DNA of 64,000 nucleotides from a phage. Of this stretch, positions 1 through 64,000 are shown piece by piece. The notes under the pieces were generated by a model. That model saw only the letters and a list, made by a program, of their open reading frames with translations. It was not told where the DNA came from and did no database searches. Location of the stretch: the sequence record PX915677.1; one strand, given 5' to 3'. The translations under genes were made by a program, and so were the position numbers. How positions within the stretch are numbered: the first letter of the stretch is position 1; every line of letters starts with the position of its first letter.

Positions 1-522
1 GTTGTTGACAAGACCAAGAATGGTCCTGCTGACCCGGATACTGGTGCAGTAACTGTTAAAGTTGCACAGAATGCTTCTAACCCGACCACTAACATTGGTT
101 TTGATGAAGCTGATATCTTTGATATGACCCTGCAACTGTATACCGCTGGTTCTGAAGCAGATATCATCATGATTAACCCAGCTCATGCTAAGATCTTCGC
201 TGGTCTGCAAGAAAATACTCAGGGTTCACGTAAGCGTATCTTTGAGAACACCAAGCAGTTCATCTACGAAGTTAACAGCATCACTGACCCGCTGGGCCAG
301 AGCTACAAAATCATCGTTAACCGTTGGATGCCTACCGATGCAGTTTACTTCTTCCGTAGCGCTGACTGGACTCAGATGGTTCTGCGTGCTCCGAAACGTA
401 CTGAACTGGCTAAAGACGGTTCTTACGAGAAGTGGATGATTGAAATGGAAGTTGGTCTGCGTCACCGCAACCCGTATGCTTCCGGCGTTCTGTTCACTGC
501 TGCGGGAAAGGTGGCGGCGTAA
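1..522 (+). CDS. major capsid protein, C-terminal part (5' partial)
   Basis: Frame-1 ORF open from base 1 to TAA 520-522 (...FTAAGKVAA*); lies directly upstream of tail genes, followed by a strong terminator and a -1 frameshift Ig-like extension as in T7 10A/10B-type capsid genes. Confidence 0.6.
   Translation, partial: VVDKTKNGPADPDTGAVTVKVAQNASNPTTNIGFDEADIFDMTLQLYTAGSEADIIMINPAHAKIFAGLQENTQGSRKRIFENTKQFIYEVNSITDPLGQSYKIIVNRWMPTDAVYFFRSADWTQMVLRAPKRTELAKDGSYEKWMIEMEVGLRHRNPYASGVLFTAAGKVAA
504..510 (+). other. -1 programmed ribosomal frameshift slippery heptamer GGGAAAG
   Basis: G_GGA_AAG in the capsid zero frame just before the capsid stop; -1 frame is open 444-1046; same heptamer class as the lambda G/GT shift site. 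Confidence 0.5.
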
Positions 523-1046
523 CAGTAGACAGTGTGACTGTTAGCCCTGCGTCTTTAGCAAGTCTAGAGACAGGGGCTACTCGGCAGTTCACTGCAAGCG
601 CGGAGAAAAGTGATGGTTCTACCGAAACAACTGGCTTTACTTGGTCAGTGACAGGAGGTGGTTCTATCACTCAGTCGGGTTTGTATACTGCTCCGAGTGC
701 GTCTCAATCCACTGATGTATCCATTACTGCAACTTTAGAAGGTGTTTCTGGTACAGCAACCATTTCTGAAATTGTTGCTCCTGCTCCTACTATTGTGAGT
801 CGTGGGCCAATTACAGGTAAAGTAGGTGGTACTACCACTAACTTCAACACCATGTTTACTGTAACTAATTCTATTGCTGATGATTACACACTTGTTGTAA
901 CTCCCGCAGAAGCTGGTACAATAAGCGCTAATAATTCGTTAAAATTAGATGCTGCTGCAAGTGGCGAAGTTACTGTTCAAGCTAGTTTGACAGCTGACCC
1001 GTCCATCAATGCAACATGCACTTTTACTGGTGTAACACCTGCTTAA
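510..1046 (+). CDS. Ig-like (Big_2-type) domain extension fused to capsid protein by -1 frameshift
   Basis: Post-slip reading GGGVTVDSVTVSPASLASLETGATRQFTASAEK...; Ig-like T/S/V-rich pattern; the listed GTG start at 534 has no Shine-Dalgarno. Confidence 0.5.
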   Translation, partial: GGGVTVDSVTVSPASLASLETGATRQFTASAEKSDGSTETTGFTWSVTGGGSITQSGLYTAPSASQSTDVSITATLEGVSGTATISEIVAPAPTIVSRGPITGKVGGTTTNFNTMFTVTNSIADDYTLVVTPAEAGTISANNSLKLDAAASGEVTVQASLTADPSINATCTFTGVTPA

Positions 1047-1052
1047 AATTAG

Positions 1053-1080
1053 ACCCTGCCTTCGGGCGGGGTTTTTTCGT
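1053..1080 (+). terminator. rho-independent terminator after capsid gene
   Basis: ccctgcc-ttcg-ggcgggg stem (UUCG loop) followed by TTTTTTCGTTTT. Confidence 0.7.
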
Positions 1081-1105
1081 TTTAAGACCTATACAAGCTA
1101 GTGTG

Positions 1106-1114
1106 TAATGTATA
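1106..1114 (+). promoter_or_regulatory. candidate phage-specific promoter element TAATGTATA
   Basis: 9-mer recurs 34-59 nt upstream of gene starts on the coding strand (1106+, 18161+, 29392-, 35956-). Confidence 0.4.
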
Positions 1115-1147
1115 TTCTTTGTCTACATATAACAAGGAGGACAACCT

Positions 1148-1660
1148 ATGGCAATGCCAGATTTCAGAGGGGCTTTTACATATAACCCAAATACAGGGCA
1201 TCTTTTCTGGTCTATGAGTAACGTATTCAATAAACAGAAAGGGAAACGTGCTGGATGTATTAATAATAAAGGATATCGTGTATTAACCTTCAAGAAGAAA
1301 TCATACCTAGAGCATAAGGTCATAGCTGAACTCTTTCTTCCTAAAGTAGAAGGGAAGGATTATGTCAACCATAAGAATGGAATAAAAGACGATAACAGGA
1401 TTGAGAATCTAGAGTGGTGTACTCAACAAGAAAACTGTACACATGCTTTTGAAACAGGCCTCTCAACACCTAGGAGTCTTGAGGATAACCCTAATTCCAA
1501 ACTCACTAAAGAGCAAGTTCTCTTTTGTTTGGAGAACTACAAACCGAGAGATAGAGAGTTTGGAGCTAGAGCCTTAGCTAGAAAGTTTGGGGTCTCTAAA
1601 AGCACAATATCTCTCATTACTAAAGGCGTAAACTGGAAGGAGGTTTATTATGATGCCTGA
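1148..1660 (+). CDS. HNH homing endonuclease
   Basis: HNH motif ...DYVNHKNGIKDDNRIENLEW...; C-terminal HTH-like region; SD aaggagg; overlaps next gene by 11 nt as expected for an inserted free-standing HEG. Confidence 0.75.
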   Translation: MAMPDFRGAFTYNPNTGHLFWSMSNVFNKQKGKRAGCINNKGYRVLTFKKKSYLEHKVIAELFLPKVEGKDYVNHKNGIKDDNRIENLEWCTQQENCTHAFETGLSTPRSLEDNPNSKLTKEQVLFCLENYKPRDREFGARALARKFGVSKSTISLITKGVNWKEVYYDA

Positions 1661-2399
1661 CGTCCAATACCCCATCAATACCTATGGGTGGCTAAAGAAG
1701 GCCGTGGCCCTCTGGGCAGATAGGGACGATGACGAATTTGTTAATCAAATTCCAAACTTTATTAACTTTGCAGAGAAAGAGATTTATCGTAACTTACGAA
1801 TCCCTCCTCTGGAAAAAGAAGTGTATTTAGATATCAAAGATGGAGTAGCTTATATTCCTCCTGATTACTTAGAAGCTCAATGGATGATGAGAGCCAAAGA
1901 TGGTACAATCTTCCAAGTAACCTCTCCTGAGGAGATTAGCTATCGTAGACAGCATGGAACAATTAATCCATCTCACTGGAATAACCAACCTGTTAACTTT
2001 GCTCGTTTCGGGAGTCGTTTCATTTTCTACCCTAGTATTGAAGCAGATACTCCTGTTTATCCTGATGATGGAAGCCCTTTAATTCCAGCAGAAAACTCAG
2101 TGATTCTTAGCTATTATGCAGACCCACCGGAATTCCACGAAGATACAGATACCAGTGCTATTCTTACTATCGCACCAGAACTTCTTCTGTACTTCACCCT
2201 ACGTCATGCTTGTCTCTTTGTTCAAGATGATAACGGTGTTCAGAAATGGTCAGCATTAGGAAAAGCTATCCTTGATGAAATGGTAGAGCAGAATAAGAAA
2301 CAAGAGTACTCAGGTTCACCTATCGCAATTCCGAATAACATGACTCGGCTTCAGAGCAGCTTGCCTGATATTTATGGTATTCGTACTTCTCGTGTATAA
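1650..2399 (+). CDS. virion structural protein (tail tubular/adaptor-like by position)
   Basis: 249-aa ORF with GGAGG SD immediately after capsid; function inferred only from synteny. Confidence 0.4.
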   Translation: MMPDVQYPINTYGWLKKAVALWADRDDDEFVNQIPNFINFAEKEIYRNLRIPPLEKEVYLDIKDGVAYIPPDYLEAQWMMRAKDGTIFQVTSPEEISYRRQHGTINPSHWNNQPVNFARFGSRFIFYPSIEADTPVYPDDGSPLIPAENSVILSYYADPPEFHEDTDTSAILTIAPELLLYFTLRHACLFVQDDNGVQKWSALGKAILDEMVEQNKKQEYSGSPIAIPNNMTRLQSSLPDIYGIRTSRV

Positions 2400-2408
2400 G
2401 GAGATAAT

Positions 2409-4685
2409 ATGATCGTTTATAATAACCAAGCACCTGATGCAGTGAATAACGTTGGGCAGTTTGGTGCTACTGAAGGCTCTATCGGAGCTTACAAGCAAGC
2501 AGCAGAATATGCAGCTGACTCCAAATATTGGGCACTGCTAGCAGAATCTAAGTTTGGTACAATTGATGATTTAACCGCTGAAGTAGAACGTCTATATCAA
2601 CAGGGTGTTCTGATGAAGCAGGATATTGAAGATCTTAAGCAGGATTTTAAGGATCAAGATGCTCGTTTGATGACTCTGATTGCCCAAACCAACGCAGCAG
2701 TATCGGATGCTAATAATGCCGTTGCTCTCATTAACCAAAAACTTATTGAAGTCCAGAATCAGCTTGATGTTCTGTTAGGAATGTCTGTTGATGTAACAAC
2801 TCTCCCTCCGGGAACTCCGGCTACTGGCTCTTTTAATCCTAACACTGGTGTAATCTCTTTAGGTATTCCAGAAGGTGATCCCGGAAAAGATGGTTCTGTT
2901 AAGGATTTGGATACAGCACCTACAGGTGTTCCAGAGCTAGGTGATTTAGGTTTCTATGTTGACAAAGATGACAATACCGTCCACAAAACTACTCTAGATA
3001 ACATTGCTAACTTAATCCCATCTGTCCGTTCTGTCTCTATTAACGGCGGTCCAGCTCTTGATGGAGAGGTTGCTCTAACGCTTAACAAAGAGACGGTAGG
3101 TTTAGGAAATGTTCTGAACGTTGCTCAGTACAGTCGTCAAGAGATTAATGACAAGTTTGATAAAACCACCAAGACATATCAATCTAAAGCAGAAGCTGAT
3201 GCTGACGCTCAATATCGTCAAGTTGGAGAGAAAGTCTTAGTTTGGGAAGCTACTAAGTATGAGTTCTACACTGTTGCTGCTAACAAAACATTAACTCCTG
3301 TTAAAACTGAAGGTAGAATTCTTACTGTTAATTCCCGTTCTCCAGACTCCAGTGGTAATATTGACATTACCATTCCAACAGGAAACCCTTCTCTATATCT
3401 TGGTGAGATGGTAATGTTCCCTTATGACCCAACAAAGAATATCTCCTATCCGGGCGTTCTTCCAGCCGATGGTCGTCTAGTGTCTAAAGAGTCTGCTTCA
3501 GATTTAGGCCCATCCCTTGTCAGTGGACAACTTCCTGTTGTTTCTGAAACTGAATGGCAAGCAGGGGCTAAACAATACTTCTCTTGGGGTAAATTGGCAG
3601 ATGGTATTACCGATGCAGATTCTACTAATTTTATCAACATTCGACTTCCTGATTGGACTGGAGGGGAGGCAATAAGAGCACCAGATTCTGATAAAGACTC
3701 TCAGTACAATGGGTCTGTACAGGCTCAGAAACCTTATGTTGTTACTGTAAATAACCAAGCTCCTGATGAGATTACTGGTAATGTGAACATCTCCAGATCA
3801 ATTTTAGGTGCTGCCGCTTCTGGTACAAACTCTGATATAACATCCCTCACGGGACTCACTACAGCACTGTCTGTCACACAAGGAGGCACTGGAGCTAAAA
3901 ATGCTGCTAGTGCTCGTTCTAATCTAGGGTTGGGAAGTGTTTCTACTCTGGATAATGTACCTATTGCTAATGGTGGGACAGGGGCTGGAGATGCTGCTGG
4001 TGCAAGGTTCAATATTGGAGCGCTAAGTAACACCCCAGCAAATTCAGGCGTAGGTGGTACTGGGGATCGTGTCCAACATGCCTCCGGGAACGGCCTGTTT
4101 ACTTTAGACTTGTTTAACTGCTACTGGTATATGCAGCCAGAGGATACTAACTTCTGGATTGCCCACGGTGTGTCATATGCAGGGTCTGGTGGCGAAGCCT
4201 CACAATACGGTCGCATATCTTACGCAATAAAGATTGCAGACGGAACAATAAAATATGTCCATTGTCTTACAAACAAAAACACCACTGTTGATGTAAACGG
4301 ATTTATCAAAGCGGCATCTCCGGTAGTTCATATTTACTCCGACGGTCGATATGAGACGAACGAGGAATCTGAGGGGGTTAATGTCATTCGGCAAGGTGTT
4401 GGTGAGTACTTGATTACCGGTTGCCTTGGCTTAAACGCAGATGCAAAATGGGGAGGCATTGACGGCGGCTTTGAAATCCCTACTGACCGCAACAAACAAC
4501 CTAGGGTTTGGCTGGACTATGAGATTAAAGAAGATGGTTCTATTTTAGTTAAAACCTATCACAGAACCCATCCAACCTCTCCGGTTTTTGCTAGAAATGA
4601 GATAGAAGGTTTTTCTGACGGTGATCCTATTGATATCCCGAGTGATGCTTTTATTTCAGTTCGTGTTGAAATGCCTTCTGAGTAA
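2409..4685 (+). CDS. tail fiber protein
   Basis: N-terminal coiled coil; repeated GGTGA..AAxARxNLGLG-type motifs (TQGGTGAKNAASARSNLGLGSV, ANGGTGAGDAAGARFNIGA) typical of phage tail fibers. Confidence 0.6.
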   Translation: MIVYNNQAPDAVNNVGQFGATEGSIGAYKQAAEYAADSKYWALLAESKFGTIDDLTAEVERLYQQGVLMKQDIEDLKQDFKDQDARLMTLIAQTNAAVSDANNAVALINQKLIEVQNQLDVLLGMSVDVTTLPPGTPATGSFNPNTGVISLGIPEGDPGKDGSVKDLDTAPTGVPELGDLGFYVDKDDNTVHKTTLDNIANLIPSVRSVSINGGPALDGEVALTLNKETVGLGNVLNVAQYSRQEINDKFDKTTKTYQSKAEADADAQYRQVGEKVLVWEATKYEFYTVAANKTLTPVKTEGRILTVNSRSPDSSGNIDITIPTGNPSLYLGEMVMFPYDPTKNISYPGVLPADGRLVSKESASDLGPSLVSGQLPVVSETEWQAGAKQYFSWGKLADGITDADSTNFINIRLPDWTGGEAIRAPDSDKDSQYNGSVQAQKPYVVTVNNQAPDEITGNVNISRSILGAAASGTNSDITSLTGLTTALSVTQGGTGAKNAASARSNLGLGSVSTLDNVPIANGGTGAGDAAGARFNIGALSNTPANSGVGGTGDRVQHASGNGLFTLDLFNCYWYMQPEDTNFWIAHGVSYAGSGGEASQYGRISYAIKIADGTIKYVHCLTNKNTTVDVNGFIKAASPVVHIYSDGRYETNEESEGVNVIRQGVGEYLITGCLGLNADAKWGGIDGGFEIPTDRNKQPRVWLDYEIKEDGSILVKTYHRTHPTSPVFARNEIEGFSDGDPIDIPSDAFISVRVEMPSE

Positions 4686-4694
4686 TTTAACAAT

Positions 4695-4713
4695 GCTCCC
4701 TTCGGGGGGCTTT
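4695..4713 (+). terminator. terminator-like hairpin
   Basis: gctccc-ttcg-gggggc stem with UUCG loop followed by TTT. Confidence 0.4.
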
Positions 4714-4725
4714 AAGGAGATTTAA

Positions 4726-6924
4726 ATGTCTAGAGAATTAATGCCCAAATCTGGTATAATGATGCCTCATGTGGTTGTAACCAGAGACGCGGCTGTTGTT
4801 GGGGTTTCTACTGTAGATGGACAGGCTGGAGCTATTAACCTCACCGGAAAATATTTACAGAAAACCGACGCAGCTGCTACCTATCAAACTAAAACAGAGG
4901 GTGCATCTAAAGATTTTGTGCTGGATTCGATTCAACCTATTATGTCTGGTGCGCTGTTCCGAGAAGACCCTTGGGTTGTTAATGATACCCCATTCCGTTC
5001 TACTGGAGCTAATGGTGTAGAATCAGTTGATATGATGAAAGTTACTACTGATAACTCAATCAAGATTGGTAGTTATGCCTCTTCAGTTCAAGGTGTAGAG
5101 ATTCATTCTGCTGGTCGTCTTCAGGTTGTTGACCAGAATGACTCTGGGGTAGAAACTAAGTATCCAGTTTATTCTAAACGTTACCGTCCTGAGATTGAGG
5201 ATTTGCCTTTTGCTGCAATTGGTTCTTATGTTAAAGACTCTAAAGGTCGTACGGTAGGTGTTACTCGTACAGGGATTAACTCTGATATCAAACAGCTCAC
5301 ACAGAAAGTTACTTTCACTCAACCAGTAACTGTCCCTGATGCAGTTGGTGATCATGATGCGGTTACTTTGAGACAGCTTCGAAACAGTGGTGGTGGCTCT
5401 GGTGGTCCTACGATGAGCGGTATCTCTAACTTTGGTATTGGTGATTTCCATTTACGTGACAGTCGAGCTTTTATTCCAGCTTTTGAGGTAACGTCAGACG
5501 GTCAGCTTCTTAATCGTTCAGAGTACCCAGATCTCTGGGCTTATGCACAGCTGTTATCCCCTATCTCAGATTCTGAATGGCTTAGTGATGCCCAAAAACG
5601 TGGACAGTACTCTACTGGTGATGGTTCTACTACTTTCCGCGTTCCAGACCGCAACGGGGTTCAGGTCGGTTCTATTAGGGAGCTATTTGGTCGCGGTGAT
5701 GGTGGTACATCATCCAACGATGGTGTTATCTATGATTCTGCTGCACCTAATATCAAAGGTAAGGTCGCTGGTGTATCAGCCGGGACTTATGCAGGGATAT
5801 TCGGGACGTCTGTGCAAGATTCATTCTATACGGATAACAGTTTGTATCCGGCTGGTGGAGGGGACACTATACCTCCGGGGTCCGGTGCAGTTGATGGACG
5901 TAATAATACTCTAGTCTTCGACGCAAGCCAGTCCAACCCAGTTTATGGTCGTTATAGTATCTCTGACAACATTATACCGAGAAACTTTGTGGGGGTTTGG
6001 ACTATTCGTGCTCATGGTGGATTTGTTGCTGCTAATACTTCTTGGTCTGTTATTAATAGTGACACCACACGACCTTCCAACGGAACGAAAGTTTCTAGTG
6101 GGTCAGTTGTCTCTGAGTATAAAATCGGTTCAGAAGTAGAAGCTTCTACTACTCTCAAAACTGATGCCTACATCAACGGAGCTTACTATGGAATCATTGA
6201 CGTCTACAATAAAACTAAAGGAGTTACCAAGCAGTTAGCTTTCGACGATTCTGGTACACTGAATTCTGATAGGTATGTTTCTAGATTTGGCACTTTGATG
6301 TCTTGGAGTGAAACAGGAGCTAGGAAAGGAACATTCTCCATGGACAACCAAGGGCTAGGGTCTAACTTCTCCTTCAATTCCATACTAAGTGCTTCTCAAT
6401 CATCTAGTGGGGGATACAAGACCACCACTCATGTTGGCATGATTCACAACGACGCCGGAACTTTTGCCGATTCTTGCTGGCACGTTGCAGGTGATGAAGA
6501 CAACAAATACGGTTGCCGTCTAACACTTCGACCAAACAGGAATGAGATTTTATATTATACTTGGCAACCCGGCTCTACTGGAACATACACTCTTGCTCTG
6601 AATCCCGTGTCAGATGAAAGATTAAAACATGATATCCAAGATATTTCCCCTGAGAAAGCTATCAAAGCTATTAAAGGTTTGGATTTCAAATCATTTGTGT
6701 ATAACAATGATGAGCAAGGAAGAACTCGTCGTGGTATTATTGCACAGCAAGCAGAAAAGGTAGAACCTCTTTATGTTAAGACTCGTAGGTTCCACGACAA
6801 TGATGGTGTAGAGCAAGAACAGAAAGAGCTAGACTCAGCTCCTATGCTCCTTGATACTATGCAGGTTGTTCAAGACCTTCTGAAGCGTATTGAAGTTCTA
6901 GAAGCAAAACTAGCAGAGAGGTAA
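4726..6924 (+). CDS. tail fiber/tailspike with C-terminal intramolecular chaperone (peptidase S74-like) domain
   Basis: C-terminus ...NPVSDERLKHDIQDISPEKAIKAIKGLDFKSFVYNND...GIIAQQ... matches the autoproteolytic chaperone domain of phage fibers and endosialidases; SD aaggag. Confidence 0.65.
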   Translation: MSRELMPKSGIMMPHVVVTRDAAVVGVSTVDGQAGAINLTGKYLQKTDAAATYQTKTEGASKDFVLDSIQPIMSGALFREDPWVVNDTPFRSTGANGVESVDMMKVTTDNSIKIGSYASSVQGVEIHSAGRLQVVDQNDSGVETKYPVYSKRYRPEIEDLPFAAIGSYVKDSKGRTVGVTRTGINSDIKQLTQKVTFTQPVTVPDAVGDHDAVTLRQLRNSGGGSGGPTMSGISNFGIGDFHLRDSRAFIPAFEVTSDGQLLNRSEYPDLWAYAQLLSPISDSEWLSDAQKRGQYSTGDGSTTFRVPDRNGVQVGSIRELFGRGDGGTSSNDGVIYDSAAPNIKGKVAGVSAGTYAGIFGTSVQDSFYTDNSLYPAGGGDTIPPGSGAVDGRNNTLVFDASQSNPVYGRYSISDNIIPRNFVGVWTIRAHGGFVAANTSWSVINSDTTRPSNGTKVSSGSVVSEYKIGSEVEASTTLKTDAYINGAYYGIIDVYNKTKGVTKQLAFDDSGTLNSDRYVSRFGTLMSWSETGARKGTFSMDNQGLGSNFSFNSILSASQSSSGGYKTTTHVGMIHNDAGTFADSCWHVAGDEDNKYGCRLTLRPNRNEILYYTWQPGSTGTYTLALNPVSDERLKHDIQDISPEKAIKAIKGLDFKSFVYNNDEQGRTRRGIIAQQAEKVEPLYVKTRRFHDNDGVEQEQKELDSAPMLLDTMQVVQDLLKRIEVLEAKLAER

Positions 6925-6928
6925 TATA

Positions 6929-6946
6929 AGCCCCTTCGGGGGCTTT
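6929..6946 (+). terminator. terminator-like hairpin
   Basis: agcccc-ttcg-ggggct stem with UUCG loop, then TT. Confidence 0.45.
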
Positions 6947-7016
6947 AGTAGTGAGTACCCTTAGTAAGTAATGAAACTAATATATCCCAAGAGGTTAATA
7001 TATAGGAGACACTCAA

Positions 7017-7235
7017 ATGAAAATGATGAAACAAGCTGCATATGGTTTAATATGTTTAGGCGCAGGTGTTGTGGTATCCACCGCAGTTCCTGTAGGCGCA
7101 GTTCATCCATTAGTAACTGTCCCTGCTCCAGTAGAGAAGCTTAGCTCTCAATGCAAGCAGAGAACAATTCAAAATAACTTAGTTGTTATTTGCCCTGATG
7201 CTGAATCTAACGCTCTGAGAAAGATACTACCTTAA
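7017..7235 (+). CDS. small membrane/secreted protein adjacent to endolysin (holin or lysis accessory candidate)
   Basis: 72 aa, N-terminal hydrophobic segment AAYGLICLGAGVVVSTAVPVGAV; SD taggag; directly upstream of the lysozyme gene. Confidence 0.35.
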   Translation: MKMMKQAAYGLICLGAGVVVSTAVPVGAVHPLVTVPAPVEKLSSQCKQRTIQNNLVVICPDAESNALRKILP

Positions 7236-7264
7236 TTTAAAGGGACTACAAAAGGAGGTTAGAA

Positions 7265-7756
7265 ATGGATAACGTCGCATTGCCACCTGTACAACTAAAC
7301 TTAAGCCCAGCTGGAATGGAATTCATCATGAAGCATGAGGGTATGAGAACAAAGGCTTATAAAGATTCCGCAGGTATCTGGACTATATGTGTAGGGGCTA
7401 CGCGCGATATGAATGGTTATCCGGTTAGACAAGGATTAACGTATTCTATAGAGGATTGTCTAGCTCTGCTAGATAGAGACACACAAGACTCTGTTCGTGC
7501 TACTCAGAAGAACATAAAGGTTCCTTTACTGGTTCATGAGTTTGATGCACTCACTTCTTTCAACTTCAATGTTGGCAGTGGGGCTTTAAGCACATCTAAG
7601 TTAAGGAAGGTAATCAATGGAGATGTTAAGGGGGATGTTTATTCCGAATTTCTTCGTTGGGATAAAATAACGGTCAAGGGAGAGAAGCAGAGAAGTCAGG
7701 GTCTTCATAATAGAAGAGTTGCAGAAGCTAATCTTTACACCGAAGGTAAATATTAA
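7265..7756 (+). CDS. endolysin, phage lysozyme (GH24-like)
   Basis: ...FIMKHEGMRTKAYKDSAGIWTICVGAT... with the Glu/Asp/Thr catalytic pattern of T4/P22-type lysozymes; SD aaaggagg. Confidence 0.8.
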   Translation: MDNVALPPVQLNLSPAGMEFIMKHEGMRTKAYKDSAGIWTICVGATRDMNGYPVRQGLTYSIEDCLALLDRDTQDSVRATQKNIKVPLLVHEFDALTSFNFNVGSGALSTSKLRKVINGDVKGDVYSEFLRWDKITVKGEKQRSQGLHNRRVAEANLYTEGKY

Positions 7757-7768
7757 TGGAGGTGCCTT

Positions 7769-8572
7769 TTGGCTATCGAAACTAATGCGGTAGTTATTAC
7801 CGACTTAAACCCACTCTATCCTAGAGACAGGGATTACATCTACGAAGGGGCGGCTCAAATCCGCCTCATTAAACAAACGTTACAGAACACATTCCCCAAT
7901 GTTACAGAGCCAGTTGATATAGATTCTGACACCTTTAAGATCATGTCAGAGAAGCTCAAATTTACTGGTGATGCAATGGATGTTGGTGGTCTTATGATCA
8001 AGAACGTTACTCCGGGAACTGGTGACAAGGACGTTGTTACTAAAGGCCAGATGGAAGCGTTCATGAAGAACTGGATGGAGAATAAAGTATTCCGTATTGG
8101 TGCTTACTATATCACTGAAGAAGACATTAACCCCGGTGATTCTATCTCCTTAGGGTTTGGTTCTTGGGCTAAAGTGACTGGTGTCATTATGGGTACTGGT
8201 GTAGTAAACCCTGATGGTTCTGTCCCTAATGCTCAGAGAGTTGAGTTCCAAGCAGGTGGTACTGGTGGTCGTGTCTTCAATACCATTCGAACAGAGAACG
8301 TACCTTTGATGACAGTTAATGGCTCCAGCTTCTCTCTGTCCAGTAATACTCATAGTCACAATATGGTGTTTGGTCGTGGAGATGCTAGTGGTCATAACAG
8401 CTCGCCAAACTGGTATAGTCCGGGTGGTGGATATAGTCAGAGAACTGATAATGACACACATACTCATACAATCTCTGGTAGTGTAAGTCTTGGTCGTGAT
8501 GATATTTCTCGTCAACCTATTAACACTTTGCCACCATTCAGAGCAGCTCACATTTGGAGACGTATTAGCTAA
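7769..8572 (+). CDS. tail fiber/collar-like structural protein
   Basis: 267 aa; TTG start 6 nt after GGAGG; Gly/Ser/Thr/His-rich C-terminus (HTHTISGSVSLG...INTLPPF) resembling fiber collar domains. Confidence 0.4.
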   Translation: MAIETNAVVITDLNPLYPRDRDYIYEGAAQIRLIKQTLQNTFPNVTEPVDIDSDTFKIMSEKLKFTGDAMDVGGLMIKNVTPGTGDKDVVTKGQMEAFMKNWMENKVFRIGAYYITEEDINPGDSISLGFGSWAKVTGVIMGTGVVNPDGSVPNAQRVEFQAGGTGGRVFNTIRTENVPLMTVNGSSFSLSSNTHSHNMVFGRGDASGHNSSPNWYSPGGGYSQRTDNDTHTHTISGSVSLGRDDISRQPINTLPPFRAAHIWRRIS

Positions 8573-8581
8573 GGAGGAATT

Positions 8582-11500
8582 ATGGCGCTGTATCCAATAA
8601 AGTCACTAGGTGCTGTAGGCGTTATCGCTGACCAAGCTCCGACAGACTTAGCTCCTAATGCTTTCACTAATGCTATAAATGCTCGATTTGTTGAGCAGAG
8701 AGTATTTAAGACGGGGGGCAATGCCCCTCTTTCTTATGTAGATGAAGATAAGGATTTAACCCCTCTGTCTTTCGTTTCTATGCCTTTCGATTATTATAGC
8801 GCAGGTAATAGCTTTCTTGTTGTAGGTACTAATAAGAAGTTATATAAACTGACAGATGAAAGCTTGACTGATATTAGCCGTAAGGTTGCTACAGTCACTA
8901 AGAAGGCTTCTGCCTCAATTAAGATTTATCCAGTTGTTTCTCAGATCGTTCCTAAAGAATCAACTATCTCAATGAACTTCAATCAGACCAAGAATCTAGA
9001 GGTTTCTCTTCTCCCTGCTGATGCTAACAATACCGATCTTATTTGGGAGGTTAGTAACTCATCCTATGGAAGTATTACGGTAGACCCTAGTGACTCTAAA
9101 CTTGCTACTCTAACATCTTTTGAGAAAGAGGGTAATCTTGTAGTAACTATCTCTACTGCCAATGAATCCGTAGTGGCTCAGATTGCTGTTAATATCATCG
9201 ATGGTGATTCAGGCATCTTCTTGAGTCAAGATACTGTTACAATTCGTAAAGGAGGGACTACTACTCTCACGGCTGTTACTGGTAAAACTCCTGTAACTTG
9301 GTCCAGCAATAATGCTTCTATTGTATCCGTAACCCCTAACGCCAACTCTTTAACTGCTGTCATCACAGCGAACGGAGAAGGTAATGTAACAATCACTGCT
9401 GATAACGGGACTAAGACTGCTTCTTGTGAGATTGTTTCTATCCCTCAGATTGATAGTATCTCTTTAAGCCAGTCAGATGTTACTGTGAGTAGAGGTTCTC
9501 AGTATATCTTAACTGCTACCCTTTCTCCTGCTAACGCCCCTAATCAAAATATTACTTGGACCTCTTCTAACCCAAATATTGCAACAGTATCAGGGACTAG
9601 CACACAAGGGACGATCAACGCTCTGCTTGCTGGTTTTACTGAGATTACAGCTACCACTGAAGAAGGTAACAGAGTTGCTGTCTGTACTGTACGTGTGGAT
9701 TTAGCTGGAAGGACAATGAGAACAAGTGCTATGGCATTTGCCGCTCCTGTGTCAGAGTCAGTAGAAACTCAAGAGGAAGAAGTAGTAACTCCTCCTGAAA
9801 GTGAAGAGACGGTTTATTTTGCTGAGCCTACATCCGGTATTGATACGTCAGGGATGTATGAAGGTAACAACTTCTATGACTACTCTAACGTGAATGATAT
9901 TGAAGGTTTTGCAAGAGCTTCTTTACTGGCAACCCCTTTGTCATCTGTAACCTTAGATATTGTCAGCGCTTCTCTTGATGTTGGTGAAGAGATTGTCATT
10001 ACAGCCACAGCTTCTCCAGAAGGTGAGTACTCTTATCAGTGGTCTGTTGATAAAACTGGTTATGTTTCTACAACTTCAGTTACTGGTAAATCTATCAAAC
10101 TGGTTGCTCTTCGTAAAGGAGAGATTAACGTAACATGTACTGTCAGTCAGATGACTCAGAAAGATTACGATGCTTTTGATGACTATCCTTGGTATCACGC
10201 TGTTATCTCTAACTGTGCAGTTGCTACAACTCACTATGAAACTCCTCAGGTAAAAGAATTCGAATCAGAATACTTTGTAGATCTTCCGGGATGGGGTGAG
10301 CAAACAGTTGTTGATAATGACGGAAACCCTTCAGTCAAGAAGTTTAACTGGAAATGTGAGAGAGTAAGATCTTTTAACAACCGTCTTTTTGCTCTGAATA
10401 TGAGAGAGGCTAATGCTTCTGGTGTTACCACTAACTACCCGCTTCGTCTTCGTTGGTCTAACTTTGCCAATGAGAACAAGGCTCCTACACTGTGGGATGA
10501 CTTTGCCTATGATCGAGTTGTGTCTTCGGACTTAGCTTCTAACATCGTAGGGCAGACTCAGGCTCTAGAGAATGGGTATGCTGGTTACATTGACTTAGCA
10601 GATTCTAATGGTAGCTTGATTGATATCCTACCTCTTAAGGATTACTTGTTCGTTTATACAGAGTTTGAAACGTATATTGGTTCTCCGACTAATAACACGT
10701 ACCAACCTCTAATGTTCAAGAAGCTCTTTAACGACTCTGGTATCCTTGCTCCCGAGTGTGTGGTTGAAGTAGAAGGTAGTCACTTCGTAGTTACTCAGAA
10801 CGATGTAATCTTACACAACGGTGCAACTAAGAAGTCAATTGCATCTAACCGTGTCAAGAACATGCTGATTAACGAGGTGTGTCTGGTTAATCCTTTAGCA
10901 ACTCGAGTACACTTGCATCAGGATAAGAAAGAAGTTTGGGTTCTCTATGTAGGACCGGGGGAGCCAAAAGAAAGCTTCGCTTGTACTAAAGCTGCTGTAT
11001 GGAATTACGAGTTTGATACTTGGTCTTTCCGTACTATCCCATATGCTCAGTGTATTGGTCTGGTTGATCCTCCTGTTTTAGAAAGAGGTCCAATCTGGTC
11101 TGACTTCCAAGAAATCACTTGGGATGACCCATCTATTAAAGAACTCGTTTGGAGAAAGGATGCAACAAACTTTAGACAGAGGGTTACGATAGTAGGTTCA
11201 TTCTTGAAGGGATTCTATCAGGTGGATGTAGGCGCTCTTGATTATTTCTATGACAGGCTAAATGATGTTGTTATAGAGAAGCCTCTGGAAATGAGGTTGG
11301 AGAGGACTGGTATAGATTTTGATAATGTGACGAATGAGTGGAATCAGAAGCATATTAATAGATTCCGACCTCAGACAACTGGTTCAGGTACTTACATATT
11401 TGAAGCTGGTGGTAGTCAATTCTCAAATGAATATGGACACCCACACACATCTAAGACATATACGATCGGTGTTGACAGGCATGTCTCGGTGAGACTGAAC

Positions 11501-11599
11501 CATCCATACCTTTTCTATAATGTTATAGATAATGATGTTAACAGTAATGCTGCTATCAATGGTTTAACGATAGAGTTTGCTGTTGGCGGGCGGAGATAA
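8582..11599 (+). CDS. large tail fiber/spike-like protein with multiple Ig-like (Big_2) repeats
   Basis: 1005 aa; at least four repeats of the pattern ...SxxxVtVxxGxtxxLTAtxxPxxAxNxxxxWxSSNxxxAtV...; SD aaggagg. Confidence 0.55.
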   Translation: MALYPIKSLGAVGVIADQAPTDLAPNAFTNAINARFVEQRVFKTGGNAPLSYVDEDKDLTPLSFVSMPFDYYSAGNSFLVVGTNKKLYKLTDESLTDISRKVATVTKKASASIKIYPVVSQIVPKESTISMNFNQTKNLEVSLLPADANNTDLIWEVSNSSYGSITVDPSDSKLATLTSFEKEGNLVVTISTANESVVAQIAVNIIDGDSGIFLSQDTVTIRKGGTTTLTAVTGKTPVTWSSNNASIVSVTPNANSLTAVITANGEGNVTITADNGTKTASCEIVSIPQIDSISLSQSDVTVSRGSQYILTATLSPANAPNQNITWTSSNPNIATVSGTSTQGTINALLAGFTEITATTEEGNRVAVCTVRVDLAGRTMRTSAMAFAAPVSESVETQEEEVVTPPESEETVYFAEPTSGIDTSGMYEGNNFYDYSNVNDIEGFARASLLATPLSSVTLDIVSASLDVGEEIVITATASPEGEYSYQWSVDKTGYVSTTSVTGKSIKLVALRKGEINVTCTVSQMTQKDYDAFDDYPWYHAVISNCAVATTHYETPQVKEFESEYFVDLPGWGEQTVVDNDGNPSVKKFNWKCERVRSFNNRLFALNMREANASGVTTNYPLRLRWSNFANENKAPTLWDDFAYDRVVSSDLASNIVGQTQALENGYAGYIDLADSNGSLIDILPLKDYLFVYTEFETYIGSPTNNTYQPLMFKKLFNDSGILAPECVVEVEGSHFVVTQNDVILHNGATKKSIASNRVKNMLINEVCLVNPLATRVHLHQDKKEVWVLYVGPGEPKESFACTKAAVWNYEFDTWSFRTIPYAQCIGLVDPPVLERGPIWSDFQEITWDDPSIKELVWRKDATNFRQRVTIVGSFLKGFYQVDVGALDYFYDRLNDVVIEKPLEMRLERTGIDFDNVTNEWNQKHINRFRPQTTGSGTYIFEAGGSQFSNEYGHPHTSKTYTIGVDRHVSVRLNHPYLFYNVIDNDVNSNAAINGLTIEFAVGGRR

Positions 11600-11605
11600 C
11601 AACAA

Positions 11606-11632
11606 GGGGCTTCGTGCCCCTTTTATTGTTTT
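11606..11632 (+). terminator. rho-independent terminator
   Basis: ggggc-ttcgt-gcccc stem followed by TTTTATTGTTTT. Confidence 0.7.
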
Positions 11633-11642
11633 GGAGGAACTT

Positions 11643-12611
11643 ATGGGTGCAGGTGGTTTTCGTAAGAACACTGGTCGCAACAACACCACACTCCCGTACA
11701 ACGTTGGGTTTCTCAATAATGTACAGGACACAGAAACATATAACGTAGCCGTATATGATGAGCTACAAAAAGTCAGTACAGCTACTAACCAAATGTTCCA
11801 AGCTATTGATGAGATTCACGATGAGATTGATGTTCGTATCAAAGCTCTCCATGCGATGAACTTACAATTTGATGAGCTTGAGAATAGAATTACTACAGAG
11901 ATAGAGACAGCTATTGCCGATATCCAAACACAGATGGGGAATCTCTCCACTGAAGATATTTGGGATAATTCTGTTCAACCTCCTGTGAAATTAGAAAGCA
12001 CTGTATCTGGTTTTAAAACAAGTATTGAAGGTAACACAACCAAGATTCAAACGGTAGAAGGTATTGTCAACGATCAAGGTCAAGAGATTGCTTTTGTTCA
12101 GACAGAGATTCAAAATATTAATGGAAGCCTATCTCAGTATATGAAGCTCTCTGAGTATGAAGCTACGTGGGGTGTTAACTCTACAGTCAACGGAAGATAT
12201 GCTGGGGTCAAGTTAACTAACAACGGAACAAACAGCCAATTCCAAGTAACAGCTAACAAATTTATTGTTGGTGATGGCAACTCTGGTAATACTCCCTTCG
12301 TGTTTGAAGGTGGGCGAGCTAGGATGGAATTCGCTGATATAAAGAACGTCAATATCACAACAGCTCAGATTGCTAACGCTAGAATCCAATGGGCACAGAT
12401 TGATAACGTATCCATCTCCAACGCCCAGATTCAGAACTTATCAGCGGATAAAATCACTGCTGGTTCTATGTGGGGTTCTAACTGGAGACTAACTGTTGGT
12501 GGTGACTTTGTTATGGGTGGTACAGGTGGGGCGCAGTTGTGGATGAATGGTAACAGAATCGACTTCTACGATGGAAGTGGTGCTCTGAGAATTAGAATAG
12601 GGAGTTGGTAA
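11643..12611 (+). CDS. virion structural protein (coiled-coil, fiber-like)
   Basis: ATG 11643 with GGAGG SD preferred over the listed 11577 start, which overlaps the terminator; coiled-coil N-half, NISNAQIQN-type repeats. Confidence 0.5.
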   Translation: MGAGGFRKNTGRNNTTLPYNVGFLNNVQDTETYNVAVYDELQKVSTATNQMFQAIDEIHDEIDVRIKALHAMNLQFDELENRITTEIETAIADIQTQMGNLSTEDIWDNSVQPPVKLESTVSGFKTSIEGNTTKIQTVEGIVNDQGQEIAFVQTEIQNINGSLSQYMKLSEYEATWGVNSTVNGRYAGVKLTNNGTNSQFQVTANKFIVGDGNSGNTPFVFEGGRARMEFADIKNVNITTAQIANARIQWAQIDNVSISNAQIQNLSADKITAGSMWGSNWRLTVGGDFVMGGTGGAQLWMNGNRIDFYDGSGALRIRIGSW

Positions 12612-12612
12612 T

Positions 12613-13632
12613 ATGGCATATGGAATATGGTGTCAACCTGTAGGTCCGGGGCCAGCTGCCCCTGCCCCTCTTTTTATTGACAGTAATCTAACATTTCCAC
12701 AATACCTAGGGGCATACAGCATATCCCCTTCGTGGAGTGCTAGAAACGCTTCATTTAATGTCGGCTCTTTTGATGGTCAAGGAGAGTTATTAATTGTCCC
12801 AACTAGTAGACTTATTCAAGACTATTACGTAGGGACGGATTTAATGCCTAGTTTTAGCTATGTAACAGGTATAGGGACTTCTGGACAAACAGTAAATATT
12901 AACATAGAGCCTGCTGGAGCTAGCGGTAATAACAATAGAAGCTTCCCAATGTCTTTCCAAGCATATAAACTATGGCCTAGAGGTAATAGAAGTTATGGAA
13001 TAACTTTCTCCAACTCAGCAGATTTCTTCTCTATCTCTGATAGTGGGGTTGTTGGTCAATGTGTTTGGGCGTACAGAGGGGCTGTAGGAGATGGTTTTAC
13101 TGTTCCTAATGCTGGTCCTAACGCTCTTGTGTTTGCTAATTGGAATCAGGGTGGGGTGTGTGCTTCTTACAATGCAAGCAATGGTCAAATGATCATAACC
13201 CACAACAGATCAAACCAGTCCGGAAGTAACAGGGGTGCAGTAATAAATGATATGAGGATCGCTGTTTTTGCCAGTGGAGTGGGTGTGCCAGAACATAATG
13301 GGGGTTTGAATATTTATTCTCCCGGAACTACTGCTTGCGTATTCTCTACTTACAGGACTCCTTTTGCTATTAGCAGGTTCTTCCCATCTAGTGGGGGTGA
13401 TACAGGTCTAGGTATTCCTATGATGTGTATGAACGTTACCAATGGAGCTATAACAGCGCAAGGGGGTGGGTGGATGTGGGTTCATGAAAGATCCCATACA
13501 ATGAGTGGTACATCGGTAGGAACAGGATTTGGACCACTTGTGGCTAACTGGACTGATCAATACCCAATCAATGTTAACATAAACCTAGGATTCAATTACC
13601 CAATGTTGGAAGGTTCTTTAATTTATGCATAA
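12613..13632 (+). CDS. virion structural protein
   Basis: 339-aa ORF, SD ggag, inside the structural operon. Confidence 0.4.
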   Translation: MAYGIWCQPVGPGPAAPAPLFIDSNLTFPQYLGAYSISPSWSARNASFNVGSFDGQGELLIVPTSRLIQDYYVGTDLMPSFSYVTGIGTSGQTVNINIEPAGASGNNNRSFPMSFQAYKLWPRGNRSYGITFSNSADFFSISDSGVVGQCVWAYRGAVGDGFTVPNAGPNALVFANWNQGGVCASYNASNGQMIITHNRSNQSGSNRGAVINDMRIAVFASGVGVPEHNGGLNIYSPGTTACVFSTYRTPFAISRFFPSSGGDTGLGIPMMCMNVTNGAITAQGGGWMWVHERSHTMSGTSVGTGFGPLVANWTDQYPINVNINLGFNYPMLEGSLIYA

Positions 13633-13641
13633 GGAGATATT

Positions 13642-14424
13642 ATGGCAATCAGAATGGGTATCGAAGAACTAGACCCAATGGTTCAACAGGCTTCAAAGAA
13701 GTATGGGATTCCTGCTGCTTTAATTCATGCTGTCATCCAAAGAGAGTCCAGTGGTCGTCCTACAGTGGCCTCTGGAACTGGTCCTGTAGGTTTAATGCAG
13801 ATCAGTAAAGGGTTGGCTAAAGATTACGGTTACAAACTAGAAGATAGACTTGACCCAGCAAAGAATATTGATATGGGCGCTCGTTACATAAGAGATAACT
13901 TAAAAGCTTTTAATGGTGATGTTAAGAAAGCAATGGTTGGTTATTCAGAAGGTATCGGTGGAGCTAAGCAAATGTTCGCTGGTAAAAAGGGGTTTACTCC
14001 ACAAGCTCTTGACTCCATGAACAATAAACACTTTCTTCCTTTCTATGGTGATGCAGCCTCTCAGATTGCTAACCCTGTTGGAGCTTTGCAAGCTGTTCAA
14101 CCAGTCAATCAGTTTAGTCCTGACTTGTTAGATAGAGAGAAGGCCGCACAAGCTCCAACTCAGGCAGAGATTGCTGCTTCTAAGACAGGTGCTTTAGGTG
14201 GAAATCCAGTAGAGTTTTACTCTGATGAAGTGCAGGAAGGCGAAAATCAGAAACCTCAACAGAACTTTGGTAATGCAGTATTAGGGGTAGCTGCTATGCT
14301 TGCTGGTAAACCTCCCACTTCTCAAACAGTTCAGAGGGCAAGTGCACCACATGCAGCAGGTTCTCAGTACAGTCCACAAACACAAGCAGTGCTCAGACGT
14401 CTGGCTAGCATTGGTGTAAAGTAA
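13642..14424 (+). CDS. virion-associated lytic transglycosylase (SLT domain protein)
   Basis: ...ALIHAVIQRESSGRPTVASGTGPVGLMQISKGLAKDYGY... matches the SLT catalytic core (E-S ... GLMQ); SD taaggag. Confidence 0.7.
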   Translation: MAIRMGIEELDPMVQQASKKYGIPAALIHAVIQRESSGRPTVASGTGPVGLMQISKGLAKDYGYKLEDRLDPAKNIDMGARYIRDNLKAFNGDVKKAMVGYSEGIGGAKQMFAGKKGFTPQALDSMNNKHFLPFYGDAASQIANPVGALQAVQPVNQFSPDLLDREKAAQAPTQAEIAASKTGALGGNPVEFYSDEVQEGENQKPQQNFGNAVLGVAAMLAGKPPTSQTVQRASAPHAAGSQYSPQTQAVLRRLASIGVK

Positions 14425-14443
14425 TAATCTTTAAGGAGGACTT

Positions 14444-15496
14444 ATGTCTTTATTTGGAAAATCAGCTTCTAGCAAAACCACAGTGGCCCCTTCCTCTCAG
14501 GTTGATGCCCTGCTGAAGCAGATTGTTGCTAATGCTCAGAATATGCAGAACAACGATCCGGGATTCATCTCCCAACAACTGGCTGGGTTTAATGGCAACC
14601 AACAGGGTGCTCTGAACAACTTAGCAGCTTCTACTACTCAGAAGAAACTAGCTGATATGTATACACCACGTACACAGCAAGGGTTGGACCAATTAAACTC
14701 TCTTGCACAGCAGTATCAGAATATTGTCAATGGTGGTGGTCTAACTGCTGATGGTGTTAATAACTTCAGTAAAGGACTAAACAGCTCAGCTCTTGCTCAA
14801 GCGACTAGTAAGGCAGCTTCCAATGTATCTCTCGGAAATGGTTCTGATTCAGGTTCTCTCCGTAGAGCTGCTGCTCAAGGTGCTGCTCTGAACAGTGCTA
14901 ATACAAACTTAGCTCGTACTATCAGTGGCAAGAATATGGGAATCAGTGCTCTTCAACAAGACCAAAACTTCCAGAGGGGGTTACTTGGTGCTCAGTCAGG
15001 ATTGGCTGGACAGAATCTCAATCTTGGTGCTCAAGGTGTTCAGGCAACTCAACAAGCTATCCAGAATCAACTCATGGCTGGTAATCTACAACAGCAACAA
15101 GCCCAAGCTCAAGCTGATATTAATTGGCAGAACGCTATTGGCTCTCAACAGTATGGGTGGAATCAGCTTAACAACCAACTTAATGTATTAAATAGTGTAA
15201 GCCCAATGGCTGGGTACACGATTAAGAATGCTGCTCCGGGGGTTAATACTGGACAACAGCTCCTAGGTGCTGGTATCACTGGATTAGGTATTGCAGGTCG
15301 TATGGGTGCTTTCTCTCCTAATCAACAGACTCAGAATGCTTGGAGTTCCTATAACAACTCAGGTGGGCAATCTGGAATGGCTGGTCCTATGATTGGTGGT
15401 TCTAATCTTTCTCAACAGAAAGGTCAGTCTAACTGGTTATCCACAGCAGGTAGTAATATCTTAGGTGGTGTCTTAGGGGCATTTGGAGCAAACTAA
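14444..15496 (+). CDS. Gln/Asn/Gly-rich internal virion (ejection) protein, paralog A
   Basis: 350 aa low-complexity Q/N-rich with C-terminal Gly-zipper hydrophobic segment; shares FNxNQxxALNNLA with 15509..16477. Confidence 0.4.
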   Translation: MSLFGKSASSKTTVAPSSQVDALLKQIVANAQNMQNNDPGFISQQLAGFNGNQQGALNNLAASTTQKKLADMYTPRTQQGLDQLNSLAQQYQNIVNGGGLTADGVNNFSKGLNSSALAQATSKAASNVSLGNGSDSGSLRRAAAQGAALNSANTNLARTISGKNMGISALQQDQNFQRGLLGAQSGLAGQNLNLGAQGVQATQQAIQNQLMAGNLQQQQAQAQADINWQNAIGSQQYGWNQLNNQLNVLNSVSPMAGYTIKNAAPGVNTGQQLLGAGITGLGIAGRMGAFSPNQQTQNAWSSYNNSGGQSGMAGPMIGGSNLSQQKGQSNWLSTAGSNILGGVLGAFGAN

Positions 15497-15508
15497 AGGA
15501 GATTTGAT

Positions 15509-16477
15509 ATGGGACTTTTCGGAGGCGGGGGTAGTAAAACTACTTCCCAAATGATTCGCCCTGAATACATTCAACAGTATATTGACCAGCTTAACCAACA
15601 GATTGGTAATACTAGTTCAGGGGATTATGTTTATCGTGACAGTGTAGGGTTTAATAACAATCAGACAGAGGCACTTAACAACCTAGCACAATCTGGCGCT
15701 CTAGGTACTCTCTCACAGCAGTATATGGATGCAGCAGGTCAAGGCTTGGGTTATCTAGATAATGCCTATAAAGGTTATCAGAGCCTCTCTGGACAAGGTG
15801 GGATTACTGGAGAGCAGATTGGTGCTCTCGCTGGTCAACTGTATGATGATGACGCTGTGCAAGCAGCCATTACAGCTAATAATGAACAGGTTCAACAGAA
15901 CTTGGCACGTAATGCTCTTCCTCAGTTGGCTCAACAGTTTGCCGGTCAACAAGGTTCAGGTGCTCGTATGGCTAAGTCTTTTGCCCAAGGTGATGCTCTG
16001 AATCAGATGCAAGGGCAAGCAACAGATATTACCAATAGTGCATATAACTCGGCTATCAGCCAAGCTGAAAGCATCCTCTCTGGTAATAGACAGAATCAGG
16101 CAGCTGCTCTCTCTGGTCTTTCTAATATTGGTTCTAACCTTTCTAACCTAGGTCAGCAGGGTGCTAATTTGTCTCAACAGCAAATAATGAATCAATGGAA
16201 TGCAGGGTTGCAGCAACAACAGCAACAACAGAATGAATATGATAATGCCTACCAGAATGCTCAGAACGCAGCTAATTGGGGATGGCAAGATATCAATAAC
16301 CAACTCGGTGCAGCAGGTGTACTTAACGGTGCTCTCGGACAAACTACAACTACTAAAACATCTGGTGGCAAAGGTGGTTTCCTTGGTGGAGCTATGAGTG
16401 GTGCAGCAGCTGGCTCTTCCTTTGGACCTTGGGGTGCATTAGCTGGGGGTGTAATCGGTGGGTTGGCTAGTACTTAA
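15509..16477 (+). CDS. Gln/Asn/Gly-rich internal virion (ejection) protein, paralog B
   Basis: 322 aa; same architecture as 14444..15496; C-terminal GGFLGGAMSGAAAGSSFGPWGALAGGVIGGLAST. Confidence 0.4.
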   Translation: MGLFGGGGSKTTSQMIRPEYIQQYIDQLNQQIGNTSSGDYVYRDSVGFNNNQTEALNNLAQSGALGTLSQQYMDAAGQGLGYLDNAYKGYQSLSGQGGITGEQIGALAGQLYDDDAVQAAITANNEQVQQNLARNALPQLAQQFAGQQGSGARMAKSFAQGDALNQMQGQATDITNSAYNSAISQAESILSGNRQNQAAALSGLSNIGSNLSNLGQQGANLSQQQIMNQWNAGLQQQQQQQNEYDNAYQNAQNAANWGWQDINNQLGAAGVLNGALGQTTTTKTSGGKGGFLGGAMSGAAAGSSFGPWGALAGGVIGGLAST

Positions 16478-16490
16478 TTAGGAGATAAAT

Positions 16491-18140
16491 ATGCAACAGA
16501 CAACTTACGCTCAGGTCAGAAGTCGTGACCCGAGAAATACTTTCTATGGTGTTAATCCGGGAGCGGCTTCGGCCTCTCCTTATATGGCTAGACCAACTCA
16601 GACAGCAGATATTTCTATGTATCAACGTCCTGCTATACCTGCTGGGCTTTCCTCTCTTGTAGGTCAAACTTCAGTAGATTATCAGAATATGTTGAATCCT
16701 GTTCAGAGTAATGGTCTTCCTTCTGATATCCCAAATGATGTACAACCTCAAGCACAACAGGCTGTAACTCTTCCTGAGTTTGAGAATCAAGAAACCATGC
16801 AAACTGCTGGACTTTCCCCTTCTTCTATTCCTCCAGAATCAGAACCTCTTCCGGTAACACCTCCTACTAAACCGTTAGAAGCTGGTCCTATGGAGTTTAC
16901 TCCTTCTCAGGTGGAACAGGCACAAGGTGTGATTAATACTCTTGCTCAAGGACAAGACGCTGGTGATGGAATGACTGCTGCTACTCGTGCTAAAGATCAG
17001 GAACGTGTTAACAACGATATCTTGCAAGTTGCGAAAGCTAAAGACCCTTCGGAAGCTTGGAACAAACTACAGAAAGAACCATTCTATCAGAACTCTAGTT
17101 TCTACACAGGTTTGATGGGTGTAGGTCTTTCCATTATGTCAGGTAAGTCTCCTATTGAAGCTTTCCAGATTGGTCAGGGAATGGCTAATCAAGATGAGAC
17201 TAAGAAGCAACTGGAAGCTAACCGTGATGCTCTGATTGAACAAGGCTTCTCTCAAGACTCGATCGCAGCTGCTATTGCTAACGGAGATCCATCTCTACTG
17301 AAGATGAGAGCTGTAGACCCTGCTCAGAAAGAAGCGCTGTATGCTGCTCGTGAAGAACGACAAAATGCTGAATGGGATAGACGTCAACAGATTCAAGAGC
17401 AAACTATGCGTGAGCGTGCTGATGAAACTCGTCGTGCCGCTGAAGAAAGGGCTAACATGAACTTTGAACGTCAGAAAGAGTTGATTGGTTATCGTGATAA
17501 GGTTAAGGCTGAACGTGCTGAACAAGCTGCTCAGAGTTTTAACTTTAACCCGAAAGAAGTTCGTCTTGCTCAGAATACAGCTGAAGGTACGGTTGCTAAG
17601 CAGTGGGCAGAGAAAGGTGGCCTGTTTAACCAGTCTAACAAAGACTTGGATTTGGCTGATAAGGCTGTTAAGGATAAAGACTATCAGACAGCTCGTTCTG
17701 CTTACATGCAGGCTATCATGAACTCCGCAAGGGCTGAAATCGGTGCTACTCGTTCTCTTACCGAAGAAGACTTGGGGCACTTTGCAGAAGACCCATCAAT
17801 CTTCGTTCGTGTTGGCAACAAGTTTGCACTGAAATCTGGATGGCGTCCTACTGATTCTGCTCTTGCTTATGCTCGTAAGCAAGCTAACGTTGGTCACACC
17901 TCTGCAATGAAAGGTGTTGCTGATGCTAAGAGAGCTACGATTGAAGCTTACATCGGTTCTGGTATGGATAAGAAGAGAGCTACTGCATTGGTTAACCGTG
18001 CAATCCCTTCTGGTGGTTTCTATGACCCTCTAGGTGTTTTCTCTGAACAAGCAGAAGAAGCAGTTGGTGGTGCAGCAACCAATCCTAAGCTTAATGGTGC
18101 TTTATCAGCTGTCGAAGACACTAGCTGGTTTACTCAATAA
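16491..18140 (+). CDS. internal virion protein (putative)
   Basis: 549-aa ORF with SD, Pro/Gln-rich N-part and charged coiled-coil centre; structural operon context. Confidence 0.4.
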   Translation: MQQTTYAQVRSRDPRNTFYGVNPGAASASPYMARPTQTADISMYQRPAIPAGLSSLVGQTSVDYQNMLNPVQSNGLPSDIPNDVQPQAQQAVTLPEFENQETMQTAGLSPSSIPPESEPLPVTPPTKPLEAGPMEFTPSQVEQAQGVINTLAQGQDAGDGMTAATRAKDQERVNNDILQVAKAKDPSEAWNKLQKEPFYQNSSFYTGLMGVGLSIMSGKSPIEAFQIGQGMANQDETKKQLEANRDALIEQGFSQDSIAAAIANGDPSLLKMRAVDPAQKEALYAAREERQNAEWDRRQQIQEQTMRERADETRRAAEERANMNFERQKELIGYRDKVKAERAEQAAQSFNFNPKEVRLAQNTAEGTVAKQWAEKGGLFNQSNKDLDLADKAVKDKDYQTARSAYMQAIMNSARAEIGATRSLTEEDLGHFAEDPSIFVRVGNKFALKSGWRPTDSALAYARKQANVGHTSAMKGVADAKRATIEAYIGSGMDKKRATALVNRAIPSGGFYDPLGVFSEQAEEAVGGAATNPKLNGALSAVEDTSWFTQ

Positions 18141-18160
18141 GACCTAAGTCCTGCCTTCTA

Positions 18161-18169
18161 TAATGTATA
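18161..18169 (+). promoter_or_regulatory. candidate phage-specific promoter element TAATGTATA
   Basis: ctaTAATGTATAtag 39 nt upstream of ATG 18208. Confidence 0.4.
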
Positions 18170-18207
18170 TAGGGGGTAGGACATTTTTATTTATAAAAGG
18201 AGACGTT

Positions 18208-21200
18208 ATGGCTAACATTAAACCGTGGGAAGAAGCTTCCAAAGCTCCTGCGTATCTGAATGCCTCTCCGGAGCAACAAGCTCAAATGAGAGAACAATAT
18301 AAGGCAGCAGGTGGCTCTATTCCTGAGGAACAACCAGTAGCACAACCACAACAAGAAGAACGTGGTGCTATAGGTGAGTTTGCTCAAGGTGTGTCAAATG
18401 CTCTTCAATCTGGTGGTGCAAATATTGCAGCTAGTGCTGCTAAAGGTATTGGTGGTTTAGTTGAGATTGGTGAGAATCTAGCTGGAGCACAAACTAGTTA
18501 TGGTAAGCGTATCCAAGAGAACTCTCAGAACCTTCTGAAAGAACGTATGGATAAGATTGAGGATGGGATTGGTAAAACTGTCGGTCAGTATGCTGGCGTT
18601 GCTGGTGATATCGGTTTGACAGTTGCTAACCCATTGGCTGCTGCTGCTATCATCGCAGGTCGTGAGACAGGTCGTGCATATGCAGACCAAACCCCTGAAG
18701 AGGGAGAGGATAAGTCTATTCTAGATGCAGCCTTAGTTGGTGGTGCTAACTATGCAGCTCAGAGAATCCTTCCGGGTGCTGTTGGTACAGCTGAGTCCAC
18801 ACTTGGACGTATTGGTCAGAACGTTGCTAGTAACGCAGTGGCTGGTGCTAAAGGTGGTGCTCTTGTGGGTGCTGCTGAAGTTCAGAACAAGTATGGCGAC
18901 GACAACGATCTAGCTAAGACATTGGAAGGTGTTATCGAAGAAGGGGCTATGGGTGCTGCATTTGGTGGCGCAGTTGGTGGGGTTCATGGTTTGATTAGCC
19001 GTCCAGATTCTGCTGTCTTCAAGAACACTCCAGAGTATGCGAAGACTGATATTGCTGCTGATGATGAACTGATTCGTAGTGCTAAGAATATTGATGAACT
19101 GAAAGAAGCTTATTCTAAAGCTGAAACTGCTAATGCTGCTTCTGCTCTGAACCTTCTGGATGAGAATGGATTCCGTATTACAGATGCTGTTGCTGTAGAC
19201 TCCCCTGCTGCTCAGCGTATTCTTAATACTGACCAAGCTCGTGCTGAGAAAGCTGCTTCCGTTCAGAAAGAACATTCCAACATTCCGGGCCTCAACCCTT
19301 TAGCTTCTCCTGCTAAGACTCGTGGTAAAGCATTCGCTGACAACGAGCACAACCAGAAGCAGGCTGTTGCTATGAAGGATGCAATGGCTGATTACACCAA
19401 AGACAATACGAAAGCTCTTACAGATGTTCTAGATAACCTAGACCGTGAATTAACTTCTCTCCGAGCTTCTGGTGATTTTACTGGTAGTCCGATTGATATT
19501 AAGAACCGTACACAAGCCGACCGTGATTTCATTGATGCTTACAAGACTTTCTACAATGAAGCAAATCGATTCAAAGCTCGTGATGGTGAAGACTTTAATA
19601 ACTTTGTAGAGAAAGCTGCTGAACTACAGAAGATGGCTGATAATGTTTCTCCAGAGATGAAGAAAGCTATCGGTGGGTTGAAGAAACTGAAAGGTATGCC
19701 TGAAGGTTTTAATCCTATCCAAGATGCTTACACTCTGAACAATACAGCTAAGTTCATGAGCAATCAAGACCGTGGTTGGACTTCCCTGACTGATGATGGA
19801 TTCCGTGAGGCTTCTTCACCTAGTCTGGTAATGAACACTCTCGGTGCTGCTAAGTATGCTCTGAATCGCTTCTCTTCTCAGCGTGCTCGCTCTCAACGTG
19901 TTAAGCAACAAGAATCTAACAGTGAAGCTATCCGCTCTCTAGCTCGCGGTGATTTGGAAGTTGCTCGTGCTAAGTCTACTGCTGATGAAGCTCGTGCTAA
20001 AATGGAAGAAGAACCAGTTGTTGATGACATTAAATTTAAGACGCAAAATGACGTGGAAACCGAACCGGTTCGGGAGTCTTCTTCTAGTACTGTGACGGAA
20101 GAAAATCTTCCTTCTTCTGCTCCTCAAGAAGCCCCTCTTACAGCTCGTGATTTAGTTGCGCAAAGACGTGCTATCCGTCAGGCTGAACAGCGTCGCGCTG
20201 AAGAAGAGGCATTGGCTGCTCAAGAAGCTCCGGTCGAACAAGCTCCACAGGCTGAACCTCTCCCTGCTCGTAACCCTTTAGAGGAACGTCGTGCAATGGA
20301 ACAGCAACGTGCTCAAGAAGAGGCCGCACAGGCTCCAGAACCAACCGTAGAGGAACCAACAGTCAAAGCTGAGCCATTACCTGCCCGTGCTCCTAAAGCT
20401 CCTAAGGAAGCTGTACAGGACGTTAAACCGGCAAGTGGTGTAGAACGTTTAGCTGCTATGTCTAGTGCTGCTCGTCAGGCTACTAAAGATCGTGCAGAAC
20501 GTTTTGCTCGTTCTCTGTACTCTAAGGCTGCTAAAGCTAAAGCTACTGCTGAAAACTTCTTGGCCTATAAAGGTGATCCTAAGGAACTGATGCGTCGTAT
20601 TCGTCAGGAAGATAATGCTATCAACACTGAACGTCATGAAGAAATGGCTCGTAACCAGCTGGCCTCTCAGCAAGGTATTGCTACTGCTAAGAACAACACT
20701 GTACGAACTAATTTTGCTGAATGGGTTAAAGAACGTGGTCTGCCAGAAGACATTGCTACTAAGGCATTACGTGCTGAAGAGAAAGGTTTAGGTGGGAACG
20801 TAACTAACTTGGATAGTCTGAAACGTCGTGCTGAAAGGTTGTATCAGAAGCAGCGTGAGGATGAGTTTGATAGGCTGTACCAACAGGCTCTAGAAGAGAA
20901 CAAAGCTTTCGATAATAAGAATGCTCCTAAACTGGTTGACCAGAAGAAAGAGCTTCAGTCTGAGATTGATGCTTTGATTGATTCAGAACCTTTACGTCCT
21001 GCTCAGAAAGATGCTATGCGTAAGCTGATGAATGACTTTGTAGATGGGAAGTTTAAATCTTCAGAGAAGGCTGGTAGGGAAGAGGCTTTGGAAGTTGGTC
21101 AGATGAAGGATATTTGGGATGGGTTTATTAACACCTATAACAGAGAAGTGAATGCCTTCAACAAAGCTAACAAGAACTCTCAGTACGAAGCTGCTGCTAA

Positions 21201-22629
21201 GCATTTACAGGCTCGTGAAGAACGTCTTGCTACACTCAGGAAAAAGGCTCAGGCTCGTTCGGATGCTAAAGCTGCTGTTGAGAATGAACGTAAAACTCTA
21301 GAGGCTATTGCAGCTCAGAAGAGTGAGATTGAGAAGATGATGGAAGGTTTACCTAAACCTGTTCGTGAGGCTCAGGAATCTCGTACATTGAAACAGTTGG
21401 CTGCTCACCACGATAAGAACTCTCCAGTTCCTCCAGAGAAGTTCCGTAGTTACATTGAACGTATCCATAACGCCGAGTCAGACTACCTTGATCGTCAGCG
21501 TCGTTTAACTGATGCAGAGGAAGATGCTCGTCAGGCTAAGTGGAACAAGATGTATGAGCAAGCGGAAGAGATGAACCGTAAGTTTGATGTGGACAAGAGA
21601 GTTAAGCGCAGTGAAGAGCTTAAAGCGGCCCAAGAGCGTGAGAATGACCTTATGGCAGTACAACGTCAACGTGATGACATTCATCGCCGCCTGATGCGTA
21701 CTATGGAAGATAAGGGCATATCTAGAGAGGATGCTGAAGCATTTGCTGGTTCCTATATGGATAACCGTTATGCACTTCTTGAGAAGCCTATGACTCCTAC
21801 TGAACATCAGAATGCTCGTTCTCGTATCGAAGCTGATGTTGAGAAGTTTGCTAAGAAGTACGAATCAATGACTCCTATCGAGAAAGAGATTGTTAAGGTT
21901 ACTGGAGATACTGAAGGTAAGCTTGATAACTTGGATGCGGATACTAGGAAGGCTATTGAGGAGGCTCAGAAGGTTGACTCTGATATTAAGAAACTGCAAG
22001 AGGAAGAGTTGGAGATGGAGAAGATTCGTTCTGCTCTGCCTGATGATGAAAGATCTCAAGCAAATTCTGATATCTTGGAAAGCATTAAACAACAGGAAGA
22101 GGTCTTTGCTGATAAAGTAGAGAAAGCTTTCTTGAGTGGGAAGAGCTTGGATGAGTTGGCTAGTGTGGCTGAAGTTTTAGACAGGGTTCATGGTGCAGAT
22201 AAGGCTGGTAACAACCGTCGCTTTGTACGTGCATTGCAGACTGCTGCTAAAAACAAGAAGAAGTATGGTGATAATCCAGTAGCTTGGTTTAGTGCTGATG
22301 ATTACTCTGCCATTGCTAAACTTGGTGCTTCTTCCGCAGGTGGTAACAAATCCAGAGCACTGGAGAAGATCTTTGGTTCTACAGCTGAACAGGCTAAGAG
22401 TAAGTTGCTTGGTAGGGATGATGTAGCGAAGATGAGACGTGTGATTGAAGAGAACCCTGATATCAAGATTCCTTCTTACAAGACAACAAATCGTACTGAG
22501 TACTTGCAGTTCTTGGAGAAGTTTAATGACGAAGGGAAGCCTAAGATTAAACGTGGCTCATTGTCAGAGAAGCTTGAACGCAGTAAGCGTCAATCGAGAC
22601 TCCGTGTAAGAGTTCGACCTAAGGAGTGA
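18208..22629 (+). CDS. large internal virion/ejection protein (1474 aa)
   Basis: ATG 18208 with SD aaaggag (in frame with the listed 18163 start); highly charged Ala/Glu/Lys/Arg-rich coiled-coil; last gene of the structural operon. Confidence 0.5.
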   Translation: MANIKPWEEASKAPAYLNASPEQQAQMREQYKAAGGSIPEEQPVAQPQQEERGAIGEFAQGVSNALQSGGANIAASAAKGIGGLVEIGENLAGAQTSYGKRIQENSQNLLKERMDKIEDGIGKTVGQYAGVAGDIGLTVANPLAAAAIIAGRETGRAYADQTPEEGEDKSILDAALVGGANYAAQRILPGAVGTAESTLGRIGQNVASNAVAGAKGGALVGAAEVQNKYGDDNDLAKTLEGVIEEGAMGAAFGGAVGGVHGLISRPDSAVFKNTPEYAKTDIAADDELIRSAKNIDELKEAYSKAETANAASALNLLDENGFRITDAVAVDSPAAQRILNTDQARAEKAASVQKEHSNIPGLNPLASPAKTRGKAFADNEHNQKQAVAMKDAMADYTKDNTKALTDVLDNLDRELTSLRASGDFTGSPIDIKNRTQADRDFIDAYKTFYNEANRFKARDGEDFNNFVEKAAELQKMADNVSPEMKKAIGGLKKLKGMPEGFNPIQDAYTLNNTAKFMSNQDRGWTSLTDDGFREASSPSLVMNTLGAAKYALNRFSSQRARSQRVKQQESNSEAIRSLARGDLEVARAKSTADEARAKMEEEPVVDDIKFKTQNDVETEPVRESSSSTVTEENLPSSAPQEAPLTARDLVAQRRAIRQAEQRRAEEEALAAQEAPVEQAPQAEPLPARNPLEERRAMEQQRAQEEAAQAPEPTVEEPTVKAEPLPARAPKAPKEAVQDVKPASGVERLAAMSSAARQATKDRAERFARSLYSKAAKAKATAENFLAYKGDPKELMRRIRQEDNAINTERHEEMARNQLASQQGIATAKNNTVRTNFAEWVKERGLPEDIATKALRAEEKGLGGNVTNLDSLKRRAERLYQKQREDEFDRLYQQALEENKAFDNKNAPKLVDQKKELQSEIDALIDSEPLRPAQKDAMRKLMNDFVDGKFKSSEKAGREEALEVGQMKDIWDGFINTYNREVNAFNKANKNSQYEAAAKHLQAREERLATLRKKAQARSDAKAAVENERKTLEAIAAQKSEIEKMMEGLPKPVREAQESRTLKQLAAHHDKNSPVPPEKFRSYIERIHNAESDYLDRQRRLTDAEEDARQAKWNKMYEQAEEMNRKFDVDKRVKRSEELKAAQERENDLMAVQRQRDDIHRRLMRTMEDKGISREDAEAFAGSYMDNRYALLEKPMTPTEHQNARSRIEADVEKFAKKYESMTPIEKEIVKVTGDTEGKLDNLDADTRKAIEEAQKVDSDIKKLQEEELEMEKIRSALPDDERSQANSDILESIKQQEEVFADKVEKAFLSGKSLDELASVAEVLDRVHGADKAGNNRRFVRALQTAAKNKKKYGDNPVAWFSADDYSAIAKLGASSAGGNKSRALEKIFGSTAEQAKSKLLGRDDVAKMRRVIEENPDIKIPSYKTTNRTEYLQFLEKFNDEGKPKIKRGSLSEKLERSKRQSRLRVRVRPKE

Positions 22630-22638
22630 TAAAAGAAA

Positions 22639-22677
22639 AGCCCTCAAGGAGAAATCCAAGAGGGCTTTATTTGTTTC
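22639..22677. terminator. bidirectional terminator-like hairpin at convergence of the two strand blocks
   Basis: agccctc/gagggct 7-bp stem flanked by T-rich runs on both strands (ttatttgtttc on +, cttttctttt on -). Confidence 0.4.
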
Positions 22678-22721
22678 TAAGTTTTAAAAACCATCAAATT
22701 CGTCATACATCCCAATTCTCT

Positions 22722-22814
22722 TCAGAAGTCTGGATGTTCATCTTCAAAGCATCCTGAGATGCCTCCATAGAACCAATCCGATTTACTTCCAAGGATAACA
22801 ACTTCTTCATTCAT
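22722..22814 (-). CDS. hypothetical small protein (30 aa)
   Basis: MNEEVVILGSKSDWFYGG...; strong SD aggaggg 3 nt upstream; not in ORF track (under 60 aa). Confidence 0.25.
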   Translation of the reverse strand: MNEEVVILGSKSDWFYGGISGCFEDEHPDF

Positions 22815-22822
22815 ATACCCTC

Positions 22823-22984
22823 CTAGATTGTGTTTATAAAATTAGTAAGTTTCTCTTCACTTTCATCAAAAGCTTTTCCAGCTGCTTCCATCTCCCAAGT
22901 ATCGGCATTATCAATAAAGCTCTGAGCTTCTAGTAGGTCATGGATTAAGTCGAAGAGCTTGTTTTTATCTGCTTGTGTGATCAT
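22823..22984 (-). CDS. hypothetical small acidic protein (53 aa)
   Basis: MITQADKNKLFDLIHDLLEAQSFIDNADTWEMEAAGKAFDESEEKLTNFINTI; SD aggaa; hand-derived coordinates. Confidence 0.3.
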   Translation of the reverse strand: MITQADKNKLFDLIHDLLEAQSFIDNADTWEMEAAGKAFDESEEKLTNFINTI

Positions 22985-22992
22985 GTCAGTTC

Positions 22993-23220
22993 CTAGATTA
23001 AATCGTAATACTGAATAATGTCAGAGAGTTTGAACTCTCGAATCTCATCTTTCTCTACATCTATCGCTGTCATAATCCAACAAGGTTTGCCACCGTTATG
23101 AAAACGGGAGCTAGCAACGGAGGTTCGGAGTGGAATAACGGACCGGTCAGCAACCTCGCCTCTCCAATTGCGATAGCGAAAGCGAAGCACTTGTTGCGTA
23201 GATTTTTGATCATCACTCAT
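22993..23220 (-). CDS. small WYL-like domain protein
   Basis: FRYRNWRGEVADRSVIPL...GKPCWIMTAIDVEKDEIREFKLSDI resembles WYL-domain signature; start set at internal ATG abutting the HNH stop. Confidence 0.35.
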   Translation of the reverse strand: MSDDQKSTQQVLRFRYRNWRGEVADRSVIPLRTSVASSRFHNGGKPCWIMTAIDVEKDEIREFKLSDIIQYYDLI

Positions 23221-23614
23221 TTCCTTTTTTGAATTGTTTTCTTGCATCATTCTCTTCTTTTGTTTTAATCTTATGACAAGGGTCTTTACACAGAACTTGA
23301 AATCCCTCTTTCTCACACAGAGCACGAGAGATGATTTCATCCCAAGTTGCTTCATGATCTAAGGGAACTATAGGTTCTATGTGGTCAATAGCCATATCCT
23401 TTACAGGGTGGTCAGAACCACACATGGCACACTTAAAGTGCATTGCCAATCTACCTGTCTTTGGATTAATCTTCTGCTCTGTCTTGGCGTCTGCTAGTGC
23501 ATCGAACATGGGCTTCCACTTTCTAGTCAGAGAACGAATCCCTGACTTGATGAAAGAGTTATAACGAGCTTCAGTCCACATTCCACTACAGCGTATCTTC
23601 TCAGACTTCGCCAT
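23213..23614 (-). CDS. HNH endonuclease
   Basis: HFKCAMCGSDHPVKDMAIDHIEPIVPLDHEATWDE...LCKDPCH HNH zinc-finger nuclease motif. Confidence 0.7.
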   Translation of the reverse strand: MAKSEKIRCSGMWTEARYNSFIKSGIRSLTRKWKPMFDALADAKTEQKINPKTGRLAMHFKCAMCGSDHPVKDMAIDHIEPIVPLDHEATWDEIISRALCEKEGFQVLCKDPCHKIKTKEENDARKQFKKGNE

Positions 23615-23780
23615 AATCAGCTTCTTCCCAAACTCGTTTGTTTACACGATGACTTACTTTGCCCTCACGAGGAATACGACCAGTCCGCTGATCAAACAGT
23701 TGGTGCTTAATCTTTTGGTCTTTACGAGATTCACGATTAGAGGAGTTTTCATCATATGAACGATAATCAAATTTACCCAT
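23601..23780 (-). CDS. hypothetical protein (59 aa)
   Basis: MGKFDYRSYDENSSNRESRKDQ...; SD aagga; stop overlaps HNH start; not in ORF track. Confidence 0.35.
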   Translation of the reverse strand: MGKFDYRSYDENSSNRESRKDQKIKHQLFDQRTGRIPREGKVSHRVNKRVWEEADYGEV

Positions 23781-23790
23781 TATAATATCC

Positions 23791-24303
23791 TTATTTTATC
23801 CAGTCTCTTTCTATATAGGAGGTTGTGAGCTTACGTCTCTCTGCTTCAGTGGAGAAGATGACTACTACACTTCCTTTAGTGTTACCACTAACACTTTGCT
23901 GTGTATCTGCTCTTGTGAAACTCACACGACCACCTGTTATGAAAACAATCTCATCAGCATGGTTTATACACTTAGTAAACCACTTAACAGAAGTATCAGC
24001 TGGTAGCAATAAAACTGTACCAACTTTAAGTTTCTTGTTTTTGATTGCCAAGTCAACCCAAGGAGTTATGTCTGAATATGGAGGATTACACCAAGTGTAA
24101 GTGTTTCTGAACTCAGAGAAATCATAGGTTAGAGAATCCATTTCCTCTGTTATATATTTTTCTAGTAGATGATTCTTGTCACTAGATGCTATATCACAGG
24201 AGAATTCAAACCTTGTGTTAAAGAAATCAAACAGCCATTTAGGGGTTTGCCATAAATCTCTAATGTCTTCTGGGGTATTACTAGATCTATAATCTGTTAC
24301 CAT
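23791..24303 (-). CDS. DNA N6-adenine methyltransferase (phage Dam-like)
   Basis: WQTPKWLFDFFNTRFEFSCDIAS and catalytic NPPY motif (TWCNPPYSDITPW). Confidence 0.75.
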   Translation of the reverse strand: MVTDYRSSNTPEDIRDLWQTPKWLFDFFNTRFEFSCDIASSDKNHLLEKYITEEMDSLTYDFSEFRNTYTWCNPPYSDITPWVDLAIKNKKLKVGTVLLLPADTSVKWFTKCINHADEIVFITGGRVSFTRADTQQSVSGNTKGSVVVIFSTEAERRKLTTSYIERDWIK

Positions 24304-25115
24304 TCTCTATCCAACCATGTCCAATCAAATAAATCTTCCGGAGTTTGACCAACAAAGAGCAGCCGAGCATTCTCAAGCATCTTCTCTTCATCTTCAGTAT
24401 CGAACTTCTTATAATATTCCATTCGTACTATATGATACATGGTCCACTTATCTGTAACATCAGCTAGTAATTTAGCTGCTGCCTTCTTCCCTATACCTTG
24501 ACGTCGAAGCTGAAGCTTACCACCCCACATAACCTCTTTACGTTCCCCACATCCGGGGATATTATCCGTACCGTCTCCAATCAACATTTGATAGAAGAAG
24601 TTTTGCCATGAGATTAAATCAGATACGTAGTGAGGGGGAACCTCTTTCTGCCTTTCTCCACAAGCCCAGCGATAATGCCATCCGGGAGTTATCAACAAAT
24701 CCTTGTCTCTAGTACAGATGATAGTATTCTTATCCCTACGTTGTCTTTCAGCTAGTGCATCATCAGCTTCTCTCCCAAAGACCTCAATGTATTCGTACTT
24801 GGCTTTAATGTAATCACCAACGTTTTGCCAGTGAAAAGGTCTTTCTCCGGGAGGTCTGTTTGCCTTGTAATCTTGCTGCTTAGCAACATCAAAACGGAAG
24901 TTACCACCTTCGCTGAAGTAGAACACAACCTTACTGCAACCTGAGCGAGCAATGATTGTATCTATCTTGTACTGAAGTCGTTCAATCATGAAATTGTAAT
25001 CAACTGGAACACGTCCTGTGTCAAGAAAGGGATGCTCCTGAGTAAGAGCACCCACTTCATATCGAAGAACGTCAGCATCCACTATAGCAACTTCAGGGAG
25101 CTTAACTTCTTCCAT
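24297..25115 (-). CDS. 5'-3' exonuclease / flap endonuclease
   Basis: GREADDALA and IGDGTDNIPG motifs of the FEN/Pol I 5' nuclease family; start at MEEVKL with SD aggatga. Confidence 0.7.
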   Translation of the reverse strand: MEEVKLPEVAIVDADVLRYEVGALTQEHPFLDTGRVPVDYNFMIERLQYKIDTIIARSGCSKVVFYFSEGGNFRFDVAKQQDYKANRPPGERPFHWQNVGDYIKAKYEYIEVFGREADDALAERQRRDKNTIICTRDKDLLITPGWHYRWACGERQKEVPPHYVSDLISWQNFFYQMLIGDGTDNIPGCGERKEVMWGGKLQLRRQGIGKKAAAKLLADVTDKWTMYHIVRMEYYKKFDTEDEEKMLENARLLFVGQTPEDLFDWTWLDREW

Positions 25116-25991
25116 AAATATCATCCTGAGCTTGAGCAATAATCCAATCTAGATCTGAGACTGCTGATTCGATGGTTGAGTCATTAAACAGTAGATATGT
25201 TTTTCTCTGTTCGCCTTCAATATATGAACGAGAGTCTCCATCAAAAGAGCAACCATCTCTAAGAACTTGGACAACTTGGACATGGAAATTCTTTTCTAGT
25301 TCTCGTACCTCTGCATCAAAACCTCCGTCAGTAAACACGACAATATCATCCTGACCTAGCCCTTCTTGTTTGATACTTTTTACAGCAAGATTCCCCATAT
25401 GATTGTTGCCAAACATAGGTTTTAAGAAGTCTTCACTTGTAGAAATCATCAAATCTCTTACAGACTTCCCTCCCCATTCTGGTCTAGGTTTTTCTTTCCA
25501 TTCACGATCTTCATAGCGTGCTAGAAAATTTTCTAGAGGTATTCCTAGTGCAGCAGCAGCTACTCTGTACATTGGCTCCTTGAAGGATTTGGTTGAATAT
25601 CCGTGGTGGTATGAATGGGCATTGACCCAAGCATTGGCTATCGTATCTTTACCACAACCCGGAGGCCCATTAAGAATTACTACTAAAGGCTTATAGTGGG
25701 AATCTCCCACCATATTGGTCAGTGTTGGATTGCCTTGAGATTCCATTTCTAATTGCTCCGTGTGGTCATGTGAGTAATCTACTGGAGAAGTTTTGTTACC
25801 AGTAACTTTAGGTAAAATCGCTCTAGTTGTTTCTACGTACCTACCGCCATCAACATTGATTTGAAACTCTACAAGTTCATTCTGTAATTCATACCCTGAT
25901 AAGTTGGATAGCTCCTCCAACTCATCTCTGACGAAATTTAAATGTTTGATTTTAATTGCAAGAGCTTTCTTTAAAGCTTTTACCTCTTCAT

Positions 25992-25995
<4 letters not shown>
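25102..25995 (-). CDS. P-loop kinase (putative dNMP or polynucleotide kinase)
   Basis: Walker A LNGPPGCGKDT; ATG overlaps upstream stop (ATGA coupling). Confidence 0.4.
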
Positions 25996-27487
<1,492 letters not shown>

Positions 27488-27488
<1 letters not shown>

Positions 27489-27787
27489 TATTCTATTCCA
27501 CGCTCTTTAAGAGCTTCTAACAATCCGTTGTGATTAGCAGCACATTCTGTGTACTGGTCCTGATACCACTCCAACGTAGTGGCTAGTGCTTTTCCTTGAG
27601 CACTCTCTAAAAGAGGTAGGTCAACCCTACATTCAGCTTTTAGGTTTGTTGGTAAGGGCATTGATTGCCTGCTGTTGTCGCTCGTTGAACAAGCTGATAA
27701 ACTAAAAGCTAGCAAAATCCCCGTACAACTCAATAGCTTTTTCTTTATATGCACACCTAGCTCCTTCCAGTGTATCATGAAAACCAA
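27488..27787 (-). CDS. lipoprotein (o-spanin candidate)
   Basis: Signal peptide KKKLLSCTGILLAFSLSAC with lipobox LSAC; short Cys/Pro-containing mature part. Confidence 0.4.
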
Positions 27788-28160
27788 GCCAAATAACCTT
27801 ATCCTCGAATCCTATTCGAGCAGTCCATTTGTTAACATCCTTCCTATACCCGACACCTTTTATGCCTGTTATAGAATTCTTCTGAGCAGATGTATTCATC
27901 TGATTCTGCGCATTGGTTGCTTTTCTTAGGTTAGTCCAAGAGTTGTTAGATTTAATCTGATCTTTGTGGTCAATATCAGTATCAGGGATTTCCCCTGTTT
28001 TTAAATACCAAGCCACTCTGTGCGCTTTATGCGCTTTTCCATTAAATCTAATAATAATGTATCCAGCATCTATCAAACAACCGGCTTCTTTTCCAGCAAA
28101 CCTAGAGTTCCATTGATTGCTCTTCTTTTCAGAGCTTCTCCATGTTAGCTTTCCTGACAC
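27702..28160 (-). CDS. HNH homing endonuclease with AP2-type DNA-binding domain
   Basis: HRVAWYLKTGEIPDTDIDHKDQIKSNNSWTNLR HNH_3-like motif plus GVGYRKDVNKWTARIGFEDKVIWLGFHDTLEGARCAYKEKA AP2-like domain. Confidence 0.7.
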   Translation of the reverse strand: MSGKLTWRSSEKKSNQWNSRFAGKEAGCLIDAGYIIIRFNGKAHKAHRVAWYLKTGEIPDTDIDHKDQIKSNNSWTNLRKATNAQNQMNTSAQKNSITGIKGVGYRKDVNKWTARIGFEDKVIWLGFHDTLEGARCAYKEKAIELYGDFASF

Positions 28161-28183
28161 TTCATCATAGGATAAAAACTCTT

Positions 28184-28528
28184 CTATTCCTTCGATTTTA
28201 AAACCCTCTCAGCTTCTTTCTGTCTCTGGTTAAATAGAGAGACATACTCATCACTAGCGCAGACATTATAAAAAACTGGTTTAGTTTTCTCATAATGCAT
28301 CTCTTTATAAATGGTTTCCGTGTTCTTCTTCCAGTTAGATAAACCGGTAAGAACCCTCTGAGCAACTTCATCAGCTGCTCTATTTCTTTCAATCTCTAAC
28401 TCTTGTTGATGTTTCTCTTTGTCCAGATTACTGCTGTCTGTTTGATATTCGTTAAACTTCATACCACCAAAGAATACAAGAGCTGAGAAAACGATAAACC
28501 CTAAGTTATCACTTAATGTGTTTTGCAT
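28184..28528 (-). CDS. membrane-anchored coiled-coil protein (i-spanin candidate)
   Basis: N-terminal TM LGFIVFSALVFFGG then charged helical domain; start moved to ATG 28528 because the listed start lies inside the upstream terminator. Confidence 0.35.
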   Translation of the reverse strand: MQNTLSDNLGFIVFSALVFFGGMKFNEYQTDSSNLDKEKHQQELEIERNRAADEVAQRVLTGLSNWKKNTETIYKEMHYEKTKPVFYNVCASDEYVSLFNQRQKEAERVLKSKE

Positions 28529-28540
28529 GTTGTCTCCAAC

Positions 28541-28564
28541 GAAAAAAGCCACCCGGAGGTGGCT
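28541..28564 (-). terminator. rho-independent terminator (minus strand)
   Basis: agccacc-loop-ggtggct stem with U-tract on the minus strand (A6 on plus 28541-46). Confidence 0.6.
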
Positions 28565-28585
28565 AAGCTATAACAAGGAGAGTTA

Positions 28586-29332
28586 TTAGAATGGGCTATC
28601 GTTGTCGTCTTCGTAAGTAGAAGCAGGCTCTTTATCAATCGTAGGGATTGAAGGAGTAGCTTCTTTCTGCTCTGTTTCAGAAGCACGAGTAATTTCACGA
28701 CCAGCCAGAGGCATGTTCTTAGCGTCATTAGCTTGAGTAAGCAGGTTGCGCTGGAACGGGAACATCAGTTGATAGGATGCTACGTTCTCATCGGTTTCCG
28801 CATACGGTTCGAAGAATACCAGAGGACTACGAGCTTCACCAACTGCTGCACGATATTTGGTTGGGATTGGAGAAATGGTCTTGATGGAGTTTTTAACTTC
28901 ACCAGCTTTGTTAGTGTAAGAGTTAACCAGAATGTTAACAGGCTGACCTAACAGAACATCCTTGAACCAAGACAGATCACCTTTCAGTGCTTGAATGCTT
29001 GGGTCAATCATCTTGCAAAGATCAAGAATACCAGAGTTCTTAGCTCGTGGGTTTACATCATAGCTCTTGAACTGGCAAGCCGGACGTGGTTCTAATGCCT
29101 TACCATCGGAATCTTTACCAGTAGCATCAACACCAATCAGCTCGAAAGCCAAATCCATACGGAAAGCCGGATTCTTAGGAGTTACTGCTTTGGTCTTCGG
29201 GTCAATCCAAGGGTCACGATTGTGAACACCCAAACCTACTACACGAACGATACGAGCTTCGTATTCACCATCAGGGATTACATCGTAGTTGGATTTACGA
29301 GAAGAAGTTGCGATAGTTGGAATCATAGACAT
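28586..29332 (-). CDS. putative ssDNA-binding protein
   Basis: 248 aa with acidic C-terminal tail ...YEDDNDSPF ending in Phe as in SSB/gp2.5-type proteins; promoter motif upstream and terminator downstream. Confidence 0.45.
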   Translation of the reverse strand: MSMIPTIATSSRKSNYDVIPDGEYEARIVRVVGLGVHNRDPWIDPKTKAVTPKNPAFRMDLAFELIGVDATGKDSDGKALEPRPACQFKSYDVNPRAKNSGILDLCKMIDPSIQALKGDLSWFKDVLLGQPVNILVNSYTNKAGEVKNSIKTISPIPTKYRAAVGEARSPLVFFEPYAETDENVASYQLMFPFQRNLLTQANDAKNMPLAGREITRASETEQKEATPSIPTIDKEPASTYEDDNDSPF

Positions 29333-29391
29333 ATTTTAATTTCCTTATTTAATTTGAAAGATTGTTGCTCTCTTTGAGCGGTTATGTATAG

Positions 29392-29400
29392 TATACATTA
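29392..29400 (-). promoter_or_regulatory. candidate phage-specific promoter element TAATGTATA (minus strand)
   Basis: 59 nt upstream of SSB-like gene start 29332. Confidence 0.4.
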
Positions 29401-29463
29401 CGCTTATACCGATAAGAGTACTATATAATATAAGTATCTTTGGTAGTAGATATAACACACTAA

Positions 29464-29472
29464 TAATGTATA
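29464..29472 (+). promoter_or_regulatory. candidate promoter element TAATGTATA (plus strand, orphan)
   Basis: Same 9-mer on the opposite strand inside the 415-bp ORF-free region 29333-29748. Confidence 0.25.
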
Positions 29473-29748
29473 TATTGTATAGCTGATAAAGTTATTGCAG
29501 GCTTGTATATTGGGCAATTCACAGAATCCCTTGCAAGTACCGAAGGGCAGGAGCCACCTGCGAGATAAAAATAGAGAATTAAGGAATCCTTGATTTAGGT
29601 TGTAGGGACTCCTAGGGACTTTGATTCTCTATTTAAAAGAATATTAATTACTTATTACCTAAATAATTAACTAACTTACTTAAACCAAATTCAAGAATAA
29701 TAGATAAAAAGATTATTCCTAAGAAAGCTAAAAAGTAAAGGATATAAG

Positions 29749-29913
29749 TTACCATTCAAGTAAACCTTTAAAGTTAGATTGTTCTACTATCCTCTGATAA
29801 CGAAGATTAGAGTCAGCTTGTTTCTTTAACATCTCATTATATTTATCTCTGATAGAGTCTTTATATACTACAGGTTCTTTAAATAACGAGATCTTGTTCT
29901 TTTCTTCTTTCAT
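29749..29913 (-). CDS. hypothetical small protein
   Basis: Internal ATG of listed ORF 29749..29997, chosen to limit overlap with the phosphoesterase gene. Confidence 0.2.
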   Translation of the reverse strand: MKEEKNKISLFKEPVVYKDSIRDKYNEMLKKQADSNLRYQRIVEQSNFKGLLEW

Positions 29914-30382
29914 CGAAAACCTTCCTAATCTCTTGCAGAGAAACAGCTTTATAATTAATTTGCTCCATTGATGTACAGAAATATCTCCAATCATCAATTA
30001 CATGATTATGGGTATGAGCATAAATATTAAACCTTCCTCTCATTTCATCAGCGTGGATAGGAATATGAGTTACCCAAAACTCTTTATATTTATAATCACC
30101 AGAGATTCTACGGAAGACTTTCATCATATCAGGGAGAAGTTCTAACCTGTCATGGTTTCCTAAGACTAGATGCTTCTCTCCTTTTACTTCAGCGATGATA
30201 TCAAGGGCATACTTTTCAAACACCCAATCACCGGTAAAGAAGATTTTATCTCGCTTAGTTACATGATCAAATGCAGCTAGGATTGCTTTGTCATGTTCTT
30301 CGATGGTTTTAAATTGCTTACGAAAACTACAGATGTTGCGATGACCTAAGTGACCATCTCCTGCAAAATAAACTTCAGCCAT
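29879..30382 (-). CDS. calcineurin-like metallophosphoesterase
   Basis: GDGHLGH, GDWVF, GNHD and HTHNH motifs. Confidence 0.6.
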   Translation of the reverse strand: MAEVYFAGDGHLGHRNICSFRKQFKTIEEHDKAILAAFDHVTKRDKIFFTGDWVFEKYALDIIAEVKGEKHLVLGNHDRLELLPDMMKVFRRISGDYKYKEFWVTHIPIHADEMRGRFNIYAHTHNHVIDDWRYFCTSMEQINYKAVSLQEIRKVFDERRKEQDLVI

Positions 30383-30391
30383 AAAGACCTC

Positions 30392-30607
30392 TTAGATAGT
30401 GCACCCATCGCAAGTTAAATCACCTAGAAGGGATAGAGAAAGTAATCTGGATTGCTCATCACTATATAATTGATCAATCTCTTCTTTAAGTTTTGCCAAC
30501 TCTATGAAATTGATAAGTTGACCATGTTCAAGACAGTCTGTTTTTAGTATAAATAAAACTTCAGCGTCTGTTGAATCTTCACTTGAATATTTATCAATGT
30601 ATTCCAT
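30392..30607 (-). CDS. hypothetical small acidic protein
   Basis: 71 aa, about 22 percent Asp/Glu. Confidence 0.35.
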   Translation of the reverse strand: MEYIDKYSSEDSTDAEVLFILKTDCLEHGQLINFIELAKLKEEIDQLYSDEQSRLLSLSLLGDLTCDGCTI

Positions 30608-30609
30608 TT

Positions 30610-30831
30610 TTATGCCACATCTCCTTGTTTGTTGTTAATAACATCCAGTGCTGTATAAGCTTTACCTGTTCCTAAGTATTCCAAAACTGGAGGACTCTTC
30701 TTTTCTTCAGCGACTACATAAGGTGTGATCTTCCCTTTCAGTACAGCCTGAGATGCTTTAGCACTGTCTTCAGAGGTATGAATAGTGGTAAGCTCTTTCT
30801 TTCCAATCTTATAAGTGTGAATCCAAATCAT
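30610..30831 (-). CDS. hypothetical protein
   Basis: 73-aa ORF in tightly packed operon. Confidence 0.35.
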   Translation of the reverse strand: MIWIHTYKIGKKELTTIHTSEDSAKASQAVLKGKITPYVVAEEKKSPPVLEYLGTGKAYTALDVINNKQGDVA

Positions 30832-30995
30832 ACTTCTTCCTTATATTCCCAATTTCTTTCATAATACCCAGAGTTGTAGTTTAGGGCGCACTTCTCGGCC
30901 TCTTCTATATCATCAGTGTTTAGAATATTCACCCATCCTCCGGCTTCATCAAAACCTTCTTCTTCCTCATTAATCCATACACTATATTTCTTCAT
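30828..30995 (-). CDS. hypothetical small acidic protein
   Basis: Start at MKKYSVW (ATGA overlap with upstream stop). Confidence 0.3.
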   Translation of the reverse strand: MKKYSVWINEEEEGFDEAGGWVNILNTDDIEEAEKCALNYNSGYYERNWEYKEEV

Positions 30996-31168
30996 CGAGA
31001 AGTTCTTCCCCAATCTTTTACATAGCATCGACCGTTAACCCACTTTGTCTCTGACTTAAATTCCTGAGACAATCTCACCTCACAGTCTTCTCTACTGGCA
31101 TCTCCTCCGATATCAATCAGATACAGGAATAGAGCTATACCTAAAGCCCAAAGAATTATCTTCTTCAT
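30992..31168 (-). CDS. small membrane protein (58 aa)
   Basis: MKKIILWALGIALFLYLIDIGG... N-terminal TM; ATGA coupling to upstream gene; not in ORF track. Confidence 0.35.
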   Translation of the reverse strand: MKKIILWALGIALFLYLIDIGGDASREDCEVRLSQEFKSETKWVNGRCYVKDWGRTSR

Positions 31169-31557
31169 CGAATCACCAAAGGCTCTTCAGAGTACACAGG
31201 AGCGGCTATTTCTACAGGAGGTGCTGCCCTAAGGTCATTAAGTCTTACGCCCTTCAGCATGCCGTCTAGGTGGTCCTTTTTGGGGATTCCAACAGGGAAG
31301 TCGTCAATCCAGATATCGACGAAGAAACCTAGCTGTCGACAGACCTCATCCTTCTGCACACCATTACAAAAGATAATAGGAATCTGCAAACACTCTGCAT
31401 CAATCTTAATGTCGTGGTTATCGTACCCATTAGGCTCTGCAAAGCGATAAGTTACAAAGCGTACATCGTAGCCCTTTTCTTGCATTAATGCCACCACAGA
31501 GCGCCACAGCTTTTTATCTGAGGTGTAAGTGTCATCGTAATCTAAACCAATATTCAT
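31165..31557 (-). CDS. HAD-superfamily phosphatase (5'-nucleotidase-like)
   Basis: N-terminal DxDxT motif in MNIGLDYDDTYT; start at ATG 31557 with SD aagga. Confidence 0.4.
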   Translation of the reverse strand: MNIGLDYDDTYTSDKKLWRSVVALMQEKGYDVRFVTYRFAEPNGYDNHDIKIDAECLQIPIIFCNGVQKDEVCRQLGFFVDIWIDDFPVGIPKKDHLDGMLKGVRLNDLRAAPPVEIAAPVYSEEPLVIR

Positions 31558-31573
31558 GTCAAATCCTTTAGAC

Positions 31574-31596
31574 AAGAAAAGCCGCCCGAAGGCAGC
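31574..31596 (-). terminator. rho-independent terminator (minus strand)
   Basis: gctgcc-uucg-ggcggc stem (G-U pair valid only on minus strand) followed by UUUUCUUGU. Confidence 0.55.
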
Positions 31597-31603
31597 TTCT
31601 TAT

Positions 31604-31780
31604 TTAACTGTTCACTTTAGCTTCAAGTGTTTCGTTTTCAATACTCAAGTCAATCACTACACCAGTAAGCTCAACGACTGCTTGGCGAAGGGCATCTTTA
31701 CCCATAGAGTGTACTTGAGATAAGAAGAAAGCTTTACCTTCTTCAGTGGATAGGGTTTCTTTTAATTCAGAAGCAGTCAT
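31604..31780 (-). CDS. hypothetical small protein (58 aa)
   Basis: MTASELKETLSTEEGKAFFLSQVHSMGKDALRQAVVELTG...; SD aggaa; terminator immediately downstream. Confidence 0.4.
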   Translation of the reverse strand: MTASELKETLSTEEGKAFFLSQVHSMGKDALRQAVVELTGVVIDLSIENETLEAKVNS

Positions 31781-31789
31781 TGATATTCC

Positions 31790-31957
31790 TTATGTTATGT
31801 TATAAATTCGCATGATTGTACCACCATTGGCTTCAATAGCAGCAACCATTTGGTTTCGTTCTTCATCCGTGTAAACTAACACACTTCTAAACTCGCCTGT
31901 TGCATCAGTATAAAGGATGTTATATTTTGGAGGCGGTTTACGGTAAATACCTTCCAT
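31790..31957 (-). CDS. hypothetical protein
   Basis: Start at MEGIYRKPP, overlapping upstream stop (TGATG). Confidence 0.3.
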   Translation of the reverse strand: MEGIYRKPPPKYNILYTDATGEFRSVLVYTDEERNQMVAAIEANGGTIMRIYNIT

Positions 31958-32085
31958 CACTCTTTCTCCTCTCGTTCTTTCCACAGTTCGGCTAGCTCTA
32001 GATAGAACTCAGCCTCATCAAGACGACCTTGTTCATTACAGATGGCGCTCTGACGATAACACCAATCCGATGGCATCTCTTCCAC
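31957..32085 (-). CDS. hypothetical small protein (42 aa, GTG start)
   Basis: SD aaggag 6 nt before GTG; MEEMPSDWCYRQSAICNEQG... Confidence 0.25.
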   Translation of the reverse strand: MEEMPSDWCYRQSAICNEQGRLDEAEFYLELAELWKEREEKE

Positions 32086-32140
32086 TTCAATCTCCTTGTT
32101 ACGAACCAATCAATAAGAATAGTTCATTCGTCTTATTTAT

Positions 32141-32335
32141 TCACTCTACCAATGCAGGTACTTCTATCCTTTTAACTGTGAATGTCTTGTTTGGAAACTT
32201 TCGAACTAGCTCTGCTGCTTTGGTTATTGCTAAGTTCTCTGTCTCAAAGATACACAGTTGACCATTTAATGCTACGAGAGTGGAGCCACCACTGAAGACG
32301 GCCCAAGATTCATAATAACCACGAACACTCATCAC
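32141..32335 (-). CDS. hypothetical protein
   Basis: 64-aa ORF abutting downstream of 32332..32700. Confidence 0.35.
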   Translation of the reverse strand: MMSVRGYYESWAVFSGGSTLVALNGQLCIFETENLAITKAAELVRKFPNKTFTVKRIEVPALVE

Positions 32336-32700
32336 TCAACCTCAATATTATATAGAGTTTTCAGTGTATCTTTAATCCAAGCACGTCGTTTTGGATTCTT
32401 ATGATGTGCCCCGTTTTCCCTATCTCTAAAATATTGATCACATCCGAATGGGTATGTTGGGTCAAAAAACTTTTCTTGATTAAACATATTCTTCATGTCG
32501 TCAATATCTAAATGCTTTGTGAAATAGTAATACCTCTTATAACAGCGAAAGTTGAAGCATAATCCTTGATCTTCACTAAACCATTTTGGATAAATTCCAG
32601 TCTTAGCTATTTCATAATATTGGAGGAGGAAATCCTCCATCCCCCTCTCTTTAGCTAAACATCTCAATGTTCTGTAGATGATATTGGTTTCTTTCATCAC
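32332..32700 (-). CDS. hypothetical protein
   Basis: 122-aa ORF immediately downstream of the polymerase gene. Confidence 0.4.
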   Translation of the reverse strand: MMKETNIIYRTLRCLAKERGMEDFLLQYYEIAKTGIYPKWFSEDQGLCFNFRCYKRYYYFTKHLDIDDMKNMFNQEKFFDPTYPFGCDQYFRDRENGAHHKNPKRRAWIKDTLKTLYNIEVE

Positions 32701-32705
32701 TCACC

Positions 32706-34550
32706 TTAGTGTGTATGCATCCAGTTAAGTCCAATCTGACAATCAGATGCCAGAGGACATTCCATATTCAGATACTCGCCAGCTTTCTTAACACAAAGCT
32801 CGGTGTGCTCTTTGAGTTTCTGTACATCATTACGGTTTACTGAGAATTGACCTTCATCGTGCATATCAATTACCTTAGCACAACGAACCTTATCTTTCTC
32901 AATCCACTTGTTAAGGAACATCATAGCATATTTCATAACAACAGCACCAGCACATTGCAGGAGTGTGTTAAGGGCTTTATGAACCATAACCTTACCAGTG
33001 GCATCCCGTCTCATTGTAATCTTACGACCATCAACTCCAATCAAGTATCCTTGAGCAGCTTTCTCTGTCATACGATCAATGAGGATTGCAATACATGGGT
33101 TCTCTGCTAAGAAACGTGCTCGCATCACTGAACCTTCGTCAGCCCCACCACCTACAATTGAACCAAGCTTAGCATCACCAGCACCATAGTTGAATGCGTA
33201 GATAAACGTCTTAGCGTTGTCACGAGTAGGAAGACCAGCAAGTTTCTGGTTGTGGGAGTGGATATCACCTTCAAGGAGAATATCACGATACATAATAGCA
33301 GAAGCTAAACCACGTTCTGCCAGAGCTTTCTTAGCTGGGTTGTTCTCTTCAATTGCCTCAGCAAGCATATCCCTACACTCTTTAATGAGGTAGTGAGCGA
33401 GCATACGAAGTTCAAGTCCAGAACCATCATACCCTAAGAATACTTCTTTACCAGCGGGTATGTAATATTTGTAAGCACCTATAGGTTTATCTTTCTTCCC
33501 CGGCTTACCTTTCTCGTAAATTACGTTAGTACCTTTTCGTATATAACAACCATCAGGAACAACGTTAGTAATAACGAAAGGACGAGAGTGATCACTGTCT
33601 GAGTTATAGTCAGACTCAAACAAACTGCGACACTCGTGACCAAACAGACCACGGGAGGGAATATTAACCACGATACGATGTTTGAATCGAAAAGTCGGCG
33701 TAGCGCAGCTGTTAGCTTCTGCCGAAAGTTTACCATCTTCGCGTTCCTTTGCTATGAGTCCACTGATAAGACCTAGCCTGTGAGCCGCTACAACGCGTCT
33801 CTTAAGCAAACTTCCGACACTCCCTAGCTCACCCCCTAACCCTTCTTCAAGAGTCTCCTCGAGGTTTGTAGGAGCTGTAGGCCACTTGTTTGATGTGGCT
33901 AGTGCTTTCTTAATCTCATCAAACGTTACAGGATTACGGCGATTAGGGTTCAACCCCAAACCAAATACGTAAGCCTTCATGTAATTCTTAGTCTTAAACC
34001 TGAAATGCTTTTCTAAGAACTTCTTAATATCAGCGTCAACCATCTCGGCTGTCTGCTTCTGCTTAGCATTGCCTCGCATCCAAGCAGTATACCATGCTTG
34101 GTATGTTCCATACTTTCTCATATCTTTCTTAATTTCGAAAGTATTCCAAGGCTTCTTAGATACGTTAAACTCTGGAGGAAGGAAGCCCTCATCCATAAGA
34201 GCTTCTTTAACTCGTGCATCTTTAGATGGGTCAAAGTCTACATATTCGACACAGGTGAAAGCTCCACCAATATCTTCTCTCTTCAGCCCAACCCTATCAC
34301 AATAGGCTTGAGGCCACTTCTGTAAAGCTCCAGACTTCTTAAACGGCTTCATATAAGTAGAGCCATCTAATCTCATCTTAGGTAAGAGAGGAATCAACTC
34401 TCTGTCAATATTAACAATAATCTCTTTAAGGAGGTGAACATACCACCGAGCATTTCTTCGGTTGAAACTCACTCCGTGCTTTGCTTGCTTAGAGATTATA
34501 TCAGCGACAGTCATCTCTGTCAAAAATGGAAGAGCGTCCGGGTTGCTCAC
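32706..34550 (-). CDS. DNA polymerase, family A, polymerase domain only (no 3'-5' exonuclease domain)
   Basis: Motif A DGSGLELRMLAHY, motif B RDNAKTFIYAFNYGAG, motif C VIDMHDEGQF. Confidence 0.85.
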   Translation of the reverse strand: MSNPDALPFLTEMTVADIISKQAKHGVSFNRRNARWYVHLLKEIIVNIDRELIPLLPKMRLDGSTYMKPFKKSGALQKWPQAYCDRVGLKREDIGGAFTCVEYVDFDPSKDARVKEALMDEGFLPPEFNVSKKPWNTFEIKKDMRKYGTYQAWYTAWMRGNAKQKQTAEMVDADIKKFLEKHFRFKTKNYMKAYVFGLGLNPNRRNPVTFDEIKKALATSNKWPTAPTNLEETLEEGLGGELGSVGSLLKRRVVAAHRLGLISGLIAKEREDGKLSAEANSCATPTFRFKHRIVVNIPSRGLFGHECRSLFESDYNSDSDHSRPFVITNVVPDGCYIRKGTNVIYEKGKPGKKDKPIGAYKYYIPAGKEVFLGYDGSGLELRMLAHYLIKECRDMLAEAIEENNPAKKALAERGLASAIMYRDILLEGDIHSHNQKLAGLPTRDNAKTFIYAFNYGAGDAKLGSIVGGGADEGSVMRARFLAENPCIAILIDRMTEKAAQGYLIGVDGRKITMRRDATGKVMVHKALNTLLQCAGAVVMKYAMMFLNKWIEKDKVRCAKVIDMHDEGQFSVNRNDVQKLKEHTELCVKKAGEYLNMECPLASDCQIGLNWMHTH

Positions 34551-34566
34551 TTTATACTCCTTTAAA

Positions 34567-34989
34567 TTATTGGTAAAGTAAATCTGTAAATGCTTGATTA
34601 TCTTCTACTACATTCAGCATAGTTGCTTCATCACTATAAGCCCTAACCGTCCCATTGACAACTGTCCAAGGAGGGGGCGGAGGGGGTGTATGTGTAGCTC
34701 TGGCTTCACGAGGTTGTTCTCGTACCAGATGAGCCACTACTCTCTGATTAGCAACCTCTTCCCTTTCTCGAATAGCTCTTTGAATGTAAGCCAGCTTCAT
34801 ACCCCAAGCTTCTTCAAACTCCTGAGGGTGCTTATCACTGATAACCACATACTGACGTTCAGGAATACCAGAGCGAATCTCTGATAATAATTCATGAAAC
34901 AAATCCAGTTCATGCTCAGTGAGATTCATTTCAATATCATCCCACTTTAGAACTAGGAAACGGTTTTGGTGTCTAGCTGGTAATGGCAT
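34567..34989 (-). CDS. hypothetical protein (Pro-rich segment)
   Basis: 140 aa, contains a PPPPPP stretch. Confidence 0.4.
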   Translation of the reverse strand: MPLPARHQNRFLVLKWDDIEMNLTEHELDLFHELLSEIRSGIPERQYVVISDKHPQEFEEAWGMKLAYIQRAIREREEVANQRVVAHLVREQPREARATHTPPPPPPWTVVNGTVRAYSDEATMLNVVEDNQAFTDLLYQ

Positions 34990-34992
34990 AAC

Positions 34993-35277
34993 TCAACCTC
35001 TTGGGAATGGCATCAAAAATTCCACAGCAGATTTAATTTCATTATTGATTCTTGAATCACGATAAGAGATAAACTTACCTTTACTATCACGTAACATTAC
35101 ATGGGTTCTGGCTGTTTTGTGAGGGAGCAATGTGATACTAGTTGGAATGGCATCAATCCCTACAGCGTATTTGTCAATAGTCTTACTTTCAGCCAACAGA
35201 TAAGACCAAGTACGCGGTTTCTGCTCCGGGCGGTTAGGGTATGTGTCCCGAATCTGAACCATAGCTAATTTATTCAT
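34993..35277 (-). CDS. hypothetical protein, tandem paralog 1
   Basis: Shares KTARTxVxLR..GKFISY...A.E.L.PFP.G with 35279..35533. Confidence 0.45.
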   Translation of the reverse strand: MNKLAMVQIRDTYPNRPEQKPRTWSYLLAESKTIDKYAVGIDAIPTSITLLPHKTARTHVMLRDSKGKFISYRDSRINNEIKSAVEFLMPFPRG

Positions 35278-35278
35278 A

Positions 35279-35533
35279 TTAAACTCCTTTAGGGAATGGG
35301 ATGAGATTTTCTACTGCAACACGGAAAGATTTTTCTACGTTCTTATTCTTATAAGAAATGAATTTACCATCAGCACCACGAAGGATTACATTAGTGCGAG
35401 CTGTTTTTGGGTTAATCCCAATCATCCGTTCGATGATCTTGTTTGATTTGTTGTGGTGGTTAGTGAAAGTCCACTTAACAATCTTGCCATCTCTGGTTAC
35501 ATCAAAAATATTTACGATTTTTACAATAGACAT
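35279..35533 (-). CDS. hypothetical protein, tandem paralog 2
   Basis: See 34993..35277. Confidence 0.45.
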   Translation of the reverse strand: MSIVKIVNIFDVTRDGKIVKWTFTNHHNKSNKIIERMIGINPKTARTNVILRGADGKFISYKNKNVEKSFRVAVENLIPFPKGV

Positions 35534-35567
35534 ATTTATTACCTAAGAAGTTTATTTTGGTTTATAT

Positions 35568-35596
35568 AAAAGAAAAGGCCACCCATTTGGGTAGCC
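35568..35596 (-). terminator. rho-independent terminator (minus strand)
   Basis: ggcuaccc-aaau-gggugguc-type stem perfect only with G-U on minus-strand RNA, followed by UUUUCUUUU. Confidence 0.6.
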
Positions 35597-35601
35597 TCAT
35601 A

Positions 35602-35919
35602 TTACGATGAGCTTAAAGCTCCTTTGCGTGCTCCAGCTGCTTTTCCAGCTCGATCACCACTTTTGCCGCCGTTTGAACGGTTTGAGCTGACTGATTCAAC
35701 ACGTAAGTTGCTTGACGCATTAGAGCCTCCAGACTTGACAGCTCGTTTGTGTCCAACGTCTTTACCTCTGACAGCAGCTTTTCCATCGCGCTTTTCAACG
35801 ATGCGACGTGCACGGTGGCGCTGAGCATCTCCGCTCTTGCTCCCAACGCCTGTTTCACCACGGGCAATTGCGGTACGTCTTTCTTGTGCATAATCTCTCT
35901 TTCCTACATGATCTGCCAT
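35602..35919 (-). CDS. basic Lys/Arg/Gly/Ser-rich low-complexity protein
   Basis: SD aaggag; TAATGTATA element 36 nt upstream and terminator downstream; A/T-rich third codon positions match the genome, unlike the overlapping frame 35613..35891. Confidence 0.5.
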   Translation of the reverse strand: MADHVGKRDYAQERRTAIARGETGVGSKSGDAQRHRARRIVEKRDGKAAVRGKDVGHKRAVKSGGSNASSNLRVESVSSNRSNGGKSGDRAGKAAGARKGALSSS

Positions 35920-35955
35920 TTAAAACTCCTTAATATATCAGTGTACACTAAGGAG

Positions 35956-35964
35956 TATACATTA
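35956..35964 (-). promoter_or_regulatory. candidate phage-specific promoter element TAATGTATA (minus strand)
   Basis: 36 nt upstream of ATG 35919. Confidence 0.4.
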
Positions 35965-35975
35965 TAAGTTACTGT

Positions 35976-36713
35976 TTAAGCTTTCTTTTCCATTGCTTTA
36001 ACAATCGCCTTACAGAAACCAGAACGAACAATATCATCTGATTCACCATCTACAATCTCAGCAAACTCATACAGATCGTGTTCATCAATAAAGTTAGTAG
36101 CCCAAGTTAGACCACTCTCGCGACCACGCATATCATGCTGGTTTGTATCACCCATACAGAACAATTGAGAGGTTTCTCCCAATCGAGTCATGATGGAGAA
36201 GGCTTCATCCTTAGTTGTGTTCTGGAACTCATCAACAATAACAATAGCATCATTGAAAGAACGACCACGGAGATATTCCAGAGGTACAAACTCAATGTTA
36301 CCATTTCCGATTTGGCATTCATAGAATCCCTTACCATATCGCTGAGTAATAACATCAATGATAGGCATCAGGTAAGGCTCAAACTTCTCACGCATTCCTC
36401 CCGGAAGTAACCCAAGAGAGTTTCCCATGCCAACCGAAGGGCGACTCAGAATGATCTTCTGAATCTTACCACTCTTCAGTGCATCGATAACCGTGGAAGT
36501 GATTACAAAGGTCTTACCACAGCCCGCAGGAGCGTCTGTGAACACAACTTGTTTAGTCTTAATAGCATTGAGTAGCTCAGACTGAAACTGGTTCTGAGGG
36601 ACTACAGGCTTTGCTAAAACCACCTCTTCATACTCTCGCTTACCTTTACGAGTAACAAGTGCTTCCCGACGAAGGTCTTTCCGTGATTCTTTCCGTGATT
36701 GACGACGACTCAT
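35976..36713 (-). CDS. PhoH-like ATPase
   Basis: Walker A VFTDAPAGCGKTF, Walker B-like IVIVDEFQN; PhoH family size. Confidence 0.7.
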   Translation of the reverse strand: MSRRQSRKESRKDLRREALVTRKGKREYEEVVLAKPVVPQNQFQSELLNAIKTKQVVFTDAPAGCGKTFVITSTVIDALKSGKIQKIILSRPSVGMGNSLGLLPGGMREKFEPYLMPIIDVITQRYGKGFYECQIGNGNIEFVPLEYLRGRSFNDAIVIVDEFQNTTKDEAFSIMTRLGETSQLFCMGDTNQHDMRGRESGLTWATNFIDEHDLYEFAEIVDGESDDIVRSGFCKAIVKAMEKKA

Positions 36714-36895
36714 TTACGCTCTCCAATTTCTTCGTAATGACACTCAGTAGTTAAGCAGTCTTTACAGATTGCTGTATAAACCCTGACGTTAGTAAATCGT
36801 TTGTTCTTCCCTTTGGTTGGAGAGCCTTTGGCAAGCTCTCTGATAACCTTGTTACTTAAGTGAAGGTTTGTTCCTTCACATTTAGAGCACTTCAT
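36710..36895 (-). CDS. small zinc-ribbon protein
   Basis: CSKC ... CKDC cysteine pairs in 61 aa. Confidence 0.4.
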   Translation of the reverse strand: MKCSKCEGTNLHLSNKVIRELAKGSPTKGKNKRFTNVRVYTAICKDCLTTECHYEEIGERK

Positions 36896-37211
36896 GGTTC
36901 ATATCTTTATGAATCCTGTAAACAGCTGTCGCCATACAAGCAACAGCCTCGTTGTGTGGGAGGTGCATCCCTGTAGAACCATCCCAATCTTTGAACTCAT
37001 TGTCAAAGACTCCGGTAGGCTCTGGATATAGAGCTTGCAGCTCCACTAGATCATTAGCAACTTGTTGCCATTTATCATCAGACCAGATAGGGTCATCCAA
37101 CCAGTAATACAAATAGGAATGGATGATCAATTGCCTTCTATGCCGATTTATTACTTCAGCGGGACTTATCTCACTTCCATTTGAAGTCCTAAATGTATTA
37201 CTGTCAATCAT
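36882..37211 (-). CDS. hypothetical protein
   Basis: 109-aa ORF; HSYLYYWLDDPIWSDD segment of unclear affinity. Confidence 0.35.
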   Translation of the reverse strand: MIDSNTFRTSNGSEISPAEVINRHRRQLIIHSYLYYWLDDPIWSDDKWQQVANDLVELQALYPEPTGVFDNEFKDWDGSTGMHLPHNEAVACMATAVYRIHKDMNHEVL

Positions 37212-37393
37212 TTTACAACCTTAAATTTGAATGTTGTTGGGTGGTAATAGTGCAATCTATTGATAGTGTGCTTTGTTTCAAGGTATATCCTGCAAGAGTG
37301 GCACATGACATGGGTCAGACCAGTTACAGGGTTAGGTTTGAAGTTGGCGACAGGCTTCTCTTTCTTACAGAAGCTACAGACTTTCTTTTCCAT
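37208..37393 (-). CDS. small zinc-ribbon protein
   Basis: Start at MEKKVCSFCKK with SD ggag; CxxC...CxxC. Confidence 0.35.
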   Translation of the reverse strand: MEKKVCSFCKKEKPVANFKPNPVTGLTHVMCHSCRIYLETKHTINRLHYYHPTTFKFKVVK

Positions 37394-37607
37394 CTTTTCT
37401 CCAGTGGTCAACGAATTGCTGAAACACTTTATGGTCGAATGTGAAACCGCGAGCAATCCCACATTCTACGAAAGTAGAAGGCATATAGTCTACATCATCT
37501 TTAGATGTATGACCATAAACTTGAATAAGCTTTTTAATCTTATCCTTCTCTCTTCGAGGAAGCATCCTAAATGCCTCCTGAATATCTGTAATATGTTTGA
37601 TTTTCAT
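37374..37607 (-). CDS. hypothetical protein
   Basis: 77-aa ORF. Confidence 0.35.
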   Translation of the reverse strand: MKIKHITDIQEAFRMLPRREKDKIKKLIQVYGHTSKDDVDYMPSTFVECGIARGFTFDHKVFQQFVDHWRKDGKESL

Positions 37608-37619
37608 CAGAAATTCCTG

Positions 37620-37754
37620 CTAATCCTCTGGATTATGAGAACAGCAATACTCACATACCCCGCAACATGGACAAATTTCTACACTTGGGTCATATGCATC
37701 ATCCACTGTCATTCCGCACTTGGTACAGAACACGTCGTCATCTTCTTCCAACAT
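37620..37754 (-). CDS. small Cys-rich protein (44 aa)
   Basis: MLEEDDDVFCTKCGMTVDDAYDPSVEICPCCGVCEYCCSHNPED; SD ggag; TAATG coupling; not in ORF track. Confidence 0.35.
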   Translation of the reverse strand: MLEEDDDVFCTKCGMTVDDAYDPSVEICPCCGVCEYCCSHNPED

Positions 37755-38002
37755 TAATTCTCCAAACAAGAATCATTCATCAGTAGCTCCAAACTATCAA
37801 GTGTGTAGTAATAACCAAAGAATGGGGCTGTTGACTTGGAAACCTTTTTATCAAAAAGAGATTGAGAAAGATTTATTTCTACTCCAGCATCTTCAAGCTG
37901 TTGTTTTGTAGGGTAGTCAGTGAAAGAGCAAAGTACTTCTCTGTCCTCCCCTCTGTCCGTTTCTTCGACACGACTCAGAATCCAAATACTTTTACTAGCC
38001 AT
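37754..38002 (-). CDS. hypothetical protein
   Basis: Start at MASKSIWIL with SD ggag immediately after the ThyX stop. Confidence 0.35.
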   Translation of the reverse strand: MASKSIWILSRVEETDRGEDREVLCSFTDYPTKQQLEDAGVEINLSQSLFDKKVSKSTAPFFGYYYTLDSLELLMNDSCLEN

Positions 38003-38004
38003 TT

Positions 38005-38661
38005 TTAACTCTCCACAGTTTTCTTCAGAGCTGCCCATGAGATTGGGTAGAGTTTAGCCATCTCTTCATCCAGAGATTTAGCAAACACTCGAACTTCATA
38101 TTGAGCGTGAGATGAGAGTCGCTGACGACACAACTCAAACCAGCCATACAAAGAACCAGTCCACACCCACTCAGTGATCATCCCCTGAGGAAGAACAAAT
38201 CGAGCTTGCTCTGGTGCAATAAATTCAATCAACTTGTCATATGCTGCTAGAGAAGCTTCATATGCATCGTTAATCAGCATTAATGCTTCAGCTCGCTCTC
38301 CGTTGATGAGTTGAATCCCTGAACCTGCATGGAGGTCCGAAGGTCTCGCAAAAATCTCTTTAGGGATGAAGACTTCAACTGCTCCATCTTTATACCGCCG
38401 GGACATTTCGTTCCACGAGAATCCAACCTGATGCTTCTGTAGTTGACGAGCGATTGCAATTGGAGCCTTACAACGAAAGGACACTTGTGGGTGACGGAAC
38501 GGAGTGCAGTGTTTCTCTCTAGCCAAGAAGTTAATCAGCCTAGTATCACGATCATTCAAATCACCCTCTCGTACAACACCAAAAGAAACTCTTGCAGCAT
38601 TAACAACAGTTTTATCACTGCCCATAGCTTCAATCAATGTTGCTTGCAATTGTTCATTCAT
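38005..38661 (-). CDS. thyX: flavin-dependent thymidylate synthase (ThyX-like), variant signature
   Basis: ThyX-like ...KHQVGFSWNEMSRRY tail (canonical RHR appears as KHQ) and overall size. Confidence 0.55.
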   Translation of the reverse strand: MNEQLQATLIEAMGSDKTVVNAARVSFGVVREGDLNDRDTRLINFLAREKHCTPFRHPQVSFRCKAPIAIARQLQKHQVGFSWNEMSRRYKDGAVEVFIPKEIFARPSDLHAGSGIQLINGERAEALMLINDAYEASLAAYDKLIEFIAPEQARFVLPQGMITEWVWTGSLYGWFELCRQRLSSHAQYEVRVFAKSLDEEMAKLYPISWAALKKTVES

Positions 38662-39133
38662 ACTTCAACTTCTCCTTGTTATAAGCAATCTCTGCTTCCT
38701 CTGGAGTATGGAAAGTTCCTAAATGCTTAGTCTTTCCGTTAACTCCGATTATAGCTCTGAATTTTGTACCACTAGCCGTCTCTCTGATGTAAACACCCAT
38801 TGGAAGTTTTCCAGCTTTTCCGGCTCTATTGTATTGTTTTCTGTTATGACAGTTTGTAGATGGGTCAACATCTCTTAGGTTTTTAAGAGAGTCATCCAGT
38901 TTAATCTGGTTGATGTGATCAATCTCAAACTCAGGCATCTTTCCATAAGAGAAAAACCAAGCTAATCGACATGCTCTGTAAGATTTCCCTTCATAATAGA
39001 TGTACCTGTAACCTAATGTTGAGACACACCCAGCAATGTTCCCTGATACTCTCCTACCTTTGGTATTCTTCCACCTAAAGATTCCAGTATCAGGGTCATA
39101 TGCTAAGTCTTCTTTTATCTTATCAGTTAACAC
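38654..39133 (-). CDS. HNH homing endonuclease with AP2-type DNA-binding domain
   Basis: YRACRLAWFFSYGKMPEFEIDHINQIKLDDSLKNLR plus AP2-like GVYIRETASGTKFRAIIGVNGKTKHLGTFHTPEEAEIAY. Confidence 0.7.
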   Translation of the reverse strand: MLTDKIKEDLAYDPDTGIFRWKNTKGRRVSGNIAGCVSTLGYRYIYYEGKSYRACRLAWFFSYGKMPEFEIDHINQIKLDDSLKNLRDVDPSTNCHNRKQYNRAGKAGKLPMGVYIRETASGTKFRAIIGVNGKTKHLGTFHTPEEAEIAYNKEKLKYE

Positions 39134-39398
39134 CTAAAGCTGTATCCAAAAATGCTTTCAGGTTTGCTTCAGTCTGCATACCAGAGAGGCTGTAATGTGT
39201 TCCACTGTTACGGTCAGGTACAACAAAAGCAGGGATGCTTCGTACACCATACTTAACAGCTTGTTCACGACCATCACCTTCAAGGATGTTAATCTCTTCC
39301 ACTTCTACATCAAACTCCTTAACAACCTTCTCAAAGGTAGGAGCCATTGCTTTACATGGAGCACACTGATCACTATAAAACTTAATTACTTTAGGCAT
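39123..39398 (-). CDS. thioredoxin-like protein
   Basis: CxxC active site in FYSDQCAPCKAMAP, about 90 aa, SD aagga. Confidence 0.65.
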   Translation of the reverse strand: MPKVIKFYSDQCAPCKAMAPTFEKVVKEFDVEVEEINILEGDGREQAVKYGVRSIPAFVVPDRNSGTHYSLSGMQTEANLKAFLDTALGVN

Positions 39399-39407
39399 GT
39401 AAATCCT

Positions 39408-39586
39408 TATGCAGTCAGGAGGTGAAGCAGGAATGGGATAACAACAGCTACGATAACCATGATAGTTGATGCTGTTTGAATCTCACCTTTCTTATCAGGA
39501 GTTTCTTCAATAAGCTTACCAGAAGCCCAATAAATACCACCACCAATAAAGATAGCCCAAATACCCCATACGATTGCTGATAACAT
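39408..39586 (-). CDS. small two-TM membrane protein (59 aa)
   Basis: MLSAIVWGIWAIFIGGGIYWASGKLIEETPDKKGEIQTASTIMVIVAVVIPFLLHLLTA; SD aagga; preferred over listed ORF 39448..39720. Confidence 0.4.
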
Positions 39587-39646
39587 ATATCTATATCCTT
39601 ATAAATAAGTTCGCCCCACCTCGGGTTAGGAGACAGGGCGGAGGTT

Positions 39647-40210
39647 TTAGTAAGACACGTCACCACTTGAATGGGACATGTTGCTCTTGACGAAGTAGCA
39701 ATACTTGCCAAGACCTTCATTAATTTCTTGAAGCATACTCTGATCGACAGGGTAAGTGGCTAAATCGCCATCAAACTCATCCATCTTCTCAATAATACAC
39801 ATCAAGGTCATGCACATATCAGAGAGCATACCGTCCATGTCTAGATCAGCATTACCCTCTGAGAACCAAGCGTGGGATAGGTAGTTAGCTGCTGTAGCAT
39901 CCACTTTAACACAGTGGTATCGCATACGTTCAGCAATACGATCTCCTACTTGTCGTGCGTAATCTTCCAGCTCATCAAACATACCATGAACACCCTGAAA
40001 TCCTGCACCAGAAACGTTCCAGTGGTAGTTCTTAGCTTTGATATGCAAGAGTTCCATGTTAGCTTGTAAGCAGCTCAGGATGTGTTCTAGGCTGTTTGCA
40101 CTAATCATGCCTTGCATTGTTTCAAGGCGAGAGATTGAAAGCTCAGACCGGTCTAACATACTATAACTGTCACGACCAATCTCAGGTAAATCAAAGACAT
40201 TCTTATGCAT
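39647..40210 (-). CDS. Dps/ferritin-like protein
   Basis: NYHWNVSGAGFQGVHGMFDELEDYARQVGDRIAERM matches the Dps ferroxidase-centre region; start at MHKNVFD with SD ggag. Confidence 0.55.
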   Translation of the reverse strand: MHKNVFDLPEIGRDSYSMLDRSELSISRLETMQGMISANSLEHILSCLQANMELLHIKAKNYHWNVSGAGFQGVHGMFDELEDYARQVGDRIAERMRYHCVKVDATAANYLSHAWFSEGNADLDMDGMLSDMCMTLMCIIEKMDEFDGDLATYPVDQSMLQEINEGLGKYCYFVKSNMSHSSGDVSY

Positions 40211-40532
40211 TTGGGTTTTCTCCATCAAGTTCAACTGAGTTAGCAACATTACGTGCAATATTATCCATTACCTGCTGGGTAATTACGATGCAGTTCTGTG
40301 GGTCTACTGACTTAGAACGCCCCATTTCAGGGTCATACACCTTAACTCGCTTAGCAGTTGAACCTGTGACCTGAAGAACCTTCAACAGATATCCCTGATT
40401 ACCAATAGACCAAGCAACAACATCACGATTCTTGATAAAGCGACCAAGCATATCACGATGATAAAACTGTTGCATCACCTTGGATTTTGTAATCTCTTCA
40501 GTGGGCGGGGCCACTTTACTCAAATCTAACAT
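40203..40532 (-). CDS. hypothetical protein
   Basis: 109-aa ORF. Confidence 0.4.
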   Translation of the reverse strand: MLDLSKVAPPTEEITKSKVMQQFYHRDMLGRFIKNRDVVAWSIGNQGYLLKVLQVTGSTAKRVKVYDPEMGRSKSVDPQNCIVITQQVMDNIARNVANSVELDGENPNA

Positions 40533-40604
40533 AACTCTCTCCTGTAAAATACAAATTCTTATTGTACTCTATATACATTTGAGAGTTATCATATCTACTA
40601 CCAA

Positions 40605-40814
40605 TCAGTAGTAAATTACTTTAGACATAAAAGAACCAGTGTTAGGGTCTTCATACCAGCGATGTATGTCAGCGCTTTTTACTATTGTGCCCAGAGTCTT
40701 CAACTGTTTCTTAGCAATACGAGCCTCTTTGCGAGTGTCAAACAATTTGATGTTATCTTTTCTCATGTGTTGCTCAAGATTCCAAACAACATGAATAGCC
40801 CACATCTTTTTCAT
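40605..40814 (-). CDS. small protein, tandem triplet family member 1
   Basis: 69 aa ending ...VIYY; family shares W...R.EAR..KKQ...YY. Confidence 0.4.
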   Translation of the reverse strand: MKKMWAIHVVWNLEQHMRKDNIKLFDTRKEARIAKKQLKTLGTIVKSADIHRWYEDPNTGSFMSKVIYY

Positions 40815-41023
40815 TAGTAATGTACCTTTCCGCTAATATAAACACGACCAGAGGAATACTCTCTGGCCTTATGAATACTGATGCTCTTGATCATATCCAT
40901 ATTAAACATAGATTTTTTAAAATCTCGAGCTTGTTGGCGAGTGGGTAGTGCAGTCATAGTCATGCCACCTGATGCCCACTTAATCTTTGCTAACCAAAAT
41001 TGTCTCATGGTGATTGGTCTCAT
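40814..41023 (-). CDS. small protein, tandem triplet family member 2
   Basis: 69 aa ending ...KVHY. Confidence 0.4.
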   Translation of the reverse strand: MRPITMRQFWLAKIKWASGGMTMTALPTRQQARDFKKSMFNMDMIKSISIHKAREYSSGRVYISGKVHY

Positions 41024-41220
41024 TAATAATAAACCTTACTGTTAACACAAAAAGCACCTTCACTATTCACGATAGCTTTTCCTAGTGTAACCTTATTAAG
41101 TCTAAAAGTAGATTTGTATTGATTTTTGACCCTACGTGCGTGCTCTCGAGTCTTAACAAAATCTACAGCTACTAACTCTCCAGTCGTGTTGTCATGTACA
41201 CGAACAATCCACTTTTTCAT
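41023..41220 (-). CDS. small protein, tandem triplet family member 3
   Basis: 65 aa ending ...KVYY. Confidence 0.4.
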   Translation of the reverse strand: MKKWIVRVHDNTTGELVAVDFVKTREHARRVKNQYKSTFRLNKVTLGKAIVNSEGAFCVNSKVYY

Positions 41221-41754
41221 TTACACACCTTTAGATGCAACCACACCTTCAGAGTTATTATAACGACCCTTCACTGCGTAGGAATGTTCCCCTGCATGAG
41301 AGTGCTCAAACATAACCATTTGACCAACACGCATACCAGCACGAACTCGTAAGCTGTGGTGCTTGGTTACGTTATGGAATTCAAATGTCAGCTTACTGCT
41401 ATTAAATCCTGCATCTGCCCAACCGGCGTGAAGGTGGTTCAAACCACAACGAGCCATAGACGAACGCAAAACAAACAGGCTTGAGATGTTATCTGGAAGG
41501 TTAAACTCCTCCATAGAGTGAGCCAAGAAGAACTGACCCGGAGTGATAACCAAACCCTCTTCAGGAATCTTTACTTCCTTCCACTGAAGATTCTCTTTCG
41601 CATCAATATCAACGATGCCATCAGCCTGTTCTTCAACAAGGATAGTATCACCAATACGGATATCCACACTAGCAGCGTTAACATATTTATGCTCCGCATC
41701 CAGATAACCATTGTCAATTACATCGTGCAGTTCAATACTTCCTAGTAAACCCAT
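41221..41754 (-). CDS. dCTP deaminase (dUTPase-fold)
   Basis: LHAGWADAGFNSSKLTFEFHN...RVGQMVMFE pattern of the Dcd/dUTPase family. Confidence 0.55.
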   Translation of the reverse strand: MGLLGSIELHDVIDNGYLDAEHKYVNAASVDIRIGDTILVEEQADGIVDIDAKENLQWKEVKIPEEGLVITPGQFFLAHSMEEFNLPDNISSLFVLRSSMARCGLNHLHAGWADAGFNSSKLTFEFHNVTKHHSLRVRAGMRVGQMVMFEHSHAGEHSYAVKGRYNNSEGVVASKGV

Positions 41755-41763
41755 TCTTATTCC

Positions 41764-43077
41764 TTAGTTATTTTCGTCTATTTCAAAAGAGATTCCACGA
41801 CCCGCTTCATCGGCAAACCGAACTGTACGGGTTTGAGGCTGCAACACTTCAGGGTTGTTGGCAACAAATTGATCAGCGAGACTATCTCCCAAATCCTGTT
41901 CCATATCTTCATCAGTCCACACAGCCCTAACAGGTGCGTTGATATCACCAACAGCGAAACCCTGACCAGAGAACTGACGTGCGCTAACAGTTAAGCCGTT
42001 TGGTCGACCACGAGAGGGTCTAGCCATCCATCGCTCCATAGAATCACTTGTAATACCAAGAGCTTCTTCAAAAGATGTTCTACGAGTAGGGCTTTCTCTT
42101 CGTGACTCTTGTGCTCGACGCATTGCAGGGGCTACAAACACCCCTTCAATTGCATTGTGTCGGTTAGGTTCCTCTTCTCGACCAAGCAGATCACCACCCG
42201 TGTTAGTCGTTAAATTTGTCAACCCCTCAGACCAATACGCATGAATCTGACCAGAACCGTGAAGACTAGACATAATCTGAATCTCTTCATAAGGGATTCC
42301 AAAGAATCGACTCATGTCTCGGTTAACACAATATAGAGCACTTGTTGTATCTTCAATAAGAGAAACCTGACCTAATCCATTGACTAGATGACTAACTGGC
42401 TGAGGTGTGGGAAGATATCGAGTTTGGGCCATGTATTGATGCGCAACTGCTGGAGAGGAAAATCTCAACACTTGTGAGTTAGGCCACTTCTTGTGAACAT
42501 ACCTGATTTCACGACTAGAAACAACCACTGGACAAGGGGAAGTCATAGCCAAATATCCGTGAGAAGTCATGAATAAGTTGTCAAGAGTCATCGCACCACG
42601 GCACATCATAGGAAAATTATCCAATACCTCTTCAATAGAAGTAGGATAATTAAACATGAATTGGATACGAACCCCATTCCACTGAAACTCAATAATATCA
42701 GTGAATGTTAATTGAGAACCCCCAGCATAGGATTCGTTTGTAGCTTCAGCAAGAAGTGATGCATATTCAATATCTTGTGACTCTAGCCATTCCTTCACAT
42801 TACTTTCAATCTCCCGTCCAAGCTCTTGCCAACGATCAGTTGGGATGAAAGTGTTTTGAGTTCTTGGTGTTTGTCCTCTGACAATAAAGATATCAATGTC
42901 ATGTGGAGCTATGTTATTAAGGACAGCATCACGAACAGCCCCACCAGTAATGATGGGACAGATACCATCTGGAATCAAGTTGTTGTTAATCAACTGTTCA
43001 ATGAAGTGACGACCAACAGTGATATCAGGTTGTTGAGCAACCTTATCTTCAATTTGGTTAATCGGGATAACAATCAT
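41764..43077 (-). CDS. nucleotidyltransferase with CCA-adding/poly(A) polymerase-type head domain
   Basis: PIITGGAVRDAVLNNIAPHDIDIFIV closely matches the GGxVRD...DxD class-II tRNA nucleotidyltransferase motif; start at MIVIPINQ one nt after the exonuclease stop. Confidence 0.55.
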   Translation of the reverse strand: MIVIPINQIEDKVAQQPDITVGRHFIEQLINNNLIPDGICPIITGGAVRDAVLNNIAPHDIDIFIVRGQTPRTQNTFIPTDRWQELGREIESNVKEWLESQDIEYASLLAEATNESYAGGSQLTFTDIIEFQWNGVRIQFMFNYPTSIEEVLDNFPMMCRGAMTLDNLFMTSHGYLAMTSPCPVVVSSREIRYVHKKWPNSQVLRFSSPAVAHQYMAQTRYLPTPQPVSHLVNGLGQVSLIEDTTSALYCVNRDMSRFFGIPYEEIQIMSSLHGSGQIHAYWSEGLTNLTTNTGGDLLGREEEPNRHNAIEGVFVAPAMRRAQESRRESPTRRTSFEEALGITSDSMERWMARPSRGRPNGLTVSARQFSGQGFAVGDINAPVRAVWTDEDMEQDLGDSLADQFVANNPEVLQPQTRTVRFADEAGRGISFEIDENN

Positions 43078-43078
43078 T

Positions 43079-43636
43079 TTACATTTTCCAATATAATGAA
43101 GGTGGGTCGTAAGGGTCAAATCCCGTGAGTTCACACAAGAAAAGATAAACCTTAACAGTCAAGTTAACGTCCTGTTCACAATAAGTAAACATATCTTCAG
43201 TGAAAGCATCCCATGCTTCCTCTTGCTCACCGTAGTCACCTTTAAGTTCCTCTAAGAACTCACCCCATTGCTTCAAGCCGTGACCTCTTGGGCCACGTCT
43301 AGGGTCGCCTTTCGGATACTCAGGACTGTCGCCAATACGGTCAGGTTTAAGATATCGACTAAGACATAAAGTGTCAAAGACGTTAAAATTATATTTAATC
43401 AAAGAGGGATACATCTTCTTCAGAGCAGGTAAGTCGAAGTCAATAATATTATGACCCACTAGTACATCTGCTTCTGTCAGTTTACGAATCCCGTCTTCAA
43501 TTTGGTGAGGCCGATAGCCCCACCTTTCACCAGTTTCAACATCGAAGATATAAATACACCATACTTTAGTTATGTCATCGTACAGTGCATTACTCTCGAT
43601 ATCGAATGCAAACACTTTCTTCTTTTTCTTTACCAC
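43079..43636 (-). CDS. DnaQ-like 3'-5' exonuclease (stand-alone proofreading domain)
   Basis: Exo I FAFDIES, Exo [13 protein letters not shown], Exo III YCEQDV. Confidence 0.7.
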
Positions 43637-45420
43637 GGTGAAGCTCCATCTGCTTGGTTGACGAGAGAAGCTGCATCCTCTCCGTTAGTTAAAACGAATG
43701 GATTATCTTCATCAACTTCAAAGTCTTCCCTTTCTACAAGTCTACCGGTTTCGCTGATATACTTAGTATAACAGACACCTGTCTGACCGTAGTTACGTTC
43801 TTTCAGTAATCGAATGACTGAGAGGTTCTTAGCTAAGCCGTCAGCTTGCTTATCACGCTCAAAGCCAATGATACACTGACACCAACGCATAAGAGAACGA
43901 GAGCCAGTGAACTGTACTTCACGTACCTGTCCACCTTCTTCATGAGGAGCACCACCTGCCGGAGCATTAAGGTGAGATAACACGAAAGCGGTAAAGTCTA
44001 ATTCTTTACACATACCAGCAAGCTCGGAAGCAATCTTACTGATTTCAGTGTTAATCTCTGAAGGTGTTAAATGAGATACCAGAGCGGTAATGTTATCAAG
44101 GATGATGAACTTACACTGGTTTTCAACTACCCAGAAACGGATACACTGTTTAATGTCTTCCCATTCATTCTGTCCGAAGTTGTCATACAAGAAGAATTTG
44201 TCTGCATAACGAAGTGCTTCATTACGCAAATCTTCCTCGTCATATTCAACATCAGGTCGGTGGAAAGGAATTGATGCTGACTTACCAGCAATGTTCTTAA
44301 CAGACATGCCTACCTTCTCTTCCAAGAAGAAGCCACCTCCATTAAAACCATGCTCTAAGCACAGATGAGCAACCAGCTCGTGAGCAATGAGTGTTTTACC
44401 ACTCCCTACTCCACCACCAATTGCTACCACCTCTCCCCATCGAATACCGAAGGTCATCTCATTCAGAGTCTTCCACGGATACGGGATACCCCACTCCGCT
44501 TTCTTCAGAGCATCATCAAGACAATCAAAGATTGTTACAGCACCAGCAGGAGATTCCCGCTTTGCTGAATACTTGAGAATGTTGAATAACTCTTGACCAC
44601 GACCAGACAGAAGCATGTCATTCGCATCCTTAATCTCTTTCTCCACACCGTTGTATGGGAAGGTTCCTTTAGGAATACGAGCAAACTTGACATGAGGGAA
44701 TAAAGAACGACCTTTTGTTAAAGCTATCTCACCTGCATCATCGTTGTCCATGCAGAGCACAACCTCCTCAAAACCATTTACGAAGTCTCGGTTACGAGAC
44801 AACACAGAAGAGATTGAACCTGCACCGAACGGTAAAGAAACACATGCTGGTTTAATGTTTGTTGCATTTGTAAAAGCTGTAAGGACATGGAAACCTGACA
44901 TACAGGATAGCGGGTCTTCAAAAATGAAGAGCTTCTTGTTGTACACATCTCCACGTTGAGCTTGTGCCATACCAAACAAATCTGCTTCTTTCACACTGCC
45001 GACGTAATAGAACTTCTTACTATCTAGCAGCTTAACCTCGTACCCGACAATGTTTCCATCACGTTCACGAGGAAAGAAGTAACTGTCTGGTGTCTGACCA
45101 TCAGTTTGACTCAGACCAATGCGACACTCAAACCGCTCTGATACAGCTTTAGGGATTAAACGGCGAGTGAGTTCACCCTGAGGAAGCTCTAAGCAATCAT
45201 CTAAGACTTCTCTCAACTCTTCAGGGGATAACTCTTTCTTCTCGTTTGGAGTAGGTGTAGTGCCCTTTTCGAACACTTCGTAATTCCCACAACGGTTACA
45301 ACTTCCCCACTCCTCACCAGTCTCTTCGTTACGGAAGAGAATCATGTGGTTGTGGGTTTTATCACGACCATGAGAGATACATTCCTTACAACCTGTGTCT
45401 CCCAAAATGATCTTTGACAT
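43630..45420 (-). CDS. DNA primase/helicase (T7 gp4-like)
   Basis: N-terminal Cys4 zinc-binding domain, TOPRIM (LCMDNDDAG), DnaB-type Walker [10 protein letters not shown] and Walker B FIILDN. Confidence 0.85.
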
Positions 45421-45446
45421 GCTCTTCCTCCTTGGAATCCTTGAGC

Positions 45447-45650
45447 TTAGTAGAACGAACGAATTTCATCCCACACTTGTTCCTGTTCTTTCCTATAAAA
45501 AGAAAGTTGGGTCTTGAACATCTCCACTGATGATTCAAAGTTTTTGGTTTGTGCAGCTTCAACGAAACGTTCATGTCGGTTGATTTTGCACCGTAGCATT
45601 AAATACTTGGCTTCAAGTCTCCGAAGAGCCTGCCTTTTCTCAAGATTCAC
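45447..45650 (-). CDS. hypothetical protein
   Basis: 67-aa ORF. Confidence 0.35.
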   Translation of the reverse strand: MNLEKRQALRRLEAKYLMLRCKINRHERFVEAAQTKNFESSVEMFKTQLSFYRKEQEQVWDEIRSFY

Positions 45651-46059
45651 TTTTCAGATACTCTGACCAGTCGCCAGATTCAACCAGAACATCTTGTTCT
45701 TCGTCGATGTGATAAATCCAAGCGATAACAGTTTCACCTGAGTCCATCTTAACAGCAATCTGAGTACGCTGATAGAAGCTGTCTTCAGGGCTACGTTTGT
45801 TGTAACCTTCCAGACGGTCATACGGACCTTCCAGACCTGCTTTGTCAGTAGCAAACACTTCTACACGAACAGGCTTATTGTTATTGCTGTGTGCGAGAGA
45901 GATGCTCGGGAAGTAGGAACCACCATAACGGAACAGATCAAAGTTGTCTTCAGTCCAACCTTCACCAATCGACTTAGCACCAGCTCGGTCATTAACTAAA
46001 TAGTTAGCTTGACCACGACGAAGAGAACCATAAGTTGCTACGTAAATTACTTCTGACAT
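45640..46059 (-). CDS. gamma-glutamyl cyclotransferase-like (AIG2/GGCT fold) protein
   Basis: N-terminal YVATYGSLRRG motif. Confidence 0.5.
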   Translation of the reverse strand: MSEVIYVATYGSLRRGQANYLVNDRAGAKSIGEGWTEDNFDLFRYGGSYFPSISLAHSNNNKPVRVEVFATDKAGLEGPYDRLEGYNKRSPEDSFYQRTQIAVKMDSGETVIAWIYHIDEEQDVLVESGDWSEYLKSES

Positions 46060-46060
46060 T

Positions 46061-46270
46061 TTAAATACCTTTCCAGTCTTTCATGATGTTTTCAATGTAA
46101 GCACACTGCTGATCAGTGGCTCCTGTTACAAACACTTCTAACCCCAACTGCTCACAGAAGGGATTAAGAATCAATATTCTGGTTTGCCCATACGAGTGAT
46201 GCTCTCGGTAGATAACACACCCAGCATCCCATACAGAATCAATGGCTTTACTCAATCTTTCATGTTTCAT
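46061..46270 (-). CDS. hypothetical protein
   Basis: 69-aa ORF in ligase operon. Confidence 0.35.
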   Translation of the reverse strand: MKHERLSKAIDSVWDAGCVIYREHHSYGQTRILILNPFCEQLGLEVFVTGATDQQCAYIENIMKDWKGI

Positions 46271-46323
46271 AAAACCTCCAGCTTATCCGAACTAGCCTCC
46301 TCTTTCGAAGAGGCTAAAGCAGA

Positions 46324-46509
46324 TTACTCTGTAATAAAGATTTTGATTACACCACAGATTGCTGCACTCTCAAATACTGCAACAGCTTCACTCCCCTGAA
46401 AGAAGGCCACTTTGCCGTCAGAGAAGTTAAACATGTCAGCATCTAGGTCCATAGCTCGCATATCACCAGCGTCGTTAGTATCTTTAAACAGAACTTTATA
46501 CTTATTCAC
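46324..46509 (-). CDS. hypothetical protein
   Basis: 61-aa ORF in ligase operon. Confidence 0.3.
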   Translation of the reverse strand: MNKYKVLFKDTNDAGDMRAMDLDADMFNFSDGKVAFFQGSEAVAVFESAAICGVIKIFITE

Positions 46510-46754
46510 AGATAGGTCACTCCTTTGTCTTGTTGTGCTTCAGAGATGATACGTTCTACACATTCCATAGAATACTTATCACCACGTTTCAGGAAAGTTA
46601 CAATTGCAGAGAATTGATTACCAATCATTCGCTGATTAGTAATACCCCACTCCTCACACAACTTACGCAACTCTTTACGAGAGCCTACAATCAGAGGCTC
46701 TTTTTGTTCCATCATTCCATTTTGTACTAGATCTTCCAATGAAAACATATCCAT
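46506..46754 (-). CDS. hypothetical protein
   Basis: 82-aa ORF in ligase operon. Confidence 0.35.
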   Translation of the reverse strand: MDMFSLEDLVQNGMMEQKEPLIVGSRKELRKLCEEWGITNQRMIGNQFSAIVTFLKRGDKYSMECVERIISEAQQDKGVTYL

Positions 46755-46760
46755 ATATCC

Positions 46761-47963
46761 TTAGTAGTTTACAACAGTGCCATCGTTCAGGGTAAGGCTA
46801 TTAATCTGCAACACACGACCAAGCTGACGATCACTAATTGGTGCGTTCCATCCAGAGCGGTAGAAGTTACGACCACAGAAGAACAAGATCACATTACTTG
46901 CTACAGTCGAACCGTTTTCAGGATGCTTGATGTTAGCGATATAATAACCACGACGCAGATTACGACGGGTTACTGGGTTGATCTCTAACCCTTGCTCTTC
47001 AACTTGCATTGTTTCAGGAACAGGTTCCGAAGATTCTTCAGCAACTGGCTCGGAGCTTTCCCCTGATAGTGCGTAATCCTCATCACCTGCTGGTGAAAAT
47101 GTTTCTTCTACTTCTTCCACAGGAAGTTCGTATGCAACACGATAGTCAGGCTCAACACCAGAGAAGCTCTTAACAAACTCAACGATGTTGTGAGTGTAAG
47201 TTTCCAGAGTTGTTCCAGTCAGTCCCGGAGCTGTGTTAACTTCCAGAACCCAAGCGTTAGTATTTTTACTAATCAGGTCAACAGCACCAAAGTTCAAACC
47301 CAGAGCAGATACAGCTTTGTGAGCTTGAATCAGAACTTGATCAGGAGGCGCGTCAGTGAAGGCGTTAGAATAAACCCAACCAGTATGATGGTTACGAATA
47401 TCTTCACGATAGGTTGACAGATCGCGGTAACCGTTACGACGAATCTTCTTCTGAACGTAAGTGATAACACCTTCGAACACATGAACACGCCATTCACGAC
47501 GTGGGCCTTGGATGCCTTTGGTGTACAGAGGAGCATCCGCAACACCTTCTCGCGCAAGACGAACAGTAATACCTTCTCCAGAGTGACCAGTTAAGGTTCC
47601 ACGTTCATAAACAATTTCATTCCGGTTCCAGTTCTGAGCTACTTCACGATCGACGGTGTATTCAACAGTTTTGACTTCAGCTAAACGCAGTGCGTTAAAT
47701 GCTGCAACTTTGTTAGCCGCTCGGTTCAAGGCAACCACAGAGTTCAACACAGTTGCGCCACCGAAGAAAGCATCATTGTATCGACGGTTTCCGTAGTTGA
47801 CAACAATATCACCAACACGAGAACGGTAACGAGAACCCTCTGATACCAGAGACATTACGTTAGCATTTAAGCGAAGTTCCTGAATCTTAGTGTTAATTGC
47901 AGAAGTAAGTTCACGAACTGAATCAGAAGGGCCATAAGGAAGAACACGGATACGAGTAGTCAT
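46761..47963 (-). CDS. ATP-grasp family ligase
   Basis: C-terminal AVDLISKNTNAWVLEVNTAPGL typical of ATP-grasp (RimK-like) enzymes; acidic Glu/Ser-rich C-terminal tail. Confidence 0.6.
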   Translation of the reverse strand: MTTRIRVLPYGPSDSVRELTSAINTKIQELRLNANVMSLVSEGSRYRSRVGDIVVNYGNRRYNDAFFGGATVLNSVVALNRAANKVAAFNALRLAEVKTVEYTVDREVAQNWNRNEIVYERGTLTGHSGEGITVRLAREGVADAPLYTKGIQGPRREWRVHVFEGVITYVQKKIRRNGYRDLSTYREDIRNHHTGWVYSNAFTDAPPDQVLIQAHKAVSALGLNFGAVDLISKNTNAWVLEVNTAPGLTGTTLETYTHNIVEFVKSFSGVEPDYRVAYELPVEEVEETFSPAGDEDYALSGESSEPVAEESSEPVPETMQVEEQGLEINPVTRRNLRRGYYIANIKHPENGSTVASNVILFFCGRNFYRSGWNAPISDRQLGRVLQINSLTLNDGTVVNY

Positions 47964-47965
47964 TG

Positions 47966-48190
47966 TTAGATACCTTTAAGTTTAAGAATTTCGTTACGAG
48001 TTTTTTGAATCTGAGCTTCAATTTCGAAGTAGTCATTGAACGCATCGTTCTCTACTTCATCGGATGGTGCATCAATCAGACCGAAAGCGAACGGATACAG
48101 CTTTCGCTGCTCCGTTACTAATTCGATATGAACTCCTATGTAATACTGTAGGAGAGTAATCTTCGGTTTCTTAGGAACCAGATTTGACAT
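47966..48190 (-). CDS. hypothetical protein
   Basis: 74-aa ORF. Confidence 0.3.
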   Translation of the reverse strand: MSNLVPKKPKITLLQYYIGVHIELVTEQRKLYPFAFGLIDAPSDEVENDAFNDYFEIEAQIQKTRNEILKLKGI

Positions 48191-48404
48191 GAGGTTCTAC
48201 CTTAATGCCTTTGATTTTTACATAATCAGCAAGCACGTTGTTGATCACTGTTGGGAAAGGAACCTCAACCTGTGTTTCAAGTACTTGACCAATACCAGCT
48301 TGCATCCACTTTTGGATTGCACGAAGGTTATCACATCCTGTGCTCGTCATCGGGATACGTCGAGTAGTTACAACGTTATCCAGCATCATCTTACGAATTT
48401 CCAT
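48171..48404 (-). CDS. hypothetical protein
   Basis: 77-aa ORF. Confidence 0.3.
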   Translation of the reverse strand: MEIRKMMLDNVVTTRRIPMTSTGCDNLRAIQKWMQAGIGQVLETQVEVPFPTVINNVLADYVKIKGIKVEPHVKSGS

Positions 48405-48406
48405 AC

Positions 48407-50437
48407 TTAACCTCTATTCAATGAACATTTAGGAGAATTACAATAAACTTGATTCATAGAACCAAGCGTACAACTTTCAGCATCGCGCCACGGAATCTGC
48501 TTAAAACACTCTGAGCAGTATCCGAGGGTTGACCACATGGCTTTGGTGAAGTCAGTGCTTCGGTTTCCGTCGAAGCTGACAACAGTTTTTCGGAGAGCTG
48601 TTCGTGATTCAGGAAACACACCTGCTTTCTCAGCAGGTTCCTCCTTTTTTGGCTTAGTTGAGATTGCAAAAATACTGTTGCTACGTTTCTCAACATAAGC
48701 ATCAACAACATCCTCCAGAGTGATGCCTGTCTGTTTCGCTGATGAAGGTAATATAGTCATACGACCAATCATTTCTTCAGTTACACGTAAAGCAAACTCG
48801 GGACGACGGGCGTTTGTTGTATCTGTTGCTTTAATCCATACATAACCATCTTTGATCGTAGCATTAGATACTTTCTTCTTTACTTCTACAGCGCAGACTT
48901 TACAGATATCTTCACCACGAAGACGACTAAGTTCATCATCGAACTCATTCTCTGTTTTAACTTCACCACAGATTTCACAAACACCAATAGGAGTTTCCTC
49001 CTCTTCTTCCTCTTTAGGTTTAGTCAAACCTTCCAGACATTCAGGATGCCAATAGCACTGATATGCGAAGACTGCTTTAGGTGCATCCTTCCAATCAATG
49101 TGTTTGTCACAACCACCACAATCACCATGAGAGTGTGCTTCCCAGAATTTACGAGTGATAGTAACGCCGTTCTTGTTGACGAAACTATCATTCATATCAA
49201 AAGGGATATCATCATCGAAGTCAGCAGTAGTTGACTCAGGCTCCTTTTTCTCCAGAGATGGGTCAACAAAACGACCTGCTGTGATCACTAAGCGAACCAT
49301 AGCATTAACTTCGGAGATGCAGGATACTGTCCCACGGTAAACAATTTTAGGGTCTTTCAGGGCATCCTGATAAGCCTTAATGTCTACGTTATGAACATCA
49401 CCTTCGATGTACTCTTGAGACTTCTCATCGTAGATATAACCAATCATCTTACCACGAGAAGGAACAGCACCAGCAGTTGCATAAGGAACAAACTCATGTG
49501 GTGTGATTTCCACAGTCATATCGCGGCGAATATCAATGTTTCGATCGCTTGCGATTTTGTTTTGACTTACCACTGCGTTTCTTCGACGAACGTCTGCCGC
49601 TGTCACTCCTGGCTTCGTGTCGTAAGGATTGCTTGTACTGCTTTTTGAGGAACTTTGATAGTTGCTTTGGCTGTAGTTGTTCGAGTAGTAACTGGCCCAA
49701 CGATTGACTACCGTAAAAACCGGAAGCTCGTGGGCGACCTCTTCAACCAGAGTCATACTGTTGTTTGACATATCAAAGATATATTCTGTACCAACTTTAC
49801 ATTCAAAATGCTCGTCAATACGATTCTTATGAGACTTAGAACGCTTCAGAATCCACATCAACATATCTTCTTCAGAAGCACCAAACCAATCTCTGTTACA
49901 ACGTGCGAGGTGGAATGGACGCTCTTCGTTACGGATGATATGAAGACGGTTATCAGAAGCATCATGCCAGATTAAAGTGAAAGCACCATCCAGCTTTTGA
50001 ATAGTCTCTGCTGCACCAATAGTGTTAATAGAGTGGCAGATGTTCTCACTGTCTACCTCGAAGTTTTTGCTGTCAGGTAACAGATCTTGGTCCATCAAGG
50101 TTCCGTTATGAACCAGAGTGATGTTACCATGTTGGAAAGGATGGGCGTTCTTGGCGTTAACTGCACCTTTCGTTGCATGACGGCTGTGACCAACAATCCA
50201 TGAAGGTGCTACAGTGTAAGCTGTTTCACCAGTGGTGTGCTTCTTGTACTCATCTTGTAGGATGAATGCGAAAGAAGGAAGAGCTTCTTTATAAGTGAAG
50301 ACTTCCTTAGTGCTTTTACGCTGACCAAAGATACCGGAGGAATGTTGTCCTCGGAATACTCCAGCATAAAAGAGTTGGTTAAATACGTCTAAATCAGTGC
50401 TTGACAGATTACCGCCAGCTAATACGATGCCACAAAT
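48407..50437 (-). CDS. class-II (Ntn) glutamine amidotransferase domain protein with Cys-rich C-terminal region; apparent ATT start
   Basis: Frame open from stop 50441-43; N-terminus ?CGIVLAGG, HSRHATKG and LVHNGTL motifs; no ATG/GTG/TTG before codon 114; SD aggtgg 8 nt upstream of ATT-TGT; multiple CxxC pairs C-terminally. Confidence 0.6.
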   Translation of the reverse strand: MCGIVLAGGNLSSTDLDVFNQLFYAGVFRGQHSSGIFGQRKSTKEVFTYKEALPSFAFILQDEYKKHTTGETAYTVAPSWIVGHSRHATKGAVNAKNAHPFQHGNITLVHNGTLMDQDLLPDSKNFEVDSENICHSINTIGAAETIQKLDGAFTLIWHDASDNRLHIIRNEERPFHLARCNRDWFGASEEDMLMWILKRSKSHKNRIDEHFECKVGTEYIFDMSNNSMTLVEEVAHELPVFTVVNRWASYYSNNYSQSNYQSSSKSSTSNPYDTKPGVTAADVRRRNAVVSQNKIASDRNIDIRRDMTVEITPHEFVPYATAGAVPSRGKMIGYIYDEKSQEYIEGDVHNVDIKAYQDALKDPKIVYRGTVSCISEVNAMVRLVITAGRFVDPSLEKKEPESTTADFDDDIPFDMNDSFVNKNGVTITRKFWEAHSHGDCGGCDKHIDWKDAPKAVFAYQCYWHPECLEGLTKPKEEEEEETPIGVCEICGEVKTENEFDDELSRLRGEDICKVCAVEVKKKVSNATIKDGYVWIKATDTTNARRPEFALRVTEEMIGRMTILPSSAKQTGITLEDVVDAYVEKRSNSIFAISTKPKKEEPAEKAGVFPESRTALRKTVVSFDGNRSTDFTKAMWSTLGYCSECFKQIPWRDAESCTLGSMNQVYCNSPKCSLNRG

Positions 50438-50516
50438 TTTCTAATCCACCTGAAGGGTAAACCCTTTCATCTAATTAACCTTTAAATTGTGCCCCTTTAT
50501 CAGAGGCACCCATTGA

Positions 50517-51620
50517 TTACAGCGCTTGCTCTAACTGATTTTCCAGATGGTCTGGAATGTACCCTGTGATATTGCTATCACTGTGACCTGACTCACGTAG
50601 TAAGTCAAAAATAGCACGGATACGCTGTTCTGGAGCGTGTCTTACTTGAGATAGGTCTGCTGTACGAAGCATAACCAGAATCTCTTGGTACAAATTGTTA
50701 GCGTTCCCTCGGACATATCCAAGGAATCCGTAGAAGTCTGACATATGACGTAAGTCAACAAGAACATCTCCGTTGGAGTTAGTTCTACGTAAACGAATAC
50801 GACCAGACTGTTCTACTTCATGAGAACGGCAATACAAAACATCACGGGCCATACAATACCCTGAATGCAAATCAGATTCATCCAGATTGTAATCCAGAGG
50901 AAGATAAGGAAGCATTGGGGCGAATCGTACAGTATTTAAATGCTCAACAAACTGATCGTTGCTCATATCTGCGTTATCTAAAGCCAGCTTCTTCAACATC
51001 AAGAAGCGGTTAACCAGATTGAGAAGTTGACCACGTTTCCACTTAGGCTCGCTGATACGGAACTCAATCGAACCGTATTGGGCAAGTGGCAGAAGGTTCA
51101 GGGATGTATACTTATCCCATGAACGAACCAGACGGTTGAAGAACTCTTCACCATCGTAGTTAAATGCGTCAGAGGCATTCATTACCTGTGCTTGTACCAC
51201 TGCAAACGCAGGGCAGAAATTGCTACGGTAACGATGGTAGCCTGAGCACTTGAACAACATCTTTTCGTAGAAGGTCCAAGCGAGAATGGTTTTCTTGAGG
51301 ATATTACTATCAGCATCCCTCATATCCATATGAACGTGAGTAGAGCAACGCCAAGTCCCCTCGGCGTGCGATTCAGCTACTGCTTCACTCAGGTTGTTGA
51401 TAGCGTCTAACAACTCCTGTCCGTTGTAAGGTCGTGAACATACCATTTCACAACCGTTACGCAGGGAACCATCCTCTGTACAATCCCACATATCTGCTTC
51501 GATATGATCGGAACCTTCGAGTTCAAGTTCAATACCGACACCGCACTGAAGTGCAATTGAACTATGCGCCTCAGTTAAACGACCTTCTCGATATCCAAAA
51601 GTTTGCGCTACAGTTGTCAT
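50517..51620 (-). CDS. glutamine-synthetase-like amidoligase (carboxylate-amine ligase)
   Basis: GIELELEG, GSLRNG and GSIEFR motifs. Confidence 0.5.
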   Translation of the reverse strand: MTTVAQTFGYREGRLTEAHSSIALQCGVGIELELEGSDHIEADMWDCTEDGSLRNGCEMVCSRPYNGQELLDAINNLSEAVAESHAEGTWRCSTHVHMDMRDADSNILKKTILAWTFYEKMLFKCSGYHRYRSNFCPAFAVVQAQVMNASDAFNYDGEEFFNRLVRSWDKYTSLNLLPLAQYGSIEFRISEPKWKRGQLLNLVNRFLMLKKLALDNADMSNDQFVEHLNTVRFAPMLPYLPLDYNLDESDLHSGYCMARDVLYCRSHEVEQSGRIRLRRTNSNGDVLVDLRHMSDFYGFLGYVRGNANNLYQEILVMLRTADLSQVRHAPEQRIRAIFDLLRESGHSDSNITGYIPDHLENQLEQAL

Positions 51621-52234
51621 AACGAATCCACCAACGTAATATTATAATTGCTAAGGTTTTCAGAGATGTGATGAAAATGCTCCAGAAGTCGCATCGGTTG
51701 TTGACCGTAAGAGTCACGAGGTGCTTCCAGATCTACTTGTCCCACCAGTGCACCTTTATAATGCACTTTACCATCTGTAGGATTGATGTAAATATAACGA
51801 GTAACCAATCCATCAAATTCAGGATTGAACAGACTGTAAACCATTTCACCAGAGATCGAACGACCAATTCCCGGAGCGTTTCGAATCTTGTTACCCATCA
51901 AACCCTTCGCTCTCTGACGAACAGGGTTGATATGAGTCCAGCTTACAGTGTTACCGTTATGGAACAGATAACCAACATCAGGTGATTCGAGAATCAAGGT
52001 TGGGTCGAACACTGGAATATTCATCGTAGTGTTTCGGAGATTCCCATGCTCGTTCTTGTACCACTGCTCTACAACAAAATACAGAGCCTGTTCTGCTTCA
52101 TGCGAGAAGTCATCGCTGCGGAAGTTACCGCTCTGCTCAACACCAATCACAAAACACGGAAGGTTGATATTGCCTGCTCGTTTAGCAATCCATGTACCAT
52201 TATAGTAATGAGAAAAATCAGCTACTAAGCTCAC
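51617..52234 (-). CDS. hypothetical protein (ligase operon)
   Basis: 205-aa ORF coupled to flanking genes. Confidence 0.4.
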   Translation of the reverse strand: MSLVADFSHYYNGTWIAKRAGNINLPCFVIGVEQSGNFRSDDFSHEAEQALYFVVEQWYKNEHGNLRNTTMNIPVFDPTLILESPDVGYLFHNGNTVSWTHINPVRQRAKGLMGNKIRNAPGIGRSISGEMVYSLFNPEFDGLVTRYIYINPTDGKVHYKGALVGQVDLEAPRDSYGQQPMRLLEHFHHISENLSNYNITLVDSL

Positions 52235-52243
52235 GATAACCTC

Positions 52244-53050
52244 TTATGCTACCTGAAGGAGTTTGATCTGCTGGTCAGCTTCTTTAACGTTGTTCCCGTT
52301 AATGATTTCATGAAGCTTCTCAATCGGAAGGCGAGAGTGCAATGCCATCAGGGTGGACATATCACACTGCTGAACAACCTTGTCAACCTGATCGTAAACA
52401 AACTTACGGTTTTCACGATCACTAATCCAGAAGTTAGACAGAGAACGGTATTCAATACCATAGTCTTTATAACGGATTGCAGATGCTTTACCGTAGAGTT
52501 CTTTACGGCGAGTATCTTTGTCCATAATTACTGCTGGGAGAGACAGGAAGTAGTCACACAACACACCCAGCATCATCTGAGTTTGCAGAGTGATATCCAA
52601 AGCACCAACTACGCCAAGATGTACGTGACCACCGGCAGTACGAAGTCCCTTATTCTGAGAAGTCGGGGATGGGTTTTTCTGACCAGTGAAGGCGTTGAAA
52701 TCAGGAGTGCACCCGAAGATGAACGCTGATTCGTTAAAGGTCTTCATCTCTTCTTCAGTGAAGATGTGAGAGCTAACACCCGGAGCTGTTTCCATGTCCA
52801 GTTTGTTCAGGACATTATTGGTGAGATCAATACCACGTTGCATGTTATCGTTAAACGCTTCAAAACCGCTCTGTGGGTCAATATCAAACTCAGCCAGTAC
52901 GTTGTCCTCTTGGAGACGAACATCCTTAGCCAGAGCGATCTTATCGTCCTTAGAGCAGCCTAATAAACCGGCTACAGAAGTGATGATACCATTGCTAGTA
53001 CGAACGAACATTTCAGGGTCAGAGCCGATGAGGAATTTGCGCTTAGTCAT
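52244..53050 (-). CDS. amidoligase-like protein, paralog
   Basis: IGSDPE, GGHVHLG and GIEYR motifs parallel to 50517..51620. Confidence 0.4.
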   Translation of the reverse strand: MTKRKFLIGSDPEMFVRTSNGIITSVAGLLGCSKDDKIALAKDVRLQEDNVLAEFDIDPQSGFEAFNDNMQRGIDLTNNVLNKLDMETAPGVSSHIFTEEEMKTFNESAFIFGCTPDFNAFTGQKNPSPTSQNKGLRTAGGHVHLGVVGALDITLQTQMMLGVLCDYFLSLPAVIMDKDTRRKELYGKASAIRYKDYGIEYRSLSNFWISDRENRKFVYDQVDKVVQQCDMSTLMALHSRLPIEKLHEIINGNNVKEADQQIKLLQVA

Positions 53051-54014
53051 TGTAATACTCCACTAGTTCAGAAAAGAGAGATGAGATTGTGTTACCAACT
53101 TCTTCAAGAGTAAGACCGGAATCTGCTCCAGTTCTTTGAATCAGTCGGGATGTAAAGTTTTGTACTGTAATGTTTCCCAACTTGTCGTCTATTGATTCAC
53201 GTTTGTGACCATAGCAGTTGGACCAGAGTCTTAACCACTCTGACATTGTTTCATACTCGTCCGGGTCTTGATCTTTAGCACGAGCAAATCTTCGTAAGGC
53301 ATCTTGGTTATGGTTACGAACATAACCATTCTCGTTGTCGCCAACACCGAAGGGGTTTTGAACCCATACTTGCTTCGTATATTCATCAGAGTCTACAACC
53401 AAAGGAAGGAAAGCTGCTGCTGACATATTGTTGTTAATAACAATAGAGGTGCTCTCGCTACTCCCATTGGCTCTTCCTCGTTGAGACCACCCACCGAAGA
53501 AGTCACGACCCAACCCAGCTAACACTAGAGCGATGCCGATGCGTTTACGCTTCAGCCACTCTTCCCTGTCTTCAATTCCTTCTGCTAGGAAATCCATTCC
53601 ACGATATTGCCCTTCCAGAATACTACGGAAGAGCATAAGTCCTGTGAAGATCTGATCTGCTGGATGCTCACGAAGATTGACAGCAACACTGTTCGCTGAA
53701 GTGATAGTAAATACATCACGATAGCAAGACATAGAATTCATAATGTCTGCTGTTTCAATCAAGTTCTTTTCAATATCAGATGGAACATGACCATGAAAAG
53801 AGTGGGTCCAGTAATTCAACATCTCCAATTGCAAGTTAATGTCACGGTTGAAGCGTTTATGGCGCCCATCTTCCATTACACATTCGTCATTAACATCATA
53901 TACGACTTGACCTTGCATGTAGTTGTGGATACCGAAGCACCCACGACCTAAGAACTTCTGTTCCCCTAAATCCTGTTGAAGATTAAGAGGTACGATCGTT
54001 GTGGAGATTGACAT
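53043..54014 (-). CDS. hypothetical protein (ligase operon)
   Basis: 323-aa ORF. Confidence 0.4.
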   Translation of the reverse strand: MSISTTIVPLNLQQDLGEQKFLGRGCFGIHNYMQGQVVYDVNDECVMEDGRHKRFNRDINLQLEMLNYWTHSFHGHVPSDIEKNLIETADIMNSMSCYRDVFTITSANSVAVNLREHPADQIFTGLMLFRSILEGQYRGMDFLAEGIEDREEWLKRKRIGIALVLAGLGRDFFGGWSQRGRANGSSESTSIVINNNMSAAAFLPLVVDSDEYTKQVWVQNPFGVGDNENGYVRNHNQDALRRFARAKDQDPDEYETMSEWLRLWSNCYGHKRESIDDKLGNITVQNFTSRLIQRTGADSGLTLEEVGNTISSLFSELVEYYND

Positions 54015-54024
54015 AACTAACCTT

Positions 54025-55224
54025 TTATTTTCCTAAAAATAATCCGCTCATAATACCATCCCACTCAGAGGACGGAATCACTGAATACTCCGAACTTTGG
54101 TCCAGAGTTCCACTACTAAATCGCTGAATGATGTTGTAGATGTTGAACAGGTCTTTAGCCTCGGCACGAATGCCGTAGATTAACCTGTTAGCTGTTTTCT
54201 CATTTTTAGACACGCGACGGGTAAAGTTAACCAAAAGATTATCACCTTTAAGTGTCTCTGACCCGTCTTTTACTAGATCGGGGTGCATCACTGGCAAGAA
54301 CATTGAGTTGTTAACTCGCAATTCTGCTGTTTCGTCGTTCTCATAATGAATCCACTTAAAGTCTTCATCACGGAAGTGACCGCATCCATCTCTGTATGAC
54401 TGTTGACGCCAAGGAACTTGAAATGCTTCAGCGTATTTATCAGCCATGCCGACTGTAAACAACGACGCTGGGAAGATACAAGCATCCCAATCATTACCAA
54501 CCAGAGTTGCTTTCGTTTCACCTAAGAGGTTAGTGTAAGTGCTAACCATTCGGGAATAAACGTAAGCCTGAAGGATTGTCCAGCCTTCAACCAACCATTT
54601 ATGGAGGAAGGTTTCAACTTGACTCTCTTCATCTTCACAATAGAAGGTTCGGTCTAACATCAAATAGAACAGACAACGATCAGCAGGGATGTTCTCAGTT
54701 GCTACCCCCATAAAACCTTTATCGTGCCAGCGTAAACAGGAGGGACGATCTTTGTCCACAAATGCTTCCATAGCTTCCAGTACAGCACGAGGTGTGGTTC
54801 GATGTTCAGGGTTTTTGTCGTTCCAACGTTCGATGTTATTCTTGGGAGGTGTGTCTTCATCTTCATACGAACACCAACTTAAAGCTTCAGCTACATGCTT
54901 TTCATCACGCCAACGTCTAAAACCTAACATCTTCATATGAGTTCCAGAGTTCCAGATATGCTTGATTTTACACATATCCATCTCTCGGCTTAACAAGAAC
55001 TCTTCTCCGTCAGCGCTACGAACGTTGGCTTCTTCATGCCACACTCGAACGTGCATATTCCATCCATGAGTTGCCTCATACATGTTAGGGTCGAAGTAGT
55101 CATCATCTTCGTCATCGTTTTCATCAACGCCACCATTATAGTTGCGAAGTTGAAGGAATCCATAACAAGGAGGACTAACCGTTAAAACATTACCTTCAGT
55201 ATCTTCTAATGTTACTGGAAACAT
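54025..55224 (-). CDS. hypothetical protein (ligase operon)
   Basis: 399-aa ORF, acidic DENDDEDDD segment. Confidence 0.4.
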   Translation of the reverse strand: MFPVTLEDTEGNVLTVSPPCYGFLQLRNYNGGVDENDDEDDDYFDPNMYEATHGWNMHVRVWHEEANVRSADGEEFLLSREMDMCKIKHIWNSGTHMKMLGFRRWRDEKHVAEALSWCSYEDEDTPPKNNIERWNDKNPEHRTTPRAVLEAMEAFVDKDRPSCLRWHDKGFMGVATENIPADRCLFYLMLDRTFYCEDEESQVETFLHKWLVEGWTILQAYVYSRMVSTYTNLLGETKATLVGNDWDACIFPASLFTVGMADKYAEAFQVPWRQQSYRDGCGHFRDEDFKWIHYENDETAELRVNNSMFLPVMHPDLVKDGSETLKGDNLLVNFTRRVSKNEKTANRLIYGIRAEAKDLFNIYNIIQRFSSGTLDQSSEYSVIPSSEWDGIMSGLFLGK

Positions 55225-55235
55225 TATACCAACCT

Positions 55236-55598
55236 CTATTGGTTTTTAATCAACTCGATCGATTTACGGATATAAAGAATATCTCGGAAGTTTCGATAGT
55301 TGTTCATAAATTGATGCTTCTGGAAAGTAGCTTCTTCCAGAGCTTTCTTTGCGTCTGCGTAGCTTTTACGGGCAAGATGTACAACCCGTTCTGGTAACAT
55401 GTTTGCATGACGGATGACATACTTGTGAGCTTTCATGTTGCTTTGCTCACGAGCAATCTTACTTTTAGCAACTTTGATACCATTTGCAATCCAAGCAAGT
55501 TCTTGCTCAAGCTCATCGTTGGACATTCCACCGAGGTTTGATGCAACCTTGTTCAGAGTTTCAATATTAACGTTGCCCTTGATGGGACGTGTATTCAT
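55236..55598 (-). CDS. hypothetical protein
   Basis: 120-aa ORF. Confidence 0.4.
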   Translation of the reverse strand: MNTRPIKGNVNIETLNKVASNLGGMSNDELEQELAWIANGIKVAKSKIAREQSNMKAHKYVIRHANMLPERVVHLARKSYADAKKALEEATFQKHQFMNNYRNFRDILYIRKSIELIKNQ

Positions 55599-55600
55599 AC

Positions 55601-55753
55601 TTACTCCTGTTGTTTACACTCGTCAATAACCCACTGATAAGTGGATTGCCCAGAAAAGAAACACTGAATAAATCCAGATGTTCTCTGCGTTACCAGTGCT
55701 AGTGCACAAATCACTACCGCTGCTGCTAGCAGTTTTAAATCTAATTTAGACAT
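55601..55753 (-). CDS. small membrane protein (50 aa)
   Basis: MSKLDLKLLAAAVVICALALV...; SD gagg; not in ORF track. Confidence 0.3.
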   Translation of the reverse strand: MSKLDLKLLAAAVVICALALVTQRTSGFIQCFFSGQSTYQWVIDECKQQE

Positions 55754-55772
55754 ATTTCCTCTCGTTGAATTT

Positions 55773-55797
55773 AAAAAAGGACTCTCCGAAAAGAGTC
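55773..55797 (-). terminator. terminator-like hairpin (minus strand)
   Basis: gactct/agagtc stem followed by U6 on minus strand. Confidence 0.3.
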
Positions 55798-55952
55798 AAG
55801 CTTTAAATACAAAAAGATATTACCCAATATCTGTGGATAACCTGCTCTTAAAATATCTATCCGACGGATGTTCGAGGAATGTTCCTCTCCCTAGCATCGG
55901 CCCCATACGGGAAATATATTAAGATTAGGTTAGTTGAGTCAGAATAACTCAC

Positions 55953-55974
55953 ATAGCCCTCCGAAGAAGGCTAT
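55953..55974 (-). other. conserved stable hairpin element (copy 1)
   Basis: Minus-strand RNA AUAGCCUUC-UUCG-GAGGGCUAU just after a stop codon; shares the 13-mer CTCACATAGCCCT (plus) with 61132-61144. Confidence 0.4.
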
Positions 55975-55988
55975 AGGCGTTACTACAA

Positions 55989-56204
55989 CTAAAAGTCACT
56001 TGATTCTACAAAAGCATCACTAAGGATTTCGTCAATTTCTTTGTTAGTCAAATCTTTCCTGAACCAACAACAAGGTACATCCACCCATTGACCAGAGTTG
56101 TTTTCTACAGAGCATCTATTGCCTGTCTTACTCTTGCACTTATAGGTTTTACCTTTGTCTAGACGATAATGTATTCTGTGAACGATCGACACAAGCGTTA
56201 TCAT
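55989..56204 (-). CDS. hypothetical protein
   Basis: 71-aa ORF. Confidence 0.35.
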   Translation of the reverse strand: MITLVSIVHRIHYRLDKGKTYKCKSKTGNRCSVENNSGQWVDVPCCWFRKDLTNKEIDEILSDAFVESSDF

Positions 56205-56437
56205 TACTCGCCTTTCTTAGCACGATCTTTGGCAGTTTTGCCAGTGCGGATGCGATGAGAAACGTTAACCAGAGTGCCACCATCAACTACGGTAACGCTC
56301 TTGTTTTTAGCCAGATCGAACACAGTTTTCTCTGTGCCACCCAAGCGAATTTGCTTAGGCTCACTGAAGGTTTGGGTTGATTTGGATTGGAACTGGAACG
56401 GTTGACGGATTGCATCGATTGCGCTTACTTTAGACAT
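56204..56437 (-). CDS. hypothetical protein
   Basis: 77-aa ORF. Confidence 0.35.
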   Translation of the reverse strand: MSKVSAIDAIRQPFQFQSKSTQTFSEPKQIRLGGTEKTVFDLAKNKSVTVVDGGTLVNVSHRIRTGKTAKDRAKKGE

Positions 56438-56669
56438 AGGGGAAATTCCTTAAAAAGTCATGGCTGCGTAGAGGGAATTCCCTACGCAAATTGGGCCGCC
56501 CACAGAGAGGCGTCATAGTACTAAAAGGAGGAGAGAAGAGGGCTTATTTAGCTACCTTTTTCTGTCCGTTTACGAACCAGATAATCGAACCATCAGGCTG
56601 TCGTTGACCGAAGCCTTTCTGGTTAATCATATCGTCATAAGAATATGCTTTACGTCTCATTTGTTTTAC

Positions 56670-56918
56670 CTACGAAGTTAAGATGATTTCAGCCTTAACA
56701 TATTTCTCACCAACAACCATATCACCAGAGATGACACGTAGTTCTCCAGTGCCTAGGTTAACAGCTCCAGCAGGTTGGCAACCTCTGCTCTTAGCTGTCA
56801 GCATATAAATCTTTTGAAGATGGCACTCTTGGAGAGTGAACACATCTGACATGTTTAGATCTTTAACACGGAGGACTGTTTCCTCTTTGCTCTTAACTTT
56901 AATATGTATTGTGCTCAT
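56670..56918 (-). CDS. small protein, expanded paralog family
   Basis: Family pattern L..L..G.vF...Y.....NL..G. Confidence 0.4.
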   Translation of the reverse strand: MSTIHIKVKSKEETVLRVKDLNMSDVFTLQECHLQKIYMLTAKSRGCQPAGAVNLGTGELRVISGDMVVGEKYVKAEIILTS

Positions 56919-56920
56919 GC

Positions 56921-57166
56921 CTACTCCTGAACCACTGACATACGAATCATTTCTACCTGATCATCAAGACCTTTAACAGATAGCACACCTGTGGAAAGGT
57001 TTACCACAGGAACCCAACCACTGGCTATACGGATGTTACCAGAAGCATTTTCAACCCTCATATAATATTGAGGAGAAGCACTTCCGTTCTGAACTACGAA
57101 TGGGTTTCCGGGAATGATTGTTTCCAATCGAACCGTATTATCCTTTTTCTTTGGGATGATTTTCAT
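56921..57166 (-). CDS. small protein, expanded paralog family
   Basis: MKIIPKKKDNTVRLETIIPGNPFVV... Confidence 0.4.
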   Translation of the reverse strand: MKIIPKKKDNTVRLETIIPGNPFVVQNGSASPQYYMRVENASGNIRIASGWVPVVNLSTGVLSVKGLDDQVEMIRMSVVQE

Positions 57167-57414
57167 TATGTATTATCCACCAAAAGTTCTGCCGATACAG
57201 GGACAACTCGGCACCAGATAGAAGGGGCTGTTACGTTACCATCAGATAGACGAAGAGTGATTGCTCGATCGGAGTTAACGGTTACATTAGGACTTTCAGA
57301 CACAGACCCTTTGACATAGAGAGTAGAACTCTCAGGGAATTTAAATACTGCTCCACTAGGAAGAGAGTTGATATCAACCGTGGACACTTCTTCTTTCTTG
57401 TGAGTAATCTTCAT
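57166..57414 (-). CDS. small protein, expanded paralog family
   Basis: MKITHKKEEVSTVDINSLPSGAVFKF... Confidence 0.4.
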   Translation of the reverse strand: MKITHKKEEVSTVDINSLPSGAVFKFPESSTLYVKGSVSESPNVTVNSDRAITLRLSDGNVTAPSIWCRVVPVSAELLVDNT

Positions 57415-57422
57415 ATTGATTC

Positions 57423-57734
57423 CTATTTAAGTTTGAGGCTAATATTAAGGTGCATACATGCCCTGTTCTGTACAGCAGCATAACTTCTACCAAGCATGTC
57501 AGCCATTCTCTGAATAGACATAAACCCGGCATTACGGATAAGGAACTGATCTTCTTCTTTAGACCACTTGACTCGGATTGAAGCTCTTGATATTCCGAAT
57601 TTAGTGCAAGCTGTGTTAACAGCATTCTCCGTTACATTCATAATCTGAGCAACTTCTTGAACCGAGTACTCTTTGATCAGTCTCCGAAGATTTTCAATCT
57701 GCATCGGAGTCCATATAGTTCTTCGTGCTTTCAT
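57423..57734 (-). CDS. HTH DNA-binding protein (putative transcription regulator)
   Basis: Two helix-turn-helix-like repeats (QIENLRRLIKEYSVQEVAQIMNVTENAV / EEDQFLIRNAGFMSIQRMADMLGRSYAAV). Confidence 0.4.
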   Translation of the reverse strand: MKARRTIWTPMQIENLRRLIKEYSVQEVAQIMNVTENAVNTACTKFGISRASIRVKWSKEEDQFLIRNAGFMSIQRMADMLGRSYAAVQNRACMHLNISLKLK

Positions 57735-58024
57735 ACATCCTCCAATTAAACGTTTATATAAGACTTGCTTAGATAAAGATTCAATAAAATAGGGGGAGGG
57801 GACGAATCCTCCCTTATCCTATTAGTTAATATTGCATGTAAGATCTAACAATCGGTTGCCTTTGTAGGAATAAGCGTTATGCTAATCCAGCACTAAACTC
57901 CCGCCCCCTTAGTGGGCTGGGTTATTAAAGGGTAACGCCCTTATGGGCTAGTTACATGAATGTTAGTTTGATAGGAGATCTGAAGTCCTATCTCAAAGGA
58001 CTCTCGTAAGAATCCTTCACGATA

Positions 58025-58282
58025 TTACTTAAAGATAAAATGAATAACTGCATCATATGCTTTAAACAGAAGCCAACCTATTGGATAAAAAACTCCTGAC
58101 AGTATTGAGATAGGCCACAACACAATTAAGAGAACAACCATCATCTCATCAGGTTCAGAGCTGGTAGACCCTGTTGTAATGACCCCTTTTAGTAGACCTT
58201 TCTTGTATAGCAGTTTCATCACTAAGACAGAAAGGAATACTCCAATAAAGTAAACTGAGATAAAAATATCAAGTAAACCCAT
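58025..58282 (-). CDS. small multi-TM membrane protein
   Basis: 85 aa with hydrophobic segments FISVYFIGVFLSVLV and VVLLIVLWPISILSGVF. Confidence 0.4.
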   Translation of the reverse strand: MGLLDIFISVYFIGVFLSVLVMKLLYKKGLLKGVITTGSTSSEPDEMMVVLLIVLWPISILSGVFYPIGWLLFKAYDAVIHFIFK

Positions 58283-58434
58283 TTAATCGTCTCTTACTTG
58301 TTCAACTTTCGTCGGCTATCTCTCCAAGCCAACCAAGTGTAGGTTTTCAGTTCTTCAAAGTCTTCTGGAGAGAATAGATAATCTTTGAAGGTGTTCCCAA
58401 ACCACTCTAAAAATTCTTCAGTCATAAGATTCTC

Positions 58435-58608
58435 TTAACAAGATTGGTCACACGGCTGATCACCACATGTTTTACAGATCACTGGTGAGTAACTACAGGC
58501 AGGATAAACAGACACCCCATCAAACGTCTCACATCCACAATCAGGACATGTACCGTTGGATTCCATGTCATCATCGTCATCTACTTCACCGCCACCAAAA
58601 CAACTCAT
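58435..58608 (-). CDS. small Cys-rich protein (57 aa)
   Basis: MSCFGGGEVDDDDDMESNGTCPDCGCETFDG...CKTCGDQPCDQSC; SD aaggag; not in ORF track. Confidence 0.35.
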   Translation of the reverse strand: MSCFGGGEVDDDDDMESNGTCPDCGCETFDGVSVYPACSYSPVICKTCGDQPCDQSC

Positions 58609-58617
58609 ACAGGCTCC

Positions 58618-58839
58618 TTAGTAAACTAAACCTGTAGCCTTTGCATCAGGCTGAGGGACTACTTTTGCACTAGGGCGATAGCCATCCACTGAGCCGTTCC
58701 AAAGATTGACACAGGTGATATATCCATCGTCTATGATGTCTGTTTTAATCCAGAAGTGTTTATCATGACCAAAAATACTTCCGTTTGGCAGCGTGGACAA
58801 TTCAACAGTTTTAAGTGACTGCTTAGAGTCTAGTTTCAT
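58618..58839 (-). CDS. small protein, expanded paralog family
   Basis: LKTVELSTLPNGSIFGHDKHFWIKTD...CVNLWNGSV. Confidence 0.4.
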   Translation of the reverse strand: MKLDSKQSLKTVELSTLPNGSIFGHDKHFWIKTDIIDDGYITCVNLWNGSVDGYRPSAKVVPQPDAKATGLVY

Positions 58840-58848
58840 ATAAGTTCC

Positions 58849-59046
58849 TTAATATACCAAACCATGTAAAAGAAACATCCTCTTTGTAAGCTCTGCTTTA
58901 GCTCTGTAATAAGCCTTAGAACCTAACAGGCGGCTCTTAACAAAGAACTTAATGTCATTGCTAACATCTTGTATTAAACGCTCCTGTACAGTTTCTGAGG
59001 AGTTATTAATCGAATCAATTAACACCTTTGTAGATGTGTAATTCAT
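58849..59046 (-). CDS. hypothetical small protein
   Basis: Start at MNYTSTK, 1 nt after lipoprotein stop. Confidence 0.3.
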   Translation of the reverse strand: MNYTSTKVLIDSINNSSETVQERLIQDVSNDIKFFVKSRLLGSKAYYRAKAELTKRMFLLHGLVY

Positions 59047-59047
59047 A

Positions 59048-59347
59048 TCACCACTCCTTACCGGTTGTAATCGTAGAGCCACCACACCACAATGCTGTAT
59101 CAATAACAACATTATCCGGTGTAGACTTCTCTTCGTTGATAGAAGGGTTAGCATTAGAACAGGTTGCTCCGTTCCATCGCATATCAATTTCACCAGAAGG
59201 AATCTTCTCACCCTTATGCCAGCGAGAAACACAAACACCTTCCACTGCTACTGCACACCATCCATCAGGACGGCTCTGTACGCAGCCTGTAAGGGCTATG
59301 CAGACAAGGAAGATACAGATTAAGGATATTACACCACCCCAACTCAT
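59048..59347 (-). CDS. lipoprotein (Cys-rich)
   Basis: Signal peptide ISLICIFLVCIALTGC with lipobox LTGC. Confidence 0.5.
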   Translation of the reverse strand: MSWGGVISLICIFLVCIALTGCVQSRPDGWCAVAVEGVCVSRWHKGEKIPSGEIDMRWNGATCSNANPSINEEKSTPDNVVIDTALWCGGSTITTGKEW

Positions 59348-59366
59348 AATTACCTCCTATTAGATT

Positions 59367-59400
59367 TGGTGGACTATCTGGAATCGAACCAGAAGCTCAC
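59367..59400 (-). other. tRNA-like 3' fragment (T-arm plus acceptor-CCA), degenerate
   Basis: Minus-strand ...TCTGG-TTCGATT-CCAGA-TAGTCC-ACCA; no pairing 5' acceptor strand found by eye. Confidence 0.3.
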
Positions 59401-59487
59401 TAAGAAAGTAATTCCCACTGTTATAAAAGCACTTGCCTCAACAGGGATACACTAACTCTGGTGCCGCACCCATACTAGCCCTAAATG

Positions 59488-59563
59488 TGGTGCGCCCTAC
59501 AGGACTCGAACCTGTAACCAATAGCTTAGAAGGCTACTGCTCTATCCATTGAGCTAAGAGCGC
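59488..59563 (-). tRNA. tRNA-Arg (anticodon TCT)
   Basis: Hand-folded cloverleaf: acceptor GCGCTCT/AGGGCGC, D-arm GCTC-AATGGAT-AGAGC, anticodon loop CTTCTAA, T-arm ACAGG-TTCGAGT-CCTGT, encoded CCA. Confidence 0.8.
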
Positions 59564-59571
59564 AGAATTAT

Positions 59572-59736
59572 TTAGATCATATCTCGCTTGGTGATATGAC
59601 CACATGTTTTACATCGAAGTATATAACGAGTACCTGTGTCTTCTATTTGACCAATCTCATTATATATGTGTAAACGAATTTCTTTTATTGTCTCCCAATC
59701 ATGGAGATGGAAGAAACGTTTAAACCACTTGAACAT
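59572..59736 (-). CDS. hypothetical small CxxC protein
   Basis: Internal start MFKWFKRFFHLHDWE...; ends ..RCKTCGHITKRDMI. Confidence 0.25.
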   Translation of the reverse strand: MFKWFKRFFHLHDWETIKEIRLHIYNEIGQIEDTGTRYILRCKTCGHITKRDMI

Positions 59737-59743
59737 AATAACC

Positions 59744-59995
59744 TCAAGCACAAGCAGGGAGAGTGATGATTTTATGCTTACCGTCAAACTCTCCAAACAA
59801 ACCCAAGAATGTAGGACTGTAAGTTCCAGTGCAAACAAACTCATCAAACAATGCGTTATAGCTAGGCTTAATCTTCCAAGCCCATACATAACCCATCTTA
59901 TCGATTGCAATGTAACGAGTGTTCAGAGGAACAGTCATCATCACATCGTCAACTTCGATCACTTTAGTTATTGGTGCAGCTTGAAAGTTTTTCAT
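59744..59995 (-). CDS. hypothetical protein
   Basis: 83-aa ORF. Confidence 0.35.
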   Translation of the reverse strand: MKNFQAAPITKVIEVDDVMMTVPLNTRYIAIDKMGYVWAWKIKPSYNALFDEFVCTGTYSPTFLGLFGEFDGKHKIITLPACA

Positions 59996-60225
59996 TACAT
60001 TTCCTCTAATTTAAGAGTTGCTTTATACTCTGTAACTGGAACGTGCCCAGCGAATGAAAGCTTATGGGCAGGATGTGATAAATTTACAGAAAAACCTCCC
60101 CCAATCTTCATGTAGAACTTCTTTTTGTCCCAAGATGGGCACTCATCAAGTGAGAAGATTGATCCAACGCTCAAACCTCGGAAAGTCTTTTGGTCTGTTT
60201 TAGTTGAGCCTAGAATGATATTCAT
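59995..60225 (-). CDS. small protein, expanded paralog family
   Basis: FRGLSVGSIFSLDE...FSVNLSH; ATGA coupling with upstream small ORF. Confidence 0.4.
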   Translation of the reverse strand: MNIILGSTKTDQKTFRGLSVGSIFSLDECPSWDKKKFYMKIGGGFSVNLSHPAHKLSFAGHVPVTEYKATLKLEEM

Positions 60226-60398
60226 ACTTTACCTTTAATGAAAATGTCATTACCACAGACACAGCATGAACGAACAACAGTAGCGCCACGCTGAACGATA
60301 CGAACCTCTTCCTTAACCAGATTGACACGAGCGCCGCAGCAAGGAGAGTTGACATAAGAGTAACCAGCTTGAGTATTCTTGATTGTTTGATTAGACAT
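60222..60398 (-). CDS. small Cys-rich zinc-ribbon protein (58 aa)
   Basis: MSNQTIKNTQAGYSYVNSPCCGARVNLV...RSCCVCGNDIF; SD gaggaag; not in ORF track. Confidence 0.35.
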   Translation of the reverse strand: MSNQTIKNTQAGYSYVNSPCCGARVNLVKEEVRIVQRGATVVRSCCVCGNDIFIKGKV

Positions 60399-60442
60399 TT
60401 TAGCTTCCTCTTGTTAGTTTAAGTAAGAGTTGTCCCTTAATT

Positions 60443-60471
60443 AAAACAACAAAGGCCGCCTTCGGGCAGCC
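60443..60471 (-). terminator. rho-independent terminator (minus strand)
   Basis: ggcugcc-cgaa-ggcggcc stem (G-U pair valid on minus strand only) followed by UUUGUUGUUUU. Confidence 0.6.
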
Positions 60472-60476
60472 TCTCT

Positions 60477-60728
60477 TTATTGACTCACACCACGAATCAG
60501 ATGATTCTGTAGCGTCCCGTCTTCTGCATTATACAGGAATGCAAACATCAATTCTTTAGCCACATCTCTTGAACAATTAAGACACTTAGAGATTTGCGTT
60601 AGTTGCATGTTGCGTTCTGTGTGTTCCATCAAGGCAATGCGAATGATTTCTCGCATACCTATTACATGAACTGTTTTAACCGGCATAGGTCCAATTGCCT
60701 TGCTTGTTACGAATGGCTGACATTGCAT
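60477..60728 (-). CDS. hypothetical protein
   Basis: 83-aa ORF; start ambiguous (alternative ATG at 60686); overlapping 45-aa ORF 60676..60816 also possible. Confidence 0.3.
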   Translation of the reverse strand: MQCQPFVTSKAIGPMPVKTVHVIGMREIIRIALMEHTERNMQLTQISKCLNCSRDVAKELMFAFLYNAEDGTLQNHLIRGVSQ

Positions 60729-61136
60729 GAATCCAGAAGCCTTCCAGTTTCAGAGCACCATTAGCTACTGCATCCATACGTTCAGGGCGGTTCATACGTT
60801 TGGTTGATACTTTCATACCTATCTCTCTTTGTTAGTGGAGGCATTATTGCCAGTTGATATAAGGGATAGCCCTAGTCAGTAGACTAATCCTGACCGCGTA
60901 CTCATTGCCGACCTTCTCTGCCTAAGAGTTCAGGTTCTAGAGCTATCTCTTATCCCAACTGGTGAAGACTCCCTACCCCTAGGAAGTCTCCTGAATCCCA
61001 AACCAATACGTACCCCTACATATCAGAAAGTCTTTCGAAAATTAACAGGTTTTAGTCTAACACCGGATGTTCGAGCAAGCTCTCCCTAGCGGTGTGGCAT
61101 ATGCCTGAATTAATAAGTTAATGAGGAACACCCTCA

Positions 61137-61164
61137 CATAGCCCTCTGATAAACACAAGGGCTA
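61137..61164 (-). other. conserved stable hairpin element (copy 2)
   Basis: atagccct/agggctat 8-bp perfect stem with 12-nt loop just after stop of 61175..61393; preceded by the shared 13-mer. Confidence 0.4.
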
Positions 61165-61174
61165 TAAGTCGGTG

Positions 61175-61393
61175 TTACTTTTGGGATAAACACAGATCAG
61201 GTCGTGGCATAACAGTGGTTGATAGACCGAAGACTTCAACAGAACCACTGCTCAAGTTAGCAGCCTTACACAAACCATCAGGGGTTTTATCTTCTAGCAT
61301 CAGCCAGAAACGTTTATCATAAGAGAAAACATCACCACCTTTAACGTCCTCTGCATTTGCATATTTAGGATAATCAACTACTTTAATTTCCAT
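61175..61393 (-). CDS. small protein, expanded paralog family
   Basis: KGGDVFSYDKRFWLMLED...ANLSSGSV. Confidence 0.4.
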   Translation of the reverse strand: MEIKVVDYPKYANAEDVKGGDVFSYDKRFWLMLEDKTPDGLCKAANLSSGSVEVFGLSTTVMPRPDLCLSQK

Positions 61394-61403
61394 CTAATTG
61401 CCC

Positions 61404-61622
61404 TTATTGATATATAGAAAGGTGGATAAGTTTATTAACATGAGCGAAGTTAGGAAGGATTTGCATCTCATTGTTGAAGATATTAAAACAACGAACCCCG
61501 CCCTCTACAGCATAAGCAGATTTCTGAAACAGACTGCCTCCCCACACAAATACATCATGTGTTTCAAGAGATCGTAACTGAACAGCTTCGTCAACAATCT
61601 TCTTTTCAATGTTCATATTCAC
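61404..61622 (-). CDS. small protein, expanded paralog family (divergent)
   Basis: LRSLETHDVFVWGG... Confidence 0.35.
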   Translation of the reverse strand: MNMNIEKKIVDEAVQLRSLETHDVFVWGGSLFQKSAYAVEGGVRCFNIFNNEMQILPNFAHVNKLIHLSIYQ

Positions 61623-61870
61623 TTCCGATTGGTAATTACTGCATCATGGATAACTGAAACAGGTAAGTTTGAATCTAGCTTCATTACTTGATTGGTGCTT
61701 AAACTGAGCACTACACAACCATTCCGAAGATCAGTCTCTGACACATGTGGTGTATATAACTGAACGATCATGTAATAATCAATACATGTTGCCTTAACTT
61801 GGAATACATCACCAAGTTTCAAATCACCCACACACAATTCTTTAGCTTTCATCTCAAGATCAATCTTCAT
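61619..61870 (-). CDS. small protein, expanded paralog family
   Basis: LCVGDLKLGDVFQVKATCIDYYMI. Confidence 0.4.
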   Translation of the reverse strand: MKIDLEMKAKELCVGDLKLGDVFQVKATCIDYYMIVQLYTPHVSETDLRNGCVVLSLSTNQVMKLDSNLPVSVIHDAVITNRK

Positions 61871-62096
61871 CTTTAGCCTCTATGTTGGTTATGTGAAGAT
61901 CACTACGTACTTGGCAGACTTCATCCCGTTTAAAAGGCATGAGCTTTCCAGTTACCACATCAACACAGTTCACATAGTTATCTGCGTATAGTGTGTCGGT
62001 TCTAATATAAAGAGAGTCTTTACGCTCAAACAGAACCCCCGGCTTCATGTTATTTAAGCGAAGCATTGTACGATCGGATTTAATATTAACTTTCAT
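61860..62096 (-). CDS. small protein, expanded paralog family
   Basis: LRLNNMKPGVLFERKDSLYIRTD...CVDVVTGKL. Confidence 0.4.
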   Translation of the reverse strand: MKVNIKSDRTMLRLNNMKPGVLFERKDSLYIRTDTLYADNYVNCVDVVTGKLMPFKRDEVCQVRSDLHITNIEAKDED

Positions 62097-62098
62097 CT

Positions 62099-62356
62099 TT
62101 AATCCACCTTATTGGTAAGTCGAGCATTATCAACTACCTGAACAACAGTATCTTTTCTCAACATTGTTATTCTATCCGAAGTGAGATCTACTACTACTCT
62201 TTCGTCAGGCTTCCAACTAGCTGAATAAACGGTTGAGGAATCTAGCTTTACTGTAAGATATATTTTATTTTTAGGTGGAACAGTTTCAAAAACACTCCCC
62301 ACCTTCAGGTCTTTCAGTTGCTTGACTACAGGGGCTGTATTAATATCATGCTTCAT
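62099..62356 (-). CDS. small protein, expanded paralog family
   Basis: Start at MKHDINTAPVV with SD aggag; VKQLKDLKVGSVFETV... Confidence 0.4.
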   Translation of the reverse strand: MKHDINTAPVVKQLKDLKVGSVFETVPPKNKIYLTVKLDSSTVYSASWKPDERVVVDLTSDRITMLRKDTVVQVVDNARLTNKVD

Positions 62357-62642
62357 TGTTAATCTCCTGCTGCTTAGCAATAGCCACTCGTAAGTCTTCA
62401 TTAGCACGAGCAAGGCGCAACACTTCATGATTGAGGTTCTGAAGACGTTTGTTTCTGTCTTCAACTTGCATAATAAGATCGTTGAGTGTTACTTTAACTT
62501 TCTCGTTATACATCTCATCCACTCGAACTAGTGATTTATACATTCTCTCCCAGCTTGCTGCTTTGTTTCTGAGAACAATAAACCCTATAACGCTGATAGT
62601 TAAACAGCTTACAAAAAGGAATTTATATACTTCTAAAGTCAT
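62346..62642 (-). CDS. membrane-anchored coiled-coil protein
   Basis: N-terminal TM FLFVSCLTISVIGFIVL followed by heptad-rich helical region. Confidence 0.4.
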   Translation of the reverse strand: MTLEVYKFLFVSCLTISVIGFIVLRNKAASWERMYKSLVRVDEMYNEKVKVTLNDLIMQVEDRNKRLQNLNHEVLRLARANEDLRVAIAKQQEINNEA

Positions 62643-62841
62643 ATCATTTACCCTTTATCAGAGATTAAAAGTAATATTATTTAAGTAAGTTATATTTAGT
62701 AAACTTATTTTCTAAGAAATTTTCAAAGGGTCTATATACAGAGCATTACCCATAGTCCCAGAATACTGCCATCTTTTTCAATAAATTTACTAAGTGGTTG
62801 GTTTATAAAGGAATTTAGTTTGTCAAATCTGGCACTAGTGA

Positions 62842-63231
62842 TTATTCCCTAGAGCTATTATCGAACACTAAATCACCACAATACATAGGATTGGCATACC
62901 ATTTTGGCACCCCTTCGCTCTTACTCTGAAAGTAAGTCCCACTGTACAGCGGAACATAATTCTTCTTAAGGGCACGTTTAGCAAGTCGCTCGCTTTCTCC
63001 AATGGCTTGCTTAGTCATCGGATTTTTATCACGAATCAGCTTTACATAACGTTTATAAGGTTTCTCCTGTTTTAATAGTACCGGAATCCACTCAAACTGG
63101 TTCTTCTGTCTTATCACCTGTTCAGCGGTCAGTTTTCGTTGGGCCATTCTATTTATCACGGTATCCGCAACTAAAGCCTTACATGCGGTTGGCTGATTCC
63201 CTGCCTCATAATAAATAGTCAATGTCAACAT
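62842..63231 (-). CDS. SleB/CwlJ-like cell wall hydrolase domain protein
   Basis: TIYYEAGNQPTACKALVADTVINRM...EQVIRQKNQFEWI matches Hydrolase_2 (SleB) core pattern. Confidence 0.5.
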   Translation of the reverse strand: MLTLTIYYEAGNQPTACKALVADTVINRMAQRKLTAEQVIRQKNQFEWIPVLLKQEKPYKRYVKLIRDKNPMTKQAIGESERLAKRALKKNYVPLYSGTYFQSKSEGVPKWYANPMYCGDLVFDNSSRE

Positions 63232-63304
63232 TAGCTGTGCCGTTGTTATCAGAACTTGCTACCTCCTGTTTTGTTGTTTCAATAAACACCCTCGAAAAGA
63301 TGCT

Positions 63305-63334
63305 TATAGAAACACCCCTCCCTTTCGGGAGAGG
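63305..63334 (-). terminator. rho-independent terminator (minus strand)
   Basis: ccucuccc-gaaa-gggagggg stem (GNRA loop, one G-U) followed by U-rich GUGUUUCUAU. Confidence 0.55.
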
Positions 63335-63341
63335 CACTATC

Positions 63342-64000
63342 TTACCACTCGTAACTTACACCAGCGCCCAGAACAGCGTCACTCTCTGAAGTCATTGCCA
63401 CTGATGCTTTAGTTACTACGTTTTCATTGAAACGAGCACTAACACCAATAGCAAGAGCAGATTCACCATCGTAAGCACCTACCCCAGCACCAACAGAGAA
63501 AGCAGATCCTTGACTTACTTGCGGGATGTTAGCCATTGCAGCCACGCCAGAAATACCAGCAGAGGCATGATCACGGTTACGGTCTACTTGTTTTTGCAAA
63601 GAAGCAAAACGTTTATTGGTGGATTGTTCCAGAGCTTTGATGGATTTGGCGTTAGCATTAACGGCAGACATATCTGCATCTTTACCATTTTTGCCATTTA
63701 ATCCGTCAACGCCATTCAAACCTGCTGCACCAGTTAGGCCAGTTTCGCCTCTCTTACCATCTGCACCAGAATCACCTTTTTCACCTTGAGCGCCTTGTTC
63801 TCCATCAATGCCATCTTTACCATCAATGCCATCTTTACCATCAATGCCATCTTTACCATCAATGCCATCTTTACCATCAATGCCATCTTTACCATCAATG
63901 CCATCTTTACCATCAATGCCATCTTTACCATCAATGCCATCTTTACCATCAATGCCATCTTTACCATCAATGCCATCTTTACCATCAATGCCATCTTTAC
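63342..64000 (-). CDS. collagen-like repeat protein with YadA-anchor-like C-terminal domain (5' partial, continues beyond window)
   Basis: Frame of listed ORF 63342..63719 stays open upstream through uninterrupted Gly-X-Y triplets (GET GLT GAA ... then (GKDGID)n); C-terminus GVAAMANIPQ...GAGVSYEW resembles trimeric autotransporter anchor. Confidence 0.55.
   Translation of the reverse strand, partial: KDGIDGKDGIDGKDGIDGKDGIDGKDGIDGKDGIDGKDGIDGKDGIDGKDGIDGKDGIDGKDGIDGEQGAQGEKGDSGADGKRGETGLTGAAGLNGVDGLNGKNGKDADMSAVNANAKSIKALEQSTNKRFASLQKQVDRNRDHASAGISGVAAMANIPQVSQGSAFSVGAGVGAYDGESALAIGVSARFNENVVTKASVAMTSESDAVLGAGVSYEW
63802..64000. repeat. perfect 18-bp tandem repeat array, at least 10 copies, truncated by window end
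   Basis: Unit ccatctttaccatcaatg repeated head-to-tail from 63811; encodes (GKDGID)n on the minus strand. Confidence 0.9.

Follow-up and report, generated by a model that had tools for sequence, protein, structure and literature searches.

A minus-strand block at 45640-55224 of the window (the whole 64,000-nt stretch of phage DNA analysed, PX915677.1) encodes two GS-like amidoligases (PF14395, PF12224), an Ntn class-II glutamine amidotransferase (GAT-II), a RimK-like ATP-grasp ligase and a gamma-glutamyl cyclotransferase (GGCT). It additionally carries three conserved proteins without a known domain, here called X1, X2 and X3. What do these enzymes make, and on what target?

The block is the tightly packed early-gene block of a Kuravirus that is 96% identical to phage SU10. 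It is the founding, or type, example of the phage "amidoligase / peptidoglycan-modification" cassette of phiEco32-like E. coli phages, and Pfam family PF14395 carries phiEco32 in its name. The block is not new, since the cassette was published in 2009 and 2013. Its description is credited to Iyer et al. 2009; the label "peptidoglycan modification cassette" came later and is now the usual annotation. The initial annotation had mentioned comparative-genomic notes on such neighbourhoods with no defined product, in agreement with the literature, in which no experimental work on the cassette was found. Added here are the recurrent gene order, the virus restriction of the marker ligase, the exchange of GGCT with Peptidase_C26, a probable kinship of X1 and X2, a probable adaptor role for X3 and a predicted ATT start codon.

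Layout and expression of the cassette

The features are listed in the order of transcription.

54025..55224, minus strand: X1, 399 aa, conserved cassette partner, unmatched fold
53043..54014, minus strand: X2, 323 aa, with alignment invariants
52244..53050, minus strand: lig2, phiEco32-type COOH-NH2 ligase (GS/GCS2-like carboxylate-amine ligase; PF14395 E 2.3e-8; PHROG 3815)
51617..52234, minus strand: X3, 205 aa, gene always between lig2 and lig1
50517..51620, minus strand: lig1, Amidoligase_2 (GS-like amidoligase; PF12224 E 5.3e-8; PHROG 7469)
50438..50516, minus strand: intergenic spacer, 79 nt, with an 8-bp hairpin just past the lig1 stop codon
48407..50437, minus strand: Ntn class-II glutamine amidotransferase, 676 aa (GATase_6 E 1.1e-14, also GATase_7)
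48171..48404, minus strand: 77-aa protein (PHROG 9477), homologues in 10 loci
47966..48190, minus strand: 74-aa ORF, limited to Gordonclarkvirinae and close relatives
46761..47963, minus strand: RimK-family-like ATP-grasp ligase, 400 aa (NCBIfam, PDB and PHROG matches)
46061..46754, minus strand: three small ORFs (82, 61 and 69 aa) between ATP-grasp and GGCT, lineage-restricted
45640..46059, minus strand: GGCT/GGACT-type gamma-glutamyl(amine) cyclotransferase, 139 aa (PF06094 (GGACT) E 3.4e-17)
43630-45420, minus strand: T7 gp4-like primase/helicase directly downstream, a conserved cassette neighbour (context only)
43079-43636: DNA polymerase exonuclease subunit, downstream of the cassette

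The eight ORFs that the initial annotation had placed in the block were confirmed at these coordinates from the ORF list and, for the amidotransferase, by direct translation. Genes overlap by 4-20 nt or are separated by gaps of 1-11 nt, except for 79 nt before the amidotransferase and 53 nt before the 69-aa ORF. Such short junctions are compatible with co-transcription and with the translational coupling that had been proposed.

In SU10, homologues of the ATP-grasp protein, GAT, GGCT and gp86 were detected by MS, and the cassette genes were placed in the sigma-70 early region, so the cassette is expressed. With 9.6 kb in a genome of ~77 kb, and ~7.9 kb in the 44 kb of a PaP3-like phage, it is too costly for a dispensable moron.

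Three ligases with conserved motifs

The enzyme classes first assigned by eye hold up, through Pfam matches for PF14395, PF12224, GATase_6 and GGACT and through NCBIfam, PDB and PHROG for the ATP-grasp protein. The motifs GIEYR, GSIEFR and WVLEVNTAPG were found in the translations of lig2, lig1 and the ATP-grasp protein, respectively.

Across six phage lineages, D11, E13, E54, C114, H142, H144, R182, K195, E200 and R202 of lig2 are invariant. Ten lig1 sequences share G-x-E-x-E-x-E, DGSLR and S-x-H-x-H as well as E119, R130, K-Y and G-x-x-E-x-R; lig1 also has a C-terminal extension of ~100 aa. The ATP-grasp protein matched RimK in Pfam under the cut-off (9.6e-4), and its NCBIfam matches, MptN (6.7e-8) and the RimK family (2.8e-7), are both below the curated cut-offs. 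Its PDB matches are RimK-type alpha-L-glutamate ligases, and it matched PHROG 2599 at 4e-185. Beyond the core (~residues 1-265) come an acidic linker and, as an addition, a C-terminal domain of 82 aa (residues 319-400, PHROG 20552) that is a free-standing protein family elsewhere.

An amidotransferase with a predicted ATT start

The amidotransferase reading frame opens only at codon AAA, 50440, with a TAG stop two codons ahead of the start. The essential Cys is residue 2 only with an ATT start (50437-50435), and relatives of the protein begin M-C-G. Translation is thus predicted to begin at this ATT, for which reason a mechanical ORF list gives a truncated 563-aa ORF with a TTG start.

Alignment with E. 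coli GlmS (E 3e-8, with an approximate GlmS sequence) showed that Cys1, R-G-x-x-S-G, H-x-R-x-A-T-x-G, NAHP, VHNG and D-S-E are kept. Judged by these residues, the glutamine (L-gamma-glutamyl) pocket is complete. No synthase domain was recognisable in the protein. Its C-terminal tail has three CxxC-type zinc-ribbon-like motifs; relatives have 0 to 3 motif pairs depending on lineage, and marine cassettes lack the tail.

X1, X2 and X3

The "unknown" labels given to these three ORFs stand, as Pfam, NCBIfam and PADLOC gave no match. All three are cassette-specific and without cellular relatives. The invariants of X1 are C20 (just before a helix), W91-N-S-G94, PADR (180-183), H283, R285, D286 and D288. 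Its predicted fold is confident, yet had no PDB match.

X2 is probably a distant paralogue of X1, to judge from an alignment in which they share C-[FY]-G, N-S, PAD[QK], W.Q and G-Y-x-R-[ND]. BLASTP and hhalign placed the PAD..LM..R and W.Q..G.xR regions in register, with weak statistics. The marine cluster 'Xb' of homologues can be aligned with either protein (E 4e-4 for X1, E 5.5e-3 for X2), and both GAP52 paralogues matched the X1 model.

In X3, R-x-x-K-G-L and Y-K-x-x-x-V-G are kept in every lineage examined. A low-confidence model gives it an SH3/Tudor-like N-domain, and the highly conserved segment (R-x-x-K-G-L, Y-K) is unstructured in AlphaFold. Its position and this model make X3 a probable adaptor or substrate-presenting subunit without catalytic activity.

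Distribution across phages

Among 85 related phage loci, lig1 was present in 82, GAT in 80 and ATP-grasp in 75, and at least 57/85 had an X3-like gene between lig2 and lig1. The order lig2-X3-lig1-GAT-ATP-grasp is dominant, with primase/helicase usually downstream, so the neighbourhood is indeed conserved in related phages. The marker ligase occurs in 389 viral contigs and in essentially no cellular genome. Only 4 matches to the lig1 subfamily were found among 100,044 cellular species genomes, all on short contigs that look like phage contamination.

Exchange of GGCT and Peptidase_C26

GGCT retains the YGSL loop and the glutamate of L-E-G-Y, and the cluster consensus from 49 loci is vavYG.Lr.G ... 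lD.LEGy. Sister cassettes carry a Peptidase_C26 (PF07722 E 7.5e-17) with G-x-C-R-G-x-Q, S-x-H-H-Q and H-P-E intact. Of the 66 loci with enough flank, 37 had GGCT only, 21 C26 only, 1 both and 7 neither; the last are mostly 7-11-like loci, in which GGCT lies beyond the flank covered. The two genes are thus almost mutually exclusive and would fill the same functional slot (Fisher p 2.5e-10, not phylogeny-corrected, with few evolutionary events behind the pattern, C26 replacing GGCT in essentially one large clade plus IME180). GGCT and C26 are unrelated enzymes; what they are known to have in common is that they take an N-terminal L-gamma-glutamyl group off an amine. Their exchange implies that an L-gamma-glutamyl group with a free amino must be removed. 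C26 and the X family are mutually exclusive too (31 vs 22 loci, 0 both), and C26 could be substituting for X1/X2 instead of GGCT.

A proposed gamma-glutamyl pathway

Glutamyl or glutaminyl chemistry, as first proposed, is borne out by four independent families: the GAT-II with its intact pocket, GGCT, the RimK-like ligase and the C26 of sister cassettes. Comparison of the ~85 cassettes suggests that gamma-glutamyl amide bonds are made and then removed on some target. Several known pathways add a gamma-glutamyl group and later remove it, and their family pairings match those of the cassette: PuuA/PuuD (GS-like + C26), BtrJ/BtrG (ATP-grasp + GGCT), EgtA/EgtC (GCS-type + GAT-II) and FzmN/FzmA (GS-like + GAT-II).

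We tentatively favour, with somewhat less than even confidence, an early, phage-specific pathway of ATP-dependent amide ligation through L-gamma-glutamyl amide intermediates, in which glutamate temporarily carries or protects an amine. We infer the order of steps, the kind of acceptor and a complex containing X3 as follows. lig2 and lig1, held together with X3, and the ATP-grasp ligase would each use ATP to activate a carboxylate for amide formation, at least one of the three bonds being a gamma-glutamyl-amine bond. The amidotransferase might feed ammonia from glutamine to one ligase for carboxylate amidation, or might hydrolyse a gamma-glutamyl amide and hand the amine on. Finally, the gamma-glutamyl group with its free alpha-amino would be removed, here by GGCT with release of 5-oxoproline and in sister cassettes by Peptidase_C26 with release of glutamate. 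The pathway would yield an amide-linked conjugate, such as a mono-acylated diamine or polyamine or a short peptide, with synthesis in the cytoplasm and with an abundant amine or carboxylate of the host, rather than DNA, as acceptor. Simple multi-step peptide synthesis by three ligases and an ammonia donor, with GGCT as a side activity, fits equally well.

Alternative targets

Later papers ascribe to Iyer et al. 2009 and Hardies et al. 2013 a role in peptidoglycan modification, which we consider unlikely. The unusual peptide bonds of the murein stem, or those of its cytoplasmic precursors, would be built or altered by the three ligases and trimmed by GAT and GGCT, and the altered wall would block superinfection, or create or weaken endolysin sites. 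The known hosts are all Gram-negative Proteobacteria with the same mDAP-type murein, whose stem peptide has three free carboxylates for three ligases. MurT/GatD and AsnB1/LtsA are precedents for amidating murein carboxylates in a glutamine-dependent way. The ATP-grasp protein also matched D-Ala-D-Ala ligase weakly, but is nearer RimK/MptN than Ddl, and Pfam and NCBIfam found no Mur-ligase, UDP-sugar-binding, lipid II-binding, membrane or secretion features in the cassette proteins. Moreover, GGCT, C26 and the GAT-II pocket need L-gamma-glutamyl with a free alpha-amino, whereas the isoglutamate of murein has D configuration and an acylated nitrogen, and by established enzymology is unsuited to all three.

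Somewhat more doubtful is protein modification, in which a protein of either the host or the phage (ribosomal protein S6, X3 or a protein of replication) would receive a glutamate or short-peptide tag from the RimK-like ligase and the amidoligases, to be edited or reversed by GGCT/C26 and GAT. The nearest kin of the ATP-grasp protein are S6-glutamate ligase-type enzymes, and a protein ligase, PafA, has the GS-like fold. The modelled SH3/Tudor-like domain of X3 is typical of peptide- or protein-binding modules, and its unstructured conserved segment would be expected if it docks into a partner or is itself modified, but this model is of low confidence. Similarly, the zinc-ribbon tail could bind macromolecules but is missing from marine cassettes. 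GGCT-type enzymes are known to act on free gamma-glutamyl amines and peptides, and are not known to act on proteins. No conserved small tag protein was found; the sole Glu-ending ORF (61 aa) is lineage-restricted and its C-terminal Glu is not conserved.

DNA, named by the initial annotation as a possible target, is now disfavoured, and a glutamyl- or amine-containing hypermodification is highly improbable. It would explain the report of the BASEL study that Gordonclarkvirinae are remarkably resistant to restriction-modification systems, with no modification pathway known. The window retains 12 EcoRI, 34 EcoRV, 8 EcoKI and 99 EcoP1 sites; loss of sites therefore does not account for resistance to these systems. 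In some viral contigs, amidoligase and amidotransferase genes occur together with thymidine hypermodification genes. However, other sites are strongly avoided (observed vs expected: CCWGG 1 vs 87, BamHI 0 vs 10, PstI 0 vs 17), which argues that the DNA is exposed to restriction, and virion DNA of a LUZ24-like phage with the cassette was cut by 11/16 restriction enzymes. ThyX and dCTP deaminase point to ordinary dTMP synthesis, a hydroxymethylase-type pathway being absent, and Pfam and NCBIfam found no DNA-binding, glycosylase-like, kinase or base-flipping domain in the block. The adjacent replication genes are as described, with primase/helicase directly downstream, but gene-order comparison points to inherited synteny in one podophage supergroup, and this shared ancestry is not independent evidence for a DNA function.

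Just as improbable is auxiliary metabolic scavenging, by which the host gamma-glutamyl cycle or glutathione/glutamine pools would be rewired so that, during infection, amino acids and nitrogen are set free for making nucleotides. Formally, glutathione synthesis and breakdown use just such a set (GCS-type ligase, ATP-grasp ligase and GGCT), SU10 and RIO-1 have thioredoxin or glutaredoxin genes close by, and some authors count cassette genes as AMGs. Yet hosts already make glutathione, three ATP-consuming ligases are hard to square with scavenging, X1, X2 and X3 are left without a role, and the virtual absence of the lig1 subfamily from cellular genomes argues against host-derived AMGs.

Spacer and small ORFs

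In the 79-nt spacer, a second small hairpin adjoins the Shine-Dalgarno sequence of the amidotransferase; the predicted fold has -23.9 kcal/mol, with a z-score of only -0.86 vs shuffles, not significant on its own. The 77-aa protein encoded directly after the amidotransferase is kept in Kuravirus, 7-11-like and some Pseudomonas phages, and our guess is that it may be a ribbon-helix-helix protein.

Identity and gene content of the block

All of the open reading frames listed in the initial annotation exist when the window is translated. The parts of the block at 45640-55224, and the gene that follows it, are as follows.

54025-55224, minus strand: X1, conserved partner of 399 aa
53043-54014, minus strand: X2, conserved partner of 323 aa
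52244-53050, minus strand: lig2, COOH-NH2_lig ligase (PF14395)
51617-52234, minus strand: X3, conserved partner of 205 aa
50517-51620, minus strand: lig1, Amidoligase_2 ligase (PF12224)
48407-50437, minus strand: GAT, Ntn class-II amidotransferase
46761-47963, minus strand: ATP-grasp protein
45640-46059, minus strand: GGCT, gamma-glutamyl cyclotransferase-like protein
43630-45420: primase/helicase, downstream of the block

Over its full 9.6 kb, the block shares 96-97% identity with Escherichia phages EK5, SU10 and NJ01 and with about 65 others. In SU10, a Kuravirus of the Gordonclarkvirinae (phiEco32-like prolate podophages), the counterpart is gp078-gp090, which RefSeq labels gamma-glutamyl cyclotransferase, "ribosomal protein S6 glutaminyl transferase", "L-glutamine-D-fructose-6-phosphate aminotransferase", amidoligase, COOH.NH2 ligase and hypotheticals. 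Proteomics of SU10 detected the ATP-grasp, GAT and GGCT proteins together with gp86, and placed the genes in a sigma-70-driven early region.

The amidoligase, Ntn and GGCT assignments made from sequence held up in Pfam, where PF14395, PF12224, GATase_6/7 and GGACT all exceeded their gathering scores. Lig2 scored 34 vs 25 bits and lig1 33.5 vs 22 bits, so that both ligase families occur in one block, and GGCT scored 63.6 vs 22.8 bits. The class-II GATase, ATP-grasp ligase and AIG2/GGCT protein belong to a single co-directional block in the podophage early region. X1, X2 and X3 had no match in Pfam, NCBIfam or PADLOC, and none of the eight cassette proteins matched a PADLOC defence-system model. 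Adjacent genes overlap slightly or are separated by ≤11 nt, except for gaps of 79 nt before GAT and 53 nt before a 69-aa ORF. Hairpins in the spacer before the GAT gene were no more stable than those of shuffled sequence.

The wider interpretation, a pathway building or attaching a glutamyl-type moiety, was supported in part; the feature itself is not new but a conserved phage cassette that has carried only a bioinformatic label since 2009. It is associated with the publications of Iyer et al. 2009 (Mol Biosyst), Hardies et al. 2013 (J Virol) and Duhaime et al. 2017. Secondary accounts speak of a "peptidoglycan modification cassette" of seven genes, shared by RIO-1, phiEco32, 7-11, PA11, tf, LUZ24, PaP3 and CW02, and trace to the first two of these publications the idea that it modifies the cell wall to stop superinfection or prepare lysis. 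The Pfam title of PF14395 is "Phage phiEco32-like COOH.NH2 ligase-type 2". The phiEco32/RIO-1 'amidoligase' cassette is the same cassette as that of the window, with the same families at the same early-region site beside the primase/helicase and no gene differences; its published function is a hypothesis. The literature search returned no experimental work on the product, target or phenotype of the cassette.

The ligases

Sequence alignment shows that lig1 and lig2, despite strong divergence, still have the E-x-R motif and the acidic strand residues typical of GS/GCS2-type carboxylate-amine ligases. In lig1, G-x-E-x-E-x-E, S-x-H-x-H and G-x-x-E-x-R were invariant in 10/10 aligned sequences. 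In lig2, D-P-E, E54, G-G-H-x-H and Y-G-x-E-x-R were invariant in 6/6. A PDB sequence search gave no match for lig1 or for the GAT N-domain.

The ATP-grasp assignment was weaker in Pfam and was backed by NCBIfam (MptN, RimK family), RimK-type ligases in the PDB and PHROG 2599. The RimK/MptN/CofF alpha-L-glutamate ligases were the best-scoring characterised relatives, with scores far below the family cut-offs for TIGR00768 (30.2 vs 143 bits) and MptN (31.9 vs 350) and below that for Pfam RimK (19.2 vs 21). Judged by these profiles, the protein is an ATP-grasp enzyme related to the RimK family and not a demonstrated member of it. RimK/MptN-type ligases attach L-glutamate to a terminal glutamate carboxylate.

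Unlike RimK, MptN and CofF, the phage protein has an added acidic linker and C-terminal domain. Residues 265-400 of the 46761-47963 product comprise a strongly acidic linker with EE/ESSEP repeats followed by an 82-aa C-terminal domain, which in other phages is a free-standing protein family (PHROG 20552). Both elements are missing from the PaP3-like and marine orthologues.

The amidotransferase and GGCT

The GAT gene begins at a non-canonical ATT (50435-50437, minus strand) with an AGGTGG Shine-Dalgarno sequence 8 nt upstream. Translation must start there because the N-terminal Cys is obligatory and an in-frame TAG two codons upstream of ATT-TGT closes the reading frame. The catalytic Cys then directly follows the initiator Met, as in class-II amidotransferases. 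SU10 is identical at this start, and the ORF caller found no canonical start in other Gordonclarkvirinae loci either. The 7-11-like, PaP3-like and marine orthologues begin ATG-TGT, and most relatives start M-C-G. The ATT start may keep GAT translation low or regulated.

The GAT N-domain aligned with that of a manually entered GlmS sequence (E 3e-8; HSRHATKG / HTRWATHG, VHNG, DSE / DTE). By this alignment Cys1 is retained in GAT, as are the Asn-Gly oxyanion hole and the Arg and Asp residues for binding the alpha-carboxylate and alpha-amino groups of glutamine. Residues ~200-676 matched no Pfam or NCBIfam domain and contain no recognisable synthase domain. Gene adjacency makes lig1 or lig2 a plausible ammonia-receiving partner. 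The zinc-ribbon tail has zero to three CxxC pairs depending on lineage and is regarded as accretion rather than core because of this variation.

Directly after GAT lies a 77-aa protein (48171-48404, minus strand) whose conservation extends across the cassettes of Kuravirus, of 7-11-like phages and of some Pseudomonas phages; marine cassettes lack it. Its short strand and two helices allow a guess that it could be a ribbon-helix-helix regulator. The YGSL loop and L-E-G-Y motif of GGCT were present in the window translation and in the 49-locus consensus.

The X1, X2 and X3 families

The AlphaFold model of X1 was confident (pLDDT 87, pTM 0.89). Its only BFVD matches were uncharacterised proteins from other phages with the cassette, both GAP52 paralogues among them. 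An exhaustive HMM search of 1.84 billion proteins with the X1 profile yielded 23 representatives, with no fusion that was informative. Several motifs recur in X1, X2 and the marine Xb cluster: C-[FY]-G close to the N-terminus, N-S, PAD[RQK]..L..R, W.Q and G-x-x-R-[DN]. Profile-profile comparison of X1 with X2 was weak (E 0.34); motif register and the BFVD matches indicate that the two are probably paralogues. An invariant Cys just before a helix, together with an invariant His and Asp, led us to guess that X1 might be a thiol enzyme. The X3 model had low confidence (pLDDT 57), and an N-terminal barrel was its sole interpretable part. The marine X3 cluster is homologous to Kuravirus X3 (hhalign 97.6%).

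Conservation and spread of the cassette

Gene-neighbourhood comparison, proposed as a check with the initial annotation, showed that related phages share the cassette order and that the primase/helicase is usually next. Salmonella phage 7-11 and the PaP3/LUZ24-like Pseudomonas phages have the order of the window: two unknowns of ~300-380 aa, lig2, an unknown of ~190-200 aa and lig1, followed by GAT, (small), ATP-grasp, GGCT and primase/helicase. The same enzyme set occurs in 7-11, PaP3-like and Zobellviridae phages; in the last of these (Vibrio 1.208.B, IME180, RIO-1) the cassette is rearranged with lig2-X3-lig1 retained.

A lig2 profile scan of IMG/VR found 389 contigs. ORFs were clustered for 80 of these plus five reference loci, giving 85 loci, of which 82/85 had lig1, 80/85 GAT and 75/85 ATP-grasp. 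An X3-type gene lay between lig2 and lig1 in at least 57/85. The cassette makes up 12-18% of the genome in several widespread virulent phage groups (Kuravirus, 7-11-like, LUZ24/PaP3-like and Zobellviridae), and hundreds of marine viral contigs also carry it.

The lig1 subfamily seems to be confined to viruses. When 100,044 species genomes of bacteria and archaea were scanned with a single peptide pattern, which limits the sensitivity of a negative outcome, only four short contigs resembling phage contamination emerged, and these offered no usable cellular context. These very short contigs, L088 (CALKAR010000070.1) and L089-L091 (Herbiconiux daphne scaffolds), carry Kuravirus-like sequence (99% and 44-62% identity to lig1) and are assigned to a Peptococcaceae MAG and an actinobacterial isolate assembly. 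Phage contamination or mis-binning, rather than a cellular origin, is the most likely source.

Exchange of GGCT and Peptidase_C26

Two types of cassette were distinguished. In type A, to which the cassette of the window belongs, X-family proteins are encoded upstream and GGCT is encoded downstream. Type B lacks GGCT, and a Peptidase_C26/class-I amidotransferase-fold hydrolase (C26) is encoded immediately upstream of lig2. The type B hydrolase matched PF07722 at 7.5e-17 with intact G-x-C-R-G-x-Q, S-x-H-H-Q and H-P-E motifs. Among the 66 loci with enough flank, GGCT alone was found in 37/66, C26 alone in 21/66, both in 1/66 and neither in 7/66, the last being mostly 7-11-like loci with their GGCT >9 kb away. 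The raw Fisher p for exclusion is 2.5e-10, to be read with the lig1 tree, in which the C26 loci group into essentially a single clade together with IME180 and therefore represent few exchange events, not 21. The X family and C26 also exclude each other (31 vs 22 loci, 0 with both), and C26 might replace X1/X2, or X plus GGCT together, rather than GGCT alone. Two IMG/VR contigs, L027 and L085, each have both C26 and GGCT and are possible exchange intermediates; in L085 the gene order is unusual and GAT-II is encoded twice.

GGCT enzymes have no relationship to C26 enzymes; the known activity that they share is the stripping of an L-gamma-glutamyl group, with its alpha-amino group free, from an amine. 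We read the pattern as non-orthologous displacement. A deprotection step of this kind would then be obligatory in the pathway.

Proposed chemistry and its parallels

In the proposed pathway, ATP-driven amide ligation would proceed through L-gamma-glutamyl amides, with glutamate temporarily carrying or protecting an amine, and the glutamyl group would be removed at the end. We consider this chemical logic probable, by analogy. It is favoured because the combination of GS-like, RimK-like, Ntn and interchangeable GGCT/C26 enzymes parallels known glutamate-carrier systems, among them PuuA/PuuD, BtrJ/BtrG, EgtA/EgtC and FzmN/FzmA. The full statement, with a cytoplasmic, non-DNA acceptor at the small-molecule or precursor level, has slightly less than an even chance of being correct.

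In Puu/Pau polyamine catabolism an amine is masked as a gamma-glutamyl amide, the molecule is processed and the glutamate is taken off. The GS-like ligase PuuA and the Peptidase_C26 hydrolase PuuD form the same pairing as type B cassettes, whereas the window has GGCT, and its ligases are Amidoligase_2 and COOH-NH2_lig rather than GlnA-type GS. The phage cassette lacks the oxidase/dehydrogenase steps and has two further ligases and a GAT-II. In butirosin biosynthesis the ATP-grasp enzyme BtrJ adds a gamma-glutamyl protecting group, which the GGCT-fold BtrG removes as 5-oxoproline after ligation. Both folds are present in the block, but an acyl carrier protein, a PLP decarboxylase and a BtrH-type transferase were not recognised there. 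In EgtA/EgtC (ergothioneine) and FzmN/FzmA a GCS/GS-type ligase forms a gamma-glutamyl amide that a GAT-II-type Ntn enzyme later cleaves, and in Fzm (fosfazinomycin/kinamycin) the cleaved amine is passed to a carboxylate. GAT gave a weak EgtC match (2.5e-4) among GlmS, PurF and AsnB matches. The likeness to Egt/Fzm is at the superfamily level only, and the block has no methyltransferase, sulfoxide synthase or phosphonate genes.

More speculatively, the product might be a gamma-glutamyl-derived compound confined to virulent host-RNAP-dependent podophages, for example a carboxylate mono-amidated with a diamine or polyamine through a gamma-glutamyl-protected intermediate. Its synthesis would use X1/X2, with a new fold and perhaps a new type of thiol enzyme, and X3 as adaptor of a ligase, both families without cellular relatives, and it would modify a host macromolecule or precursor and matter for infection. 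We hold this only tentatively. If true, the product could act, for example, in superinfection exclusion or evasion of host immunity.

Candidate targets

The published hypothesis, modification of peptidoglycan, is in our view unlikely. Pfam and NCBIfam found no murein-related domain in the cassette proteins, and the three enzymes that handle gamma-glutamyl groups all expect L-glutamyl with its amine free, whereas murein isoglutamate is D and N-acylated. Protein tagging, which the RimK-like ligase and features of X3 support, was judged a shade less probable still. A small tag of the Pup/PafA or LysW kind was rejected as a candidate; the one small ORF with a C-terminal Glu (46324-46509) occurs only in the Gordonclarkvirinae, and its terminal residue is variable.

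DNA had been offered initially as a further possible target. The Gordonclarkvirinae resist restriction-modification systems without a known mechanism (BASEL study), and the window retains many EcoRI (12), EcoRV (34), EcoKI (8) and EcoP1 (99) sites, none of which is avoided; both points make DNA hypermodification attractive. The target is nonetheless disfavoured, and we regard it as very improbable: dTMP is made via ThyX (PF02511, 1.1e-43), the block has no DNA-handling domain, a LUZ24-like phage with the cassette is restriction-sensitive, and CCWGG (1 observed vs 87 expected), BamHI (0 vs 10) and PstI (0 vs 17) sites are strongly avoided in window 1-64000. GATC (135 vs 257) and GGCC (43 vs 109) are also avoided there. 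Thymidine hypermodification clusters (5-HMUDK, aGPT-Pplase, PLP enzymes; Lee et al. 2021) are likewise multi-enzyme, phage-borne and near replication genes, and metagenomic contigs with hypermodification genes sometimes carry amidoligase and GATase genes as well. None of their defining enzymes was detected in the phage block, however, and such a cluster was rejected as a candidate, no ORF of the block matching dUMP hydroxymethylase or TET/JBP, 5-hmU DNA kinase or aGPT-Pplase. Metabolic scavenging fits poorly with three ATP-consuming ligases and virus-specific proteins and is equally hard to credit.

New features and their significance

Four points are new from this analysis: the exchange between GGCT and C26, the X1/X2 and X3 families as defined here with an unmatched X1 fold, the apparent virus restriction of the cassette and the ATT start of GAT. 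The secondary accounts consulted make no mention of the X1/X2/X3 partners, of C26 in place of GGCT or of the ATT start. Identification of the product would reveal either a new way for phages to remodel the host, through its cell wall, proteins or polyamines, or a new pathway of the natural-product kind, and would give functions to three orphan protein families. The GGCT/C26 exchange offers a chemical handle in the form of L-gamma-glutamyl amides and 5-oxoproline. The cassette is now experimentally accessible, as the BASEL collection contains Kuraviruses that plate on E. coli K-12.

Other genes in the window

A run of conflict-type genes occupies 25102-27488 (minus strand) in the middle region of the window.

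25102-26001, minus strand: 299-aa P-loop protein, annotated dNMP kinase; weak AAA_18 match only
25992-26384, minus strand: SLOG-family YAcAr domain protein
26381-27028, minus strand: phage sigma factor
27048-27488, minus strand: macro domain protein

This run suggests a counter-defence function related to NAD/ADP-ribose or nucleotides. Between the dCTP deaminase and an exonuclease subunit lies a 456-aa protein (41764-43134, minus strand) with a weak match to the PolyA_pol/CCA-adding head domain (E 2e-3); this is the 'nucleotidyltransferase' suspected by the BASEL authors of a role in DNA modification. The gene at 39647-40258 (minus strand), a 'DNA binding protein' in the SU10 annotation, matches a ferritin-like domain (PF00210, 2.9e-7).

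Follow-up and report, generated by a model that had tools for sequence, protein, structure and literature searches.

An AUU codon directly before the catalytic cysteine as the probable start of a kuravirus glutamine amidotransferase

How is a glutamine amidotransferase translated when its reading frame offers no ordinary start codon ahead of its active site? This question is raised by a minus-strand gene in a 64,000-nt stretch of phage DNA (PX915677.1; the whole stretch is referred to here as the window), which belongs to a Kuravirus with about 98% identity to phiEco32. The frame is shut by a TAG at 50443-41, passes through a single AAA (50440-38), and reaches an ATT that adjoins the TGT codon for a cysteine; the earliest ATG, GTG or TTG is the TTG of codon 114, with an ATG coming right after it at codon 115. 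The first-pass annotation proposed that translation initiates at this ATT, directed by an AGGTGG Shine-Dalgarno 8 nt upstream, and that the cysteine is the catalytic residue of a class-II amidotransferase. The sequence bears out the anatomy: the ATT lies exactly where it had been placed, the first 113 codons are free of canonical starts, the spacer is exactly 8 nt (ATTAGAAA), and the signature motifs are present, with CGIV at the N-terminus, GHSRHATKG at residues 83-91 and HNG at residues 110-112. The coordinates of the features are collected in Table 1.

Table 1. Features of the amidotransferase start region and its surroundings (window coordinates).
Feature	Coordinates	Strand	Description
Glutamine amidotransferase gene	48407..50437	-	phiEco32 gp83 orthologue; 676 codons, ATT to TAA (48409-07)
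TTG codon 114	50096..50098	-	gene callers choose this TTG or the next ATG, giving 562-563 aa, 63.8 kDa
TGT	50432..50434	-	N-terminal nucleophile Cys by profile alignment; residue 1 after predicted Met removal
Invariant block	50433..50484	-	52 nt, identical in 16/16 distinct kuravirus sequences aligned; both flanks vary
ATT	50435..50437	-	proposed initiation codon, read as fMet
Leader mini-ORF	50441..50470	-	9 codons, in frame: ATG AAA GGG TTT ACC CTT CAG GTG GAT TAG (MKGFTLQVD*)
AGGTGG	50446..50451	-	Shine-Dalgarno, 8 nt 5' of ATT
Hairpin H1	50453..50466	-	AAGGG-UUUA-CCCUU; ends 1 nt 5' of the Shine-Dalgarno
Hairpin H0	50489..50509	-	8 bp, about -14 kcal/mol; just past the amidoligase stop
Amidoligase gene	50517..51620	-	phiEco32 gp84 orthologue; upstream, in the same early operon

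A frame of this kind is unusual in the window. Of its 46 open frames with 150 codons or more, this is the sole internal case in which more than 18 codons lie ahead of the first canonical start, setting aside two frames that touch the window ends (1-522 and 63342-63998) and two, with 27-30 codons, that lie across larger genes. Given how often ATG, GTG and TTG occur in this gene itself (3.9% of codons), a gap of 113 codons has a chance of about 1%. The gap is specific to the kuravirus clade; other relatives that start with ATT carry 3-11 such codons in the equivalent stretch, which rules out selection against internal starts as its cause.

The N-terminal part of the protein is a class-II (Ntn) glutaminase domain, matching Pfam GATase_6 at 55 bits (cut-off 27) and GATase_7 at 27.4 bits (cut-off 25); the long, Cys-rich C-terminal part of about 430 residues has no Pfam match. 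A search of solved structures with the single sequence gave no match, and a family profile succeeded, aligning with GlmS from residue 1 onward (E = 1e-22). In this alignment the codon after the ATT falls on Cys1 of mature E. coli GlmS (1xff) and PurF (1ecb), as the proposed catalytic role of the cysteine would have it. R86, N111-G112 and D129 match GlmS Arg73, Asn98-Gly99 and Asp123, and the segments GHSRHATKG, VHNGT and VDSE align with HTRWATHG, VHNGI and ETDTE. Across 35 homologues, M1, C2, G3, R86, N111, G112 and D129 are invariant, and 36 of the 42 homologues in databases begin with MCG; one metagenome contig encodes the catalytic Cys with the synonymous codon TGC. Two homologues that look N-terminally short (P0024 and P0036) are cut by the ends of their contigs and were rejected as natural short forms. 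The phage enzyme thus shares the N-terminal Cys, the Arg, Asn-Gly and Asp residues and the GATase_6/7 match with the class-II domains of GlmS, PurF and AsnB; unlike them, it has no synthase-type domain of their kind, and its gene sits in an amidoligase/ATP-grasp cluster.

The pattern of substitution in this region clearly indicates that the N-terminal 113 codons are translated and under strong purifying selection: dN/dS for codons 2-113 is about 0.09 against a relative with a pS of 0.65, where synonymous sites are near saturation, and there are no stops in any relative. These data bear directly on another account of the locus, in which these codons are untranslated, the glutaminase half is a relic, and the product is a protein of 562-563 aa from TTG114 or ATG115. 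This short form is the one annotated by gene callers and in many GenBank records, and a proteomic study of phage SU10 lists the amidotransferase at 63.8 kDa with 9 peptides, detected with about the same ease as its ATP-grasp neighbour (PMC4281155). That mass is, however, computed from the database entry's shortened model and is not a measurement, so the SU10 table is uninformative on the N-terminal domain; indeed, proteomics searched with the shortened model is blind to this domain, whose residues 2-113 contain the peptides GQHSSGIFGQR and EALPSFAFILQDEYK. A start at codon 114 loses every active-site residue listed above save D129, and codon 115 is preceded only by a weak GGA. Together with the purifying selection, these points make a relic very unlikely.

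Because the frame is closed upstream, the Shine-Dalgarno is well spaced, and the N-terminal codons are translated and hold the active site, we conclude that the amidotransferase is probably translated from the AUU, to which we assign a probability of roughly 0.85. Initiation directly before the catalytic Cys, as first proposed, is thus the reading best supported by the comparative evidence.

The ATT start is already known in some database entries. The same gene in phiEco32, gp83 (phi32_83, ABY52884.1 / YP_001671828.1), has about 98% DNA identity and shows no difference in the start region, and the records of phiEco32 (in GenBank since 2008), SU10, LAMP and the Bas phages annotate a 676-aa CDS from the ATT. 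Among 60 listed kuravirus records, 55 are annotated, and 46 of these have no CDS over the ATT; the two records checked, those of Paul and BUCT695 (RefSeq), carry an N-terminally shortened amidotransferase. The choice of start matters for annotation, as the shortened gene models drop the catalytic cysteine along with half of the active site. A literature search outside the phiEco32 genome and transcription papers (PMC2587145, PMC3275717) found no experimental proof of the AUU start of the amidotransferase and nothing specific on ATT or AUU starts in phages or kuraviruses.

Comparison of the start region in related phages shows that none of the 97 kuravirus records of the phage collection has lost the ATT; they fall into two 61-nt variants (69 and 28 records), and 7 metagenome contigs keep the codon as well. 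A sequencing error, raised by the first-pass annotation as a possible source of the ATT, is excluded by these records. The codon also recurs far outside the genus. In a census of 77 diverse viral relatives from IMG/VR, out of 376, 65 have ATG directly ahead of the Cys codon, 7 have ATT, 2 have ATC and 2 have TTG; two further ATT/ATC contigs outside the census bring the IMG/VR total to 11. Aeromonas phage BUCT695, L013 and L034 likewise have ATT or ATC at this place, and BUCT695 keeps its ATT although its protein is only 52% identical. Seven of nine ATT/ATC relatives have no ATG, GTG or TTG between the preceding in-frame stop and the ATT/ATC. Three relatives do have a canonical in-frame start upstream with the frame open, a GTG 3 codons ahead in L013 and an ATG 12 codons ahead in L034 and L059; these three might instead make a short propeptide that the enzyme cleaves off itself, with no need of an ATT/ATC start.

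What accompanies the unusual codon is a distinctive context. The Shine-Dalgarno position is fixed in the ATT/ATC group (-14 to -7), with AGGAGG, AGGAG or GGAGG spaced as in the kuraviruses and a G at -9 in 92%; that of BUCT695, AGGCGG, is weaker, and a stronger Shine-Dalgarno in ATT/ATC members overall is a trend only (p = 0.06). A hairpin of 5-7 bp adjoins the Shine-Dalgarno in 11 of 13 ATT/ATC members versus 2 of 67 ATG members (Fisher p = 5.5e-10, a value that ignores relatedness among the sequences), and at least nine of the stems are unrelated. The local context probably helps AUU initiation. About one in eight members of the enzyme family combine AUU or AUC with a tightly spaced Shine-Dalgarno and, mostly, a hairpin; this natural variant set would let the rescue of weak start codons by context be studied, and could be used to ask whether phage genes make use of start-codon discrimination that depends on IF3.

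We propose the following mechanism. The AGGUGG would position the 30S subunit so that initiator tRNA decodes the AUU as fMet, and the hairpin directly 5' of it would expose the site, protect the mRNA, or both. Deformylase and methionine aminopeptidase would then take off the Met, a step predicted from the small size of the Cys that follows, leaving Cys as residue 1 and nucleophile of the glutaminase domain. The mature protein would begin with the peptide CGIVLAGGNLSSTDLDVFNQLFYAGVFR and weigh about 76.05 kDa when intact. Any regulatory consequences might include a lower yield or sensitivity to IF3.

To our knowledge, only a handful of natural genes that initiate at AUU or AUC have been described in E. 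coli biology, with infC and pcnB as the textbook cases. Like the phage gene, infC (encoding IF3) has an AUU, a Shine-Dalgarno inside the preceding frame and a conserved non-canonical codon, and in both, exactly 3 nt separate the upstream stop from the AUU (UAA GGU AUU in infC, UAG AAA AUU in the phage). The upstream frame, in contrast, is a full gene at infC and a 9-codon mini-ORF in the phage, which also has the hairpin adjoining its Shine-Dalgarno; and whereas the infC AUU lets IF3 sense and regulate its own synthesis, nothing comparable is apparent for a phage amidotransferase. In pcnB, encoding poly(A) polymerase, the weak AUU is read as capping how much is made of an enzyme that does harm in excess, which corresponds to the idea in the first-pass annotation that a weak start could throttle expression. 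For the phage enzyme, the SU10 proteomics, in which it is picked up as readily as its neighbours, gives no sign of a low yield. The efficiency of AUU in E. coli is about 5-25% of that of AUG, and at an infC-type stop-3 nt-AUU junction translation of the upstream cistron approximately doubles output (PMC3592434, PMC5499595).

Much of the leader that precedes the AUU is invariant in kuraviruses. The gene for the upstream amidoligase ends 79 nt before the ATT, and the invariant block of Table 1 covers the later part of this interval together with the ATT; the coding sequence adjoining it has a synonymous divergence of 0.65-0.79. Upstream of the block, the stem differences in H0 between kuravirus clades are compensatory. 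An alternative fold predicted in kuraviruses (GGUUUACC/GGUGGAUU) would sequester the Shine-Dalgarno; this fold is not conserved in BUCT695. We rejected both this fold and a long-range helix around the leader (GGUUAAU..GAUG with CAUC..AUUAGCU), which is likewise predicted in kuraviruses and not conserved in BUCT695. An Rfam scan of the leader at a permissive threshold returned only noise (best E = 0.35, far under gathering scores). Nor does the block read as a promoter, as the coding strand contains no sigma-70-like site; the phage gp36 motif TAATGTATA is absent from the leader, and the leader is single-copy within the window, not a repeated element. Sequences resembling AAATGTAA occur upstream in BUCT695 and in some ATG-type relatives.

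The leader mini-ORF offers another route to the same codon, one that does not exclude direct initiation. Ribosomes would translate it from the AUG at 50470-68, melting H1, stop at the UAG and, held by the internal AGGUGG, restart 3 nt on at the AUU. The geometry is that of the E. coli thrS-infC junction, where upstream translation has been shown to raise AUU output (PMC3592434). An AAAGG lies 8 nt upstream of the leader AUG; AUG, frame and stop are kept in BUCT695 (MKGLTLQAD*); the AUG and AAAGG align with the true ATG start of an ATG-type relative (L014); and in another relative, L076, the stop of the upstream gene itself sits 4 nt before the ATT. However, most ATT/ATC relatives lack a leader ORF ending near the start, the leader AUG of BUCT695 has no Shine-Dalgarno, and that of the kuraviruses is predicted to be base-paired (unpaired probability 0.1). 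The leader ORFs of kuraviruses and BUCT695 differ by just two substitutions; as each of them alters an amino acid, the peptide itself bears no sign of selection. We therefore regard termination-reinitiation as a possible but less likely main route to the AUU, with some contribution from coupling being plausible.

The same mini-ORF is in frame and begins exactly 12 codons ahead of the Cys, such that readthrough of the UAG would append a 12-residue propeptide (MKGFTLQVD-X-KI) whose self-removal would expose Cys1. Propeptides are known in class-II amidotransferases; PurF of Bacillus subtilis removes its own 11-residue propeptide, and its chains 1ao0 and 1gph are among the profile matches in solved structures. 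Moreover, the homologous 12 codons are open and ATG-started in L034 (MQGRTLKDCYTI-C) and L059 (MTVFIRLGDEKI-C), and the Cys is always preceded by Ile. But the stop is kept in the 97 kuraviruses and BUCT695, and an upstream start is missing altogether from the seven of nine relatives noted above. The window yielded no suppressor tRNA, its sole tRNA being tRNA-Arg(TCT), and TAG is an ordinary stop for other open frames in the window, leaving TAG reassignment or suppression unsupported. In E. coli, ribosomes read through UAG naturally with far lower efficiency than they initiate at AUU. Finally, the ACC CTT codons are identical in kuraviruses, BUCT695 and L034, and the stem of L059 is different and still paired, which argues that the constraint is on the RNA and not on a peptide. 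A propeptide produced by readthrough is highly improbable in the kuraviruses.

The leader also bears a superficial likeness to the bypass element of T4 gene 60, in that matching AAA codons (leader codon 2 and the AAA before the ATT) flank a hairpin, a stop and a Shine-Dalgarno-like element; L013 would encode MTKI-C. Bypass in gene 60 requires a nascent-peptide signal, which a 2-residue nascent chain lacks. No ORF in another frame extends to the site from upstream, as a frameshift would demand, and the Rfam scan revealed no frameshift or bypass element above noise; a misread ATG is at odds with the presence of ATT in more than 100 independent genomes and contigs. The probability that such recoding or an artefact explains the locus is close to nil.

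Returning to initiation at the AUU, we find that ATT/ATC starts have a second genomic correlate. An HNH homing-endonuclease gene or its remnant lies directly upstream at 4 ATT/ATC loci (genes in L034, L078 and L082, a remnant in BUCT695) versus 0 of 67 ATG loci; in the window, no endonuclease gene adjoins the amidotransferase. Both this and the hairpin association seem to be undescribed so far. ATT/ATC members are scattered across the family tree, and near-identical start regions are shared by phages with only about 30-50% identity between their proteins. One speculative explanation, which we consider rather doubtful, is that the hairpin, Shine-Dalgarno and AUU/AUC form a transferable cassette left behind by a free-standing HNH endonuclease. 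The enzyme would target the near-invariant DNA of the gene start, ATG-TGT-GGN-ATH-GT (M-C-G-I-V), and a change of ATG to ATT or ATC, along with replaced upstream sequence, would render the carrier allele immune to cleavage while initiation is still possible, the strong, precisely spaced Shine-Dalgarno and adjoining hairpin offsetting the weak codon. Kuraviruses would have kept the cassette without the endonuclease, and in them it would by now be a fixed, invariant stretch of 52 nt that controls translation and includes an infC-like leader ORF. The HNH association could instead reflect shared ancestry within a few clades, and the variant set would allow one to ask whether selfish endonucleases can drive start-codon change. 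The window differs from loci of intronless homing by the free-standing T4 seg/mob-type enzymes in having no endonuclease gene. In the relatives, as at those loci, the endonuclease gene (HNH_3) lies immediately upstream of the most conserved stretch of the enzyme gene and turns up here and there among the lineages, and distant phages have the flanking sequence in common.

Read 5' to 3' on the minus strand, the start region of the glutamine amidotransferase gene (the orthologue of phiEco32 gp83) is ...ATG AAA GGG TTT ACC CTT CAG GTG GAT TAG AAA ATT TGT GGC ATC GTA... The first-pass annotation had proposed that translation begins at the ATT directly before the catalytic Cys codon, and the sequence elements it named are all present: the frame is closed by TAG just upstream, a Shine-Dalgarno lies 8 nt before ATT, and the translation carries the Ntn signature, with (I/M)CGIVLAGG at the N-terminus and GHSRHATKG and VHNGT further in. 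There is likewise no ATG, GTG or TTG in the first 113 codons; the earliest is the TTG at codon 114, from which a mechanical ORF list gives a 563-aa ORF. The window has 46 open frames of 150 codons or more; the real genes among them have 18 or fewer codons ahead of a canonical start, which makes the 114 seen here an extreme outlier. With canonical start codons making up 3.9% of this gene, a 112-codon gap without any has P ~0.012. Because the same stretch holds 3-11 canonical-start codons in other ATT-start relatives, this gap is a clade-specific accident and not a selected feature. A second open frame in the window runs for 93 codons until a canonical start appears; it touches the window end and so is probably just a cut gene.

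Coordinates of the amidotransferase start region and of other features in the window
Feature	Position	Strand	Remark
In-frame stop TAG	50443-41	minus	read from sequence
Proposed start ATT	50437-35	minus	read from sequence
Cys codon TGT	50434-32	minus	read from sequence
Shine-Dalgarno AGGTGG	50451-46	minus	8-nt spacer to ATT
Hairpin AAGGG-UUUA-CCCUU	50466-50453	minus	ends 1 nt before AGGUGG
Earliest canonical start TTG	50098-96	minus	codon 114
Amidotransferase stop TAA	48409-07	minus	676 open codons from ATT
Invariant 52-nt block	50484-50433		
Hairpin after amidoligase stop	50489-50509	minus	8 bp, GUGCCUCU...AGGGGCAC
Sigma-70-like match TTGACA-16-TACGAT	50401-50428	plus	10/12, antisense into leader
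TAATGTATA copies	1106, 18161, 29464	plus	exact matches
TAATGTATA copies	29392, 35956	minus	exact matches
Amidotransferase C-terminal part	48407-49700	minus	no Pfam match
tRNA-Arg(TCT)	59488-59563	minus	
Second open frame	63342-63998	minus	touches window end

The region upstream of codon 114 behaves as translated protein. Codons 2-113 have a dN/dS of ~0.09 against a second-clade kuravirus (pS 0.65-0.79, with synonymous sites near saturation) and contain no stops in any relative compared. The protein scores above the Pfam cut-offs for GATase_6 and GATase_7; all 35 homologues aligned share M1, C2, G3, R86, N111, G112 and D129, and 36 of 42 database homologues begin with MCG. With the family profile, E. 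coli GlmS (E = 1e-22) and PurF are both matched from residue 1 on, the Cys falling on Cys1 of their mature chains. Class-II (Ntn) amidotransferases use the alpha-amino group of Cys1 in catalysis. Both the selection acting on the N-terminal domain and the catalytic residues it holds contradict translation from codon 114 or 115; a start at codon 114 would remove Cys, Arg and Asn-Gly alike.

The ATT itself is strictly kept. A 61-nt query covering the leader and start matches 69 phage records at 100% identity, and a variant with one synonymous change (codon 3, GGC to GGT) matches another 28 at 100%, so that ATT is intact in 97 of 97 kuravirus records. It is also found in seven metagenome contigs, one with a synonymous TGT to TGC change in the Cys codon, and in the Aeromonas phage BUCT695 from a different family, whose protein is 52% identical and whose leader, including ATG...TAG AAA ATT TGT, is 92% identical. 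With ATT in more than 100 independent sequences, sequencing error is ruled out. ATG-TGT or GTG-TGT stands at this place in closer non-kuravirus relatives, among them locus L014 (71% identical), L008 and L009 (both 64%), Salmonella phage 7-11, and Aeromonas LAh_9 and APT65. The universal conservation of the stop also bears on readthrough of the UAG from the leader, which is further disfavoured given that the window has no suppressor tRNA, that TAG serves as an ordinary stop elsewhere in it, and that relatives have closed frames. Frameshifting or bypass into the amidotransferase frame has no ORF to support it and no known element.

Such starts recur in the family. Profile searching of IMG/VR gave 80 diverse loci, and the catalytic Cys codon could be placed in 77 of them. 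The codon directly before Cys is ATG in 65, ATT in 7, ATC in 2 and TTG in 2, with one ATG-TGC-TGT; further ATT/ATC cases came from a neighbourhood scan (two) and from a truncated database protein (L034). Seven of nine ATT/ATC loci have no ATG, GTG or TTG between the preceding in-frame stop and the ATT/ATC, and a propeptide-type product is therefore impossible there. On a rough neighbour-joining tree, ATT/ATC members fall in at least 8 separate places. Their Shine-Dalgarno is tightly placed, with the consensus AGGAGGAT at -14 to -7 and G at -9 in 92%; the purine-rich region of ATG members is more diffuse. Near-identical Shine-Dalgarno and spacer sequences occur in distant lineages: AGGAGGATAG... 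in loci L061, L076, L080 and L118, and CTAGGAGATGAGAAA in L059, L064 and L078. In all of these loci, positions -7 to -5 from ATT/ATC read TAG or TGA; in L076 this triplet is the upstream gene's stop, and in L078 it closes a 5-codon mini-ORF begun inside the hairpin.

The sequence observation is thus confirmed, and N-terminal selection, active-site content, ATT conservation and recurrence in relatives support AUU initiation directly before the catalytic Cys, a reading to which we give a probability of about 0.85. The start-codon call itself is already in GenBank, and as stated is not new, since phiEco32 and other records use this ATT. Identity to phiEco32 and some 70 further kuraviruses is 97-98% in this region; a 2031-nt CDS starting at ATT was annotated in phiEco32 EU330206 (2008) and its RefSeq copy (phi32_83, 'glutamine amidotransferase'), and a 2031-nt CDS from the same ATT also in SU10, LAMP and Bas-collection phages. 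Most related records examined annotate no CDS over ATT (46 of 55 annotated records, among 60 records listed). In two records checked, Paul and BUCT695, the annotated gene is N-terminally truncated; the BUCT695 RefSeq CDS begins at an internal ATG, without the catalytic Cys. We found no discussion of the ATT codon in the literature covered, the phiEco32 papers lying outside its scope. SU10 proteomics detected the protein with 9 peptides at a listed mass of 63.8 kDa (PMC4281155). That table is uninformative on the N-terminus because 63.8 kDa corresponds to the truncated model, whereas a full-length product would have 76.2 kDa.

Perfect Watson-Crick hairpins with 5 or more base pairs, ending 11-16 nt before the start codon, occur in 11 of 13 ATT/ATC members compared to 2 of 67 ATG members (Fisher p = 5.5e-10, a value that ignores relatedness). 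Their stem sequences are unrelated (AAGGG/CCCUU, CCGUA/UACGG, GAACC/GGUUC, AGACU/AGUCU, AAUGC/GCAUU, ACGAC/GUCGU, CCUAG/CUAGG, GUAGC/GCUAC and AGAGU/ACUCU) and all four Watson-Crick pair types are seen at each of the five positions, so that conservation is of the hairpin structure and not of its sequence. A hairpin placed immediately 5' of a ribosome-binding site shields that site from upstream pairing and protects the 5' side of the mRNA; we infer that in these members it may compensate for the weak codon.

The kuravirus leader is constrained beyond this. A 52-nt block is invariant in 16 distinct kuravirus sequences, flanked by variation in the loop of the hairpin after the amidoligase stop, the amidoligase gene end and amidotransferase synonymous sites; this exceeds what hairpin, Shine-Dalgarno and start codon should need. 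The block holds an in-frame 9-codon ORF, MKGFTLQVD*, that stops 3 nt short of the AUU, the same geometry as the E. coli thrS-infC junction (UAA GGU AUU). In a thrS-infC reporter study, AUU yielded about a quarter of the AUG level, and upstream translation about doubled AUU-driven output (PMC3592434). Given that the leader ATG has AAAGG 8 nt before it and aligns with the true ATG start of L014 (AATTTAAAGG-N8-ATG), the arrangement looks like an in-frame 33-nt insertion between an ancestral ATG and the Cys codon. Loci L034 (1298-1340) and L059 (about 396-437), both from distant relatives, have an ATG exactly 12 codons before the catalytic Cys in an open frame; in L034 these codons are homologous to the kuravirus leader. 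These extensions (MQGRTLKDCYTI-C and MTVFIRLGDEKI-C) equal in length the kuravirus leader ORF plus 'KI', and could be a shared-cassette coincidence or a real short propeptide; the propeptide reading is alive for these two loci, not for the window.

HNH endonuclease genes lie close upstream of several ATT/ATC starts, ending 24-34 nt before them in L078 and L082 (HNH_3, above the Pfam cut-off) and 22 nt before ATT in L034. At the same place in BUCT695, two short ORF fragments (2804-3005 of locus L015) separate the amidoligase-like gene from the amidotransferase leader, one carrying an HNH N-terminal motif, CWLWTGCINSDGYP, and the other an HTH_3 domain; the pair looks like a homing endonuclease gene in decay. 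No HNH homologue was found within 1.2 kb upstream at 67 ATG-start loci; among the 65 IMG/VR ATG-start loci, 51 have the amidoligase gene directly upstream and none shows an obvious endonuclease. This distribution, from four loci in three or four lineages, is the reason to consider, as an unlikely reading, that the cassette travels with, or is a scar left by, a free-standing homing endonuclease whose target is the conserved start region, in which case the change from ATG to ATT/ATC may make the locus immune. The combination of recurrent AUU/AUC starts, position-fixed Shine-Dalgarno, adjacent covarying hairpin and HNH association in this phage amidotransferase family appears undescribed in the literature searched, and the interest of the case, which is moderate, lies in that wider pattern.

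The hairpin directly after the amidoligase stop (about -14 kcal/mol) has a variable loop and compensatory stem changes between kuravirus clades (GUGCC/GGCAC vs GCGC/GCGC). A classical terminator would need a longer U-run than this hairpin has; it may serve in RNA processing or stabilisation. The sigma-70-like match is probably fortuitous, since 0.7 such matches are expected by chance and its -35 element is not kept in the other kuravirus clade. The phiEco32 gp36 phage-sigma promoter motif TAATGTATA has five exact copies in the window, and at least three of them (1106, 18161, 35956) are followed after 30-45 nt by a Shine-Dalgarno and ATG. The amidotransferase gene has no copy nearby, in keeping with its place in the early operon. 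Large open frames of the window differ strongly in how often they use each stop codon (TAA 37, TGA 6, TAG 3), and tRNA-Arg(TCT) is its sole tRNA gene. The C-terminal ~430 residues of the amidotransferase, two-thirds of its 676 aa, include several CxxC...CxxC motifs, zinc-ribbon-like in look, which also end the shorter homologues of about 400 aa.

Follow-up and report, generated by a model that had tools for sequence, protein, structure and literature searches.

Genomic context of the two hairpins

The window, i.e. the whole 64-kb stretch of DNA analyzed, belongs to a phiEco32-like Kuravirus (a coliphage) in which the early-operon genes of this region lie on the minus strand, and this strand is the sense strand for both hairpins. 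Copy 1 is housed in IGR1, the spacer separating the homologues of phi32_91 and phi32_90, and copy 2 in IGR2. The 71-aa open reading frame (ORF) upstream of copy 1 has its first stop codon (TAG) at 55991-55989, followed by in-frame TAG and TAA, and the hairpin (HP1) begins 13 nt past this first stop. Upstream of copy 2, a 72-aa ORF ends with TAA at 61177-61175 and HP1 begins 8 nt beyond. Both hairpins are hence located just 3′ of the stop codons of small genes and at the head of untranslated stretches, as an earlier note on this DNA had described; these stretches measure 239 nt 3′ of copy 1 and 354 nt 3′ of copy 2. GTAAC is present 5′ of HP1 in all lineages and in both IGR types, where it often provides the stop codon of the upstream gene.

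The early polycistronic RNA of this phiEco32-like phage, which carries both modules, is sigma-70-driven. The sole known promoters of the ~26-kb early unit are located far upstream, at the far right end (SU10 Table S2, PMC4281155), and for phage 7-11 just two early promoters were validated (PMC8948821). Intrinsic terminators on the sense strand were found 3′ of both copies (60474-60451, 57813-57794, and 55797-55780). The terminator of IGR1 is kept with compensatory changes in phage 7-11, whose record lists it under this name, and it marks the border of the conserved phi32_83-88 block in kuraviruses and 7-11 alike. There is no promoter room for the genes past it, and therefore this terminator must be leaky or overridden, a point against the regulatory RNA proposed below. 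The far-upstream promoters fit an IGR1 RNA that is cut from, or terminated off, the operon transcript.

Architecture of the RNA module

The 13-mer CTCACATAGCCCT, from which the two sites had been recognized, is present exactly two times in the window (plus strand, 55948-55960 and 61133-61145), and the proposed hairpin fold of the minus strand is borne out by predicted energies at both sites (Table 1). The repeat alone is not significant, because about 30 exact 13-mer repeats should arise by chance in 64 kb (N^2/2 × 4^-13; our own arithmetic) and CTCACATAGCCCT with up to two mismatches is not enriched (4 matches vs 1.4 expected; a count of 4 was reached in 7 of 100 shuffles). Significance comes from a second motif, CTAGGGAGAG-N4/8-CTCGAACATCCG, located ~50 nt 3′ of both copies and nowhere else, from the covariance-model scores (E ~1e-21 to 1e-22 at both window sites), and from conservation of the module in other phage families. 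The search for further copies that had been recommended was carried out with covariance models over the 64-kb window and returned the two sites and no third match.

According to the fitted models, both hairpins open a structured non-coding RNA domain of ~120 nt, which is duplicated and comprises HP1, HP1b, HP2, and HP3. The "conserved hairpin element" of the earlier note is therefore real with respect to the hairpins but not self-contained, each being helix 1 of a multi-helix module. GUGAG does follow both hairpins, but as the 5′ strand of a second hairpin, HP1b, in which it pairs with CUCA. The UUCG tetraloop is found in copy 1 but is unconserved, with HP1 loops spanning 4-12 nt. In the IGR1 copy, a long-range helix (P1) encloses HP2 and HP3, and HP3 contains an invariant 7x7 internal loop (CUAGGGR / RAACAUC). 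The conserved domain that follows the hairpins had been overlooked, as had the terminator and the antisense complementarity to the host gene nrdD described below.

Table 1. Positions of the module features within the 64-kb window.
Feature	Position	Strand	Remarks
Module 5′ edge, IGR1: triple in-frame stops (TAG, TAG, TAA) and conserved (A)GUAAC	55976..55991	-	
HP1, copy 1: C(UUCG)G loop, 10 bp including U.G pairs	55952..55975	-	-14.3 kcal/mol, z = -3.3
HP1b, copy 1: UGAGUUA / UGACUCA, holds GUGAG motif	55935..55951	-	100% of cells paired; one pair changed on both sides
P1 5′ strands, IGR1: UAACCU, UCUUAA, AUAUU	55912..55932	-	covariation
HP2, copy 1: mini-hairpin CCC-GUAU-GGG	55901..55911	-	covarying pairs
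HP3, copy 1: 6-bp outer helix, loop CUAGGGA / GAACAUC, inner hairpin GAGGA-ACAU-UCCUC	55861..55900	-	
nrdD-antisense stretch of 32 nt, IGR1	55823..55854	-	includes P1 3′ strands 55851-55846 and 55843-55838
Perfect DnaA-box 9-mer inside the antisense stretch	55840-55832	-	
Small variable hairpin AGAUAUU-GGGU-AAUAUCU	55815..55832	-	missing or different in 7-11 group
Intrinsic terminator, IGR1: 7-bp stem, UUCG loop, CU6	55773..55797	-	~20 nt 5′ of next start codon
5′ edge of copy 2, IGR2: TAA of the 72-aa ORF inside conserved AGUAAC	61167..61177	-	
HP1, copy 2: 12-nt loop, 8-10 bp	61137..61166	-	-14.0 kcal/mol, z = -2.1
HP1b, copy 2: GUGAGG / CCUCAU	61121..61137	-	
HP2, copy 2: GGC-AUAU-GCC	61096..61105	-	
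HP3, copy 2: outer helix ACACCG / CGGUGU, identical invariant loop, GAG-CUUG-CUC	61060..61095	-	
Remaining untranslated RNA of IGR2: more hairpins, loops with UAGGG	60825..61059	-	

Within IGR2, a 67-nt segment (60939-60873) is 80% identical to the gene 24 (N) leader of P22-like phages, in which the counterpart sits downstream of nutL. Complementarity of IGR2 to the host was not detected in the E. coli genomes searched; the presence of the same domain in this spacer counts against the nrdD model presented below.

Conservation and covariation

In the model-fitted alignment of 32 distinct sequences, 98.3% of the cells were paired compared to at most 45.5% with slid partners, and both-sided changes occurred in 15 of 22 pairs. 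A separate MAFFT alignment of 12 IGR1 sequences, which included P1, also yielded 98.3% paired cells (at most 47.5% when slid). P1a is invariant, both-sided changes were found in three of the six pairs of P1b, four of the six pairs of the HP3 outer helix covary, and HP2 covaries between CCC/GGG, GCC/GGC, and GGC/GCC. The loop-edge positions of HP3 change jointly (A..G <-> C..A). The HP1 stem is invariant across kuraviruses and the 7-11 group; in the metagenomic phage contig L046, in which covariance models detected one divergent module copy, seven of the eight HP1 pairs differ on both sides with pairing retained.

Covariance models found exactly two copies per kuravirus (all of phiEco32 was covered) and a single copy in Salmonella phage 7-11 (25-90 kb covered). 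Between kuraviruses and the 7-11 family, IGR1 retains ~70% identity despite different flanking genes, which suggests at the sequence level that this spacer is under selection. The conservation in relatives on which the earlier proposal depended is thus present, the module being kept in other phage families. The proposed action at the RNA level of the minus-strand transcript also agrees with the data: the pairs are maintained by compensatory changes, and since U.G pairs turn into C.A mismatches when the opposite strand is read, the fold is specific to the sense strand.

Comparison with known RNA and DNA classes

An Rfam 15 scan of the window gave tRNA-Arg as the sole match, and permissive Rfam scans of both IGRs gave chance-level matches only (E = 4-9) and no riboswitch or leader. 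A tRNA or tRNA-like module was rejected, since ARAGORN and the Rfam tRNA model found only the tRNA-Arg at 59488-59563. HP1 is not an intrinsic terminator, because there is no U-tract behind either copy (GUGAGUUAUUC or GUGAGGGUGUU comes next), and it is missing from the terminator scan. RNase III requires ~20 bp, about two helical turns of dsRNA; HP1 with only 8-10 bp was therefore rejected as an RNase III site of the T7 R1.1 type. In the predicted fold, P1 together with stacked helices approaches the length of an RNase III substrate and might qualify as one. A small coding gene was also rejected: the ORFs of 31 aa (GTG 55952) and 33 aa (TTG 61158) read CUAGGGAGAG in different frames, and in the phage 7-11 copy the ORF crossing the module has early stops. 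IGR1 has one perfect DnaA box and no local AT-rich dip, and a DnaA-dependent origin or box cluster was rejected.

Models R1 and R2 gave no match in HK022 24000-31000, the expected put region (put sites are unannotated in this record), nor in the nutL region of ST104; the put family is absent from Rfam. With a CGCUCUUUA-like boxA as criterion for lambdoid nut sites, no sense-strand GCTCTTWA was found in either IGR. Two features of 3′-UTR-type sRNAs were found in IGR1, namely a terminator conserved across families (stem 55797-55780 followed by CU6) and a possible seed with complementarity to nrdD near the ribosome-binding site, which is conserved on the phage side across lineages and also on the host side.

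Antisense match to host nrdD

A stretch of IGR1 is antisense to the 5′ leader of E. coli nrdD from -45 to -9, with 29 of 31 positions matching. The gene nrdD encodes the host anaerobic ribonucleotide reductase. The site was found in 5326 of 5426 E. coli genomes, one time each, in the treC-nrdD spacer and antisense to nrdD. For the IGR1-nrdD duplex, -48.3 kcal/mol was calculated compared to -18.8 ± 2.9 kcal/mol for shuffles (z = -10). In the reverse search with the nrdD leader, only kuraviruses matched among 50,697 phage records. The core CUGUGGAUAACCUGUUCUUA is common to the nrdD leaders of E. coli and Salmonella; 7-11-like phages retain ~19 nt of complementarity to this core (19 contiguous matches in L029), and in E. 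coli phages the complementarity runs on into the E. coli-specific flank of the leader. The predicted fold masks most of the antisense stretch inside P1, which counts against the nrdD model presented below. Judging by the -10 and by the boxes for FNR and NrdR (PMC2892513), the target is expected to lie within the 5′ UTR of nrdD. Two DnaA boxes are present in each of the E. coli and Salmonella nrdD leaders.

Possible function and alternative explanations

Through its antisense stretch, IGR1 is a candidate phage regulatory RNA, as judged from sequence. Our tentative interpretation, to which we give somewhat less than an even chance, is an operon-embedded regulatory RNA targeting nrdD, in which the shared domain would be a scaffold for protection or processing. 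The roles as processing sites or transcript stabilisers that the earlier note had suggested for the hairpins would fit this interpretation. Within the early polycistronic transcript, the domain begins where the upstream small gene stops, at its stop codon, and would provide a folded, ribosome-free scaffold at the head of two non-coding RNA segments. Ribonucleases would be kept by HP1 and HP1b from the 3′ end of the upstream mRNA as well as from the 5′ side of the non-coding RNA, and the invariant internal loop of HP3 would bind a conserved factor, probably of the host. In IGR1, scaffold, 32-nt nrdD antisense, and intrinsic terminator would together constitute a 3′-UTR-type regulatory RNA. Its target region in nrdD abuts the Shine-Dalgarno sequence; the conserved unpaired UCCACAG may nucleate pairing with the nrdD mRNA, and the duplex could then grow into the P1 3′ strand with displacement of P1, thereby blocking translation of nrdD or triggering cleavage of its mRNA. 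We infer this function, as well as accumulation of the IGR1 RNA, its processing, its pairing in vivo, and the direction of regulation.

The domain could also control elongation in cis, either by acting on the RNA polymerase (RNAP) transcribing it, like HK022 put and Bacillus EAR, or as a ligand- or protein-sensing leader, which we consider unlikely. Host RNAP would then pass, or conditionally stop at, the terminators of the 26-kb unit, chiefly that of IGR1 65 nt downstream. The restriction of the known promoters to the far right end, the two validated early promoters of 7-11, and the sense-strand terminators downstream of both copies would agree with such a role, as would the position of the IGR1 terminator, which in kuraviruses and 7-11 borders the phi32_83-88 block and leaves ~20 nt to the following gene. 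One domain with differing downstream sequences in IGR1 and IGR2 resembles an aptamer with its expression platforms, and the invariance of the internal loop hints at a host partner that is itself conserved, e.g. RNAP. However, the models show no resemblance to either the HK022 put region or a P22-type nutL region, and neither an Rfam riboswitch or leader match nor a sense-strand boxA was found. Moreover, the copies stand in series within one operon at distances of 5.5 and 11 kb from its promoters, terminator-like sites that precede IGR2 get passed without the domain, no convincing antiterminator pairing with the terminator was found, and the nrdD antisense match is left unexplained. The last point also applies to the earlier note's idea of plain mRNA punctuation, in which RNase E or RNase III sites and 3′/5′ protective stem-loops would set the segmental stability of the early mRNA and have no role in trans or on the polymerase. 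Stable stems right behind stop codons, where long untranslated spacers begin, AU-rich single-stranded linkers separating the helices, and the near-RNase III length of P1 plus stacked helices are in line with it, and the early RNase III sites of T7 and the CUUCGG hairpins of T4 are precedents. In addition, the IGR2 segment is homologous to the P22 gene-24 leader, whose lambda counterpart, the N leader, is an RNase III target. Punctuation would need neither an invariant 14-nt internal loop across three phage lineages nor the A..G / C..A co-variation, there are just two sites among >50 early genes, and HP1 alone is below RNase III length. We regard this explanation as rather improbable.

A function at the DNA level appears very improbable to us. 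Here, GGTTATCCACA would be a DnaA box whose flanks possibly derive from the regulatory region of nrdD in the host, IGR1 would serve as a protein-binding site on the DNA, namely a DnaA roadblock or an origin-related or recombination site, and the hairpins would be incidental or form in single-stranded DNA. The perfect TTATCCACA is invariant in all IGR1 lineages among variable neighbours, the two such boxes in both nrdD leaders point in the same direction, and this explanation or plain capture of host DNA accounts for the nrdD similarity equally well. Against it stand the single box with neither a cluster nor an AT-rich unwinding element, the near-chance number of two perfect boxes in 64 kb, and the host identity that reaches 10-12 nt past the box in both directions, an extent not required by DnaA. 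Furthermore, compensatory changes and U.G pairs indicate selection on a single-stranded sense-strand fold, and the hairpin domain is present in IGR2 without any box.

Relation to known systems

The early-region RNase III sites of T7 are intergenic stem-loops in early polycistronic phage RNA. The T4 CUUCGG hairpins are discussed in PMC8948821. Like both, the hairpins described here are intergenic stem-loops of early polycistronic RNA, and copy 1 has a C(UUCG)G loop. By comparison, HP1 is half as long as an RNase III substrate, the UUCG loop is unconserved, and the element is far larger and contains an invariant internal loop.

Bacillus EAR is an RNA acting on the RNA polymerase that transcribes it. 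HK022 put suppresses termination in cis by acting on the beta′ zinc-binding domain of RNAP. With EAR and HK022 put (PMC9378689) the module shares two similar folded copies per genome, covarying stems, conserved loops or bulges, transcription in early operons with intrinsic terminators farther 3′, and no known dedicated protein. However, put consists of two long stems (~70 nt) with a triplex, whereas the module has five helices and the 7x7 loop, and its copies are arranged in series in one operon, kilobases from promoters.

With respect to the nrdD-targeting RNA that we favour, DicF is a phage- or prophage-encoded sRNA acting on host mRNAs. The same holds for svsR (PMC12803456), and a lambda sRNA acts on the host replication machinery (bioRxiv 10.1101/2024.10.31.621285). 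Similarly, the predicted partner of IGR1 is a host mRNA for DNA precursor supply or replication. In this case the target would be the anaerobic ribonucleotide reductase. The known sRNAs belong to temperate phages or prophages and are each transcribed from a promoter of their own, whereas IGR1 lies in the early operon of a lytic phage.

CpxQ and SroC are 3′-UTR-derived or operon-embedded base-pairing sRNAs of enterobacteria. Like these, IGR1 is part of a parental transcript without its own promoter, its last element is a Rho-independent terminator that carries a U-tail and follows an AU-rich stretch, and its conserved single-stranded seed shows complementarity to a target leader beside the Shine-Dalgarno sequence. 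Unlike these, it stems from a virulent phage and has a large conserved multi-helix domain in front, most of its seed is masked by an intramolecular helix, genes continue past its terminator, and the complementarity comprises 29-31 nt compared to 7-12 nt in sRNAs of the CpxQ/SroC type.

Setting of the two hairpins

Between 55500 and 61700, the window shares 93–99% identity with phiEco32-like coliphages (Kuravirus, Gordonclarkvirinae), and the genes of its early region are located on the minus strand, with many small ORFs and a tRNA-Arg. The earlier note had pointed to a 13-mer with an inverted repeat behind two small genes, and its description agrees with our data: the 13-mer occurs exactly twice in the window, and both sites form stable minus-strand hairpins (−14.3 and −14.0 kcal/mol; z = −3.3 and −2.1), which are followed by GUGAG and start 13 nt (copy 1) and 8 nt (copy 2) after a stop codon. 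One of them carries a C(UUCG)G loop. Exact 13-mer repeats are expected about 30 times by chance in 64 kb (N^2/2 × 4^−13), and a shuffle test of the 13-mer was not significant. Since the repeat as such is at chance level, the case for a real element must rest on other evidence. The hairpin itself (HP1) was rejected as intrinsic terminator due to the missing U-tract. The two spacers harboring the hairpins, IGR1 and IGR2, are listed in the table together with further features.

Coordinates of the spacers and of further features in the window
Feature	Position	Strand	Extent and location	Content
IGR1	55992-55754	minus	239 nt, phi32_91 homologue to phi32_90 homologue	first hairpin
IGR2	61178-60825	minus	354 nt, phi32_113 homologue to phi32_112 homologue	second hairpin
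Terminator-like hairpin	60451-60474	minus	inside early operon	
Terminator-like hairpin	57794-57813	minus	inside early operon	
Terminator-like hairpin	55780-55797	minus	inside early operon, end of IGR1	followed by CU6
nrdD-antisense segment	55854-55823	minus	IGR1	AUUUUAAGAGCAGGUUAUCCACAGAUAUUGGG
DnaA box	55832-55840	minus	IGR1	TTATCCACA
P22-like segment	60873-60939	minus	67 nt, IGR2 (locus L008 2001-2067)	TCGGCAATGAGTACGCGGTCAGG(A/G)TTAGTC
UAGGG loops	60950-61040	minus	IGR2	AUGUAGGGGUA, CCUAGGGGUAGGGAG, GACUAGGGCUA
Spacer without genes	62643-62841		200 nt	TAATG...TGTATATA

The published promoters of the ~26-kb transcription unit are located far upstream, at 73.5–76.7 kb in SU10, and the next promoter is found at 47.2 kb (PMC4281155). 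Inside the early operon, three hairpins resemble intrinsic terminators on the sense strand; they are far from any known promoter, and early transcription must read through them. Candidate promoters in the linker were rejected: the best hit of a sigma-70 scan, CTGACT-N18-TATATT (9/12), is not kept in Salmonella phage 7-11, and the phage gp36 promoter motif tAATGTAtA has only an imperfect match (TAATATATT), published promoter positions being elsewhere. Conserved promoter-like hexamers were not found in the linker. The 200-nt spacer without genes has a G+C content down to 25–30% and contains TTGACA-like hexamers as well as a stretch with loose likeness to the phage-sigma motif.

Architecture of the module

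A second common motif, CTAGGGAGAG-N4/8-CTCGAACATCCG, is located ~50 nt downstream of each hairpin and occurs only at these two places. RNAalifold was applied to the two window copies and those of SU7, ECBP2, Salmonella phage 7-11 and pSal-SNUABM-01. The resulting fold comprises HP1, a 3-bp mini-hairpin with an RUAU loop (HP2), and a third hairpin (HP3) with an outer helix of 6–7 bp, a symmetric 7×7 internal loop (5′-CUAGGG(A/C) opposite (G/A)AACAUC-3′) and a short inner hairpin. In single-sequence folds, GUGAG pairs with a conserved CUCA as the 5′ arm of an additional hairpin, HP1b. For IGR1, these folds also contain P1, a long-range helix (UAACCU/AGGUUA, UCUUAA/UUAAGA and more) that encloses HP2 and HP3. 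Hence, the hairpins are not stand-alone elements; each is part of a larger multi-helix module. Its 5′ edge is a conserved (A)GUAAC, often the source of the upstream stop codon and in IGR1 the site of three in-frame stops, as would suit an RNA from which ribosomes must be kept away. Small ORFs spanning the module were rejected as coding because the conserved bases are read in different frames.

Support for the fold and its strand

With a covariance model built on the module, 35 copies were detected in the sequences gathered; in their alignment, which is fitted to the model, 98.3% of the cells are paired compared to 31–46% with slid partners, and 15 of the 22 pairs have changes on both sides. 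An independent MAFFT alignment of 12 IGR1 sequences, including HP1b and P1, also gave 98.3% paired, versus 34–48% when slid. Within P1, part P1b has three covarying pairs and P1a is invariant. The U·G pairs in HP1 and HP3 would be C·A mismatches on the opposite strand, and thus the fold belongs to the sense strand.

At the flanks of the HP3 inner helix (window 55888 and 55873; columns 111 and 126 of alignment A6), A..G and C..A switch jointly. The switch occurs among near-identical kuraviruses, and A..A and C..G were never seen, which points to a constrained, specific non-canonical contact or pair.

Distribution of the module

Searches with two covariance models (R1 and R2) detected exactly two copies each in the window and in phiEco32; the phiEco32 genome was completely covered by the window plus loci L001, L005, L016 and L052. 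In Salmonella phage 7-11 (Grimontviridae), scanned over 25–90 kb, there was one copy, which is of the IGR1 type, and no second copy. IGR1 as a whole has ~70% identity between kuraviruses and the 7-11 family despite different neighboring genes. One divergent copy is present on the metagenomic contig JBOFGJ010000684.1; its HP1 stem has a wholly different sequence (GUUAAGCG/CGCUUAAC) that still pairs, and the HP3 loop is unaltered. A large ORF of this contig resembles those of Zobellviridae phages such as CVT22, the nearest isolate, in which no module copy was found. Although binned as a Flavobacterium MAG, the contig looks like a phage of this type. Scans of IMG/VR, of metagenomes and of a set with one genome per species yielded nothing beyond relatives of the same phages, and pattern matches in loci L014, L017, L018 and L020 lie inside coding sequences and were discarded as chance.

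CVT22 (locus L048, 31061-31540), kuraviruses (window 46761-50098) and 7-11 have a common layout with a phage sigma factor and a block of amidoligase, glutamine amidotransferase and ATP-grasp genes, located downstream of the long early operon in all three. In kuraviruses and 7-11, the RNA module is found at the upstream border of the amidoligase/ATP-grasp block.

Complementarity of IGR1 to the host nrdD leader

IGR1 ends with a canonical intrinsic terminator, kept with compensatory changes, ~20 nt before the next start codon; between P1 and this terminator, there is an invariant GGTTATCCACA block. An antiterminator pairing of the P1 3′ strand with the terminator 5′ arm was also considered, giving only 4–6 bp, and is unconvincing. 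When IGR1 was searched against 5,426 complete E. coli genomes, 5,326 had a match, once per genome, in the treC-nrdD spacer. As this match is on the strand opposite nrdD, the phage sense RNA is antisense to the nrdD leader, covering positions −45 to −9 up to the GGAG Shine-Dalgarno sequence. For the duplex, an energy of −48.3 kcal/mol was predicted, compared to −18.8 ± 2.9 obtained with 1000 shuffles (z = −10); without gaps, 29 of 31 positions match. At the sequence level, the antisense match of this one module copy to the host nrdD leader is statistically strong.

The reverse search of the nrdD leader against 50,697 phage records returned only kuraviruses and one mis-filed Salmonella contig, in whose nrdD leader the core CUGUGGAUAACCUGUUCUUA is conserved. 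Two records of the phage collection, AFYI01000007.1 and AGRM01000005.1, are 0.5-Mb contigs of Salmonella chromosomes. The 7-11-like phages have kept ~19 nt of complementarity to the core (19 contiguous matches in locus L029), and in the E. coli phages the complementarity reaches into the E. coli-specific flank. From TATAAT and the FNR and NrdR boxes ~150 nt upstream (PMC2892513), we infer that the target site is within the nrdD 5′-UTR. No anaerobic reductase or other RNR gene was evident among the minus-strand ORFs of at least 400 aa in the window.

The matching part of IGR1 includes a perfect DnaA box that does not vary in any IGR1 lineage. The nrdD leaders of E. coli and Salmonella have two DnaA boxes each, within TGTGGATAA(C/G) (locus L050 ~1512-1522 and ~1590-1600; locus L051). 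This suggests control of nrdD by DnaA, of which no description was found in the papers examined. Also in E. coli, at L050 ~1535-1560 (plus strand, antisense to the nrdD leader), GGAAAGACGUUUUCC and then GGUUUUUUUG form a terminator-like hairpin with U-run directly after the stretch resembling the phage RNA; E. coli might thus have a cis-antisense RNA of its own at this leader.

IGR2 and its counterpart in phage 7-11

For IGR2, no match to E. coli genomes was obtained even at E = 10. A segment of IGR2 has ~80% identity to the leader of P22-like phages (ST104, SE1, ST64T and others) between nutL and gene 24 (N homologue), including a near-identical 30-mer and hairpins with compensatory changes. 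Because the SU7/ECBP2 lineage has no match over this part, the segment behaves as a mosaic insert. UAGGG motifs recur in predicted loops elsewhere in IGR2, echoing CUAGGG of HP3, and the surrounding stems covary between the window and SU7. In 7-11, a stretch of 712 nt without genes adjoins the phi32_112 homologue (82133-82845; locus L021 9134-9846). It has two T-arm-like sequences, GGTTCGAATCC and GGTTCGACTCC, and the CTAACAAAGAGAGA ribosome-site context of kuravirus IGR2; ARAGORN detected no tRNA in it.

Possible functions

We conclude that phiEco32-like and 7-11-like phages possess an RNA module that has not been described before and is supported by covariation. The simplest account is that IGR1 would yield a regulatory RNA, derived from the early transcript of the operon, with the terminator setting its 3′ end. 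Pairing with nrdD mRNA would begin at the unpaired conserved UCCACAG and from there extend as a duplex into the 3′ strand of P1. The HP1–HP3 domain would serve as a folded scaffold on the 5′ side, the same scaffold heading a different, longer RNA in IGR2, and HP1 with HP1b could protect the upstream mRNA end and the 5′ side of the non-coding RNA.

Three observations weigh against this account: P1 masks most of the seed, and IGR2 is without detectable host complementarity. Furthermore, a perfect DnaA box lies within the match and two such boxes lie in each of the host leaders, so that the nrdD likeness may also have its source at the DNA level or in the mere capture of host DNA. A cis-acting antitermination or attenuation element is attractive because RNA polymerase must cross the terminators at 60474, 57813 and 55797 with no promoter nearby, and IGR1 borders the conserved phi32_83-88 block in both phage families. 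However, the module has no likeness to put or nut, its two copies are arranged in series, and upstream of IGR2 there are terminator-like sites that are passed in its absence. Punctuation of the mRNA, as proposed in the earlier note, is possible too, but leaves both the invariant loop and the nrdD match unexplained. The interpretation in the note is thus partly supported: the action of the hairpins is at the RNA level and could well be protective, but they are neither isolated elements nor RNase III sites.

A more far-reaching extension of the regulatory RNA account, which we consider rather unlikely as a whole, is a novel RNA family common to a whole group of virulent podophages that encode a sigma factor, comprising kuraviruses, the Salmonella 7-11 group and a Zobellviridae-like phage from a metagenome. 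Its invariant loop would engage a conserved host machine (RNA polymerase or a ribonuclease), and the ancestral copy would be the self-masking scaffold of an antisense RNA reprogramming the host anaerobic ribonucleotide reductase during infection. Such a lytic-phage sRNA would be tuned to conditions of the oxygen-poor gut and would unite a cis scaffold and a trans seed in a single RNA embedded in an operon.

Relation to known RNAs

NrdD supplies dNTPs without oxygen, the condition of the gut where these phages replicate, and the phiEco32/Kuravirus group is under development for phage therapy. So far, hardly any regulatory RNAs have been charted in virulent phages, and we know of none reported for this group. 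If the regulatory RNA account holds, it would provide a new RNA family clearly supported by covariation, an interaction between phage and host RNAs whose target site is defined and which can be tested directly, and a way into the problem of how promoters at one end drive a 26-kb early operon that has terminators within it.

Rfam searches at gathering and permissive thresholds gave nothing relevant or similar, R1 and R2 had no match in the early-region stretch of HK022 expected to hold put (24000-31000) or in the ST104 nutL region, and sense-strand boxA was absent from IGR1 and IGR2. By eye, HP2 and HP3 did not fit a K-turn, a sarcin-ricin loop, a tRNA-like shape or a type I-F CRISPR repeat. 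Annotators now label the module as empty spacer or spurious 'hypothetical proteins'; even if no more than the structure is right, a well-defined orphan RNA motif remains.
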